Source: Macrostomum lignano
Taxonomy: Eukaryota
DNA: 64,000 nucleotides
Assembly (NCBI GenBank): GCA_002269645.1
Contig: NIVC01000289.1
Location: 49,182-113,181 of the forward strand
Direction of reading: 5' to 3'
In this document: positions 1 to 64,000 of the stretch, piece by piece
Position numbering within the stretch: the first letter of the stretch is position 1
How the letters are laid out: every line of letters starts with the position of its first letter
Position numbers and translations under genes: made by a program
Notes under the pieces: generated by a model
Database searches by the model: none
Told to the model about the DNA's origin: nothing
Seen by the model: the letters and a program-made list of their open reading frames with translations, nothing else

Positions 1-487
1 AGTCTCCCCATAGCACTGAGCATGGGTGTCCCTGAGTCTCCCCATAGCACTGAGCATGGGTGTCCCTGAGTCTCCCCATAGCACTGAGCATGGGTGTCCC
101 TGAGTCTCCCCATAGCACTGAGCAGGGGTGTCCCTGAGTCTCCCCATAGCACTGAGCAGGGGTGTCCCTGAGTCTCCCATAGCACTGAGCAGGGGTGTCC
201 CTGAGTCTCCCATAGCACTGAGCAGGGGTGTCCCTCTGTCTCCCATAGCACTGAGCATGGGTGTCCCTGAGTCTCCCATAGCACTGAGCATGGGTGTCCC
301 TGAGTCTCCCCATAGCACTGAGCATGGGTGTCCCTGAGTCTCCCCATAGCACTGAGCATGGGTGTCCCTGAGTCTCCCATAGCAATGAGCAGGGGTGTCC
401 CTGAGTCTCCCATAGCACTGAGCAGGGGTGTCCCTGAGTCTCCCATAGCACTGAGCATGGGTGTCCCTGAGTCTCCCATAGCACTGC
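1..487. repeat. 33-34 bp minisatellite (GTGTCCCTGAGTCTCCCATAGCACTGAGCATGG), about 14 copies, runs off the window start; intronic to the PIAS gene
   Basis: Direct tandem periodicity. The ORFs 128-337 and 328-537 are its 11-aa repeat translations. Confidence 0.95.
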
Positions 488-664
488 CACTGAGTATGAG
501 TGTCCTTGAGTATTTAATAGCACCAATGCTTCTCTAAGTTAATTTCATGTAGCATTTTATAAAATTTTTAATAATGAATATGGTTATTGTCACTATGGAT
601 TTAGTACATGTGCTGCAGTATATTTATATTAATATGTATAATCCCTCTAATCGCCAACCCGCAG

Positions 665-3600
665 AATCAATTCGTTCAATCGCGTATTGCATATGTCTAA
701 GGCTAGCAAACGTGCCAAGAAAAGTACGATAGTATGCCCCTACTGTGTTAGTAATCGGCCACAGAATCAGTTCAAGGGTAGCTTTGACGATTTTTCAATT
801 CACCTGCTATCGATTCACCCGGCCAATGCTCACAAACTGGAAACTATTCGTCGTTGGCACCAAGCCAAATTGGTTGATAGTAAACTATGCAAATTTTGCG
901 ACAGGTTCGAACTGAATCTAATTGCGCATTATCGATCTGCTCATCTGAGTCAGTTTGCCCAGCAGAAATCTGTTCTTACTGGAAAACATGCTACTAAAAC
1001 TGCCAGACTGAAAGCTGCTCAACGTATTGACGAGCTTCGAGCATATATATTTGATGATAAACCGTTGCCACCATATCCGCCGAGTAGTGAGGTTACTAAT
1101 GGTGAGTTTAGTTGCTATTTTTTATTATTCAAGTGTTTTTTTTATATATTTCTGCTATAAGTAAATTAGTTGACAAAAAATCAGTAATATTAATTCTATA
1201 CTGCATTTTTTTAATATTTCTACTATATGTTTAAAATTTAATAAAATTAAATAATAAATAAGAAAATATTGCTTTCTTATTTTTTATTTCTACTATAAGT
1301 AGAATAGTTAATAAAATCAATTTTATTAATTTTATACGTACAATATTTTGTTATTTTTACTGTAAGTATAGTGTCAAGGAAATGCTAACTTTAATCTATA
1401 TGTACCTTTATTTATTTTATAGATTTTTTATAGATCGAAAATTATTGAACGAAATTTTCGCCTCAAACGAAACCACTTGAGCATTTTGCTTTTTGCTTCT
1501 AACACACTCAACCCATCTCTATGGTAAACAAACATTAACAAGTCTAAATAAATTGTCATATAATTGATTGCCTACGCAGGCCCCAACATCCCGTCAACCT
1601 CGGCTGTTTCGACAACTACCGCTGGTCTGTCGTTCTCCCAGCAGCAGCAGCGGCCGCCACGGCCAATCCAGCACAGAATTTATATCAACTACGACGAGGA
1701 TAGCAGCGGCGAAGAGAACGATTGTAGCGTCGTTATGGGCGATATCTTTGCCAACAATAACGGTATTAGCAACAGTTTACCTGCCATAGACCCTGCTGTG
1801 GCTGCCGCTGCCGACTCACTGCTGCATCCGGCTGTGCTGCCCAATGAGCTGACATTTTTTGAGCACGTGGCCACTTTGTTGAAACCTACAGCTCTGCGCC
1901 CTACACGACTGCACGGCATGCTGCCGCATAGGAAAACTGTGAATCTGCATTCAAATGATTGCTGCTTACAGTATCCTTGTTTTCTAATCTCTTATTGTCT
2001 TTTGTAACGTGTCTCTTAGCACCCTTATTGTCTTCTCAATATTTCTCCTCTCCCTTCCCTGTTTCCCTCTCTCTTTCGCTGTCTCTCCCCTCTCTCTCCC
2101 CTGTCTCCCCTCTCTCTCTCCCCTGTCTCTCCCTCTCCCTCCCCTGTCTCCCCTCTCTCTCCTCTGTCTCTCCCCTCTCTCTCCCCTGTCTCCCCCTCTC
2201 CCTCCCCTCTCTCCCCTGTCTCTACCCCTCTCTCTCCTCTCGCTTCTCTGGCTCTCCCTCTCTTTCCCCTGTCTCTCCCTTGCCTTTCTCCCCTCTCCCT
2301 CCCCTTTCTCTTCTCTTTCCTTCCTCTCTCTCACTGTCTCGTCCCTCCTGCCTTCTCCGGGCTATCTCACAACATAGTTCATCTCAAATTACCAGACTTT
2401 CCCTGTCTTCATTTTGTTATCTTAAGTTAGTAAATCTTCTCTACTTAACCTCTCTTTCTCAAATTAATAGGCTTTTAATCTCACTATAACCTGAATATAA
2501 TTTTTAACCCTTAACAATTCTCTTTCCATGCTAGGCGTCGTGCCATATGGAGTTCTGCCTCACACAACAGCAGGCGGAGTCCGTGGCTTTGATGCGCACC
2601 AGAGATCCAACCACCGGCCGGTCAGTTAATGGCATGCAAATTCTGTTGCGCTGTTTCAAATCCGAGTCCGGACCGCAGGCCGATTCGTTTCCGCATTGCG
2701 TCAGCTTTTTTGTCAATAATCAGCCGGTAATGGGACTGCCCGACCCGCTGCCTTGCCGGTTTTCCGGCGCCGATCCGATTATACCAGGCGCGCCTATCGA
2801 TATTTCCGGTAGGCTGGCAGCCCTGCCGAAGAATGATTTCTGAATACTTTGCGAACTGAATTAACTAAATCATAGAATGCACAGGGGCGTGCAGGGAATC
2901 CCCAAGCAACCGTAGAGTGTACATTAGTGTCAGAGAATCCCCAGTCGACCATAGCATGTACATTGGCGTGCAGGGAATCCCCAATTAACCGTAGAATGTA
3001 CATTGGCGTGCGGGGAATCCAAATCAACCGTAGAATGTACATTGGCGTGCAGGGAATCCCCAATTAACCGTAGAATGTACATTGGCGTGCGGGGAATCCA
3101 AATCAACCGTAGAATGTACATTGGCGTGTGGGGAATTCCCAAATCAACCGTAGAATGTGCATTGGCGTGCGAGTCCGCAATCTACCGCAGAATAGAACCT
3201 TTAACACATTCACCCGCAGGTCTCTGTCGAGTTGGCAATTCTGCTATCAATCGTCTGCGAGTGAGCTGGCTACACCGAATCCTGGGCGCCGGTCACTGCC
3301 TGTCAATCACTCTGGCTCGTGTTGTCACGCCCAACGAGCTCACTAAGCGGTTGCTATCCAGTTCAAATAAAGTTCGCTCCGTCAGCGAAACTCTGCAACA
3401 GATTCGTCAACTGCTACTTATTGACGATAATAGCAACGGAGCGGATGCGGCTGTTGCCATGACAACGCTAACCGCTTCGTTGCGCTGCCCGTTGTCGCGA
3501 ACCAGAATCGAGCTTCCAGTTCGCGGCCTTGATTGTCGTCACGTGCAGTGCTTCGACGCCCGGACCTACTTGTCGATGAACGAGCGGAAGTCCACCTGGC

Positions 3601-4088
3601 GGTGCCCCTGCTGCGACCGGCCCGCCCCATTTGCCAGTCTTCGCGTCGACGCTCACTTCCAGTCAGTGCTTGCCGACGCCCCTGTCAACGTTGACTCCGT
3701 GCGTTTCCTAGACGACGGCACCTGGCAACCGATTGAAGATTCAACACCGACTGTTGGCAGTTCCGAATCCAGCGTAGCAGCGCCGGTAGGCAAGTCTAGC
3801 CTGGTGATTGACAGCATCGCCATTCCCGACGATGAAGATAGCAATGTTGAGAAAAAGGGTCCAAGCGTTACGAACAACAACAATAACAACAAGAACAAGC
3901 AGTCAAAGCGGCATGACGCATCAAAGACGCATCATGAACATCAGGCTGTCGCTCCACCAGCGGCTAAGCGAGGCCGCTTAAGTGCGCCCAGCCTTGGCAA
4001 CAGTCACCATCGGCGACGAGCTGCGAGCTCGGTGGAGCAGCTGCAGCAGCATGTGCTAACCGTGGATCTCACTGGCGACTCCGACTAA
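665..4088 (+). CDS. PIAS: PIAS-family SUMO E3 ligase (PINIT + SP-RING/MIZ finger + C-terminal SIM), 5'-incomplete
   Basis: Exons 665-1101, 1580-1938 (or -1970, see findings), 2535-2808 and 3220-4088 (TAA). Phases match at 1101/1580 (phase 1) and 2808/3220 (phase 1). The spliced protein has HPAVLPNELTFFEHVATLLKPTAL, FCLTQQQ, QILLRCF and the PINIT-equivalent PIDISGLCR. It has the SP-RING CPLSRTRIELPVRGLDCRHVQCFD...WRCPCCD and a terminal SIM-like VLTVDLTGDSD. Confidence 0.93.
2045..2350. repeat. CT-rich low-complexity/microsatellite tract in a PIAS intron
   Basis: Pyrimidine-only CTCTCCC-type repeats. Confidence 0.9.
2885..3185. repeat. 39-40 bp minisatellite (AACCGTAGAATGTACATTGGCGTGCAGGGAATCCCCAATT), about 7 copies, in a PIAS intron
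   Basis: Tandem periodicity; 13-aa repeats in the overlapping ORFs. Confidence 0.9.
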
Positions 4089-4635
4089 TTAATTCCTATA
4101 AATTTTTTCTTCAAAATCTTCAATGGATTGCATTTGACCAACATGGCTTATCAATTTGTGTTTACCAACACTTGACCCGCTAAAGAAGGTTACCTTGACA
4201 AGAATCGCTAAGGAGTCATTGCGAACAACTCACTAGTGAGTCTTGTTTACTTTTTTACGACTCAAACCACTGTCACGTGAGTTGCAGAATCGTTTAAATA
4301 GTCGCGTAAAAGTCGTCCAACAGTCGTTGTGTTGGCGCTTATCTTTCTACTGACTTAAGTAGACTAAATAGAGTTGTTATAAATATTCATAAAGTGACGC
4401 AGAAGCGTTTTAGACGCATCTCGAAGATTTTACAGCGACTCCGGTACGCCTCAGATACAACTATACGGCCCCCAGAGTCCGTTCTTGAGTCGCAGACAAT
4501 GAAACGCCTCAAATTTAATCCTAGGCGACTCTTTTGACGCCTTTCACCGTGGCATCTCGTCGTTTTAAAGTCGTCTAGAGTCGCTTCTTTCCTATTTTAC
4601 CTGTGTTATCTGCAACGAATCTGGGGCGACGCAAA

Positions 4636-4929
4636 CATACATGCGCAACCTCCAAAATTCGGTCGGCCATGCGACTTAGTTTTAACAAAAATGTGACGTA
4701 GTTTTTGGCCAAAAATGCAACTTACATGTAATAAAAACCCTAAAGCAAAATTAACGCAACTTTGGGTAAACGGCAGGAGTAACTATGAATGTCTTATTAG
4801 GTCAAAATGCCTCGTCAGCTACTTAGTACTACTGGTATTTTTTCGGGTGGGCATTTTTGCGACTTCCTTGATTGGCTGCCAAATCGGTCGGCCGGATCGG
4901 CCGACTCGGCCGACTGTTGCGCATGTATG
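4636..4929. mobile_element. Possible small non-autonomous DNA element (MITE)
   Basis: Perfect 14-bp inverted repeat CATACATGCGCAAC (4636-4649) / GTTGCGCATGTATG (4916-4929). No TSD resolved. Confidence 0.35.
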
Positions 4930-5686
4930 GACGCAAATGACTCTGAAACGCAATTCTTGGCCCATAGTTACCGTTCTTATCGGTCTATCTTGAACTATTG
5001 AAGTAGGAATTATTGAATAATTATTATAAACAAACTGATTGTAACAAGTGCATTTTTGCTGTATTAGCCAAACTTTCAGATGTGAAGTATGAAATGGAAT
5101 AATATATATACTCGTGTTAGTAGTATATGTAAGTAGGTATTGATCGCTTTAACTTTGTACTTTAATATTTTTGTTCGAACACTGGTAGCACTATATGTGC
5201 TAGTGGAAGGCTGTACTATTTATGTCCCCCATTTACATGTACTTGAATTACATACCGATGATCATATTTAGATAGTTCATTTTTAGAAGTAAAAATTAAA
5301 AAAGAATTCAATTTAACCTCATTTGGTCTCAAATTCATTGTAATAATTCAAACTTATTGTAATATTGCTGTGCCTATAAATATATTAGCAGCAATTCGCT
5401 CCTTGATAAAAAAGGCAAATACAATCACGCAATAAAAAGCAAACAAACAATAAGTGCGTGAAACTACTTTTTGAACTAGTTGTCCAACTTTCAGTTGTAG
5501 TACACTCTTTGTTTTTAATATTTTCTTACTATTGTATAAGTTTTGTTACAACTAATAAGGTAATTGTTATATCAGTAAAATAGAAAAAAAATTGTATAAA
5601 TGAACATTTATTGGTATTAATTCAAAGTTATATTTTTAAATAAAAGTAAGTTATAGTCGTAACTTGTTAAGAAATTATTTCTTAGC

Positions 5687-6765
5687 GTCTGTCAGCCAGT
5701 TCAGTAGTTCATGGACCACTAGTCACTACTACGGGTGTCTGTCAGCCAGTTCAGTAGTTCATGGACCACTAGTCACTACTACAGGTGTCTGTCAGCCAGT
5801 TCAGTAGATCATGGACCACTAGTCACTACTACAGGTGTCTGTCAGCCAGTCCAGTAGTTCATGGATCACTAGTCACTACTACAGGTGTCTGTCAGCCAGT
5901 CCAGTAGTTCATGGACCACTAGTCACTACTACAGGTGTCTGTCAGCCAGTCCAGTAGTTCATGGATCACTAGTCACTACTACAGGTGTCCGTCAGCCAGT
6001 CCAGTAGTTCATGGACCACTAGTCACTACTACAGGTGTCTGTCAGCCAGTCCAGTAGTTCATGGACCACTAGTCACTACTACAGGTGTCTGTCAGCCAGT
6101 TCAGTAGTTCATGGACCACTAGTCACTACTACAGGTGTCTGTCAGCCAGTTCAGTAGTTCATGGACCACTAGTCACTACTACAGGTGTCTGTCAGCCAGT
6201 TCAGTAGATCATGGACCACTAGTCACTACTACAGGTGTCTGTCAGCCAGTCCAGTAGTTCATGGATCACTAGTCACTACTACAGGTGTCTGTCAGCCAGT
6301 TCAGTAGATCATGGACCACTAGTCACTACTACAGGTGTCTGTCAGCCAGTTCAGTAGTTCATGGACCACTAGTCACTACTACAGGTGTCTGTCAGCCAGT
6401 TCAGTAGATCATGGATCACTAGTCACTACTACAGGTGTCTGTCAGCCAGTTCAATAGTTCATGGACCACTAGTCACTACTACAGGTGTCTGTCAGCCAGT
6501 TCAGTAGATCATGGACCACTAGTCACTACTACAGGTGTCTGTCAGCCAGTTCAGTAGATCATGGACCACTAGTCACTACTACAGGTGTCTGTCAGCCAGT
6601 CCAGTAGTTCATGGATCACTAGTCACTACTACAGGTGTCTGTCAGCCAGTCCAGTAGTTCATGGACCACTAGTCACTACTACAGGTGTCTGTCAGCCAGT
6701 TCAGTAGATCATGGACTACTAGTCACTACTACAGGTGTCTGTCAGCCAGTCCAGTAGTTCATGCA
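5687..6765. repeat. 50-bp tandem repeat (ACAGGTGTCTGTCAGCCAGTTCAGTAGTTCATGGACCACTAGTCACTACT), about 21 near-identical copies
   Basis: Exact 50-bp period with no spacers. Confidence 0.97.
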
Positions 6766-7221
6766 TCATGGATGCTCTGACTTAATCTGGACAAGTACCC
6801 CATGAGCCTTGATATCTCAGAAATTCCTCAATGAGTCTTTGACATCTCGGCAGTTCAGGTTTGGTAAATCATTGTGGAAGGAAATTGTTTCACAGCAGCA
6901 GCATGCAGCGCTACGTAAGATGCACGATTGAGATGCATAGCAACCAAGAGACAGTCGCGACTGCTGTTAAAACGCTCGCATTAACGGAATTGCCAACAAA
7001 TGCGAGTGAACCCTTTGCAATTATTATCAACGAGCTAGTCAATCGGGATTTTTTTCTAGCTCTAGGCGCTAAAAGCAGTTTGTTTGACGAGTGATAATCA
7101 TCTATCTGATTCAATCATCAATGCTTTACACTTGTAATTTCTGCACAGATCTATCTGTGATTTAAAAGCATCAAACAATTAGATAAGAGCGTTGATTTTT
7201 TTATCGACAGAGGGGACGATA

Positions 7222-8157
7222 ATGGAGAAATGGACTGGGTGGTTGGCTGTCTTACCTGCGATAGCTTTTGCTTGACTTGAGCACCTGCATCCTCCATCGC
7301 ACCTGTCTGAGCGGACCCTCACTTGCCCGGCTATCTCCATTCTGCAGTGCGTCTTTTCGAGTCGACTGCAAAATCTGCCTGGCATTGCGGTTGTCCAATG
7401 GAACTCGCAAACTGACACCTGTTTGCTCTTTCTATTCAGCCGAGTCTGCCACCTGCTCAACCTGAGCAGCCCCGCTGACGGGTCGTCAGACGAGGCCAAC
7501 TCGTGCGAGCTCGTTGTGGACTCAGAGCTGGACGTTCTCACTGCCAATCAGCACTTTGCGTCGTATGGCTCGGAGGCAGGGGCGGGCAGCTCGAGAACCT
7601 CGTGTGCAGCGATGGCGGAGAAAAAAAATGTCATCGAGCACACCGGAAGGACGGCCTGACATCCAGGATGTGGGTAAGCGACACCAGCGGATTCGACTTC
7701 TCCAACAGCTTCACATTTCTAATGGAGCTGAAGAGGCAGCCGAAATCGAGCCCCTTGATCGAGCTCACCGACTGCAACTCTTACTCCTGGGCTTCGCAAC
7801 ACTTCTGGGAATGGGACCCTCTCGAGATGACTCGCAAGCTCTATATTCAAACTGGGCAACACTGGAACTTTTTCTCCACTATCCAGCAGGTGCTCCCAGT
7901 CCGAAGCGACCAGTTCGTTCGAGTCGGGTCGATGACCATCATGAACAGGACCTGACTGTTCGTCGATGGGTCCTTGATTCCCGACAACCATGCAAAGTGT
8001 CTATCCGCGACGGAGACCAGCTCAAAATCGACAACTTCTGCATGAAGATCGGTTGTGGCGTCAGCTGACTGGCTCGTTCACCAAAATCAACGGCACCGTG
8101 AAGATGCTGGCCGTGTCCAACTTCTACCTGACCGCCGATCATCAACCGGCTGTTTAA
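7222..8157 (+). pseudogene. Interrupted intronless gene for a putative secreted protein (signal peptide + PAN/apple-like + LamG/ConA-like), about 310 aa
   Basis: ATG 7222 begins MEKWTGWLAVLPAIAFA, followed by an in-frame TGA at 7273. The same frame continues CPAISILQCVFSS...VVQWNSQTDTCLLF (PAN-like). Three -1 shifts (near 7640, 7950 and 8060) then join FDFSNSFTFLMELK...QHWNFF...VRRWVLDS...FCMKIGCG-QLTGSFTKINGTVKMLAVSNFYLTADHQPAV* (TAA 8155-8157). Domain calls are by eye only. Confidence 0.5.
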
Positions 8158-8234
8158 CTAAGTACGTGAGCAGATCCTACTCGTAACTGGACTAAGAACG
8201 TTTTTAGGCTGGGACATAGTATGTACGGTAAAGC

Positions 8235-8620
8235 TCTGTGACTCTTACAAATTTAACTCAGCTTTCAATTCAATTCAGCAGAGCCAGAATCTATCAGATG
8301 TTGAGATGTTCTCGTATCTCCAAAGCTGCTTTAGAGGCGAAAAAGAAGTTGTGCATTGAGAACCTTCAATTTACAGCTTGCGATTACCATGCACACTATA
8401 CCTGCATGGGAGCTGCTGGAGGACCGGTACAGATCGGTAGACAACTTAGTTCACCACTTTATGAAGACGCTCCAGGCAGCTCGCTGTGTGCATGGATCAG
8501 ATTAAAAAACATAGCCTTTCGAGCTTCTGCAGACCCCTGTGTGTGAATATACGAAGTTCTGCTAATGCCTTATTTGGAAGCCAAACTGCCCGGCTCTGTC
8601 TGAGAATATGTAACTGCGCT
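8235..8620 (+). mobile_element. Degenerate BEL/Pao LTR-retrotransposon gag fragment (DUF1759-like)
   Basis: Across frameshifts the sequence reads FNSAFNSIQQSQNLSDVEMFSYLQSCFRGE / IENLQFTACDY / AWELLEDRYRSVDNLVHHFMKTLQ / YEVLLMPYLEAKLP. This matches the LSDVEKF.YL...AWELL.ERY...LP signature of BEL/Pao Gag. Confidence 0.75.
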
Positions 8621-9360
8621 CAATTCTGACTTCCACCAAGGACTCAAATTAGGGCCAGCTACGGATCGAGTGGACGCAGCTGTCAACTCTGCTGCTATCC
8701 TCAAATAGCTCGATCCTACGCAGCTTGAGCGGCTCTCCAGCTCAAACATACCCAAGGAAGTGCTGCCTTGCATGACGAGTTAAAATTACATCGCGCTCGC
8801 TGTATCACGTGTTGCACACAGCTTCTCTCCTGGACAGGCTGGCAAGGAGCTCCGGCCGGGTGAGCACAACTTTTTTGGAGAGGCGTCTGTTGCGGAGTTT
8901 GACCACTCGATCTTCAGGGTCAACTCTTCGTTACACTAAAGTAAAAATCAGGTAAAAAAGGTGTTGTGTTACAGTACACTGAGCTTGCATTGATCAATGT
9001 TCAAAAGGCTTGAACGCGTATATTATTTATTTATGCAAAGAAAATGGTCGAATACATCTCCGTTTATACTGGAGGAGGCGCTTGAAGATTTGCGCGACCA
9101 CTGCCGCCTCAACGGCTGCGCAATTGTTAATGAGCATGCAGTCTGACGCCAATTAGTGAATCGGGTATGTTATGCTTTCATCCTCACCTCAATTGGGCAT
9201 TTACTTTCATCGCAAAATAAGATTCCATGCAGTGTCTGCTGGCCGTCGGCTCCGCTATGATGCGATTTACGATGATGACGCTATTGGGACATGCATGTGG
9301 CTGCTCCTCGCGCAGGGCGCTGGTCTGTCTCAAGTTAAGCTACAAATGTAGCTACCAGCA

Positions 9361-9998
9361 GTAGAATGCATGAGGGGGCTTCTGGGACAAAATTTTTAAC
9401 GTCCTCCATAATCCCATTAAATCCATCCATATAATCCCCGACAGAATCAGAGCATAACCGGTGTCCTACTGTTATGCTCAGAGCATAAACTCTCTGAGCA
9501 TAACAGCTCCAAATCCACCCATAGCATCTTCGAAACAATCAGAAAAGAATCTGCATTCTTCTCCCCACATTCAATCCGCAACGCGAAACCAGATCCCTAA
9601 GACTTTAAATCATCAGCGCAGGGTGCTTATCCTTTGAAAAAAATTAAATTCTTCATAAAAATGTTTCCAGTTGTCTCTCCAGGTTCTTATTACAAAGCGC
9701 ATGAGCCTAATTACAAAAGTAAAGTACCAAATGCAAACTTGAATGCAGCGAATACATGAGAAAATATATTGACCCGGCGTTGATATCAATGTCCCTAATA
9801 TTAATCTAGCTCTCCAAAGACACTGGTTTCGTAAGTATGGAGTACCCTACGTAAAAGATTACGACAGCTACTATAACTTTGCAGAAATCATTAGGCAATT
9901 ATGATTTCTTACATTCTCTCAATGATAATATGGATGGATTTTATGGGATTATGGAGGACGTTAAAATTTTGTCCCAGAAGCCCCCTCATGCATTCTAC
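9361..9998. mobile_element. Non-autonomous TIR element (MITE), about 72-bp near-perfect TIRs, exact TSD
   Basis: TIR GTAGAATGCATGAGGGGGCTTCTGGGAC...CCATCCATAT (9361-9432) is mirrored at about 9929-9998. TSD TACCAGCA lies at 9353-9360 and 9999-10006. An alternative parse gives a 10-bp TSD CTACCAGCAG with TIRs starting TAG. Confidence 0.9.
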
Positions 9999-10790
9999 TA
10001 CCAGCAGAGCGCCGCGGTAAAATCGTGCATCTCGCAGCAGAGATTATACACTGTGAGTAGAGGCATATCACATCGTGTACAGAGAGAGTACAAGGGGAGA
10101 ATTCATCGGACACGTACGCAGGACAATTGTGGCGGCCATCGTGAATGACAAGGACCCCTGTAGTAAACGAGCTAGACATGAAACTCAAAGATTATAATTT
10201 TTACGAGGCTAATTTCCTGGATAAAATACACTGCAGATCGATCAGATATGGGACAATTTTTTTCATCACAAAATTTACGATTGCGTTTGATCTGGGGCAG
10301 CTTGAAGATTACGATCATCGACATCCGCGGATGGCTTTCGACTGCGATGACCACTACGATCAGCCCGCCTACTTTTCAAGCCGATGAAGGCGTACACCTT
10401 TCTGGAACCGGCCGTCCTCGCGGCAGGCTAAGACCCCGGCCGTAGGATAATACACAAGGACGACTAAAGTAACGTATAATCTACTTAAGTAGTCCTTTGA
10501 TAATACTACACACATTTCTTTAATTTAGCATGCACATAAAATGTTACTCTGTTGTGATGTAGGCGCGACTCCTGCCCCCCCCCCATGCACTAATTTTTGT
10601 GCACCCAGCTTCCTTTTTCCCTAAGCTGTGATTCCCGCGCCTCGGCGTGTACGTAAGTCCTTGTTTCGGCACTATACCTACATATATGCAGTAGACTGTC
10701 CTTGTACAGCTGTATGCCTCGCATACCTGAGTCCCTTAATCGGCTATTTCTAATACACAGGGGTCAAGAACCTTCGTCTTTTACAGACCG

Positions 10791-11011
10791 GGAGTCCCGT
10801 CTCGTTAAGTGGGAGTTTTTAACGGGTGTACTCCTGCACAGGTGACTGCATATGGCCCGAGTCGGCCACGCCTGTGGAATGCATCTGTATCCCTTTAAAC
10901 ACCCCGGGCGGGCCCGCTGTCTAGATAAAGGGATCTTGGCCTCAACGTATATAGCTACCGCACCATCCAGAGGCGGACAAAGTCTAAAGGGACGAGACCA
11001 TGGTAGCTGTA
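10791..11011. other. Non-coding island of four consecutive stem-loops (structured RNA or repeat element of unknown class)
   Basis: Stems: GGAGT-CCCGT..GTTAA/TTAAC..GGG..ACTCC (10791-10834); TGCA-CAGG..GGCC/GGCC..CCTG..TGCA (10835-10883); ATCCCTTTA/TAAAGGGAT (10889-10934); AGCTACC/GGTAGCT (10953-11008). Confidence 0.4.
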
Positions 11012-13934
11012 CCTGAATGCAGCGCCAGAGCCCAGGGGTGGCACAGATGTTTTCATGCTGCCGCACGGGTTAAGTTAATTTTACGCCGGATGTATTTTAT
11101 TACGTACAGCTGCATATAGTTGTGTAGCTACGAGTATATAGAAACTTCGAAAAGAAAGAATTGAGGATTGAATTCACATACATGTACCATATGGTTTACT
11201 GAGTCTCTAAAATTAATTGTTAACTATTCATTTACATGTGCATGTATACAGTATACATGTACTACATAGCGATAATTATAGCGATGCGATAACAACAATA
11301 TATATATATATTCCTGTCCGGCTCTCCAGCCTATTTCTAAAAAATTGACCGTAGTGCCCTTCTACTTTAGTTTTCCAGTGGCGTGAAAACGAGAGCGTCC
11401 CAGCGACAGATCTGCGCGCTTTGTAAAATATGTACACATTGTTCATTGTATTAGAGAGCAGAATTGGCTTAGCGTGGGTTGTGGGACGATCTTGCCAAAA
11501 ACGTTGCATTAGGATGCCGACAGCGCTTGAGTCATATTATTAATTTTATAAAAGCGATTGTATTTGAAGCTGCTTACGTATTTGAAGCCAATTTTGAGTG
11601 GTCATAAAATCGTTGTATAGATTTTTCGTTACTTGTGCATTGCTTGTGCGATTCATTAGTTTATTTATCTTTTGTGTGAATAAGCTGTATATCAATGCCT
11701 TTAAAAACAAAATGAAACATTAACTCCACGCAATATCGTAAATTTTTGTTAAAACAGATAGCGTTGACCGATTGAAAATAGCACTTTTTTAAGCAAGACG
11801 TGGAGGTTGCCAGCATTCTATACATAATTGATCTTGAAATATAGTTAATAAAAGCCATTGAACTTTGCGTCATTGATTAAAGCGTCAAGAAACTTTGAGG
11901 TTCTCAACACCATTTAAACATTTAATAATGTGGCTATTCTATTTGTAATACTTTATTTGTTACTATAGTTTTGTATTTCTTTTTGACTATTTTATTCTGC
12001 AATTTAGTTTAAAAAAATAGTGCATTAGTTAAGACGAATTTTGTACTCACTGCTTACATTTCGAGGACAAATAATATTAAAGTAAAGTTTACTGCTTCTG
12101 TATCTAAATTTCAAGCATATCTAATACAAAAGATTGGTTAGAATGCAAATAAAAGTTTATTAGCCTAATATAAATAAAATAGGCCTAAATATTATATTGT
12201 ATTGACTCTGTTAGTCTCTGTACTTTTGAAATTTTGTTTAGTCTTAAAACTCAGTTAAAGCTCAAATTTCTTTAAATTTAAAAAAAATACAATAGCCCTT
12301 GGCCTTGGCCTTTATTTTGGATGTCATTGTTTTGTAAACTTGTCTTTTTTGTAAAAAAGATGACATTTTGTTTTATCCTAATGTGAATTTTTAAGCTAGA
12401 TATATTTATAAAAGTTTTTTCTTTCATTCTAGTTTATTTTGATTTTTATTCGTCACATTTTTCATATTTTCATATTTTAATTTAAATGATAATATCTATA
12501 TAAATTAACATTCAATGATTCAAGTAGAAAGTTAGCTGTTTATTGATATTTATTGTTTTTATATTATCATTTTTGACTAGTCTATGCCATGGTTGGAAAG
12601 ATGGCAAAAACAATCTAACAATCTATCTTATGCTTCTAAGCCTATACTCTTTATATATTTTTTCATTAGGCCCCTTAATAGAATTATTTTATAAATTTTT
12701 ATAAAATATCTAAATAGCTTTTGTTTATAAATTATGAAACATTTAAGAATTTAAATTATATGGTAATCAGAAAGAAGGTATGTATGCTAGAAATTTCTAG
12801 AGTACATTAAAGAAATTTGCCATATGTATTGATATACAAAAAAGTCATTTGGGTTTTTGGTATAAAATATATCCTTAAAAATATATTATTACTAATAGTC
12901 ACAATAGTTTTTGACATATATATATATAATTGTAAAATTTGATAGCCCCTTTATCTGAAACTGACTACCCTATTGTTTACAAGGTAAAGTTTTGAAATTT
13001 CAACAAAAATGTCCAAATTCTACTTTTGTTCTTTATATATATTAAATGTTATACAAATATAACTAATACTTTTAGTCTTAACTTTGTCTAATTGAAATTA
13101 AATATAAAATCACTAGTCTAGTCTTAATGTTTAAAAATTGACAATTTATAACTTTGTATAAAATAATAGATTAGGCATTAGAGGTTAGACACTATAGTCT
13201 TATTGATGCACCTACTATGCAGGAACATTTTTTGGTTGCTAAGCAAGTTGCACATGGCGGGCTGCCAGTAATTATGCTTTACATGTGGGCCCATAAGGCC
13301 TTGCAACAATAATAGACCTTTTTGCACCTGCAATAATAAAGGACCTTTTTTATTACAACAATTATATATATTACACAATGAATTTTTTAATTGATATGAA
13401 AAAACAAGACTAGGACTAACATTAAAAAACAATAACCAAATTTTGTAATGCCACCAATGTAATTAATACATGAAAAAAAATTGAAAATGTTTGCTATAAA
13501 TAAACATTTCCTATAAATGTTTATAACATTTAGTATGTATGCAGCGAAACTCTAACAAAAGTAAACAGTTTTACAAAACAAAAAAAATGTATTTGTTACA
13601 TAAAAAAATACAAAAATTGTTGAAACATATATAGGAAAATATTAATTTTTTTAGGAAAAAAAGCATATTTATATTAACAAGACCATTAATTCAGTCTAAT
13701 AAATGTTCAATTTGGTCCTAATAAGCTACACTATTGACTGTCTTGAATCCACTACACATAGCATGCCAATGCATTATTCAAGGCCCCTTTGCATGAGAAT
13801 TTTTACCAAAAAAGGCTTTTATAAGACAGGGTTAGACAATATCAAATTGTTGAGATTTTCAAGACTTGAGATCTTTTGAGATGATTGAGATTCTATATCA
13901 AGATTCAAGATAAGCCTAATTTGTATATAGTAGT

Positions 13935-15035
13935 TGAAGCGGCTCACGTGCGGCAAGATGAAGACCACTTGTCTTTTAATAAAGTGCTGCGGCTGGGCCT
14001 TTTATGGCTCAAGTTTATTTGGGCCATAGACAGTTTGAGCAACAGTGGCTGGCTCTGTCAAAAGTACATGTGTCTGCTACACAACTCCTCCCAGAGCCAG
14101 ACAATGTTGCTCTTGCATTGTGCTTGTCGGGAGCTTAGCTGCTGTGGCAAACGGCTGGGTCGGCAGCGATTACTTTGTCACTAACGCAATGGAAACAACT
14201 GGGTTGGAAAAGGGTCAACAGCAGTGGATGACCGGGTTGGGGCATCTAAATTGGTAATGTGAAACTGTTAGTAGCACAGAAATCAAAAGCGTGCAGAGTA
14301 TTTGGCTGGCTTGATGGCAGGTGTTCAGGGACTGTCCAAAAGTGTGAGCACTTTGCTGTTGATAGATCAAGCTGCGGGCTGGTGGCGTTGTCGAACAGTT
14401 GAGGTCATAGGCACTAGCATCCTCGAGGCCAAGGGCAGCGGCAGCAGTAGATGGTTGTGCTGATAATGATGTTGCTGGTATGTATGCCATTGTGGTGGTG
14501 ATCCATTGGTAGCATGGTAGGGCCTGCAGCGCAGAAAAGTGCATCGATGCTTTGTCCGACATGTCCGCCTGTGCTGCTGGGACAAGGCATTGCCAAGGTG
14601 AGCTGCATTGATGTCATAGTGTCGTGTGGAGCATTGCAAGCAAACTTTGGCAGGCAAGAGCCCCTTACCTGGAGTGCACTGCTCATCTACTGCATAACCG
14701 CAATGACCAGGAATCAGTCATGGTCACTTAGATGCGGCTCTAGTCAGAAGCACTGAGCCGGATGTAGGGATCGAGGTGGCCGATGGCTTTGGCTGGACTC
14801 GGAAAACCTGGTGGCCGAAGCTGTGATGAGACAGCGGGCAAAAAGCTTGAAATACTCAGCTACGGCTGAGTATAGTCGGGCTCACCACTGAAGCAGCTCG
14901 CGTGCGGCGAGATGAAGACCGCTTGTCTTTTAATAAAGAGCTGTGGCTGGGCCTTTTACGGCCCGAGTTTATTTGGGCCATAGACAGTTTGAGCAGCAGT
15001 GGCTGGCTCTGTCAAAATTCCATGTGTCCACTACA
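13935..15035 (-). mobile_element. Internally deleted LTR retrotransposon (TRIM-like, probably Ty3/Gypsy-derived), 1.1 kb
   Basis: Two 147-bp LTRs (13935-14081 and 14889-15035, 133/147 identical) read TGTAG...TTCA on the minus strand and contain AATAAA. A PBS-like TGGTGAGCCCGAC follows the 5' LTR and a PPT GGGAGGAG precedes the 3' LTR. Gag-like relics KAIGHLDPY and HCGY..C....KVCLQC are present. Flanks are TAGT/TAGG. Confidence 0.85.
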
Positions 15036-16954
15036 TAGGCCTATTAACATTATTTTAATTTATCTATGTTAATGTTGTTACTTATTATATATATACAATG
15101 ATAATAAAAGAAATAAAACCAATAAATATTTAATATTGAGCTTATTAATAACTTAATATAAGGCCTATATCGAATGTAAGTATGATACTGAATAATATTG
15201 GCAAGCTTCTAGATAGAGCAGTTTATAGATAAATGAATTTAGTAGGCCTAGCTAAAGCCATAGATAGAGCAATATAACAGGCAATAAAAGTAGCAATAGA
15301 TGGAATGGTAAATAGAGCAGTAGATAAAGTGATAGATAGAGCAGTAAATAAAGTGATATCTAGACTAGTAGATAAAGTGATTGAACAATAGAGGATAAAG
15401 CATTTTCTAATGCCATTTTAATCCCTTTTGGCCATAGACATCATTTTCTACTATGGCACTACCACTATATTGCAGCACTGATTCAAACTTAAAATTAATA
15501 TCAAGAAACAAACTGCCAAAATATTATAGTCACAAATAGTGATTATTGCAAATCTTGACTTTTTTGAAATCCTAAAACCAAGATTAAGATAAAAAAATGC
15601 CAAGATCTTCACAATTAAGATTAAAATTGATATCTTGTCTGACCCTTATAATTTATGGCATATATCAGTGTAGATCATAAATATATATATTGTGATTATG
15701 TATCAAAACAATCATCCTTTAATATCCTTTATATTATCCTTTATTATGCTATTATTTTCCATGGCAAAGGCTTCATTTTTAACTATAAATATTATGTTTT
15801 GTGTTACAAAACTTTAAATTGACATTTTTTGTTTTTTTAGAAATAAAAGTTATAATATATACTAACATTTATTAATTTCAAAAACCTTTGAAAAAGCTTA
15901 AAAGTAACATTTATATTAGGACTATGCCATAGTCAAGAACATGTCTACTGTACATCAGAACATTTTTGGACAAAAATGCACCAAGAAAGGATACCCTATC
16001 CTCCAAAATTTAGTTATTATTCATTAGTTGTCATTATAACTACTTCTACCACTTCTTCTAATTATAGCCATATCCCTAATAAAAAAGCAGTATAAATTAG
16101 ATGATTTACCATTTTGGGTCAACCACCTTGCTGGCTATCAATATCTATGCCCAACTTTGAAATTTCACTTAGCCAATATGATTTAGTTTTCCCAAAAATT
16201 GCAACTTAGCTTGCCTCTAGTTGCCCTTCAGTTGCCTCTGGTTACAATTTAGTTACCTCTAGCTACAGCTAATATTACCTCTATATATTCTTTGTTTTTG
16301 TCTATTTCCCTGTATTTTTTCTTTCTTGCCTCTTTTTATTTTTTTCCTATATCCCCCTCTTTTTTGTCCAATTCTTTGGGTTGGCATTTTTGCAACTTGA
16401 AAAACCTTGAAAAAATAACTTACCAAATTGGCTGGCTTAGCCAAGTGTAGGGCAGCAGGATGGAATTCTTGTTCAGAGAAAGGGAAATGCGTGCGCATGT
16501 TTTTGGAGCAGCATGCAAGTGCGCACGCCAGCTAAAAATAAGAGAACTTGAGCGCGCATAACCATGTTGTATGCAAATTTTATCAAATTTTAACAATCTA
16601 AGTATTTTGTGTACATTTGCTACTATTTTTGCTTTTCAATTATGCAATTACGGGTAAGGCAACAAAAAAGAAAATGACACATTTTATATTCATAAAAATA
16701 ATATTGCTTTGTATATTTTTGAGTACATGTATACAACTGTATATTTTTGTTTTAATAAGAACTTTTAATTGTTTAGAAAAAGAGAAAAACTTGCATAAAT
16801 GACAATTTTAGTACAGTAGGTTTTTTATCATATTTAGTATAGTTTGATTGATGTATATTGTCGCGGAATTCAAATCGAAATGTAGCATTTCATTACATGT
16901 TTAATTAAAATAATGATTTTTCTTTGCCTTTCCTGCAAGTTACATGTAGCTATA

Positions 16955-17199
16955 CAGTGGCAGATCTAGTTTTTTTTGGTGGGCAGTCTAAGTTTTGGGC
17001 ACCAACACAAGTATAAGGGTGCCAATTTAGGGCCCAAAAAGGTGTATAGGGGGTGATAAGATATAAGCTTAGGGCACAAAAATAGTGTTTTGGGGCGAAA
17101 ATCAAGTTTAGGGGGGGTGCTAACTTAGGTTTTTTTGGGGGTGCACTATGTTCTGTCAGGCTAATTATTTTAGGGATGCCCCCCCCAATTCCGCCCTTG
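16955..17199. mobile_element. hAT-like MITE
   Basis: Imperfect TIRs CAGTGGCAGATCT / AATTCCGCCCTTG; 8-bp flanks TAGCTATA / TAGCTAGA (7/8). Confidence 0.65.
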
Positions 17200-19366
17200 T
17201 AGCTAGATGTACATTCAACCCTCTCTATGCTGCGTCATCCCACCTTCAATTCTGTCCTTTTCTCTCTGGCCTGCATGCCTAGGTACAAGTACAAACCTCC
17301 ACTCTTGTTTTTCTATCTGCCCCGCACTTCATGTACGCTAGGCCTATTATTAGTGTCCCATCATTCTAAAATTCAAGACAAATATAAGTTTTGTTGCACT
17401 AAGCGTGCTGGTGGGCTTGTCTGTTTGTGGGTATTGCCTGTGAGAGTGCTGTAATTGTTTACGCATTATATAGCATATGATTTATTGAGTCAAACTTCTT
17501 GACAAGTAATTGTACATGCATTTTGGTTCCTTTCAACTTGTGTATAAATGCTAGTCAGATGTTACAGTCGGCATTACACAAGGTGGCCCAACTGTGGTTT
17601 AACATAATTTTTTTGGCACTGAACTATGCTTCTAAACCCACTATTTAAATATCCAGGGATGGTACGTAGATCATATGCAAGTGGACATGCCACAATCTTT
17701 AAATACTTAAGACACGATTTTGTTGACTAAATGTTAGATTATAGAGCTAATGGGTGGGAGGCACCAATTGATCTTTGTTTGCAACTGCAAGGCTTTATTT
17801 TTTGCCTCCCCACCACCTGTGTCCAGTGCAACGTCAAGAAGAATGCAAACAGCTTGACCAGCTTCTTCAAAGACTAGTTGAACTGTGTATAATTGTTTTA
17901 TAAGTGCTGCCTCATCCAGAATACAGCTGTCATAATAGCGTACATCAGTTTCAACTTTAAAAACCTGCTGGAGGTGCAAATTCTCTTCAATTTTTATGGA
18001 ATTAATGATTTGGCCCTTAATTGGCTTTTTGACTTGGAACATACAAGTCACTATATCCCATACAGAGCAAGGTTACCCCAAAAGAGGGATTCAATAACAT
18101 TCTTGTACTTTATATGTATGTAACTATGGTTTCCAAGTATCAGTTCCAAAAATACGAGTAATATCCTTTTCATATATTCTCTTTTATATATGGTAGTTTT
18201 ACCTATATAAATAATATTCTGATTACAAAAGCATTAAAATTTATAAATGACACCTGCTTATTAAAAACCTGATTAAACACTTTGATAAGGCTATTTTTGT
18301 AGTGTAGAGAAGCAGACCCACACTAGAACCATATAAAGAAGTAGAGATATAAGTGTGATCTGTCATTGGATTTTTCTTTCTTTTTCTTTATTCGATTGTA
18401 TATTTATATAATAAAATCTATACACTAGTTTTGTACTGTCTGTCTGTCTTTGATTTTTTTGACAACCATCAGGCTATTTTTTTCAAATTGTAATTATTTA
18501 GCAATCATGCATAACTTTTTTGATAAAAAATTCAAATTGAAAGTGGGTAAAATATTTGAAAACAATTTTTTTATGCTTTCAATTGGCATTGTTTCTAAAT
18601 TAAATTGTTCAGTTCAACCATTTAGGCCTCTTCCTGGCCTTAGTATGTACATTAACAATAAAGCTAAGAAGTTTTTTGGCCCCTCATGTGGCAAGTTCAC
18701 CATTTACCAGTCTAATAGACACACAATAAAGGAGGGGGTAGGGGTTTAAAGCTGGCCTGAAATGCATGCATTGTGCATATTTTATTGACCCCCAAAAACT
18801 GCTCTGATCTTGTTTGTGTTATTTTACAACACATGGTAGCACAGTTGCAGATAGTGGCAAGCTAGTAGGCCCAACTAATTCAGATTCATTTGGCAAATTG
18901 GTATTTAAATTTATACTAATTGGAAATGGGTCAAATATAAAAAAACAATGTTTTCTAATGATTTCATTGTTTGAAGTCTGAATTTAGGGCTTAGTGCATA
19001 TTAGGCATATATTTAGTAGTGCACTAGTAAATAATAAATATATAGGATACATTATTATAGTACATTCTAATTTATTTTATAAATATAGTACATTCTAAAT
19101 ATAGTAAATATAGTAAATTATAGTACTTTCACAGGGTTGTACTATAACTATAATACTAATTAATTAATTTCAGTCTTAAGTCCAACGCTCTAACTAACCA
19201 CTAGGCTATGAATTATCAATACCATAAAAATTCAAAAAGTATTTCAAATCTTGTTTGAAGTTATTCTTAAAGTGCATGCGAACTAGTTATTCTCATGTAT
19301 GATAAATCTACTAAAACTTAACAATTGCTGCCTGCAGACATCAGCTGTAATAAAAATTGCGACACC

Positions 19367-22300
19367 ATGCTTCGGCCTGGCAACAAAAAGAAACGCCGTA
19401 TCCTGATGCTCGACCAGCTTCCCTCGGTTATTCTCGCTCGAGTATTTTCCTATTTGAACCAGCAGACCCTGCTAGAGTGCATGCTAGTGTGCAAGTCATG
19501 GCACAAATTGATATTAAGCGAACCGCAGTGCTGGCGCTCGCTGAGAATTTGCACTAGCGATCTGACCGATGCTTTAGTTGGACAACTGTGCACCGGAGTC
19601 TGTCCGGGACTTGTCAGGTTAGAGATCTACTCAGCTGATTGGCCAGAGCCACCACAGCAGCCAGGGCTGGATCGCAATGCTAGGAAAGCGCTTGTTAGGC
19701 GCCTGTTCAAGTCTTCGGAATCATTGAAATCGTTCAGTTTAAGACTGTGCTGTTGTAGGCATAGTAATGCTATAAAGGTATGATATGTAGAGTTTGATAT
19801 TCTCATTTTATTGAGTATTGATGCCAAATATTTTCTAGATAGTCTAGGAATTATCTAAACATATCATTAGCAATCATCCATAAATCTCACTAAGAACTTT
19901 TTAAAAATCTCAATGAGAATCGCCTGAAAATCTCGTTGAGAATCGTCTGAAAACCTCATTGAAAATCGTCTAAAAATCTCAATGAGAATGGTCTGAGAAT
20001 CTCAATGAGAATCATTTAAAATCTCATTAAGAATCGTCCTAAAATCTCAGTGAGAATCGTCTGATAATCTCATAGAGAATCGTCTAAAAATCTCAGTAAA
20101 AATCGTCTGAGAATCTGATTGAAAATCGTCTAAAAATCTCAATGAGAATCATTTAAAAATCTCATTGATAATCGTCTGAGAATCTCAATGAGAATCGTCT
20201 TAAAATCTCAATGAGAATCGTCTGAAAATCTCAGTGAGAATCGTCTGAGAATCTCAATGAGAATCATTTAAAATCTCATTAGGAATCGTCCTAAAATCTC
20301 AGTGAGAATCGTCTGATAATCTCATAGAGAATCGTCTAAAAATCTCAGTAAAAATCGTCTGAGAATCTGATTGAAAATCGTCTAAAAATCTCAATGAGAA
20401 TCATTTAAAAATCTCATTGATAATCGTCTGAGAATCTCAATGAGAATCGTCTTAAAATCTCAATGAGAATCGTCTGAAAATCTCAGTGAGAATCGTCTGA
20501 GAATCTCAATGAGAATCGTCTAAAAATCTCATTGAGAATCGCCTGAAAATCTCAGTGAGAATCGTCTGAGAATCTCATTGAGAATCGTCTGATAATCTTA
20601 ATGAGAATCGTCTTATAAATCTTGCTAAGAAATCGTCTTAAAATCTCACTGACAATGTCCCTTAATCTCTAGAGAACATTAGACAAATCTTTGGAAGACT
20701 GTCTTTAATCGTTTTTAAAATCTTCTACCAAACAGACAAGTCGGTCCGGCAGTGTCAGCGGCGGCGGCACCAGTGTCGATTGGCTGTCGCCCGACACCAT
20801 TCTGAGTCAGCTGGCGCGCAAAGGCGGTCGCGCTAGCACGCTGTATTCACTGACGCTGCGCGCCGAACGGCTGACAGATTCAGGAGTGAAAAAACTCACC
20901 GGCGGTGCCGGGTGCGCGCAGCTGCGGCGGCTGCACCTGACGGCCTGTCATCGGCTGACTGACTCGGCCCTGGCTGGCCTGACCGCATCTGCGCCTTTGC
21001 TGCACTGCCTGCACATTGTTGACTGTCCGCTGGTGAGCACCGGGCTGGGGAGACGCAGCGGTGCTTGTTTCCACTGATTTTTATAGTCACATGTTACAGC
21101 CTCTTACATCTTCAGATTGAGCTCTCATTACTGATTCTCAGTTGCTGAGCCCATCTCCCAGATCCTCAGTTGCTGAGCCCATCTCCCAGATCCTCAGTTG
21201 CTGAGCCCATCTCCCAGATCCTCAGTTGCTGAGCCCATCTCCCAGATCCTCATTTGCTGAGCCAGTCTCCCAGATCCTCGAATGCTGAACCAATCTCCCA
21301 GATCCTCAGTTGCTGAGCCCATCTCCCAGATCCTCAGTTGCTGAGCCCATCTTCCAGATCCTCAGTTGCTGAGCCCATCTCCCAGATCCTCAGTTGCTGT
21401 GCCCATCTCCCAGATCCTCAGTTGCTGAGCCCATCTCCCAGATCCTCAGTTGCTGAGCCCATCCCCCAGATCCTCAGTTGCTGAGCCCATCTCCCAGATC
21501 CTCAGTTGCTGAGCCCATCTCCCAGATCCTCAGTTGCTGAGCCCATCTCCCAGATCCTCAGTTGCTGAGCCCATCTTCCAGATCCTCAGTTGCTGAGCCC
21601 ATCTCCCAGATCCTCAGTTGCTGGGCCAGCCTCCCAAATCCTCAGTTACTGGGCAGCCTCCCAGCCCCCAGACTTGCTACGAGTACTAATGCCATTAAAC
21701 TGTCAGATCCTCGAACTACCTGATCCCCAAACTTTCACATCACAGAACTCACTAAGACTTTCCACGCGACTCTCATCAGTATCTACAGTGGATGCAACAA
21801 TCACGCACAACCGCCCCCCCCCCGCTCCTCCAGATATCTGAGCGCGGGCTGCAGCGCCTATCCAGTGGCCGCGGCAAAGATGGCGGAAACGCGGCCTGCT
21901 GCCTTCGCGAGCTGACTTTTGCCGGTCAGCACCGGCTGGCGGATCAGGCCAAGGCCGCCCGCGTTATCGGCGACATCGGCAGCTGCCTTGAACGATTGTC
22001 TTTGGACAGCTGCTCGCCGCACTGCACCCTGTCCTGTGATCAGTCTATGCTGGGCGGATTCCAGTGCCTGACTCAGCTGAGACTGACGGCTCTGTGCTTC
22101 ATTGGCGATCCGGGGCTCGCGGTGCTGGCCAAGTGCTGTCCTGGTGAGTCATTAGCGCAGTCACTTTCCTGTGCTGCTGGTTGCTCGGTTATGCGGTTAT
22201 GGGTCTTGGGGATCTGGGAGGCAGTGGCCCAGCAACAGAAGATCTGGGAAGCTGGTGGCCCAGCAACTGAGGATCTGGGAGGCTGGTGGCACAGCAACTG

Positions 22301-25300
22301 AGAATCTGGGAGGCTGGTGGCCCAGCAACTGAGGATCTGGGAGGCTGGTGGCACAGCAACTAAGAATCTGGGAGGCTGGTGGCACAGCAACTGAGGATCT
22401 GGGAGGCTGGTGGCACAGCAACTAAGAATCTGGGAGGCTGGTGGCACAGCAACTGAGAATCTGGGAGGCTGGTGGCACAGCAACTGAGGATCTGTGAGGC
22501 TGGCCCAGCAACTGAGGATCTGGGAGGCTGGTGGCACAGCAACTAAGGATCTGGGAGGCTGGCCCAGAAGCTGAGGGTCTGGGAGGCTGGCCAAGAAGCT
22601 GAGGATCTGGGAGGCTGGCCCAGAAGCTGAGGATCTGGGATGCTGGACCAGTAACTGAGGATCTGGGAGGCTGGCCCAGCAACTGAGGATCTGGGAGGCT
22701 GGCCCAGCAACTGAGGATCTGGGATGCTGGACCAGCAACTGAGGATCTGGGAGGCTGGCCCAGCAACTGAGGATCTGGGAGGCTGGCCCAGCAACTGAGA
22801 ATCTGGGAAGCTGGACCAGCAACTGAGGATCTAGGAGGCTGGCCCAGAAGCTGAGAATCTGGGAGGCTGGCCCACTGCAGCCAATGCGTTACACATTACC
22901 ATATCCAAATTGCACTGTACCGCAAGGCCTTCGCATCCTGGAGCTGCTCTGCGGCCCCACTAATCACTGCATCACGGACCTGGGCGCAGCAGTATTGGCC
23001 TCAGTCGCAGTCAGCCACAGGACAGCTGCGGCAGCGTCAGCCGCGGTTTCGCCGCCAGCTGCTGAGTCAACTGGCCTGCAAGAGCTCACCCTGCCGTGCA
23101 ATCTGCTCACGCCTAAAGGTTACCACAGCCTGGGCAGTCTGGGACCGGGCCTAGCTAAACTGTGCCTGAGGTACTGCTCAGCCGGTGCAGACCGGGGCAT
23201 GGCCACGATGCCTCTGAGCCTGACTGGATTGCGGCATCTGGAGGCCACCGCCTCGGCCAGATGCGGTGGCGAAGAGGCTGCCCTTTTCGCCGGACTAGAG
23301 ATGACTCGTCTAGTGGAATGTTGCGCCAGTAATCTGCGGATACTTCGAGTGGTGTCCAATTGCGATCAGCACGGAGCCGGAGGCGGAGGCGGCAACGGCT
23401 CTGTGGGCTTGGGCCCGGCTGCGCTGGCTAAAGCGGCCGCACGGTTGAGCTTAGCGGAACTTCGCGAGCTCACTCTGTCCCCGTGCGACTCGCTAACTGA
23501 GACTTGCGTAGCTCAACTGTTGCGGGCCTGTCCCCAGCTTAGGCACGTTAGCCTGGGACCTGATATTAAGGTGAGAGGTTTATTTTTTGATTTAGTTGCA
23601 CTTTCTTAATGCCATATCCCATCCCTAATCGGTAGATTCCATCCCTAATCCGTAGTTTCCATCCCTAATCCGTAGATTCCATTCCCAAACGACTGATCCC
23701 ATCCCTAATCAACTGATCCCATCCCTAATCGGCATATCCCATCCCTAATCGGTAGATTCCATTACCAAACGACTGATCCCATCCCTAATCCACTGATCCC
23801 ATCCCCAATCCACTGATCCCATCCCTAATCCACTGATCCCATCCCTAATCGGCATATCCCATCCCTAATCGGTAGATTCCATTACCAAACGACTGATCCC
23901 ATCCCTAATCCACTAATCCAATCCCTAATCGACTGATCCCATTCCTAATCGACTGATCCCATTCCTAATCGACTGATCCCATTCCTAATCGACTGATCCC
24001 ATCCCTAATCGACTGATCCCATCCCTAATCGACTGATCCCATTCCTAATCGACTGATCCCATTCCTAATCGACTGATCCCATACCTTATCGAGTGATTCC
24101 ACCCTCATAACTTAGATTCCACTCTTACAGAGACCGATCGTTTTCGTATTAGCCAGATCCCATTCCTAATCGACTGATCCCATACCTTATCGAGTGATTC
24201 CACCCTCATAACTTAGATTCCACTCTTACAGAGACCGATAGTTTTCGTATTAGCCAGATCCCATTCTCATTAGCCAGATCCCATTCTCATTAGCCAGATC
24301 CCATCCTCATTAGCCAGATCCCATTCTCATTAGCCAGATCCCATCCTCATTAGCCAGATCACATCCTGATTAGCCAGATTCCATTCTCATTAGCCAGATC
24401 CCATCCTCATTAGCCAGATCCCATCCTCATTAGCCAGATCCCATCCTGATTAGCCAGATTCCATTCTCATTAGCCAGATCCCATTCTCATTAGCCAGATC
24501 CCATCCTCATTAGCCAGATCCCATTCTCATTAGCCAGATCCCATTCTCATTAGCCAGATCCCATCCTGATTAGCCAGATTCCATTCTCATTAGCCAGATC
24601 CCATTCTCATTAGCCAGATTCTATCGTTAGCCAGATCCCATTCTCATTAGCTAGATCCCATTATCCCAATTAGCCAGATCCCAATATCCCAAATAGCCAG
24701 ATCCCATTATCCCAATTAGCCAGATACCATTATCTCAATTAGCCAGATCCCATTATCCCAATTGGCCAGATCCCATTACCCCAATTAGCCAGATTCCATT
24801 ATCCTAATTAGCCAGATCCCATTATCCCAATTAGCCAGATGTCATCTTAATTAGCCAGATGCCATCCCTATTAGCCAGATGCCATCCCTATTAGCCAGAT
24901 GCCATCCCAATTAGCCAGACCCTATCCTCATGTGCCAGACCCCATCCTTAATAGCCATACCCCAACCCCCCAAACAACCGCATTTGTGCGCAGGTAAGCC
25001 AGGTATCCATCAGGCTGATGATCCGCGACACAAACCTGTCAATTGTTCGGCCCCTAATTGGCTGGTACCTTCGCTCCGACACAATCTGCTACCGGGACCT
25101 GCTGCATCTGGAACTGATACAAGCCATTCGACCGGAAAGATTTTGCTTCATAACGGACAACTTGTTGACCTTTATTGGTCAGAGGTGTCCGAGTCTGAGA
25201 CTGTTGAGATTGGAACCGTGCACTCTAGTCACTGATCAGGGTATTAGGATGCTGGCTCCTTGTCGGAGACTGCAACGACTGCATCTGAGCGGCTGTGAGC

Positions 25301-25503
25301 AGCTCACGGACGAAGCCCTTCGAGCTATTGAAGAATCGCCTGGCTCGCGCAATTTAAAAGTGCTAGTACTGGAGGGCTGCTCCAGGATTGAGAACAGTAG
25401 GAAGGCTGCTGAGAGACTGCAGAAATCCCTGGTTAGACTTGACCAGTGCCTGCTGCGACAGGACAGCGGCACTGGTGACTGTGCTCAATGCTGCCTGCTC
25501 TAG
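19367..25503 (+). CDS. F-box/leucine-rich-repeat protein (FBXL family, AMN1/CC-type LRRs) with C-terminal CaaX
   Basis: Exons 19367-19777, 20736-21032, 21834-22143, 22927-23570 and 24994 (or 25003)-25503. All introns are GT-AG with compatible phases (0,0,1,0). F-box: LDQLPSVILARVFSYLNQQTLLECMLVCKSWHKLI. LRRs: LRRLHLTACHRLTDSAL, LRLLRLEPCTLVTDQGI, LQRLHLSGCEQLTDEAL. The protein ends CAQCCLL*. An upstream exon cannot be excluded. Confidence 0.9.
19905..20640. repeat. 23-bp minisatellite (CTCAATGAGAATCGTCTGAAAAT) with internal palindrome TCTCA-N-TGAGA; FBXL intron 1
   Basis: Units counted at 22-23 bp. An 11-unit block is duplicated (20001 vs 20253, period 252). Confidence 0.93.
21135..21665 (+). 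repeat. 28-bp minisatellite (CTCAGTTGCTGAGCCCATCTCCCAGATC); FBXL intron 2
   Basis: Tandem periodicity; same family as 22205-22875 (inverted) and 32470-33320. Confidence 0.95.
22205..22875 (-). repeat. 28/31-bp minisatellite, reverse-oriented copy of the CTCAGTTGCTGGGCCAGCCTCCCAGATC family; FBXL intron 3
   Basis: Plus strand reads CAGCAACTGAGGATCTGGGAGGCTGGCC, the reverse complement of the family unit. Confidence 0.95.
23615..24950. repeat. Composite 20-21 bp minisatellites (ATCCCTAATCGACTGATCCC, then TTAGCCAGATCCCATTCTCA); FBXL intron 4
   Basis: Successive related arrays with an internal duplication of about 100 bp. Confidence 0.9.
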
Positions 25504-25974
25504 TTTGTGCTCATCTTTTTTGGCCTATACTATTTCGCTAGAATGACGTATTCAGTATCATAGGCTCGAATCTTTTTTTTCAACACAAAATTGTCAATTT
25601 CAAGTCGTCTGACTCTCGCAACTGGGACCGTGTGTGAGCGTGTGTGTGTGCGTGTGTGAAAAGTACAAATTACCTTTTTAGAGAAGATTCTGTTGATAGT
25701 TGGAAAGTGTCAGTCTAAAAATTTGGTGCATTTTAGAGAGACTGTGAGTCTTCAAATTAGTTTTTATGTAATACGTAATTTAAAAATTGTTATTTCGTCT
25801 TTTTTTTTATCTTAAGTTCTCCTTGCTACTCAATCTGTAAGTAGTAAATAAGTGTGATGTATTGAGTTGTTATTGAGTTATCTTTTGTGTGTAAGCAATA
25901 TAAGCTATTTAACTTATGTATTTTAGGACAGACCCCTACTCCACTCTTTACCACTCCGGCTGGGTCCTCGTCTA

Positions 25975-26630
25975 TTGACCTAAATCCTAACCCTAACATT
26001 AATCATCTATATCTAACCTAAATTATAACCCCAATTTAAGCCCTACCTAAATCCCAACGTAAACCTAAATCCTAGCCTAAACCTAAAGCCTAAGGGGGGC
26101 CGTAGCCCAGCCCAGCGGTAGCGCAGCTGCTCTGGTGTGCCAGCGACCCAGGCTCGATTCCAAGTGCAGTCACATTAATTTGGGGCTGAATTGGAATCTC
26201 GGCTTGCCTCTGCTCGTGCAATTAACGGCCTTGAGAGCCAACCCCCCCAAGGCGCAGTGAAGTGTACATGCCTAACGATAATATAAAGTTAGGGCCGCTG
26301 TACACTCCTGTGTGAGTGTGTGCCTGCGTACGTATCCGCGCGCTTGTATGCCTGCTCAGGGGAGTCTGCGGAATGGGCAGCAATGCCTCTCGCCGGTTGT
26401 GTGCCCATGTCGCTTAAAGTGCGCCAGGGTGCACACAACCCCCCTGCCTCTAATAAAAAAATAACCTAAAGCCTAACCTTAACCCTACGTAAATCCTAAC
26501 CTAAAACGTAAAGCCTTACCTAAATCTAACCTTAACCTAAACCCTACCTAAACGGAAACCCTAACCTAAATTCTAACCACAATCTAAACTCAAACCTAAA
26601 TTCTAGCCTTAACCTAAACCACAATCTAAA
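25975..26630. repeat. Degenerate telomere-like (CCTAAA/CCTAAC)n tract, split by a SINE
   Basis: Imperfect CCTAAM hexamers at 25975-26093 and 26463-26630. Confidence 0.75.
26094..26462 (+). mobile_element. tRNA-derived SINE, 369 bp
   Basis: tRNA-like head GGGGGGCCGTAGCCCAGCCCAGCGGTAGCGC with an A-box and B-box GGCTCGATTCC (26151-26161). A-rich tail AATAAAAAAAT. 14-bp TSD AACCTAAAGCCTAA at 26080-26093 and 26463-26476. Confidence 0.85.
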
Positions 26631-27557
26631 TAATGAAAAGAACAAACGCATTCTTACTTGCTACTGAACTGAAAGTAGTAAATAGTGAATCTCTATGAAG
26701 CAGCAAGTTTGTCTGTGCTTTTCTTTCTTTAAAACTAATAATTAAATATTTATATTAAAGCAAGCCGTTATCCTTCAAATGTGTCATTTCGAGTGCAATA
26801 AAATTAATACCAATACACACCTTTTTCCTTTTTGACAACTTTTTTTTAAAAATATTGCTATGCATATAATGCTTTTTAGAGTTGTAGGGATATTTTACCA
26901 TATTAATTATGCTTTACTTTACCAATTGGTAGAATTTTGATGTGTTTTCCTCTTCGAAATTCTTCATTTCCATCTAGTCCCGATAATATTTTTATAGTTG
27001 TTGTATTTTATTTTTTATGTTGTTGCGTAAGGTTTTAATCAATTTGTTTCGATAATATTTTTAATCTCAATTATTCGACATGTGTCTCTCATATCCTTGT
27101 TTAAATTCTGTGTTATTTCATTTAACTTGAATAATTTTATTTATGTAGAAACCGAATTTCGAGTCAGTTTACAAGCTGTCAAAGCATTTTTCCTCTGTGT
27201 TAAATTGTGTTCTTGATAAATAATTAATACATATATGCGTTTTTCTGCCTTTTCTGTCAAGCAATTACTGCAAAATTTGCACAATTCTACTTGCTTATGA
27301 GGTTTGGCTAATAAGTAGTATATATGGCGTTAATGTATGCGTCTGATTTTCAATTTCGCGAGTAGTATTTATGTAGTAGAGAGAATTTTCACTTCGTATT
27401 TTTACCTAAAGCGAACACGTGCTAATTAGTTAATGCATGTTGACAATAATTATTGATTTGCATGACTTGCTTGCACCAGCTGTGCGCTTTTATTGCTGAA
27501 TTATTTTATTTTTTATATTGCAGTTCATATTTGCCTCCTGCGAGTTTTACTATAAAT

Positions 27558-28368
27558 CAGGGGTCGGCAAACTCCAGCTCGCCAAGCCTCTCTATCCGGC
27601 CCTATGGGTAATTTGACAATTCACAATAGCAATCCGGCCCTCTCAAGACTTGTGTTCTCAGCTCTCTTCTCCCCTCTCTTCCCTCTCTCCCCTCCCCCTC
27701 TCCTCTCTCCGCTCCTTCCTATCTCCTCTCTCCCTCTTCCCTCTCCCCTCTCTCCCCTCTCCCCTCTCTACCCTCTCTCCCCTCCCCCCTCTCCTCTCTC
27801 TTCCCTCTCCCCTCTCTTCCCTCTCTCCCTCCCCCTCTCCTCTCTCCGCTCCTTCCTATCTCCTCTCTCCCTCTTCCCTCTCCCCTCTCTCCCCTCTCCC
27901 CTCTCCCCTCTCTACCCTCTCTCCCCTCCCCCCTCTCCTCTCTCCGCTCCTTCCTATCTCCTCTCTCCCTCTTCCCTCTCCCCTCCCTCCCCTCTCTTCC
28001 CTCTCCCCTCTCTACCCTCTCCCCTCTTCCCTCTCCCGTCTCCTCTTCTCTCTTATCTCCCCTCTCTCCTCTCTCCTCTCCCCCTCTCCTCTCCTCTCTC
28101 CGCTCCTTCCTCTCCCTCTCCCCTCTCCCCCTCTCCCCTCTCCCCTCTTCCCTCTCCCGTCTCCTCTCCTCTCTTATCTCCCCTCTCTCCTCTCTCCTCT
28201 CCCCTCTTCTCTCCTCCCTCTTCTCTCCTCTTCTATCTTTTCTTTCATCCTATCTTTCGTTTCTCCTCTCTTCTCTCATCGCTCGTCTTCTATTGTCTCT
28301 CCTTTCCACTCTCATCTGCCCCGCAGCCATAAATTCTCTATCTGTCTCTAAAAGTTCGCCGACCCCTG
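27558..28368. mobile_element. hAT (Charlie-like) MITE filled with a CT-rich tandem array (about 27660-28310)
   Basis: TIRs CAGGGGTCGGCAAACT / AGTTCGCCGACCCCTG; 8-bp TSD CTATAAAT / CTATAATT. Confidence 0.88.
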
Positions 28369-29029
28369 CTATAATTGTCAGCCTAATCTTTATAGTGTAT
28401 CCGTTTTAATTATTGTTTCATTTAAAAATCTATAATTATCATAACTTTAAAATGACTAATAGATTAAGGACGATTTTTGAAGTATTAGTAGTGTCTAATT
28501 AATAGCTGTTTAATTAATAATAGTAAAATTCTATAGAAAATCGCCAAAAAATAATCAATAATTATATACGAATGCATATTACTATAAGTAGCATTACAAA
28601 TACGAGTGTATATACAAGTTTTTCTTCTAGCACTCAATTAGTGAAGTTTTATTCACATGTGCAACATCTATTTAATTATGATAATACTAAGTGTTGCACT
28701 GTTCTGTTTCTTTTACTTGTATTTAATGTTATACTACTTTTGCTAATGTTATATTTTACTAAGATGCAGGTGGATGGAATGCACTGATTATCATCTCAGT
28801 GAATGAAAAGAAATATTTTGCAAGCTATTAGAAAGTTAAATAGCAGAATCGTAAAAAACTGTTTGAAAGTGTTTTTGCGATTAAAATCGATTTTAATAAA
28901 TAAACAATAAGTGGTTGGATTGCATGTAGACTATGTTTACGCGTATTAAGCCTATTTTTTGTTTACTGTTTATTTGAAAATCGTTGCAGAATTGAATAAC
29001 GACTAATTCAAATATAATTAGACAGGTAA

Positions 29030-30945
29030 ATTGGATTGTGACAGGTAGTGATAGATTAGTGACAGGTGGGGATAGATTAGTGACAAGTGGGGATAGATTA
29101 GTGACAAGTGGGGAAAGATTAGTGACAAGTGGGGAAAGATTAGTGACAAGTGGGGATAGATTAGTGACAGGTGGGGATAGATTAGTGACAGGTGGGGATA
29201 GATTAGTGACAGGTGGGGATAGATTAGTGACAAGTGGGGAAATGATTTATGACAGGTGGGGATAGATTAGTGACAGGTGGGGATAGATTAGTGACAGGTG
29301 GGGATAGATTATTGACAAGTGGGGAAATGATTTATGACAGGTGGGGATAGATTAGTGACAGGTGGGGATAGATTAGTGACAGGTGGGGATAGATTAGTGA
29401 CAGATGGGGATAGATTAGTGACAAGTGGGGATAGATTAGTGACAAGTGGGGATAGATTAGTGACAGATGGGGATAGATTAGTGACAAGTGGGGATAGATT
29501 AGTGACAAGTGGGGAAAGATTAGTTACAGGTGGGGATAGATTAGTGACAGATGGTGATAGATTAGTGACAGGTGGGGATAGATTAGTGACAGATGGTGAT
29601 AGATTAGTGACAGGTGGGGATAGATTAGTGACAGGTGGGGATAGATTAGTGACAGGTGGGGATACATTAGTGACAGGTGGGGATAGATAAGTGACAAGTG
29701 GGGTTAGATTAGTGACAGGTGTGGATAGATTAGTGACAAGTGGGGATAGATTAGTGACAGGTGGGGATAGATTAGTGACAGGTGGGGATACATTAGTGAC
29801 AGGTGGGGATAGATTAGTGACAGGTGGGGATAGATTAGTGACAGGTGGGGATAGATTAGTGACAGGTGGGGATACATTAGTGACAGGTGGGGATAGATTA
29901 GTGACAGGTGGGGATACATTAGTGACAGGTGGGGATAGATAAGTGACAAGTGGGGTTAGATTAGTGACAGGTGTGGATAGATTAGTGACAAGTGGGGATA
30001 GATTAGTGACAGGTGGGGATAGATTAGTGACAGGTGGGGATAGATTAGTGACAGATAGTGATAGATTAGTGACAGGTGGGGATAGATTAGTTACAGGTGG
30101 GGATAGATTAGTGACAAGTGGGGATAGATTAGTGACAAGTGGGGATAGATTAGTGACAAGTGGGGATAGATAGTGACAAGTGGGGATAGATAGTGACAGA
30201 TGGTGATAGATTAGTGACAGGTGGGGATAGATTAGTGACAGATGGTGATAGATTAGTGACAGGTGGGGATATATTAGTGACAGGTGGGGATAGATTAGTG
30301 ACAGGTGGGGATAGATTAGTGACAGATGGGGATAGATTAGTGACAAGTGGGGATAGATTAGTGACAAGTGGGGATAGATTAGTGACAGATGGGGATAGAT
30401 TAGTGACAAGTGGGGATAGATTAGTGACAAGTGGGGAAAGATTAGTTACAGGTGGGGATAGATTAGTGACAGATGGTGATAGATTAGTGACAGGTGGGGA
30501 TAGATTAGTGACAGGTGGGGATAGATTAGTGACAGTTGGGGATAGATTAGTGACAGGTGGGGATAGATTAGTGACAGGTGGGGATAGATTAGTGACAGGT
30601 GGGGAGGTGGGGATAGATTAGTGACAAATGGTGATAGATTAGTGACAAGTGGGGATAGATTAGTGACAGGTGGGGATAGATTAGTGACAGATGGGGATAG
30701 ATTAGTGACAAGTGTGGATAGATTAGTGACAGATGGGGATAGATTAGTGACAGGTGGGGATAGATTAGTGACAGGTGGGGATAGATTAGTGACAAGTGGG
30801 GAAAGATTAGTTACAGGTGGGGATAGATTAGTGACAGATTGGGATAGATTAGTGACAAGTGGGGATAGATTAGTGACAAGTAGGGATAGATTAGTGACAG
30901 GTGGGGATAGATTAGTGACAGGTGCTGACAGATCAGTGACAGATT
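29030..30945. repeat. 21-bp minisatellite (GTGACAGGTGGGGATAGATTA), about 90 copies, ending about 100 bp upstream of the RRM gene ATG
   Basis: 7-aa periodic ORFs on both strands; 252-bp higher-order duplication (29691 vs 29943). Confidence 0.97.
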
Positions 30946-31048
30946 AGCGACTCATAGCCGCACCCTAACCTGAACGGTTGCAGCGCATTCGGATTAAGAG
31001 ATTATCCGTTCTCTCAACTCTCAGTTGACGGCCCCGAAATTCAACATC

Positions 31049-32104
31049 ATGGTGAAACTATTCGTCGGCAATATCAACGATCCCCGGTCGGACATGGAAG
31101 ACCGGCTTCGATCGGCATTCGCAGCCTACGGCCTGGTGACCGAGTGCAGTTTAATGCGCGACTACGCCTTCGTGCACATGGACTCGGAGCTGGCCGCTAG
31201 AGAGGCTGTCAGGCGGCTGCACGGCTCCCTAATTGGCAATTGCCGCGTGAATGTGGAATTCAGCCGCAGCTCCGGCGATAGAAGAGGAGGCAGCGCCGCC
31301 TCAGGCGGGAGGCGGGGCGGCGGCGGCGGTGGCAGCGGCGCGTCCTCGGCCGCTCTGGTGGCTTCCATGCAGCAGCGTCAGCAACAGCAGCAGCAGCAGC
31401 AACAGCAAATGCCGCAGCAGTCGCACCTGACTCACCTGCCGCCGCCGATAGCTTTCGACTCTTCCGGCGGAGGTGGAGGCGGAGGCGGAGGCGGAGGCGG
31501 TGGGATCGGCAATTTATTTGTTGGCAACGGCCTGGGCCCGGTCACTTATCAGCAAATGCAGCAGAACCAGCAATATCAGCAGTATTATAACTATTATAAT
31601 GGCAATAATAGCAATGTTATTATTAGTAGTAGCGGTGGTACTATTACTACTAATAATGCTACTAATGGGATTCTTGGCGGCAGCAGCGGCGGTTTCAATT
31701 CGGCCAGCGTGCCGCCATTGGGCGGTATTGGCTTAGGCATCGGGGGCTTGGATCTGCAGCCCCAGCAGCAGCCCATTGTGTCCAACAGCTTCGGCCTATC
31801 GCCATTCCCTACCGGCCAGCAGCCTCAACAATCCACCAATGTGTTGTCTAGCAGACCCACTACTACAGCTGCTACTAACGGTAGTAACAATAGTAGCTCA
31901 GTAAATGCCAACAGTCACAATACCAGTCTGAGGTTTGTCGGCGTCTCGGCGACCGCCGCACCCGGCGGACCCGTGGTGCTGACGCCGACTACTACAACGG
32001 CAAACCGGCAATTTCCCGGAGCTGCGGTCAGCGGCGGCGGCGGGAGCATCACTGCCGAACGAGATGTTCGCCGATACCATCCCTATGTGGATGGGCCGAG
32101 ATAA
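31049..32104 (+). CDS. Intronless RBM4/Lark-like single-RRM protein with G/Q/N/Y-rich low-complexity tail (351 aa)
   Basis: MVKLFVGNI (RNP2)...ECSLMRDYAFVHMD (RNP1)...INVE-like VNVEFSRS resembles RBM4 RRM1. It is followed by polyG, polyQ and QQYQQYYNYYNGNNSN. A C-terminal RRYHPY fits a PY-NLS. Confidence 0.88.
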   Translation: MVKLFVGNINDPRSDMEDRLRSAFAAYGLVTECSLMRDYAFVHMDSELAAREAVRRLHGSLIGNCRVNVEFSRSSGDRRGGSAASGGRRGGGGGGSGASSAALVASMQQRQQQQQQQQQQMPQQSHLTHLPPPIAFDSSGGGGGGGGGGGGGIGNLFVGNGLGPVTYQQMQQNQQYQQYYNYYNGNNSNVIISSSGGTITTNNATNGILGGSSGGFNSASVPPLGGIGLGIGGLDLQPQQQPIVSNSFGLSPFPTGQQPQQSTNVLSSRPTTTAATNGSNNSSSVNANSHNTSLRFVGVSATAAPGGPVVLTPTTTTANRQFPGAAVSGGGGSITAERDVRRYHPYVDGPR

Positions 32105-32469
32105 TCCTGTTGGGCAGCTGATGCTCTTGGTTCAATTGTGATTGATTGATTTATTACCAGTGCATGCCTGGCGTTTATGAAATGTATTTTTTTATAAATC
32201 CTATTTGGCTCTTTCACTGCTGCCAGCGGGTTATTGTTGTTTGACGAGACTGAGAGGCTTGTGGGTCTTTTTTTAATCTGCATTTTCTAAGACTAGCAAA
32301 ACTCGTTGTTGAATTGTTGACTATTTGTTGAATGTGCGTTTATTTCTACAGTTATAGATTAACAATTCGACTCGAAATCGTATTAGATTTACGCAAAAGG
32401 AGCCTGTTTCATAACTGCATTCTCTGAGAAGATTGTGAAAAGTGTTTAATTCACCACTTACCTCAAAGT

Positions 32470-33320
32470 GTACTCAGTTGCTGGGTCGGCCTCCAAGATC
32501 CTCAGTTGCTGGGCCAGCCTCCCAGATCTATAGTTGCTGGGCCAGCCTCTCAGATCCTCAGTTGCTGGGCCAGCCTCCAAGATCCTCAGTTGCTGGGCCA
32601 GCCTCCCAGATCCTCAGATGCAGGGCCAGCCTCTCAGATCCTCAGTTGCTGGGCCAGCCTCCAAGATCCTCAGTTGCTGGGCCAGCCTCCCAGATACTCA
32701 GTTGCTGGGCCAGCCTCCCACATTCTCAGTTGCTGGGCCAGCCTCCCAGATTCTCAGTTGCTGGGCCAGCCTCCCAGATCCTCAGTTGCTGGGCCAGCCT
32801 CCCAGATTCTCAGTTGCAGGGCCAGCCTCCCAGATTCTCAGTTGCAGGGCCAGCCAGCCTTCGAGATCCTCAGTTGCTGGTCCAGCCTCCCAGATTCTCA
32901 GTTGCTGGGCCAGCCTTCGAGATCCTCAGTTGCTGGGCCAGCCTCCCAGATCTTCAGTTGCAGGGCCAGCCTCCCAGATCCTCAGTTGCTGGGCCAGCCT
33001 CCCAGATCCTCGGTTGCTGGGCCAGCCTCCCAGATCCTCAGTTGCTGGGCCAGCCTTCCAGATCCTCGGTTGCTGGGCCAGCCTCCCAGATCCTCAGTTG
33101 CAGGGCCAGCCAGCCTTCGAGATCCTCAGTTGCTGGTCCAGCCTCCCAGATTCTCAGTTGCTGGGCCAGCCTTCGAGATCCTCAGTTGCTGGGCCAGCCT
33201 CCCAGATCTTCAGTTGCAGGGCCAGCCTCCCAGATCCTCAGTTGCTGGGCCAGCCTCCCAGATCCTCGGTTGCTGGGCCAGCCTCCCAGATCCATAGTTG
33301 CTGAGCCAGCCTCCCAGATA
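32470..33320 (+). repeat. 28-bp minisatellite (CTCAGTTGCTGGGCCAGCCTCCCAGATC), same family as in FBXL introns 2 and 3
   Basis: Tandem periodicity with a higher-order block of about 256 bp (32851 vs 33107). Confidence 0.95.
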
Positions 33321-34029
33321 TTCATTTTCTGGGCCACTGTCTCGCGTCACAACTAAAGCATCAATGGCTGCTGTATGAAACGGCCTCCTTACTAGCAGAA
33401 TAAAATTAATCAATCATGAACTGATCAATATAGCATACAATGCGACGATTTGTGATGAACAGAAGCTACAATAGCACTGCCAGTGTACACACAAACACAC
33501 TCTCTCCCTGACTCTGCCCATTTTTCTTTGTTAGCCTGCGTGTTTGATAGCGTCCAATGAATGAACCTGCTAACCCTTAACCCCTCTCGTTTCTGTCAGC
33601 TCTGAGACGGGAATTTAATAGTACTTGACTTGCTTATGTACTATCATAATTATGCAGACATGTTGCTTCTTCTGTCTGCTGTCTACTGACTGTATTTTCT
33701 GTTTTTTTTTCTTAAGCTCTGCTTGTCAGATTTGCTTGCGTATGAGTAACAAAAATGAATTGCAAAATGGATTTTATTTCAGCTGCAGTGCTGCAATAGA
33801 CTTAAATGGCTTTAGTTTGCTTGGCATTACGAGCCTATTGTTCAATTAGAACAATGAACGTTTAGCGTGCTAAACCGCTATAACTACTTCGTAGGCGTCT
33901 GTCTGTTGAGTTTTGCGCTATTGTTTTGAATTTGTTTTATAAATTGTATAAATCTCTTTCTACGCGCCACCTGAGCTAACCCAGTATATCTTCGATACAG
34001 CTCCTAGCAACTCTTTGTCGCTGCTTTGT

Positions 34030-34990
34030 TTTCCTCTGTCTTCCTTGACTCTCCTTTGTCTCTCTTTATTCCCCTCTCTTCATCCCTCTCTCTATATTCC
34101 CCTCTCTTCCTTCCTCTCTTTATATTCCCCTCCCTTCCTCTCTCTATATTCCCCTCTCTTCCTTTCTCTCTCTTTATTCCTCTCTCCTCATTCCTCTCTC
34201 TTTATTCCCCTCTCCTCATTCCTCTCTCTTTATTCCCCTCTCCTCATTCCTCTCTCTTTATTCCCCTCTCTTCATTCCTCTCCCTTCCCCTCTCTTCATT
34301 CCTCTCCCTTTATTCCCCTCTCTTCATTCCCCTCTTTCCCTTCCCCCTCTCCCTTCCCCTCCCTTCCCCTCTCCCTTTCCCTCTCTTCATTCCCCTCCCT
34401 TCCCCTCTCTTCATTCCCCTCTTTCCCTTTCCTTCTCCCTCTCTCTTCATTACCCTCTCTTCATTCCTCTCTCTTTATTCCCCTCTCCTCATTCCTCTTT
34501 CTTTATTCCCCTCTCCTCATTCCTCTCTCTTTATTCCCTTCTCTTCATTCCTCTCCCTTCCCCTCTCTTCATTCCTCTCCCTTTATTCCCCTCTCTTCAT
34601 TCCCCCCTTTCCCTTCCCCCTCTCCCTTCCCCTCCCTTCCCCTCTCCCTTTCCCTCTCTTCATTCCCCTCCCTTCCCCTCTCTTCATTCCCCTCTTTCCC
34701 TTTCCTTCTCCCTCTCTCTTCATTACCCTCTCTGCATTCATTCCCCTCTCTCCTCTACCCTCTGCATTCCCCTCTCTTCATTAATTCCCATTTCTCCTTT
34801 CACATCTCTCCCTTCTTATCTCTCCCTTCCTCCCTCTCTCCTTTTCTTTATTACCCTCTCTTCATTACCCTCACTTCATTCATTCCCCCTCTCTCTTCCC
34901 CTCTCTGCATTTCCCTCTCTGCCTTTCTCTTCATTACCTTCTCTCCCGTCACTTTCTCCCCTCATCTTTTTATTATCCTCCATTTGTTTC
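34030..34990. repeat. CT-rich degenerate tandem repeat
   Basis: Pyrimidine-rich TTCATTCCCCTCTC-type units; 273-bp internal duplication (34271 vs 34544). Confidence 0.9.
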
Positions 34991-36227
34991 CAGATTTGCC
35001 TTTCCTCTGTACAGCAGGCGTCAAAATCATCCCTAGCAACTAGAGTTCCTCTGCACTTCTCCTAGCAACCAACAACCAACACTATCTATATCTAATATTT
35101 ATCGTCATCATTCTTTGCTCCCCGCCAGCAATTATTTTCAAAATAGATAAAAATCCGCTTCCTAAAGGTAGTTCCGCTTTTTAATATTAATTATTTTTTT
35201 AAACTTTAGTTTTATTGCCCATCAATGCTTGAACTGTCCACTGTAGGTTCGCTCTGTAGTTTGGAAACCACCTCTCTATTTTTTAATTGTTTAAAACCGC
35301 TTTGTAGCCTACTAAAAGTAAATACTTGGAGTTCTTTAACTAATATTTCCATTACGTTCTCTCTGGCGCGTCTCCCCCCCCTCAATCGCGTTCGCTATTC
35401 TCGTCCTAGCCTAATGCGATGTTTTTTGCCTCAGTCTTGTGAATTGTTATTTATTCTTCGAGTCTTGCGTTGCTCTCCTACTTGCAGTAGTGCGTGTGCG
35501 TGTGCGTAGCCGCAGTGTAATAACCGGTCTAATTATTATATAGAATTTAGACATCTCGCCGCGATTGTCATACTTACTAATGCGCTCGATTTGAAAATGC
35601 TTGTCCTATTATATTGGGCCTGTCTGGCCGTGTGTTAGCCGTAGCAACTTATATTCAGCTCCTTTATATTACTTAATGCGTCACCATGGAAACTGTCCTG
35701 CGTTCCCCAGTTCTATTAATATAATTTTTCTAATATCAGGTAGGTTATAGTTTTTCTACAACTGTCCCACCCCCTCGGCCCTTCGCCCAGCTGTGTCATT
35801 CATTCACGCGTCTCATCTCATATTTTCACATCGCGTTGCATTACTCTGCTGTTTTGTCTCCCTTTGATTGGTTGGGTGTGTGTGTCTGTTTTTCTCTGCT
35901 GATTTTCTCTCTTCACAGTTTCTTGAGCTTGTCTGTCTTCAAGACATGTTTTCTATAGTATGTGTACATTTTTAATTATTATTGTTACTATTATTATTCT
36001 TATAAAATAAAACCTGCATCACTGAGAGAGTAGTGCGTTTCGTTTTTAGCAACCGACGAAAAATACCCGATTCGTGTGAGAAGAGAGATTTAATTGTATA
36101 ATAACAACCACAGCACCGAAGGATGAAAATAAAACTGAAAAGAATTCAATGCATAAATTAATTGCTTTCTGCTTCAATACTGCGTTGCTTTAACTCATTG
36201 TTTTTTATTTAGTTGTTGCCTAGCTGA

Positions 36228-36945
36228 GCCTGTCCTGTCATGTCCTATCCTGTCCTGTCATGTCCTGTCCTATGTCCTGTCCTATAATGTCCTGTCCTAT
36301 GTCCTGTCCTATCCTGTCCTGTCATGTCCTGCCCTGTCCTGTCATGTCCTATCATGTCCTGTCATGTCCTGTCCTGTCATGTCCTGTCATGTCCTGTCCT
36401 ATCCTGTCCTATCATGTCCTGTCATGTCCTGTCCTGTCATGTCCTGTCATGTCCTGTCCTATCCTGTCCTGTCATGTCCTGCCCTGTCCTGTCATGTCCT
36501 ATCATGTCCTGTCATGTCCTGTCCTGTCATGTCCTGTCATGTCCTGTCCTATCCTGTCCTATCATGTCCTGTCATGTCATGTCCTGTCCTGTCATGTCCT
36601 GCCCTGTCCTGTCATGTCCTGTCATGTCCTGTCCTATCCTGTCCTGTCCTATGATGTCCTGTCCTATGATGTCCTGTCATATCCTGTCCTGTCATGTCCT
36701 GTCCTGTCCTGTCCTGTCATGTCCTGCCCTATGTCCTGTCCTATAATGTCCTGTCATGTCCTATCATGTCCTGTCATGTCCTATCATGTCATGTCCTGTC
36801 CTGTCCTGTCCTGTCATGTCCTATCATGTCCTGTCATGTCCTGTCCTATCCTGTCCTGTCATGTCCTGTCTTGTCCTGTCCTATCATGTCCTGTCCTGTC
36901 ATGTCCTGCCCTGCCCCATCATTTTCTGCTTAATCATGTCCTGCC
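36228..36945. repeat. Pentamer microsatellite (GTCCT/GTCAT/ATCCT)n upstream of the first identified DOCK exon
   Basis: 5-bp periodicity; the Cys/Pro/Ser-rich ORFs are its translations. Confidence 0.95.
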
Positions 36946-37017
36946 CTCCATTGTCGGCCATAAAAAAGGCAATAGTAATCCCTTAGATTTATGTAAATCA
37001 GCAAGTTAGTCACCCAG

Positions 37018-40000
37018 CCGCCAATGCTCAACCTGCTGCGCACCTGAGCCCAGCCAGCCCGCCCGCATGCTCTCGGACATTCCCGACCCGGTTGAGGTCG
37101 AGGAGATTCTCTCCAGATCGCGCGGCATCCCAGAATCGTTGCAAATCCTGCACGGCTTCCCAACTGACGACGTCTCCGTGCTGCAGATCTCGCGGCCATG
37201 TCGCACCGAGCGCGCCTCGCAGCCGGACAAACAGCCAACGGTGCCCTGCCTCACCAACATGTGCATCGCAGCTTATGCTAGAAATTTCACCGTACTGCAT
37301 CGGGTCTACGAAAAGTGCAACAAACGGCACCATCTGGTGTCGCCTATAGACGGCTGCGGACAGCCTATAGTTGAGCAGGAATACGAGATTGATATGCCGA
37401 AAGAGCTTCTAGCAGTCAGCAACTGCAGTTGAAACGTCAGCAGCAGCAGCAGCAGCAGTCTGCTCCTCGTCAGCGAGGAAGCTGGGGTCTCAGCATCAAC
37501 GATTTGCGAGGAGCACCCGACGATCCATTGGTTACTAATATTTTTACACCTGTCAGGCCTGAGGATTTGGATAGGCAGAATGCCTCTAGCAGGCAGGCCT
37601 CTAGGAAAGAAGCTTTATTCCCGTTGTACATTCATCAGGAGGTTGACCGGATTGTGGAACTGAGAGAGTCGGCGCCGCAACCCCAAGAGCTGTTTGGAAG
37701 GCGTCTGTTGGTAAGGAGTTTGGGATTTTTGGTTGCAGGAGTTTAGGATTTTTGGTATTATGGATTTGAGATTTTCGGTTTAGGGATTAGGGATTTTTTG
37801 TTTTAAGGATTTGGGATTTTTGGTATTATGGATTAGGGATTTTTTCTTTTATGGATTTTGAGATTCTCGGTTTTTAGAGATTTGGGATTCCTGGTTTTAT
37901 GGATTTGGGATTTTTGGTTTTAGGGATTTGGGATTTTTTGTTTTTGTGATTTGTGATTTTTGGTATTAGAGATTAGAGATTTATGATTTTAAATATTTCA
38001 AATTTATGATTTTAGAGATTTAGGATTTAGGGTTTTTAGGGTTTTGGGAGTTTTGGTTTTAGGGATTTTCAGAGTTTTTGATTTTAGGGATTTGAGATTT
38101 TAGGTTTTTGTGATTTGGGATTTTTGGTATTAGGGATTTGAGATTTTCGGTTTTAAGGATTTTGGATTTATGGTTTTAAAGATTTCAATTTTATGGTTTT
38201 AGAGATTTGAGATTTATGGTTTTAGGGTTTTGGGATCTTTGGTTTTAGGGATTTGAGATTTTTTGTTTTTGTGATTTGGGATTTTTGGTATTAGGGATTT
38301 GAGATTTATGGTTTTAAATATTTCAAATTTATGATTTTAGAGATTTGGATTTATGGTTTTAGGGTTTTGGGAGTTTTGTGTTAAAGATTTATTTTCGGGA
38401 CTTTTCTGCGTTAGGGATAGGATTAGAGATCTGGGATTTTAGATTGTTTGAAAATTCATTTTGTCATTTATTTAAAATCACCCATATTATCCCTCTCGCA
38501 CAGGTGAGGTGCAGCCACTTCAAGCTCATCGAAGAGGAAATCGACCCGATATTCGCCACAATGGCGCTCTACGACTTGTCCGCCCGTAAGAAAGTGTCGG
38601 AAAATTTTCATTTCGACACCAATTCGGAGGAGTTAAAAGGCCTATTGAGCGGCCATATCAAGCTGCAAGATCCCTGCTCTTTATCCAAAGCTTGCGTGCT
38701 CAACTTGAGCGTCGCTTCACCAGATCTATTTTTGGTCATCCGCCTGGAGAAGGTGCTGCAACAGGGCGATATTAACGACGTATTTGATGGCTATCTGAGG
38801 GCCAGCGATCCCAGGCAAAGGGAGAAATTGCGGGCTGCTGCTGCTAGAGATTGCCAGCGCTTGGGCAGGTGAGATTTTCAAATTGTCACTCTCTTATTTG
38901 GAGTGAGATTTGGAGTGAGGTTTTCAAATTGTCACTCTCTTATCTGGAGTGAGCTTTTCAAATTGTCAGTCTCTTATCTGGAGTAAGGTTTTCAAATTGT
39001 CACTTTCTTATCTGGAGTGAGATTTTTAAATTGTCGCTCTTTTCTGGAGTGAGGTTTTCAGATTGTCACTCTCTTATGTGGAGTGAGATTTTCAAATTGT
39101 CACTCTCTTATCTGAAGTGAGGTTTTCAGATTGTCACTCTCGCACCATTTCTCAAGGTACCGAATGCCCCTGGCCTGGACTGCCGTAGATCTAGTCCAGT
39201 GTATCCTAGATTCCGAAAGGGAATCGAGCCAGGACCTGCCAGCCTAGGCAGCGGAGGCAACGATTATTTGGCAGCCAGTGCAGCCACTGCCCCAGCTTCC
39301 TCAGCTGCCGCTTCATCAGTTGCTAACCAGTCATCCAGCGCCAGCTCTGTCGGCGGCGGCGGCGGTGGCAGCTTCGGTGCCGGCAGCGGCGGTGGGGGAC
39401 TTCGCAACCGTCGGGCGGCCAACATGGTGGACGATTTCCTTCGCCGCGGCAGCAGTCAGGAGAACTCGAAACGAGCCAGCATCACCAGCGACGATCTGGA
39501 CCGGGCGTTTGACAATTTGAAGTGCATCAGTTTGACGGTGAAAAGTTTCTTTAAACAGGAGCAGGACAAGATCAGCGAGGAGGATCTATTCAAGTATCTA
39601 AACGATTTGCGTCGGCCGTCTAGTGTGCTCAAAAAGTTGAAGAATATTGGCGGCAAAATGGTGCTCAACTTGCAGACCTGCCCGTACGATTTGGATTTGA
39701 AGTGCGCTCTGACGCCAGAACTGCTCAAGGTTGGTGCAGGTAGCTTGTAACTGTTTTTGGTCTGCTTATGACCTGTAGATGAGACCGGTTATGACCTACA
39801 GATTAGAGAGGGTTGTGACCTGTAGATCATACAAGATTATGGCCTGTAGATCATACGAGATTATGACCTGTAGATCAAACTAGATTATGGCCTGTATATA
39901 ATACAGATTGTGACCTGTATATAATACAAGATTGTGACCTGTAGATAAATCAAGATTGTGACCTGTAGATCATACGAGATTATGGCCTGTAGATCAAACA

Positions 40001-43000
40001 AGATTATGGCCTGTAGATCATACAAGATTGTGACCTGTAGATCATACGAGATTATGGCCTGTAGATCAAACAAGATTATGGCCTGTAGATCATACAAGAT
40101 TGTGACCTGTAGATCAACAAGATTATGGCCTGTAGATCATACTAGATTATGACCTGTATATAATACAAGATTGTGACCTGTAGATAAATCAAGATTGTGA
40201 CCTGTAGATCATACGAGATTATGGCCTGTAGATCAAAGATTATGGCCTGTAGATCATACAAGATTGTGACCTGTAGATCATACAAGATTATGGCCTGTAG
40301 ATCATACGAGATTATGACCTGTAGATCATACAAGATTATGGCCTGTAGATCACAAGATTATGGCCTGTAGATCATACGAGATTATGACCTGTAGATCATA
40401 CAAGATTATGACCTGTAGATACAGATTGTGACCTGTAGTTCATACAAGATTGTGACCTGTAGTGCATACAAGATTATGACTTGTAGATCTTACTAGATTA
40501 TGACCTGTAGATCAGAGAGGGTTATGACCTGTAGATCAGAGAGGTTATGACCTGTAGATCAGAGAGGGTTATGACCTGTAGATCAGAGAGGGTTATGACC
40601 TGTAGATCAGAGATGGTTATGATCTGTAGATCAGAGGGTTATGACCTGTAGATCAGAGAGGGTTATGACCTGTAGATCAGAGAGGGTTATGACCTGTAGA
40701 TCAGAGAGGGTTATGACCTGTAGATCAGAGAGAGGGTTATGACCTGTAGATCAGAGAGAGGGTTATGACCTGTAGATCAGAGAGGGTTATGATCTGTAGA
40801 TCAAAGAGAGGGTTATGACCTGTAGATAATAGAGACTACCCGATGACAAGCCATACTATAAATCATAAACAATCATCCCACCCCTTGCCCAGGTGCATCC
40901 ATTCTGCGATCTGAAGTCCGCTCCAATTCGAGAACTGGCCGAGTTCCCAGCTCAGCCGCTGTACCAGCCGCACTCATTCTACCGCAACCTGTTATACGTG
41001 CACCCTAAAAGCATCAATTTCAGTAGCAAGCAAGGCTCCGCACGAAATGTTGCACTAAAAACCGAACTAGTACACTTTGACGGGCAGAGAGCAGTTGCTC
41101 AGAGATTAATCTACGGCAAATCCAGCTGTCCAGCCTTTGTCACCAGCCAGTTCAGTCCGGTATTGTATCACAATAAATCGCCAGACTTCTACGATGAAAT
41201 TAAAATTGAATTGCCAGGCGATCTTAGCTCCGGTCACTATCTGCTGTTCTCATTCTTTCATATTAGCTGCCAGCAGAGAAAAGGTGGTGAGGACAATGGT
41301 CAGTTGGAGACGCCTCTTGGCTACTCTTGGCTGCCATTGTACCGGTCTGGGGTGCTCAGCCTTGGCAACTACAGTCTGATGGTCAGCGCCGATGAGCCTA
41401 GCACCTCAATGTGCAGCATTGTACCCGAACTAGGCGAAGTAGCCGACAAATGTCCGTCTGATAGGCCTCGCTGGGTTGACAGTCACCGGGAGCTATTCCG
41501 GGTCACCGTGTCGTCATTGAGCACAGTGCACACTATCGATACTCATCTTAATCTGTTCTTTAAAGCTTGCGTCTGCGCCCAGCTGGGCCAGCCGTGCTCT
41601 ACGGAAGCTCTGCAAGACGCTATCAACGGTTTAATGCTAGCCGATATGGAACAGCTGGTGCAGCTATTGCATATAGTTATTGATAGATTGATGCAACTGG
41701 TGCTGCATCCAGCCCAGGTGCCATCCGACCGGCCCAGCCAGATTCCCTTTGCCGGTCTGGCCCGTCTTATTGGCCGTATAGTTCAAACCTTCCCCGAGCG
41801 ATCCGATATTCACGGCCGCAACTCGCTACTAACAGGCTATATTAAGTATGCCGGCACTCTTGGCCAACAGGGCGGCTTATTGAAATTAGTTCACGAAGAA
41901 CTTGTACTGCAGATTATCTTAGCCGAGCCGACTGTCCGAGCTTCTGTCGCTGAGAATGCCTGGTTCTTTCTCGAAACTCTAATTAGAGCTATGCACGACT
42001 ACTTAGCTGTGGAGCCGCACCTGTCGTTGCCTAGGCAACGGAGATTCTCTCAACAATTTGTAGCCGATGTCGGCACTTTAGTCACGCTATTAACCAGATC
42101 CGTACTGGTAGCCGACCGAACCGCTATCCGTCTCAATCGGGCTCTAGCCTTCTTTCTCTGCGACTTATTCAGCGTGATGGACCGTCTGGCCGTGCTGCAG
42201 CTTGTCCAGCAATATTTCCGGGCCGTCAATGCTTGCCTGGAGGCTGCTCCAACTGGCACTAATCACGGAAAACTGTCCGCCTGTAAAATTGATTTCCTAC
42301 GCATTATAACTTCGCACGAGCACTATGTGCCATTGAATATTCCGTTGATGGAGCCGGAGATTGCCAGTGAGCTGTCCGATCAGTATAGGCGCAGTCACTA
42401 CCTGTCCGGTTTGGTGCTGTCCGAATTGAAAATTGCACTACGCTGCGGCGGTCCAGACTTGCAAAGCAAAGCCGTCTGCCTGTTGTGGAATCTGCTAGCC
42501 AGTCACGAAGCCGACTCGCGCTATCCGGCCTCTCTACCGGCTATTCGCGGCCGTGTGGCCCAGCTGTATTTGCCGCTATTAAAAATTGCCGAAGGTGTCA
42601 TACATTTGATTGGCATTGGAATTGGCGGATTCGCCACTCACGGAGGCGGCGTTAGCGCCAACGGCGGTCTGGCCGGGATCAGCGATTTGGCTACTCCGGC
42701 CACGCCAGCTGACGATATTGGCCGGTTCGGCTTTCCGGAGCCTTCTACTGAGAAGCAGCAATTGCTTCAGGCGCCAAAGCCAAAGCAGCGACCGCTATCG
42801 GATGATACCAGCAGGCACCTTCTGCTCTGTTGTCTTTGGCTGGTTAAGAATCTGGATAGGCGCGTTGCTGCGACGTTTCTGCGGTCTCTGTCTGTGCATC
42901 GAGTGCAGCGGCTCCTGCATCTGCTCATGGTGAAGGCTCTTTCGCTGCTACCTTCTGGGCGTCTTCATTGGCTTTCTGGGGTTCTTCAGTAGCTATCTTT

Positions 43001-46000
43001 TGGGGTTCTTCAGTAGCTATCTTTTGGGGTTCTTCAGTAGCTATCTTTTGGGGTTCTTCAGTAGCTACCTTCTGGGGTTCTTCAGTAGCTATATTTTGGG
43101 GTTCTTCAGTAGCTACCTTTTGGGGTTCTTCAGTAGCTATCTTTTGGGGTTCTTCAGTAGCTACCTTCTGGGGTTCTTCAGTAGCTACCTTTTGGGGTTC
43201 TTCAGTAGCTACCTTTCGGGGTTCTTCAGTAGCTATCTTTTGGGGTTCTTCAGTAGCTACCTTCTGGGGTTCTTCAGTAGCTATATTTTGGGTTCTTCAG
43301 TAGCTACCTTTTGGGGTTCTTCAGTAGCTATCTTTTGGGGTTCTTCAGTAGCTATCTTTTGGGGTTCTTCAGTAGCTATCTTTTGGGGTTCTTCAGTAGC
43401 TATCTTTTGGGGTTCTTCAGTAGCTATCTTTTGGGGTTCTTCAGTAGCTATCTTTTGGGGTTCTTCAGTAGCTACCTTTTGGGGTTCTTCAGTAGCTACC
43501 TTTTGGGGTTCTTCAGTAGCTATCTTTTTGGGTTCTTCAGTAGCTATCTTTTGGGGTTCTTCAGTAGCTACCTTTTGGGGTTCTTCAGTAGCTACCTTCT
43601 GGGGTTCTTCAGTAGCTACCTTTTGGGGTTCTTCAGTAGCTACCTTTTGGGGTTCTTCAGTAGCTACCTTTTTGGGTTCTTCAGTAGCTACCTTTTGGGG
43701 TTCTTCAGTAGCTATCTTTTGGGGTTCTTCAGTAGCTACCTTCTGGGGTTCTTCAGTAGCTACCTTTTGGGGTTCTTCAGTAGCTACCTTTTGGGGTTCT
43801 TCAGTAGCTACCTTTTGGGGTTCTTCAGTAGCTACCTTTTGGGGTTCTTCAGTAGCTACCGTCTGGGGTTCTTCAGTAGCTACCTTCTGGGGTTCTTCAG
43901 TAGCTACCTTTTGGGGTTCTTCAGTAGCTACCTTTTGGGGTTCTTCAGTAGCTACCTTCTGGGGTTCTTCAGTAGCTACCTTTTGGGGTTCTTCTGTAGC
44001 TACCTTCTGGGGTTCTTCAGTAGCTACCTTTTGGGGTTCTTCAGTAGCTACCTTTTGGGGTTCTTCAGTAGCTACCTTTTGGGGTTCTTCAGTAGCTACC
44101 TTTTGGGGTTCTTCAGTAGCTATCTTTTGGGGTTCTTCAGTAGCTACCTTCTGGGGTTCTTCAGTAGCTACCTTTTGGGGTTCTTCAGTAGCTACCTTTT
44201 GGGGTTCTTCAGTAGCTAGCTTTTGGGGTTCTTCAGTAGCTATCTTTTGGGGTTCTTCTGTAGCTACCTTTTGGGGTTCTTCAGTAGCTACCTTCTGGGG
44301 TTCTTCAGTAGCTACCTTTTGGGGTTCTTCAGTAGCTATCTTTTGGGGTTCTTCAGTAGCTACCTTTTGGGGTTCTTCAGTAGCTACCTTTTGGGGTTCT
44401 TCAGTAGCTACCTTCTTCAGTAGCTACCTTCTGGGTTCTTCAGTAGCTACCTTCTAGTTCTTCAGTAGCTACCTTCTGGGGTTCTTCAGTAGCTACCTTC
44501 TAGTTCTTCAGTAGCTACCTTCTGGGGTTCTTCAGTAGCTACCTTCTAGTTCTTCAGTAGCTACCTTCTGGGGTTCTTCAGTAGCTACCTTCTAGTTCTT
44601 CAGTAGCTACCTTCTGGGGTTCTTCAGTAGCTACCTTCTAGTTCTTCAGTAGCTACCTTCTAGTTCTTCAGTAGCTACCGTCTGGGTAGCTACCGTCACA
44701 GTAGCTACCCTCAGGAGTCCTTCAGTGGCTGCGTCAGTCAGTACAATTCGATTTCAGTACGCACTAATTGCCCATGCTCCTAACTCCCGCAATTTCGTTA
44801 ATCCCAGGTGGCCTGCGCCAGTTTCGAATACCGCGGTCGCCAGCCAAACAGCCGACAATCGAACGGCAGCAGCCTGCTGATGCAGCAGCGCAGCGCTCAG
44901 GTCAAGCTGAAACTTGAAGAGAAATTCCTTGGGAGCGCCGGCGACTCTGCCGATGCCGCCCTGTCGCAACAGCAGCAGCAGCCGCCGCCGCCGCCTCCGC
45001 CGGGAAGCGGCAGCAACCGACGCAAGAGCATCGGCTCCATCCTGACCATGCCGCACAGCCAGTCAGAGAACGCCCTGGCTGCCGCCGCCGCCAACAACAA
45101 TGCCTCGCTAGCAATGGCTGGCCAACAGAGTGCCGCTGCTTCGGCTAACAGCAGCAGCTCGAATCGGCTGCGACTCGCTGCTGCTCGTAAGGAAGCCGCC
45201 GCCACCATTGCCGCCGCCAATTCGTCTGTACCGCCTCCGCCGCCTTTGATCTCGCCGCCGCCGCCTCCGCCGCCAACTTTGCCAGTTAATGCGCAGTTGA
45301 ATTCGGCTAGATTACACTACGATCCTGTGCTGGAGGGCAATCTGTCATTAGAAGTGACTTTGACAGCTTTGGATACCGCTGAGCTGATTATGACTACGTT
45401 TCAGGTGAGAATCTGCTTTTTTGAAGGTGGTGTACATCCTTGACGATTAGAAAGTCAAAAAGGCCGCTGCACGCCCAGTAAGTGGCGTTAATTGCTGAGC
45501 TCTGTACTAACCGCGGCCGACTCAGCTTAAATTGCATTATTATAGTATCTATAGTAAAATTAAACATACTAGTAGAATAACTAAATGGGCCACCCAGGCA
45601 CAATACTCAGTAAAACAGCTTTCTACGAGTATAAGAATAAAGGCAGCTGAGATGACTGATAAATTTGAAAGCCCAAGCTTGCAGGCGTTAACAACTTGCT
45701 AGATAATTGGTTCAGCAATAATGCACATTGGCCAGTCCCACTGAAATGTACATAGCAGCTTTAGGCTGGAATTCCGATAAAGGCAATATAAATTAGGGCG
45801 CGGCGGGGGACTTTGATAAGTTTAGAAGCCCAAGCTTGCAGGCGTAAACAACTTGCTAGATAATTGGTTCAGCAATAATGTACATTGGCCAGTCCCACTG
45901 AAATGTACATGGCAGCTTTAGGCTGGAATACCGAGAAAGGCAATAAAAATTGGGGCGGGCGGGGGTAGTGTGGAAAGGCGCAGCTGGAGGGTTGAAGCCT

Positions 46001-49000
46001 GGGGGATTAACGGCAAATAAATTTGCCTTTGGCTTTAAAAAATACATTAAAATGCTTCTGTTTAACTTACTACTGAACTAAAAGTAGCTTAGACGCAAAT
46101 GTGCTGAGTGGCCTATCTAGTTATTCTAGTGGTATCTGGTTACATTATAAACATGTTAAACAAATGATTTAAATTTCGCAGGGCACGGAGACTCTGGCTT
46201 GTCACCTGGGCTTAATACTGCGCTTGTATCTGCGCTGTTTGAGTCTAAGCCAGTGCTCAACCGCTTTGCACTCTGTGTTCGCCAGTCTGCGCAGCTTCTT
46301 GATGAAGTACCCGGAGACAGTGTTCGAAGAGGAGGCCGACCAGTGCACCTCCCTGTGCTTGCAGTTATTGCGCTATTGCGGTTCTAGATTGACTGAGGTT
46401 CGAACTCAGGCCACCGCCACACTCTATCTGCTCATGAGGATCAACTATACGAGAAAGTTTCATTTTAGCAAAGTGAAAATGCAATTAACTATGGCTTTGA
46501 GTAGCTTTGTCTCGGATAGGGAAATGTTCAACGAAGATTATCTGCGCAGGTCGCTTAAGGTGAGCGAACCTATGAATTATTGTAATAACTTAAGTATAGC
46601 TGCTAAAGACCTCAATGTATTTTGCCTGGCGTTTAGAAGAAACGGTGTGATCAAAAGGAGGCTAAAATGATGGGGTGTGCAGGTGATTGATAAGCTTTGC
46701 AAGTTTATTGATAGGGTGTGCAAGTTTATTGATAGGTGTGTGCAGGTTTACTGATATGGTGTGCAAGTTTATTGGTAAGGTGTGCAAGTTTATTGATAGG
46801 TGTGTGCAGGTTTACTGATATGTTGTGCAAGTTTATTGGTAAGGTGTGCAAGTTTATTGATAGGTGTGTGCAGGTTTATTGATAGGTGTGTGCAAGTTTA
46901 TTGATAAGGTGTGCAAGTTTATTGATAGGGTGTGCAAGTTTATTGATAGGGTGTGCAAGTTTATTGGTAAGGTGTGCAAGTTTATTGGTAAGGTGTGCAA
47001 GTTTATTGGTAAGGTGTGCAAGTTTATTGGTAAGGTGTGCAAGTTTATTGATAGGGTGTGCAAGTTTATTGATAGGGTGTGCAAATGAAAAAGGATATCG
47101 TGTGACGCGCAAATAATGGAAAGTGTCATGAGTACCAATCAAGCCAGACGAACGGAGGCAGCACACCCCCGCCCCCAAATCCCAGGCTCTCCTGTCCTAC
47201 ACTGACCGAGACGAAGCCGTGTGCGAGAACTTCAGCGGCCAAGTGCAGGACCTGGTGCTCAATCTGCACACGATCCTGTCTGACACAATCAAAATGAAGG
47301 AGTTCGCAGAGGATCCGGAAATGCTAGTAGATTTGATGTATCGAGTAGCCAAAGGCTATGCTAACAGTCCGGATTTGCGGCTTACCTGGCTGCAGAATAT
47401 GGCTAGGCAGCATTTGACTCATAAGCATTATGCAGAGGCTGGGATGTGCCTGCTGCACTCGGTGTCTCTGGTGGTGGAGTACCTGCACATGATGGACCCG
47501 GTACAGTACATGCCTGTTGGCTGTGCCGCCTTCTCCGCAATCAGTAAGAATGTTCTGGAGGAGAGTGCCGTGTCAGATGACGTCATCAGTCCGGAGGAGG
47601 ACGGAGTGTGCTGCTCTAATTGGTTCTTGAGACCAGGTGGGGCCTCCCTCTGTCTGTTGTAAGAAGAGAGAGGGGTGGGTGGCTGATTAGGAGAGTAAAA
47701 GAGGCGGAGAGGTCAGCGAAGGGATGGGATGAAATTCCAGAGAAGATTAATGGGAGGGGAGAGAAGAGATGTGAGGGTGGGGAGAGAAGAGATGTGAGGG
47801 TGGGGAGAGAAGAGATGTGAGGGTGGGGAGAGAAGAGATGTGAGGGTGGGGAGAGAAGAGATGTGAGGGTGGGGAGAGAAGAGATGTGAGGGTGGGGAGA
47901 GAAGAGATGTGAGGGTGGGGAGAGAAGAGATGTGAGGGTGGGGAGAGAAGAGATGTGAGGGTGGGGAGAGAAGAGATGTGAGGGTGGGGAGAGAAGAGAT
48001 GTGAGGGTGGGGAGAGAAGAGAGGGTGGGAAGAGAAGAGATGTGAGGGTGGGGAGAGAAGATATGTGAGGGTGGGAAGAGAAGAGAGGGTGGGAAGAGAA
48101 GAGATGTGAGGGTGGGAAGAGAAGAGATGTGAGGGTGGGGAGAGAAGAGATGTGAGGGTGGGGAGAGAAGAGATGGGAGGGTGGGGAGAGAAGAGATGTG
48201 AGGGTGTGGTGAGAAGAGATGGGGTGAGTGGTGAGAAGAGATAGGACATAGGAGGGAGGGGAGAGAGAAGAGAATAGTTATAAGACACATGAGGTGAGAG
48301 TAGGGGAAGGGAAATGGTAGTAGTGAATAGAAGACAGACACCAGAAATACTATTGGGTAGCAGTGAGAGATGAGCAAGTGAACTATTGCAAAACGAATCG
48401 CCCCCGCACCCTGGCCGCAGAGCTGCTGGCGCTGGTGGATCATTCGGCGCAATTCTTCGAACTATCAGGCCTGTACGAGTTCATCGAGCCGCTTTACACT
48501 GCCCTGCTGCCGCTGCACCGGCACAACAAAGACTACCGCCGACTGGCCGCGGTGTACGCCAAGATGCGCGACAGCTGCGACAATATCGCCTTCAACGAGA
48601 GTAAGCGGATGTTCGGCACCTACTTTCGGGTCGGCTTTTACGGTCATCGATTCGGGGATTTAGACGGCGAAGAGTTTGTTTATAAAGAGCCGCCTTTGAC
48701 TAAACTGCCGGAGATTTCGCATCGACTGGAGCGTTTCTATGGCGACCGGTTCGGGCCCGACAATCTCGTCATTGTCAAGGACTCTAATGCGGTGAGGTTT
48801 TAGTCCCACATGGAGAATTCCCAAGATCCCAGACTCCCTCCAGAATTCCCTGATGAACAATTCTCAAGATCCCAAACTCCTCCAGAATTACCGATGGAGA
48901 ATTCTCAGAATCTCAGGATCCCAAACTCCCTCCAGAATTCCCCGATGGAGAATTCTCAAGATCCCAAACTCCCTCCAAATCTTAAGATCCCGAACTACCT

Positions 49001-50166
49001 TTAAATCCCAAGATCCCAAACTACCTTTAAATCCCAAGATCCCAAACTGCCTCTAAATTCTCAATATCCCAAACTCCCTCCAGAATTCCCCTCCCCGATC
49101 GAGAACTTCTAAGATCCAAATTCCTTCCACAATTCCCCGATGGAGAATTCTCAATATCCCAAACTCCCTCCAGAATTCCCCGATGGAGAATTCTCAGGAT
49201 CCCAAACTCCCTCCAGAATTCCCCGATGGAGAATTCTCAGGATCCCAGACTTCCTCCAGAATTCCCCGATGGAGAATTCTCAAGATCCCAAACTCCCTCC
49301 AGAGTTCCCCGATGGTCTACTTGGGATTTCCTTAATTACTAGATCTAAGAGTAATTCTCTTAGTAATTCCCCAGTTCTCTGTATTAAAAATCAAATTCCC
49401 AGCTCCGCAGTTCATAATCTCTAATTAACTACCCTGGCCGCAGGTGGAGCGCGAACGGCTGGACCAGAACAAGGCCTACATCCAGATCACCTATGTCGAG
49501 CCCTACCTGGAACCCTACGAGCTGCGCGAGCGTCAGTCGCAATTCGAGCGCAACAACGGCATAGCAACGTTTGTCTACTCGACTCCGTACACTCAGAGCG
49601 GCCGGGCGCACGGCGATCTGCAAGATCAGTGCAAGCGCAAAACCGTGCTTACAACCAGCCACAGCTTCCCCTACATCAAGACACGGCTGCAGGTGATTCA
49701 CACAAAATCCTTCAACTTGACTCCAATCGAAGTAGCAATTGAAGATTTGGAGAAGAAAAACGCTGAATTGACCCGAGCTTTGGAGTTGAATCCGCCAGAT
49801 TTGAAAATTCTACAAATGGTTTTGCAAGGCTCAATTGGCGCCACAGTTAATCAGGGCCCGGTCGAGATGGCCTCGGTGTTCCTCGCCTCCGTGGCGGAGG
49901 GCACCCAGCCCGCCGCACCGGCGCATCACAAACTTCGTCTGGCCTTCAAGGAGTTCCTGTTGAAGTCGCACGATGCCCTGGCTAAGAATCGCGACCTGAT
50001 TATGTCGGATCAGGTGGATTATCAGACTGAGATGGAGAAGAATTATCAATTGATTAAAGACCAGCTGCTGCCGCTGACCAGCTGGGGCAATCCGAGCTTT
50101 GATCGTGAGCAGAGAAATGTTGTGGCCGCTAGGAGGAAGAGCAACTCCTCAATGTCCAGCTGCTGA
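37018..50166 (+). CDS. DOCK7: DOCK-C family (DOCK6/7/8, Zizimin-related) Rac/Cdc42 GEF, about 2060 aa; two 1-bp frameshifts; start codon unresolved
   Basis: Exons 37018-37710, 38504-38868, 39157-39729, 40893-42929, 44808-45404, 46182-46559, 47186-47636, 48421-48791 and 49444-50166. All introns are GT-AG with matching phases. Motifs include [23 protein letters not shown]...[19 protein letters not shown], the DHR1 C2 [14 protein letters not shown]...[19 protein letters not shown], and the DHR2 [12 protein letters not shown]...[17 protein letters not shown]. Frame breaks occur at about 37391-37432 and 39200-39247. The symbol denotes the closest vertebrate subfamily member, not one-to-one orthology. 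Confidence 0.93.
37735..38380. repeat. Degenerate about 22-bp GT-rich minisatellite (GGATTTGAGATTTTTGGTTTTA); DOCK intron
   Basis: Tandem periodicity. Confidence 0.85.
38870..39145. repeat. 34-bp minisatellite (GTGAGATTTTCAAATTGTCACTCTCTTATCTGGA) filling a DOCK intron from the donor site
   Basis: Period 34 (38915 vs 38949); the first unit overlaps the GTGAGA donor. Confidence 0.9.
39765..40830. repeat. 23-24 bp minisatellite (TTATGACCTGTAGATCATACAAGA, then GGGTTATGACCTGTAGATCAGAGA); DOCK intron
   Basis: Tandem periodicity with a polar change of unit. Confidence 0.93.
42965..44700. repeat. 24-bp minisatellite (TTTTGGGGTTCTTCAGTAGCTACC), about 70 copies; DOCK intron
   Basis: 8-aa periodic ORFs. 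Confidence 0.97.
45664..45965. repeat. Two-copy tandem duplication of about 158 bp in a DOCK intron
   Basis: AAGCCCAAGCTTGCAGGCGT...GGGCG is repeated with a few substitutions. Confidence 0.85.
46690..47085. repeat. 21-bp minisatellite (GCAAGTTTATTGATAGGGTGT); DOCK intron
   Basis: 7-aa periodic ORFs. Confidence 0.93.
47760..48240. repeat. 23-bp purine-rich minisatellite (GAGAAGAGATGTGAGGGTGGGGA); DOCK intron
   Basis: Period 23 (47761 vs 47784). Confidence 0.95.
48805..49320. repeat. About 43-bp minisatellite (CCCCGATGGAGAATTCTCAAGATCCCAAACTCCCTCCAGAATT); DOCK intron
   Basis: Tandem periodicity. Confidence 0.88.
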
Positions 50167-50760
50167 CTTGGTGACACTTGTAGCTGAATTGGTGACACTT
50201 GCAGCTGAATTGGTGACACTTGCAGCTGAATTGGTGACACTTGCAGCTGAATTGGTGACACTTGTAGCTGAATTGGTGACACTTGTAACTAAATTGGTGA
50301 CACTTGCAGCTGAATTGGTGACACTTGTAGCTGAATTGGTGACACTTGTAACTAAATTGGTGACACTTGCAGCTGAATTGGTGACACTTGTAGCTGAATT
50401 GGTGACACTTGCAGCTGAATTGGTGACACTTGCAGCTGAATTGGTGACACTTGTAGCTGAATTGGTGACACTTGTAGCTGAATTGGTGACACTTGTAGCT
50501 GAATTGGTGACACTTGCAGCTGAATTGGTGACACTTGTAGCTGAATTGGTGACACTTGTAGCTGAATTGGTGACACTTGCAGCTGAATTGGTGACACTTG
50601 TAGCTGAATTGGTGACACTTGCAGCTGAATTGGTGACACTTGTAGCTGAATTGGTGACACTTGTAGCTGAATTGGTGACACTTGTAGCTGAATTGGTGAC
50701 ACTTGTAGCTGAATTGGTGACACTTGTAGCTGAATTGGTGACACTTGTAGCTGAATTGGT
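50162..50760. repeat. 21-bp minisatellite (GCTGAATTGGTGACACTTGTA) beginning at the DOCK stop codon
   Basis: About 28 copies; the first unit GCTGACTTGGTGACACTTGTA contains the TGA stop (50164-50166). Confidence 0.95.
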
Positions 50761-51259
50761 GAAAATGTTTCAATTTTCTATCAGTGCTAAGCTGCTTAAA
50801 ATTCGCAAATATCACCTTTAATATTTCAGTCTGAATTCACGACTTTATTCCAATAACTGCGTTTCTTATTCAGCTTAGTTTATTCCAAGGATGTCTGTCA
50901 ATTTTGCAATATTTTCAGCGTTCACACACTATCCGCTTTTGCAATAGAAATCAGCATATTTTAATAAATAGTTTTTTTTAAATAGATCGTAAATAATTTT
51001 AGTTGAATCGCAAATTTCTGTTTAGACGCGTTACAGACTACTGCTGCGAAACTATAAGGCTTTTTGCTATCTTTTTCCGGAAATTTTTTCTAAAGTTTCT
51101 GACTTTCTGCGAAATGCACTTTTATGCTCAAAACTCAACTGTTTCCTTTCTTGCTGTTCTATCGATGCTGTTCACAGCTTTCTATTATTCGAGTCACTGC
51201 TGTGTTGTGAATATGCAGATATTTTCTCATAAACTGGGTCTTCTGCCAACTGCTGACAG

Positions 51260-52060
51260 CCTTCCCTGAAGCCCCACTGCTCTTCCTGAGGCCTCACCGC
51301 CTTCCCTGAAGCCCCACTGCTTTCCCTAAAGCCTCACCGCCTTCACTGAAGCCCCACCGCCTCTTCACTGCTTTCCCTGAGGCCACACTGCCTTCCCTGA
51401 AGCTCGACTGCTTTTCCTGAAGCCTCACTGCCTTCCCTGAAACCCCATCGCCTTTCCTGAAGCCTTCCCTGAAGCTTCACTGCTTTCCCTGAAGCCTCAC
51501 TACCTTCCTTGAAGCCAAACTGCCTTCTCTGAAGCCACACTGCCTTCCCTAAAGCCTCATCGCCTTCACTGAAGCCCCACCGCCTCTTCACTGCTTTTCC
51601 TGAAGCCACACTGCCTTCCCTGAAGCTCGACTGCTTTCCCTGAAGCCTCACTACCTTCCCTGAAGCCTCACTACCTTCCCTGAAGCCTCACTACCTTCCC
51701 TGAAGCCACACCGCCTTCCTTGAAGCCACACCGCCTTCCTTGAAGCCACACTGCCTTCCCTGAAACCTCACCGCCTCCCTTGAAGCCACACTGCCTTCCC
51801 TGAAACCTCACCGCCTCCCTTGAAGCCACACTGCCTTCCCTGAAACCTCACCGCCTCCCTTGAAGCCACACTGCCTTCCCTGAAACCTCACCGCCTCCCT
51901 TGAAGCCACACTGCCTTCCCTGAAACCTCACCGCCTCCCTTGAAGCCACACTGCCTTCCCTGAAACCTCACCGCCTCCCTTGAAGCCACACTGCCTTCCC
52001 TGAAACCTCACCGCCTCCCTTGAAGCCTCACTGCCTTCCCTGAAGCCTCACTGCCTTCTC
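51260..52060. repeat. 21-bp minisatellite (CTGCCTTCCCTGAAGCCTCAC), with a 42-bp dimeric section
   Basis: Tandem periodicity. Confidence 0.92.
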
Positions 52061-52819
52061 TAAAGTGAATTGCCGTTGCTCAACCAGCAGCTTGTACCAA
52101 GTAAATCAATAATTTTTTTTAACCTGAGATTTACATTATCCAGTTTTTTTTCTTCAAAAACCTGCAGCTTAAACCCTTGGCGTATCCGTGATTACTAATG
52201 CAGCATCTAAGGTAAATTGTTTTTCTCATGTATAGTATAAGCCCGCTCTTTTCAATAATTTTGATTAAATTGTTAAACAAAAAGCGACTTGCTAAATAAT
52301 TATGTACTTTCTGTGACTGCCAGCTCTGTTTGTTTTTTTCAGAATGTTGAATAAATCCTGTTTGTTATATTCCTGCTCACACTGCCTTTCTAGTTCTCAC
52401 TATTCTCACCAGCATATTTGTTATTATTGTTATTATATTTCATCATAAAATTTGGTGACTTACTACTTTTCTCTATCCATTTCCAGTAGTATAATCGGGA
52501 AATTTTATAATTAGAAGTTAATTTAACGAATCTGCACTCTCAAGAGCCCGTGTGCGACTGAATAGAATTTTTATACTGCCATATTATGTGTGCATAATAA
52601 TAATAATATACATATATATACCGAAATATTACCTATATATTGCTTGTCAATACAGCCAGGCGATCAAAAACAAATTTTAAAGGGTTGTTTGTTAATTTTT
52701 TATGATGAAAATTATATTTTATTTGTCGTCAACGTACACTGGATTGATTACACTTTGCATGGTTACTTGGTGTTAGACACTTAGCTGGGTGATTTGCAGG
52801 CTGGCACTGATATTGGTGT

Positions 52820-53100
52820 TACTAAAATGGGGTGTTACAGACACATAATGGGTGTTACACAGACTAAAATGAGGTGTTACAGACACTTTAATGGGACACT
52901 TGAATGTTGCAGACACTAAAGGAGTGTTACAGACACTTTAATGGGTGTTGCAGACAATATCGGGTGTTACAGATTCTTAACTGGGTGTTAAAGACACTAA
53001 ATGGGTGTTACAGATTGTTAACTGGGTGTTAAAGACACTAAAATTGGTGTTACAGATTGTTAACTGGGTGATAAAGACACTAAATGGGTGTTGGACACAA
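52820..53100. repeat. Degenerate about 22-bp repeat (AATGGGTGTTACAGACACTAA)
   Basis: Tandem periodicity. Confidence 0.75.
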
Positions 53101-53342
53101 ATAGGTTTCCCGATCAAGGCCACTGAAGTGAGTTTTAATTTGCAGACAGTCTGTGTTGACTAAAGATGCAAGTATGCAGTAGGAACTGTAGTAACCAGCT
53201 CGTACATGTACGATGTATTTACTGCATATTTTTACAAATTCTCAAAATCCTGTCTGCAGTGAAATCAAACTTTTCTGCCACACTGCAGGCACTTCATAGT
53301 TCCGATGTCTGTGGAACTGCGCAATGCTGATAAATATATATA

Positions 53343-54259
53343 GGATTTTTCGTTTGATTTCATAAAATTGTCATTTGATTTCGTCCATAGAAGTTGGCAG
53401 CGCGGCCATAGAGTCTATGGCAATAAAGTGCGCTGTTTTCCAATCGAATTCATAACTTTGCCACTTCATTTCGACATACCCAGTAGAAAGGCAACAGAAA
53501 AGTCGATGCGCTTGTCCAGTACAGAAAGAACTGTTAAAAACAGAAAGCTGTGTATTTAAGTCACATGAGGAAGTGCGCAGTTGCAACAGTGAAATCAGTT
53601 ATGTCCGCCAAAGTTAATGCTCGTTCGCTGCAACACGCTACAAATTTCACATTATCTGCTGCTCATTGATGCACAGGGGCAGAAACCGCATCACATGTCG
53701 TTCCCAGGCAAGGCACTTCGCGGCGGAAATTTCCTCTCGTGCAACGTAGCCGCAGCGGAAAAGCAACCATGAGTCTCGACTGCGTAAGGTTGATGCCATC
53801 AGGCGGATAGCTAAGTTCCTGTTGAAGCTCAGGTGTTGCTAGCTGGCGTTTAAGCGAAGCCTTGAGACAACTGTGTGCCTGCTCCGCGGCGTTAAGAAAT
53901 GGAGAGTACGGTGGCAGAGTTCGCAGTTGAATACGATTGGCCGCGTTTATACGTTTCCAATGGACGCGTATGCAGCCATTTTTAGGCACACAAGGAAGCA
54001 GACTGTTGCCCAAGAAGAGGACACGTTCATATAGGCTTTTCATTTCTATGAGAGGTTTGGCCATAGATATTCACCCACTGATATCCCAGCCCCCTCTGGC
54101 AGTGTTTGAGCCACTCCGCGCGTCAAGTCGAAATGAAGTGGCAAAGCTATGAATTCAATCGGAAAACAGCGCACTTTATTGCCATAGACTCTATGGCCGC
54201 GCTGCCAACTTCTATGGACGAAATCAAATGACAATTTTATGAAATCAAACGAAAAATCC
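53343..54259 (-). mobile_element. Tc1/IS630-family deletion derivative with 133-bp TIRs and a C-terminal transposase fragment
   Basis: TIRs at 53343-53475 and 54127-54259 are flanked by TA. The minus strand reads IQLRTLPPYSPFLNAAEQAHSCLK (LPPYSP.LNPIE catalytic-E motif of DDE_3), then after a shift EISAAKCLAWERHVMRFLPLCINEQQIM*. Confidence 0.9.
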
Positions 54260-54720
54260 TATATTATATCAAAAGCAGAATATGCAATCGAATGCACTGC
54301 AATAATTACGTATATGATAAGCCATTTAATAAGCATTCTATGGTCAGAATGTCCGAGGCTGCATTTAATGGTCTCGAGGCGAGCGAAGCGACATTCCGAC
54401 CAGAGACAGCTTAATTTAATGGCTATTATTTTATATGAAATCAGATTGCTTATTTTGGGATATTCCATCTGGTCGACCGTGGTTGCGGGCGGGGGTGCGG
54501 AGGCAGAGCCCCCCGCTGGGGGTGTGAAGGCGAAGAATTTCTTAAAACATCGTAGAATTCTCATACAGTCTTAAATCTTTCTCGCGGGCCATAGACAATA
54601 TGTTTAGAATGAATTATCTTAAGACAGTCAGCAAGGGAAAGAAATTCTAAAGAGAAGAGAAGCGATTGCGACAAAATCAGTCTAACTGCTTTACCGAGGA
54701 TTCGTGCCTTCGATCTTTAC

Positions 54721-54954
54721 CTTCGACAAGCCGTGTGTAGAGAGTTGCTTGATACGACCGACTTGGAGCGCTAGGATGTCTGAGAATCATCGATCCCTCT
54801 GCCAAGGTGGCTAGGATTGCGTCCAGTGCTTCACAAGGCATCCCTGTTCCAAAAGCAAACCTGAGCAACGGTCCCACCGGTGAGCTTGTCGCTTCTGATG
54901 AGTCTTGTGAGTCCTCTAATGCACACGGAGTGAAGTCTATCGTCATTGACGGTC
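54721..54954 (-). other. Possible orphan coding exon (234 nt, phase 1-1), partners not found
   Basis: Acceptor TTTTATAG and donor GTAAAG; open frame PSMTIDFTPCALEDS...QATLYTRLVE. No recognisable domain. Confidence 0.3.
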
Positions 54955-55285
54955 CTATAAAATTGAAATCCTGTTAAGCGCCTGCAGACTTTTTAAAGCT
55001 ACACATGTAGCATAGAAAACTATTGAGAAGAAGCATGAGTTATGCGTTATTCGTATTCTGTTTGTCTCATTTTCTATTTGCGACATCAGATATACACTAA
55101 TTGTTTATTACTCTATGGTACACCTGGACTTTCCCGAGACTATTAAATGATTTATTGGTCCCGGTATGAAAGTAGTTGTACCATAGACTACATGTATTGA
55201 TTCCTTGCTGCGAAGGCGCCCATTAAACGTCAATTAAATAAGCAATCGGATTTTATATGTATATGACTCGAAGAAGTACATCGCC

Positions 55286-55627
55286 ATGACTGCAGACGAC
55301 CATCGGGAATTGACCGACGAAATCTTACTAAGCTCAGCGGTTGCCATAGCAACTATTGCTGTCCTATTCATAGCTTACAATTTTTTCTATCTACCATTGC
55401 AAACTATTGTGCATGAGCGAAACGAACTTGTTGCCAGCGACCTTGACACCGAGTTCTACCTCAGCCACTACACATTCGCAGACGAGGTGATGAAGTTGCA
55501 CTATTGTCGTAGTGTCGAGCAGCTGAGAAATCTGCATCGTTTGAAGCGATCGGGCGAGGACCGAGAACAGACGAAGCGGCCTTCAGATTCTGAACAGTAC
55601 TTTGCCAACAACGCGCCTGCTGATTAG
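55286..55627 (+). CDS. Small uncharacterised single-pass membrane or secreted protein (113 aa)
   Basis: GCCATG start; hydrophobic segment ILLSSAVAIATIAVLFIAYNFFYL; balanced non-repetitive composition; KR sites. No family recognised. Confidence 0.45.
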   Translation: MTADDHRELTDEILLSSAVAIATIAVLFIAYNFFYLPLQTIVHERNELVASDLDTEFYLSHYTFADEVMKLHYCRSVEQLRNLHRLKRSGEDREQTKRPSDSEQYFANNAPAD

Positions 55628-56014
55628 GGAGACCTTTGAACTTTTGGTAAAGTGTTAATTAATCTATAAAGTACGATGGGGCTGCTTTGATGGGGCACTC
55701 TCTACAGCATGCTTGACCAATTTTACCAAAGACAACAGACAGAACAGTCAGTGACTGTAAAGCTGATAAGTTCACCCATTAAGAAGCATGAAAGTTTCAA
55801 ACACACTTCAATTGTTCTTATACTGTTTTCAACTGCATGATGTACATGCATGCTACTGTTGACTCTGTGTTTTGTTCCTGCTACAACACTCATGTTTTGG
55901 AAACGAACCATGATAATATTAAACTCAGACAGCTTGCAAAATCAGACGTGCGTATTTTTGAAATAGTTCAATTATTTTAGTGCTTCTCAGAGCATTGCTG
56001 CATCTAGTTTGGGG

Positions 56015-56968
56015 CAGGCGCGTCGCCACCAGGGGGACCGGCAGGGGGAAGGACATGCCCCCGCCCCCCCCCCCCCCAGTAAAAGCTATGCAGGGGGACA
56101 TGCCAATGCTTTGTCCCCTCCCCCCACCCCACCAATGGTGACACGTTGTGATAATCAATAATTTTTCTTCAGGGCGCCAAAATATAGCGGCTTTGGCGTC
56201 AAAATGTGTGCCTGTGGCTCCAAAATGAGTGCCTGTGGCTCCAAAATGAGTGCCTGCGGCTCCAAAATGAGTGCCTGCGGCTCCAAAATGAGTGCCTGCG
56301 GCGCTTAAATGAGTGGCTGCGGCGCCAAAATGAGTGCCTGCGGCTTCAAAATGAGTGCCTGTGGCGCTAAAATGAGTGCCTGCGGCGCAAAAATGAGTAC
56401 CTGCGGCGCCAAAATGAGTGCCTGTGGCGTCAAAATGAGTGCCTGCGGCGCCAAAATGAGTACCTGCGGCGCCAAAATGAGTGCCTGCGGCTCCAAAATG
56501 AGTGCCTGCGGCTCCAAAATGAGTGCCTGCGGCGCTTAAATGAGTGGCTGCGGCGCCAAAATGAGTGCCTGCGGCTTCAAAATGAGTGCCTGCGGCTTCA
56601 AAATGAGTGCCTGCGGCGCAAAAATGAGTACCTGCGGCGCCAAAATAAGTGCCTGTGGCGTCAAGTACCTGCGGCGTCAAAATGAGTGCCTGTGGCGTCA
56701 AAATATGAGTGCCTGTGGCGTCAAAATGAGTACCTGCGGCGTCAAAATGAGTACCTTCGGCGCCAAAATGAGTACCTGTGGCGTCAAAATATGAGTGCCT
56801 GCGGCGCCAAAATGAGTGCCTGCGGCTTCAAAATGAGTGCCTGCGGCGCCAAAAATCGCTGACAACACGATTCTCAAACTAATCGAAATGTAGGAATTTT
56901 TAGTCATGTACATACATTTTGAATTCTTAGTTTTGTCCCCCACCATAAAATCCATGGCGACGCCCCTA
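56015..56968. mobile_element. hAT-like MITE carrying an internal 21-bp array (GGCGCCAAAATGAGTGCCTGC, about 56205-56855)
   Basis: TIRs CAGGCGCGTCGCCA / TGGCGACGCCCCTA; 8-bp flanks GTTTGGGG / GTTGTGGG (6/8). Related units occur reversed at about 59105-59180. Confidence 0.75.
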
Positions 56969-57492
56969 GTTGTGGGTGCCTGAATTTTTAAATAAAATAG
57001 CGATGACGCTTCGCTCTGGGGGACATCATTAGCTTCACAGGGATCAAATATTAGCAGCAGAGACCCTGGCGTAACGCCTTCAGTGCTTTTTCGTCGGCTA
57101 TAAGTCGCCTGCATTCTTAAATTTTTAGCGGGTTATAATTATTTTTTTACAATCAAAGCTTTAAGTCAAGCAGTTTCTTTTAGTCTAAAAATCTTTTGGT
57201 AAGTTTGTTAGCTTATTTGTGCTAATTAAAAGGTGTAAAACGTATAGCAAAATAGAATTTTCACAAGTTTTCTAGAACTGATTGTTGTCAATATGCACTC
57301 AATCACATGACATCCTTAATTGTACTTAATTGTGACTTCATTGTACCTTTTTTTCTAGTGGCAAATTTTATTAAACATAAGCGCATATCAGGTTTTGAGG
57401 TGGATTTGTTTCAATAATAACTAAACAAAACGACCCCAGACAAGCGACGGGCAAAAGTATATAGAGTGCAAGCATATATAAGCCGGTCTTCA

Positions 57493-58355
57493 TCACTGAA
57501 TGTACTGGTAGAAACCGTATGCCTCGAGCTCGCACATGTTTAGGTAATCGTTGACATGACTCAGTACGCGAACTCTGCTTCCAGTCATGCCGCAGGTCAC
57601 GTTCCTCACTTCGAAATGCTGCGTCACCTTCACGCTGCCGCAGGTAACGTCGTCCACAAGTATTTTAAAGTCGTTCAACCGCTCCGGAGACATATCCAGC
57701 CTGTTGTACACTGTGACGTAAGCCACGACAGCTGTCTGGACTAGGCTGCCCTCCCACCATTGGTCCGATAATCCGTTGGTGTGAATGCAGTAGCCATTAA
57801 AGAAGTTCGTATCCGTGCACACGCCGCTGTAGGCTACCGAATGTTGGCTGCAGTTGACGAATTGTAGCATCTGAGGAGCTGAAAGAGATGTTAGACAAAT
57901 ACCGATTAATTAAATGATACTGATCGATATTGGGATCATTTTGTTCAGATGTTCAAACCCCTGGAGTTATTGCTTGGACAACACCAAGCAAAATATAATA
58001 ATTCGTACAAAGAAAAATCACCAGCATTCTTAACGAAGAAGTCGCACGGCTGGTCCACAGCAGTCCACCACGAGGTTCGCCAGTAGAACGCGGAAGTGTT
58101 GAACAGCTGGCACACCATGTGACTGTCAGTCCAATAGTAAAAGCCGTGACAGTTTGGTCTCTCAAAGCAGCGCATGGAGCACTGGATTGAGCCGCTGCCA
58201 TCGACTGCCGCGAAAGACGGAGGCAAAGTGCTGTTGCTGGGGCTGTCCGAGCTGCAGATATAGGTTGACCCGCTGCTTGAGGAGTCAGAGGCCGACACCC
58301 AATGATGGCACATCAACAAGACAAAAGCAAATTGGAGCAGAAACGGGGCCATCAT
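57493..58355 (-). CDS. Secreted PAN/apple-like + F-type (fucolectin/FTP) lectin, 2 exons
   Basis: Exon 1 runs from about 58355 to 58022 (signal MMAPFLLQFAFVLLMCHHWVSA; SIQCSMRCFERPNCHGFYY...CQLF). A phase-1 intron spans 58021-57879 and exon 2 spans 57878-57493. The FTL fucose motif H-x26-R-x-D-x4-R is intact: HTNGLSDQWWEGSLVQTAVVAYVTVYNRLDMSPER. The domain closes with LNMCELEAYG. Confidence 0.85.
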
Positions 58356-60062
58356 CCGCATTGCTTGAAGAAAGTAGATCTGCATGCAATTGCTACTCTT
58401 ATGAGCGATTCGACAGTGAAATTCTCATTGGGTGTGTTACATGTAGCTAGTGATCGTCTAAAGTCTTCATATTCGTGTCTTAATAGCATCAACCCCATGT
58501 CAGTAGCTACTGAAAAAGAAAACCCTTCCCAGCTCATCCTAACTGTTATTCCTAGGATTCTTGATGAGAAAAACGAGTTTTATGAGTAGCTGTCAAAGTA
58601 GAAAAAGTGTCAATCAGCTGGGCTCTTAACACAATAAAAAGCTGGAGCCATCATCTTCATGCAGATACTCAGCTAGAGTACCCCATTGATTGTTGAATGT
58701 CAGGTATGTTTTTGGCATATCTCCACTATGGTGGTGCACAAATTTGCACCACCTGGATACACAGAGAAACAATTATCGAGTTTAAATTGAGTATACTCCA
58801 TTTGCATTTACTGTGTAGTGTACTCGTACACATTGAGCTGAAGTATAGTACTTATTAGCCGGCAAGCAAGAATTCCATCGCCAGCTAAGCATGCAATGAG
58901 TGGGACTACAATTAATAATCAATATTAGCCTTGATTCTTACAGTTATATTTTATGTCCTCTGCAACTCCAAACCAAAAGACCACGGATCAGCTCTCCTTT
59001 TCTTTCTTGAAGACTCGCTATGCTATGCTTATATTATGCTTAATTATGTTCAATAATAAAATACATTTTAACTGCAAAATTCAATCCACAACACACATTT
59101 TTGCGCTACAGGCACTTATCTTGCATCGGCAGCCACCACAGGCACTCATTTTAATTTAACGCCGCAGGCCCTAATTTTGTACTGCAAGCTCCCGGATTAT
59201 AACTGCCCCTGTACTAAAAAAATCCAGAATTAAGCATTTTATAAATTATTTATGAAAGAAGATTGCTGAAATAAATTGTTCCTAATTTTGCTTGAACTTT
59301 GTTAAAACAGGAAAACGCGTGTGCACGTTTCGAATTCGACACCAACACATACGAGCTTGTCAACTACACCCGCGGCCCCGCTCATCAGTTATAGTGCCTG
59401 CATTCAGTTCAGTGCCTGCCAGACTCGCAAAGATTCCTTTGCTATGCAGCATACTATACTAACTATCTATAAGCCCTAGTGAATAATAATCCCTTACTCG
59501 GGTTCACTGATGCCCCCTAAAAACTCTTGGATCTGCCTCTGAGAAAAAAATAAGAAAATTGTCAGTTTATTATTACCTAATTACTACCCATTTCTAGACC
59601 TAAATTTGGCCCTGGTGAATCTGTCTTACTGTCTATATTCTATAATGATTATAAAAATTATAAATTTATCTTGCGAATTAAATGATAAATTGGAATAGGC
59701 CCTATTTTTTATATTTTGTTAGGCAAGGCCTACATTTTAGAATTTTGTCTTTCAATTTTATGTGAAATTTGCTTTTTTAATTATGTAATTGAAACAAAAA
59801 ATTAAATAGGTTTATAATTAAAAAGTACATTTATGAATTTTATTATTTATTGGGTAACTGGGGTTGTTTGGCCCATAAACTGTTTTGGCCAAAGAAATTT
59901 TAGGCAATTTCCTAGATTTGCATGTTTAATTGTTATCTGTTTGAAATTGTGCATTTACGTGGTGCAAAAACAAATGAGCAACAGAAAAAGTTATAAACTG
60001 GTAGTTAAATGTCAATAAAAGTTTATAATGTCAATAGTTTGTTTTTTAAATGGTATTAAGTG

Positions 60063-60589
60063 CCATAGTCCAGATCATAACCGGGCTGGGTCACCCCTTG
60101 TTACCCCTTGTCACCCCTTGAGCAAGGGGTCACCCCTTGCTAACCCTATTGGCATACATTGGCATACAACCAAAAAATTGGGCCCTACCTATTGGCGTGA
60201 GTGGCGTAGGGATGCTGTTGCTATTGCAACTTGCAATGTAATGTACATTTAAACATTGGTATTTTTTAGGAATTTGCACAATAATTTAAAAAATGGAATT
60301 TATGTTAGAAAAACATTCACTTTAACAAAATATATTCCTATCTATTGTTCTATTGAATAATTTTAATATTCTTATAAAACCTGCTACTAGAGGCATAATG
60401 TTATTTTACTTGCTTGTAGTAAGATAACATAGGTGTAACTGTATTTAAATTGCGATATGCTCCATTTTTCGTGGTATAAAAATGGCGTACAGTTAGAGAA
60501 AGCAGAAAAAATTTGGCTACATTGGCATACAAACTGTGGATCCATCAAGTTTTAGTTTGGCATACACCTTGCCATGATCTGGACTATGG
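60063..60589. mobile_element. MITE with 16-bp TIRs and 8-bp TSD
   Basis: TIRs CCATAGTCCAGATCAT / ATGATCTGGACTATGG. TSD ATTAAGTG lies at 60055-60062 and is recovered at 61024-61031 once the adjacent element is removed. Confidence 0.8.
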
Positions 60590-60596
60590 ATTAATT

Positions 60597-61022
60597 CAGG
60601 GGTCCCCAACCTTATATGGGTGGCAGGCCGCATTGACAACTGGCTTAGGGTGTGTGGGCTGCATGCTAATATATAAATATAATGGCCCACCTCCTTTGCC
60701 TTGAACCATATTGATATTAGCTAGCATTCCTTCCTACTTTTTACTTCAACTCTTGACTGTGTGTACATTTGTGCACTAGGAGTGGCTAAAATAGCAATCC
60801 AAATGAATTGAAGCATTGCTTCTAGCAGTGGGGAAGGTAAGAGATTTCTGGGAATATTTTCAGTATAGCTAGGAAAATTTTAACATTTTCGGGGGCTGTA
60901 GTGAAATCTAGTGATAGACTTGGCAGGCCGCATGTAATGCAAACTACTGGAAAGTGCTGCAGGCCACAAAAAAGGGCTCGCGGGCCACACGTGGCCTACA
61001 GGCAGCAGGTTGGGGACCCCTG
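60597..61022. mobile_element. hAT (Charlie-like) MITE
   Basis: TIRs CAGGGGTCCCCAACCT / AGGTTGGGGACCCCTG; TSD GATTAATT / GATTAAGT. Confidence 0.88.
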
Positions 61023-63328
61023 GATTAAGTGGTAATAAATGCTGTAGTAATGTTGCACCCAATATAGAAAGTTTCTATTTGTGTAGTCGTGGAACAGTTG
61101 GCGCCATAGAAACTCCTCAATGTGCATGTCAAAATCCTTTCCCTTCGCTATCACCTTCACTCTTATCACCCTCAGACCTTTATTCCATAGACTATAGACT
61201 ACAAGGACCATAGACTATGTGCCACGTCACTTTAGCACGACTGCGCCAAATAAATGCGCAATTTCAAACAGAAAATAATTAGGCTAAATGTGCAAATCTA
61301 GGAAATTACCAAAATTTATCCCTAGATCAATTTGCCTTTGCCTAGGCCTATAGATTGTTTTGCCTTATGGGCCATAGGCTATAGATTCATTTAATAGTTT
61401 AGCTAGGCTTCATAGTCAGTAAGTCAGAGAGTGTCCTGTATGCTAGAATTTTCTGGCATTCATTAGCCTTTCATACTTAATTAGTGTATATATTTGGTAT
61501 GCTTAAATTTTAAAAGTGTAGGGCCTTTTGGTATAGAAATAATAATAGCCCATACAAAGCTATTTGAAAATAGATGCAAATATCTTCTAATTTCTGTAAC
61601 AAAAAATTGAAAATTTAAAAGAAAAAGGTAAGCAGTTAAAAGTTAACCAAAGTAGGGGCCTACAAACAAAAAAATGAAAATAGGCCCCTAATAATTAAAA
61701 TTGAATATGATAATGCTATTTTGAAGAATTTAAGCAACAAGACTTTAAAAAATATAAGTTTTTATAAAAAATAGACAAAATTTATTTTGTTATAATCATA
61801 TAATGTATATGTAAATGTTAAATGTAACAATGGATAAATGTCCTTTATTTTTGAAGCAGAAAGTAAGATAGGCCTATTATTTTTGAATTTTGATATATAC
61901 AAGGATCACATTTCTATTTTTTGGCATATAAATAGGGATGCTATAAAATACTAGACTTGCCCAAAACTGGGATCCCAGTATTCATTACTGGAATTTTGCC
62001 AATACTGGTTTTGAATACCAGTATTCATTCGCTTTATTCATATTATGGCTTCCAAATTTGAAAAAAAGTCAGATTTTATTACATTTTTCCTATTATTTTT
62101 ATATTGCCTATCTTTTGAATGCATTATAAATCATTTATTAAATTGTCTTGACTTTTAAATTCAATCAATTTTTAAGTCATAGTAATTGTTTGTATAGTAG
62201 TTATCATTTTAATAGCATTTTTACTAGCCTTACCTTATTGATTGCCTTATCATGTTTGCCTTAATATAGCTAAGGCATTATATTAAGGCATGAAATAGAT
62301 TCTTTTAATCTATTTAGTTTGTTAAATAGATTACAAAAAAGTAAGTATCTTTTTTCTATTCATAGTTTCAATTCTATTTTTCCTTATTAAGTAGTTAAAT
62401 ATGCTGCTTTGCTTTATTATGCTTACTATATATGTACTATTGATTAAATTTTAATAATAATTGTCTGCCATATTTAGTAAAATTATTTAGTATATTTAGA
62501 TTATAAATACAAGCAAATATATACATTTAAAAAAAAATTAGAAAGTGTGCCGGACACTGTCCGCAGTTTTACAACTTTTTCCTATAAGGCTAATGGTTAA
62601 TAGTAGGCTACTATTAACATTGCAATTTTGAAGAAAAGAAATAGCTTGAACTAAATAGTGAAATAAAGTCTTACCTTTTCTTTTTAACCATTGAGCTAGA
62701 CCAATAAGTTCTTGAATCATCCATTTTATTGTTATTGAATTTATTAAATACAATATAAACTAGGGGTTGCTTAACTATAGCCTACTATGTGGCCTACAAA
62801 ACATCTCTGTCTCTCAGTTCCTTTAAAACTTCACAATAATAACTTCAATAGAAACTTTTAAGGTTGGGTCTTTTTCAGATCTTTGTCTATTTTTCCCCCT
62901 CTCATCTTCTCTTTCATCGTCTATCTTTTTATCTCAATTCCAACATCCTATCTTATCTTGCTTTCTATTCTTTCTGTTTTCCACTCCCAACTCGCCTGCA
63001 GCCATGAGCTGGATTCTTTATCCAGCCCTAGAGGTAAAAATCTTTTTAACCCCTGATCTAAAGATAGGTAGTGCAAGTAGTATAATTCACTAGCTCATTG
63101 CTAATTTATTTATTAGTTAATTAGTTGCCATTCAAACTAAGAGCAGGCAAAAATTAATAGGCATTAAGTTCTAAATACTTGGCTAGCCAATAAGCTTGCG
63201 AAAAATTGGATAAAAACGTTTGTAATTTTTGCTTGACAAGGTTTAGTTAAACTGTTTCTACTTTGAGTAGTCTACAAAGTAAATAAAATCACCTTACCAC
63301 AATTTAAATTACTCTATTAATGTTAGTC

Positions 63329-63443
63329 ATGCCTCTAGCCAGAGATCTGTTGCACCCATCTCTCAGCCAAGAGAAGCGAAAGCACAAGAAAAAGCGTCTG
63401 GTTCAGTCACCAAATTCCTGTTTTATGGATGTGAAGTGTGCAG
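63329..63443 (+). CDS. RPS27: 40S ribosomal protein S27 (eS27), first coding exon; remainder beyond the window
   Basis: [39 protein letters not shown]; donor GTAAGG after nt 115 (phase 1); AG acceptor 2 nt upstream of the ATG. Confidence 0.92.
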
Positions 63444-63514
63444 GTAAGGACATTCAAGAATCATATAGCAATAATTTCAGTGTGTCCAAAATTTTAAACG
63501 CCATTGATAGTTAA

Positions 63515-64000
63515 CTAAATCTTCAGACTGTCTAAAAATCACCTCAGACAAATCTTCAGACTGTCTAAAAATCACCTCAGACAAATCTTCAGACTGTCTA
63601 AAAATCACCTCAGACAGATCTTCAGGCTGGCTAAAAATCACCTCAGACAAATCTTCAGACTGTCTAAAAATCACCTCAGACAGATCTTCAGGCTGGCTAA
63701 AAATCACCTCAGACAAATCTTCAGGCTGGCTAAAAATCACCCAGACAGATCTTCAGGCTGGCTAAAAATCACCCCAGACAGATCTTCAGGCTGGCTAAAA
63801 ATCACCTCAGACAAATCTTCAGGCTGGCTAAAAATCACCCAGACAGATCTTCAGTCAGGACTTCTAAAAATCACCTCAGACAGATCTTCAGCTGCTAAAA
63901 ATCACCTCAGACAAATCTTCAGACTGTCTAAAAATCACCTCAGACAGATCTTCAGGCTGGCTAAAAATCACCTCAGACAAATCTTCAGAGCTGCTAAAAA
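63515..64000. repeat. 33-bp minisatellite (AAAAATCACCTCAGACAAATCTTCAGACTGTCT) in the RPS27 intron, runs off the window end
   Basis: 11-aa periodic ORF on the minus strand. Confidence 0.95.

Follow-up and report, generated by a model that had tools for sequence, protein, structure and literature searches.

In major-class (U2-type) introns, the donor consensus MAG/GTRAGT (here and below, a slash marks a splice boundary) is complementary to U1 snRNA, and the branch site, of the form yUnAy, lies 18–40 nt 5′ of the AG and is followed by a pyrimidine tract. The donor of minor-class (U12-type) introns reads RTATCCTT, and their branch site reads TCCTTRAC. In these introns, the optimal distance from the branch site to the AG is 11–13 nt, and a pyrimidine tract is typically absent (PMC3584512). 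The intronIC program scans positions −55 to −5 for branch sites (PMC7367187). The closest described systems that combine both sets of signals are the twintrons and staggered sites of the Drosophila genes prospero and dUrp and of the vertebrate gene SRSF10; overlapping U2 and U12 introns, as well as a U12 isoform targeted by NMD, have been documented (PMC3584512; PMC6865273). Introns have been documented to change from the minor to the major class when a cryptic U2 donor close to the former U12 donor becomes active (PMC3584512). Among flatworms, the snRNAs of the minor spliceosome are present in Schistosoma (PMC2770079) and Schmidtea (PMC6312358), and the consulted portion of a pan-eukaryotic minor-intron survey names Schistosoma only.

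The window analyzed here was the final 64 kb of contig NIVC01000289.1 of Macrostomum lignano. The corresponding assembly, Mlig_3_7, is PacBio-based, reads from Illumina DNA sequencing and from RNA-seq were used to polish it, and its gene annotation was built by genome-guided RNA-seq assembly using StringTie and TACO (PMC5730564). The intron under study belongs to the gene BOX15_Mlig012589g1 (product PAA86255.1), called at 18960–22382 of locus L002, which corresponds to positions 666–4088 of the window. Joining the four exons given in Table 1 (the last one without its stop codon, 3220–4085) yielded a protein of 645 aa identical to GenBank entry PAA86255.1 from the same contig, and this exact match fixed both junctions of intron 2. 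In common with the PIAS/Siz SUMO E3 ligases, the protein contained a PINIT domain (PF14324, E-value = 2.8 × 10−9) and an SP-RING/MIZ domain (zf-MIZ, PF02891, E-value = 1.6 × 10−21), whereas no SAP domain was matched in the Pfam scan (E-value ≤ 0.01), and the N-terminus, encoded by exon 1, carried two C2H2-like Cys/His motifs instead. The identity with insect PIAS3 was 33–34%, with approximately half of the protein aligned. Divergent PIAS-like genes formed a tandem pair, and this pair was found on three M. lignano contigs. BOX15_Mlig012589g1 is predicted to encode a PIAS-like SUMO E3 ligase specific to its lineage. As regards repeats, intron 3 contained a 39-nt tandem array (2871–3171), and a CT-rich minisatellite (2044–2340, + strand) occupied the middle of intron 2 and differed in length among copies (+199 nt in L001). 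Several large ORFs elsewhere in the window were translated minisatellite arrays and were not considered genes.

Table 1. Features of the PIAS-like gene and of its intron 2 (positions in the 64-kb window).
Feature	Position	Strand	Details
Exon 1	666–1101	+	Annotated CDS 5′-partial from 666; first ATG at 693
Intron 1, U2-type	1102–1579	+	ATG/GTGAGT...ACGCAG/G
Exon 2	1580–1938	+	Phase 0; 3′ end CAT AGG AAA ACT (HRKT); start of PINIT domain (LTFFEHVATLLKPT...)
Intron 2, GT-AG, 596 nt, phase 0	1939–2534	+	Both junctions from exact protein match
Exon 3	2535–2808	+	PINIT core, ASCHMEFCLTQQQ...IDIS-G
Intron 3, U2-type, phase 1	2809–3219	+	CCG/GTAGGC...CCGCAG/G
Exon 4	3220–4088	+	End of PINIT, SP-RING/MIZ zinc finger, acidic and Asn-rich tail; stop TAA at 4086–4088
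U2 donor in annotated use, ACT/GTGAAT	1939–1944 (intron bases); 1936–1944 with ACT	+	
Pyrimidine-rich tract AATTCTCTTTCCATGCT and acceptor AG	2516–2534	+	Tract itself 2518–2527; AG 2533–2534
GTATCCTT, perfect match to U12-type 5′ splice-site consensus	1971–1978	+	Identical in L001 (8094) and L003
CCCTTAAC, with U12 branch-site core CCTTAAC (2509–2515)	2508–2515	+	Core 7/7

The deposited RNA-seq-guided model splices intron 2 exactly at 1938/2535, and both the intron and its junction are thus already known in public annotation. Translation across this join reads ...PHRKT/ASCHMEFCLTQQQ..., with the frame open through PINIT and SP-RING, and the corresponding sequence ...RKT/ASCHMEF... was found in two homeologous copies (P0001 and P0014) and in three UniProt models (P0015–P0017). 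The donor ACT/GTGAAT agreed with the major-class consensus at positions +1, +2, +3 (R), +4, and +6 and deviated from it at −2, −1, and +5. It was the weakest among the six donors of the gene and its paralogue, the other five being GTGAGT, GTAGGC, GTAAGT, GTGAGA, and GTGAGT; this donor appears weak yet usable. Between positions 1880 and 2000, it was the only GT compatible with the frame. At the 3′ end of the intron, TTAAC (2511–2515) was followed by the pyrimidine tract and the AG in the arrangement characteristic of U2-type introns, and removal of the intron, with its GT...AG ends, gave the in-frame annotated mRNA.

The octamer GTATCCTT matched the U12-type 5′ splice-site consensus at 8/8 positions. 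It was located 32 nt within annotated intron 2, so that a join from it to the acceptor common to both donors does not keep the frame. In all three copies, the annotated splice was at 1938/1939, i.e., 32 nt upstream of the octamer. The element CCCTTAAC had a perfect U12 branch-site core, although its A2514 was 20 nt from the AG at 2533–2534, with the tract TTCTCTTTCC in between and no other AG or AC between 2516 and 2534; the TTAAC within it also fits the U2 pattern yUnAy. Joining 1970 to 2535 shifted the reading frame, giving ...CCLQRRAIWSSASHNSRRSPWL with 19 codons past the junction and a stop codon TGA (2590–2592) in exon 3, located 216 nt 5′ of the last exon junction. Variants of a U12 intron that would keep the frame were also considered and rejected: the sole frame-restoring acceptor, 2533/2534, would leave an intron ending in TA, all acceptors 5′ of 2532 read into the in-frame TAG at 2532–2534, and the next frame-compatible AC or AG was at least 49 nt from the branch site. 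The origin of the intron ends from a transposon or repeat was rejected as well, since the unique sequence at either end of the intron matched nothing but the three homeologous copies.

Both U12-like motifs were about as frequent in the window as expected by chance: GTATCCTT was observed twice (1.83 expected according to shuffles), and CCTTRAC was observed 11 times (15.2 expected). The second occurrence of the octamer (15987–15994, minus strand) lay in an apparently non-coding, AT-rich stretch and was not followed by a branch-site motif; it was taken as chance. For the genome as a whole, hundreds of occurrences of GTATCCTT alone within introns are to be expected. The joint layout was scored as the octamer within an intron plus the branch-site core with its A 8–25 nt from the AG, and its probability was 3 × 10−6 to 9 × 10−5 per intron (first-order Markov estimate). 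The annotation of M. lignano comprises 72,846 genes (×4.9), i.e., approximately 357,000 annotated introns (PMC5730564), and approximately 1–30 introns with such a layout are consequently expected per genome. It should be noted, as a counterpoint to a purely U2-type view, that an 8/8 donor and a 7/7 branch-site core within one intron are rare, at 1 × 10−5 to 1 × 10−4 per intron, and that the octamer adjoins the weakest of the six U2 donors, a setting in which competition would matter. At the same time, a normal U2 branch site in a C/T-rich intron may mimic a U12 branch site, which calls for caution in motif-based intron calls.

Taken together, these data suggest that 1939–2534 is probably an ordinary major-class (U2-type) GT-AG intron of phase 0 and that its U12-like motifs are fortuitous. 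The major spliceosome would join 1938 to 2535 using the weak donor ACT/GTGAAT, and the branch site in use would be TTAAC (A2514), with the pyrimidine tract and the AG 20 nt downstream. The octamer GTATCCTT would then be a chance resemblance to a U12 5′ splice site, and the putative U12 branch site would be the U2 branch site of the intron itself, which in this C/T-rich sequence happens to follow two C's. From this, we infer that the major class is the acting one and that the U12-like site is either unused or used only as noise. Of the interpretation given in the earlier note, the PIAS-like gene with a PINIT domain (borne out by the PF14324 and PF02891 matches), the in-frame junction 1938/2535 (confirmed by translation and by the deposited model), the weak U2 donor at 1939, the perfect U12 motif at 1971, the match to a U12 branch site 20 nt from the AG, and the frameshift with a stop after about 19 codons all stood. 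Its headline, according to which a U12 intron misses the frame by one base and competes with the U2 donor, was not supported. Since the intron is already annotated and its motifs fit chance, the finding is of little consequence as it stands.

The frame offset of the octamer would be explained if the assembly lacked one base just 5′ of 1971 and the intron were in fact a true in-frame U12 intron, and PacBio-based assemblies can carry indel errors. Nevertheless, an identical 32-nt segment was found in three separately assembled copies differing elsewhere by SNPs and indels, homopolymers in 1939–1970 were never longer than 3 nt, polishing had been performed with both Illumina DNA and RNA-seq reads, and the RNA-based models use 1938/2535. 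Moreover, the repaired protein would gain 11 residues (VNLHSNDCCLQ) absent from the paralogue: the segment from “KP” to “L..QQ” has 25 residues in both paralogues under the 1938/2535 join, and the donor at 1970 adds 11. The missing base proposed in the earlier note is hardly credible and is effectively refuted by the same 32-nt offset in two further genomic copies. Another reading, according to which a former U12 intron was converted to U2 use through a nearby cryptic U2 donor, with the U12 signals persisting as relics, follows the documented route mentioned above, and the weak donor ACT/GTGAAT looks “young”. Evidence against this comes from the upstream tandem paralogue (P0003; approximately 61% protein identity over the shared region), the exon structure of which reproduces its protein exactly. 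In the same alignment column, it has a phase-0 intron with strong U2 signals, CAG/GTGAGA...TTGACTTCAG/G, and neither RTATCCT nor CCTTRAC is present in this intron. The position of the U2 donor, being exactly common to so divergent a paralogue, predates an old duplication; perfect U12 motifs would need to have persisted without use from a time preceding it, and unused motifs would not remain perfect so long. In addition, the 32-nt offset is not divisible by three, and upstream acceptors reach the in-frame TAG already described. PIAS genes are not known as minor-intron genes: the tables of minor-intron genes examined for human and mouse listed SRSF10, MAPK8, and PTEN but none of PIAS1–4 and ZMIZ1–2, and PIAS3 of the moth Pieris had no intron at the corresponding position. 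Thus, the comparison of intron position in PIAS relatives, which the earlier note had suggested, revealed no conservation of the U12 class at the paralogous or orthologous position, and conversion in progress is a scarcely plausible reading of this locus.

It is also possible, although unlikely, that the minor spliceosome recognizes both motifs in some transcripts, giving a 1970/2535 join, and that the mRNA with TGA at 2590 is degraded, either as noise or as a switch that would reduce how much PIAS-like ligase is made; a parallel is the Drosophila dUrp twintron, in which NMD destroys the U12 isoform. Both core motifs are perfect, the rival U2 donor is weak, the premature stop 216 nt before the last junction is a classical NMD configuration, and the documented overlapping introns with an NMD-targeted U12 isoform provide precedents. 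Related flatworms possess U11, U12, U4atac, and U6atac snRNAs, so the minor machinery may exist in M. lignano and could recognize the site. All three homeologous copies preserve the layout; however, these are approximately 98–99% identical within intron 2, which makes them too similar for their agreement to count and uninformative on selection for the motifs. The paralogue is without the motifs, the distance of 20 nt from branch site to AG is well past the optimum, and the layout is within the genome-wide chance expectation. Furthermore, there is no annotated product of 1970/2535, and products of 1970/2535, 1970/2534, or intron retention were not found in a collection of 15 billion proteins; it should be noted that the examined tables of the deposited annotation give a single product for each gene, and a minor unproductive isoform would, therefore, not show there. 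The literature search found no paper on U12 introns or the minor spliceosome in Macrostomum. Within the 64-kb window, as distinct from the genome, neither snRNAs nor tRNAs were detected (Rfam gathering scan and ARAGORN). A protein search with residues 1–169 of human SNRNP35, a query verified with chain C of PDB 8R7N, gave 1,221 matches, and the best 120 of these were all from vertebrates. A bolder form of the same idea, in which a newly arisen pair of U12 sites inside an old U2 intron is truly used and, through the nonsense mRNA, minor-spliceosome activity tunes the level of the PIAS-like ligase, is very improbable. If true, it would represent the second natural de novo birth of a U12 intron, after the Drosophila dUrp twintron; a U12 join both used and conserved would mean a rare de novo origin of a minor intron together with unproductive minor splicing. 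M. lignano is a regenerating flatworm, and the U12 join could be tested in it by transgenesis and RNAi.

Compared with the known systems, intron 2 shares with the twintrons and staggered sites of prospero, dUrp, and SRSF10 the presence of both signal sets and a shared 3′ end. The branch site of the SRSF10 minor intron, CCCCTTAACA, resembles CCCTTAAC of M. lignano, and the U12 isoform of the dUrp twintron is unproductive (PMC3584512), like the hypothetical U12 product considered here. In prospero, the U12 sites form the outer pair and both products are in frame, unlike in intron 2. For the known twintrons, dual use has been established experimentally and is accompanied by cross-species conservation, whereas in M. 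lignano the two sets of signals coexist at the sequence level. With U12-type GT-AG introns, intron 2 has in common the perfect octamer, the perfect CCTTAAC core, and a branch site inside the range scanned by intronIC; it differs from them in that the octamer is away from the annotated exon boundary and splicing there breaks the frame, in the 20 nt (vs. 11–13 nt) between branch site and AG, in the presence of a pyrimidine tract, and in the non-U12 intron of the paralogue. Its differences from a standard U2 GT-AG intron are an unusually weak donor and a perfect U12 octamer 32 nt downstream of it, whereas the likeness comprises the GT...AG ends, TTAAC approximately 20 nt from the AG, the pyrimidine tract, phase 0, a junction present in the RNA-seq-based model, and a position common to the unambiguously U2-type intron of the paralogue.

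The public annotation already includes the intron at 1939–2534, a U2 intron whose donor is weak; it belongs to one member of a tandem pair of PIAS-like genes in the free-living flatworm Macrostomum lignano. The 645-residue model of the window gene (exons 666–1101, 1580–1938, 2535–2808, and 3220–4085) was an exact match to GenBank PAA86255.1 (BOX15_Mlig012589g1); therefore, the RNA-seq-guided model uses the join of base 1938 to base 2535 (1938/2535). Illumina DNA and RNA-seq reads had been used to polish the PacBio/Canu assembly Mlig_3_7 (GCA_002269645.1), and its gene models were obtained with StringTie and TACO by genome-guided RNA-seq assembly (PMC5730564). The window (the final 64,000 of the contig's 113,181 bases) starts at position 18295 of L002, the locus on contig NIVC01000289.1, and its positions 500–4300 were 100% identical to L002. 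The cluster of PAA86255.1 also contained GenBank models P0001 and P0014 from other contigs and UniProt models P0015–P0017, which presumably derive from ML2, an independent annotation; all five read ...RKT/ASCHMEF... at the junction. In a domain scan, the protein matched PINIT (E = 2.8e-9) and the SP-RING/MIZ finger (E = 1.6e-21) but gave no SAP match. Its N-terminus (window 693–1000) carried two C2H2-like motifs, CPYC...H(x4)H and CKFC...H(x4)H; such a pair without a SAP domain is an unusual architecture for the PIAS family. The annotated gene start, 666, directly follows ...CCAACCCGCAG (AG at 663–664), with the first ATG (693) 27 nt downstream, and the sequence at window 655–693 looks like a spliced-leader trans-splice acceptor, a mode of splicing reported for ~39% of M. 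lignano genes.

The window was dense with long minisatellite tandem arrays (units of 14–50 nt, many with 20–75 copies), which fits the unusually high repeat content reported for the M. lignano genome. Several of the largest "ORFs" (e.g., 43000–44457, 29309–30430, and 32442–33356) were rejected as genes, being translated arrays with artefactual weak Pfam matches. The extreme base skew at 34000–36000 (GC skew −0.61, AT skew −0.49) was due to arrays rich in C and T that repeat with periods of 14 nt and 273 nt. One long open frame contained a DOCK-C2 domain (E = 3.6e-43), which points to part of a DOCK-family exchange-factor gene, and another contained an RRM (E = 2.6e-9).

Coordinates of PIAS-like genes, arrays, and domain-bearing open frames (window positions unless a locus is named)
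Feature	Coordinates	Strand	Basis
Called gene BOX15_Mlig012589g1	L002 18960–22382 = window 666–4088		gene call
Exons of paralogue P0003	L002 10001–10988, 11709–12031, 13014–13284, 13781–15009		structure reproduces protein exactly
Tandem PIAS-like pair, window contig	L002 10001–15009 and 18960–22382		
Tandem PIAS-like pair, second contig	L001 1303–3389 and 6856–10380		
Tandem PIAS-like pair, third contig	L003 691–5780 and 10001–13776		
Tandem arrays	1–486; 2871–3171; 5687–6763		
More than 20 further arrays	19.9 kb–64 kb, e.g., 29034–30942, 42972–44686, 39766–40833		
DOCK-C2 and RRM open frames	40893–42989 and 31025–32101	+	domain matches
(CCTGT)n array	36229–36913		

The earlier note had interpreted the intron as carrying full U12 signals; its sequence statements (motif positions, 20-nt spacing, and the frames of both joins) were all correct on rechecking, whereas its interpretation was supported only in part. 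The U12-type donor octamer GTATCCTT lies at 1971–1978 and the U12-like branch motif CCCTTAAC at 2508–2515, and the first AG or AC past the latter is the AG at 2533–2534, 20 nt from A2514. Codons start at 1936 in the exon 2 frame and at 2535 in the exon 3 frame. As had been claimed, the 1938/2535 join keeps the PINIT frame (...LPHRKT/ASCHMEFCLTQQQ..., 636 open codons from ATG 693), and the 1970/2535 join shifts it (...VNLHSNDCCLQ/RRAIWSSASHNSRRSPWL), with a stop at TGA 2590–2592, 216 nt upstream of the last exon junction. The donor ACT/GTGAAT, rightly described as poor, was weaker than the other five donors of the window gene and its tandem paralogue P0003 (GTGAGT, GTAGGC, GTAAGT, GTGAGA, and GTGAGT), and it was the sole frame-compatible GT within 1880–2000. 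The intron is 80% C+T, and its CT-rich minisatellite (2044–2340; L001 ~8170–8660) differs in length among the homeologous copies, being 199 nt longer in L001 and nearly equal in the window and L003. TTAAC at 2511–2515 agrees with yUnAy, the pattern of U2 branch sites; its distance from the AG is typical of U2 introns, and a pyrimidine tract comes next. Judging from these splice signals and the annotated junction, the major spliceosome most likely acts here: it would excise 1939–2534 from the weak donor, with branching at A2514 followed by the tract TTCTCTTTCC and the AG.

GTATCCTT occurred twice in the window, both strands counted, versus 1.83 expected from dinucleotide shuffles; the second copy (15987–15994, minus strand), in an AT-rich stretch that lacks exon-like surroundings and is not followed by a U12 branch motif, is a chance occurrence illustrating the background rate. 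CCTTRAC occurred 11 times versus 15.2 expected. When either the intron or the window served to train first-order Markov models, GTATCCTT had a probability of 1.3e-3 to 2.7e-3 within the first 60 nt of an intron and of ~1–2.5e-2 anywhere in 560 nt; for a CCTTRAC core whose A lies 8–25 nt from the AG, the probability was 2–4e-3. The joint layout probability was 3e-6 to 9e-5 per intron, which, multiplied by the annotated 72,846 genes × 4.9 introns (PMC5730564), gives ~1–30 introns per genome, an estimate that is conservative. If TTAAC is the working U2 branch site, the sole "extra" is the two preceding C's in this C+T-rich intron. In a related vein, the intronIC authors took introns that are unlikely to be of the U12 type and used the most U12-like motifs in them to build the matrix for U2 branch sites (PMC7367187). 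The motif pair falls inside the genome-wide chance expectation, and the U12-like motifs are probably chance, or noise at most.

A true in-frame U12 intron with one base missing from the assembly near 1971 is extremely improbable, and the missing base is effectively refuted. The gene is present in three separately assembled copies (window, L001, and L003), all with both U12-like motifs and an equal length of the GTGAAT-to-GTATCCTT segment, although otherwise distinct in SNPs and in the 199-nt array difference. The 32-nt segment before GTATCCTT contains no homopolymer longer than 3 bases, and the repaired frame would add 11 residues, whereas 1938/2535 leaves 25 residues between "KP" and "L..QQ" in both the window protein and the paralogue. 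The conversion of a former U12 intron to U2, said to be in progress and to have left the U12 signals as relics, is very unlikely, and P0003 speaks against it. This second PIAS-like gene (936 aa; ~61% identity across the shared PINIT/SP-RING part) precedes the window gene by ~4 kb on its contig and recurs on two other contigs, consistent with the large-scale duplication known in the M. lignano DV1 line. As solved on L002, it has both PINIT-region introns at the window-gene positions; its intron 2 shares the alignment column and phase of 1938/1939 (QQQ/AHCDLEF vs. RKT/ASCHMEF), therefore the U2 position is older than an old duplication, too long a time for U12 motifs out of use to remain perfect. 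That intron has strong U2 signals (CAG/GTGAGA...TTGACTTCAG/G) and contains no RTATCCT, CCTTRAC, or TCCTTRA. Moreover, acceptors upstream of 2532 in the present sequence all run into the in-frame TAG 2532–2534, the lepidopteran PIAS3 gene (Pieris locus L004) lacks an intron here, and PIAS1-4 and ZMIZ1-2 are absent from human and mouse minor-intron gene tables in which the positive controls SRSF10, MAPK8, and PTEN are present (PMC6717393).

Real but unproductive U12 use of 1970/2535 is unlikely. Six alternative products (three, each with and without a 9-residue 5' extension) were looked up by exact sequence, and neither form of the truncated 1970/2535, in-frame 1970/2534, or intron-retention product had an exact match in a 15-billion-protein collection. 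Minor spliceosomes are low in abundance and work slowly, and U2 splicing takes out the U12 donor; both points argue for a minor role at most. The branch-to-AG spacing of 20 nt, far past the 11–13 nt optimum (PMC3584512), argues likewise. There were no Rfam matches within the 64-kb window, no paper was found on the minor spliceosome of Macrostomum, and the best 120 of 1,221 matches in the SNRNP35 protein search were all vertebrate. However, Schistosoma is documented to have minor-spliceosome snRNAs (PMC2770079), as is the planarian Schmidtea, where their expression has also been shown (PMC6312358). This machinery may well exist in M. lignano too; in that case, some low-level use could be made of a U12 donor and branch core that are both perfect. 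Staggered major and minor splice sites have been described (PMC6865273), and the closest documented analogue of such unproductive use is the Drosophila dUrp twintron, cited as the sole observed newly arisen U12 intron, whose U12-dependent isoform is destroyed by NMD (PMC3584512).
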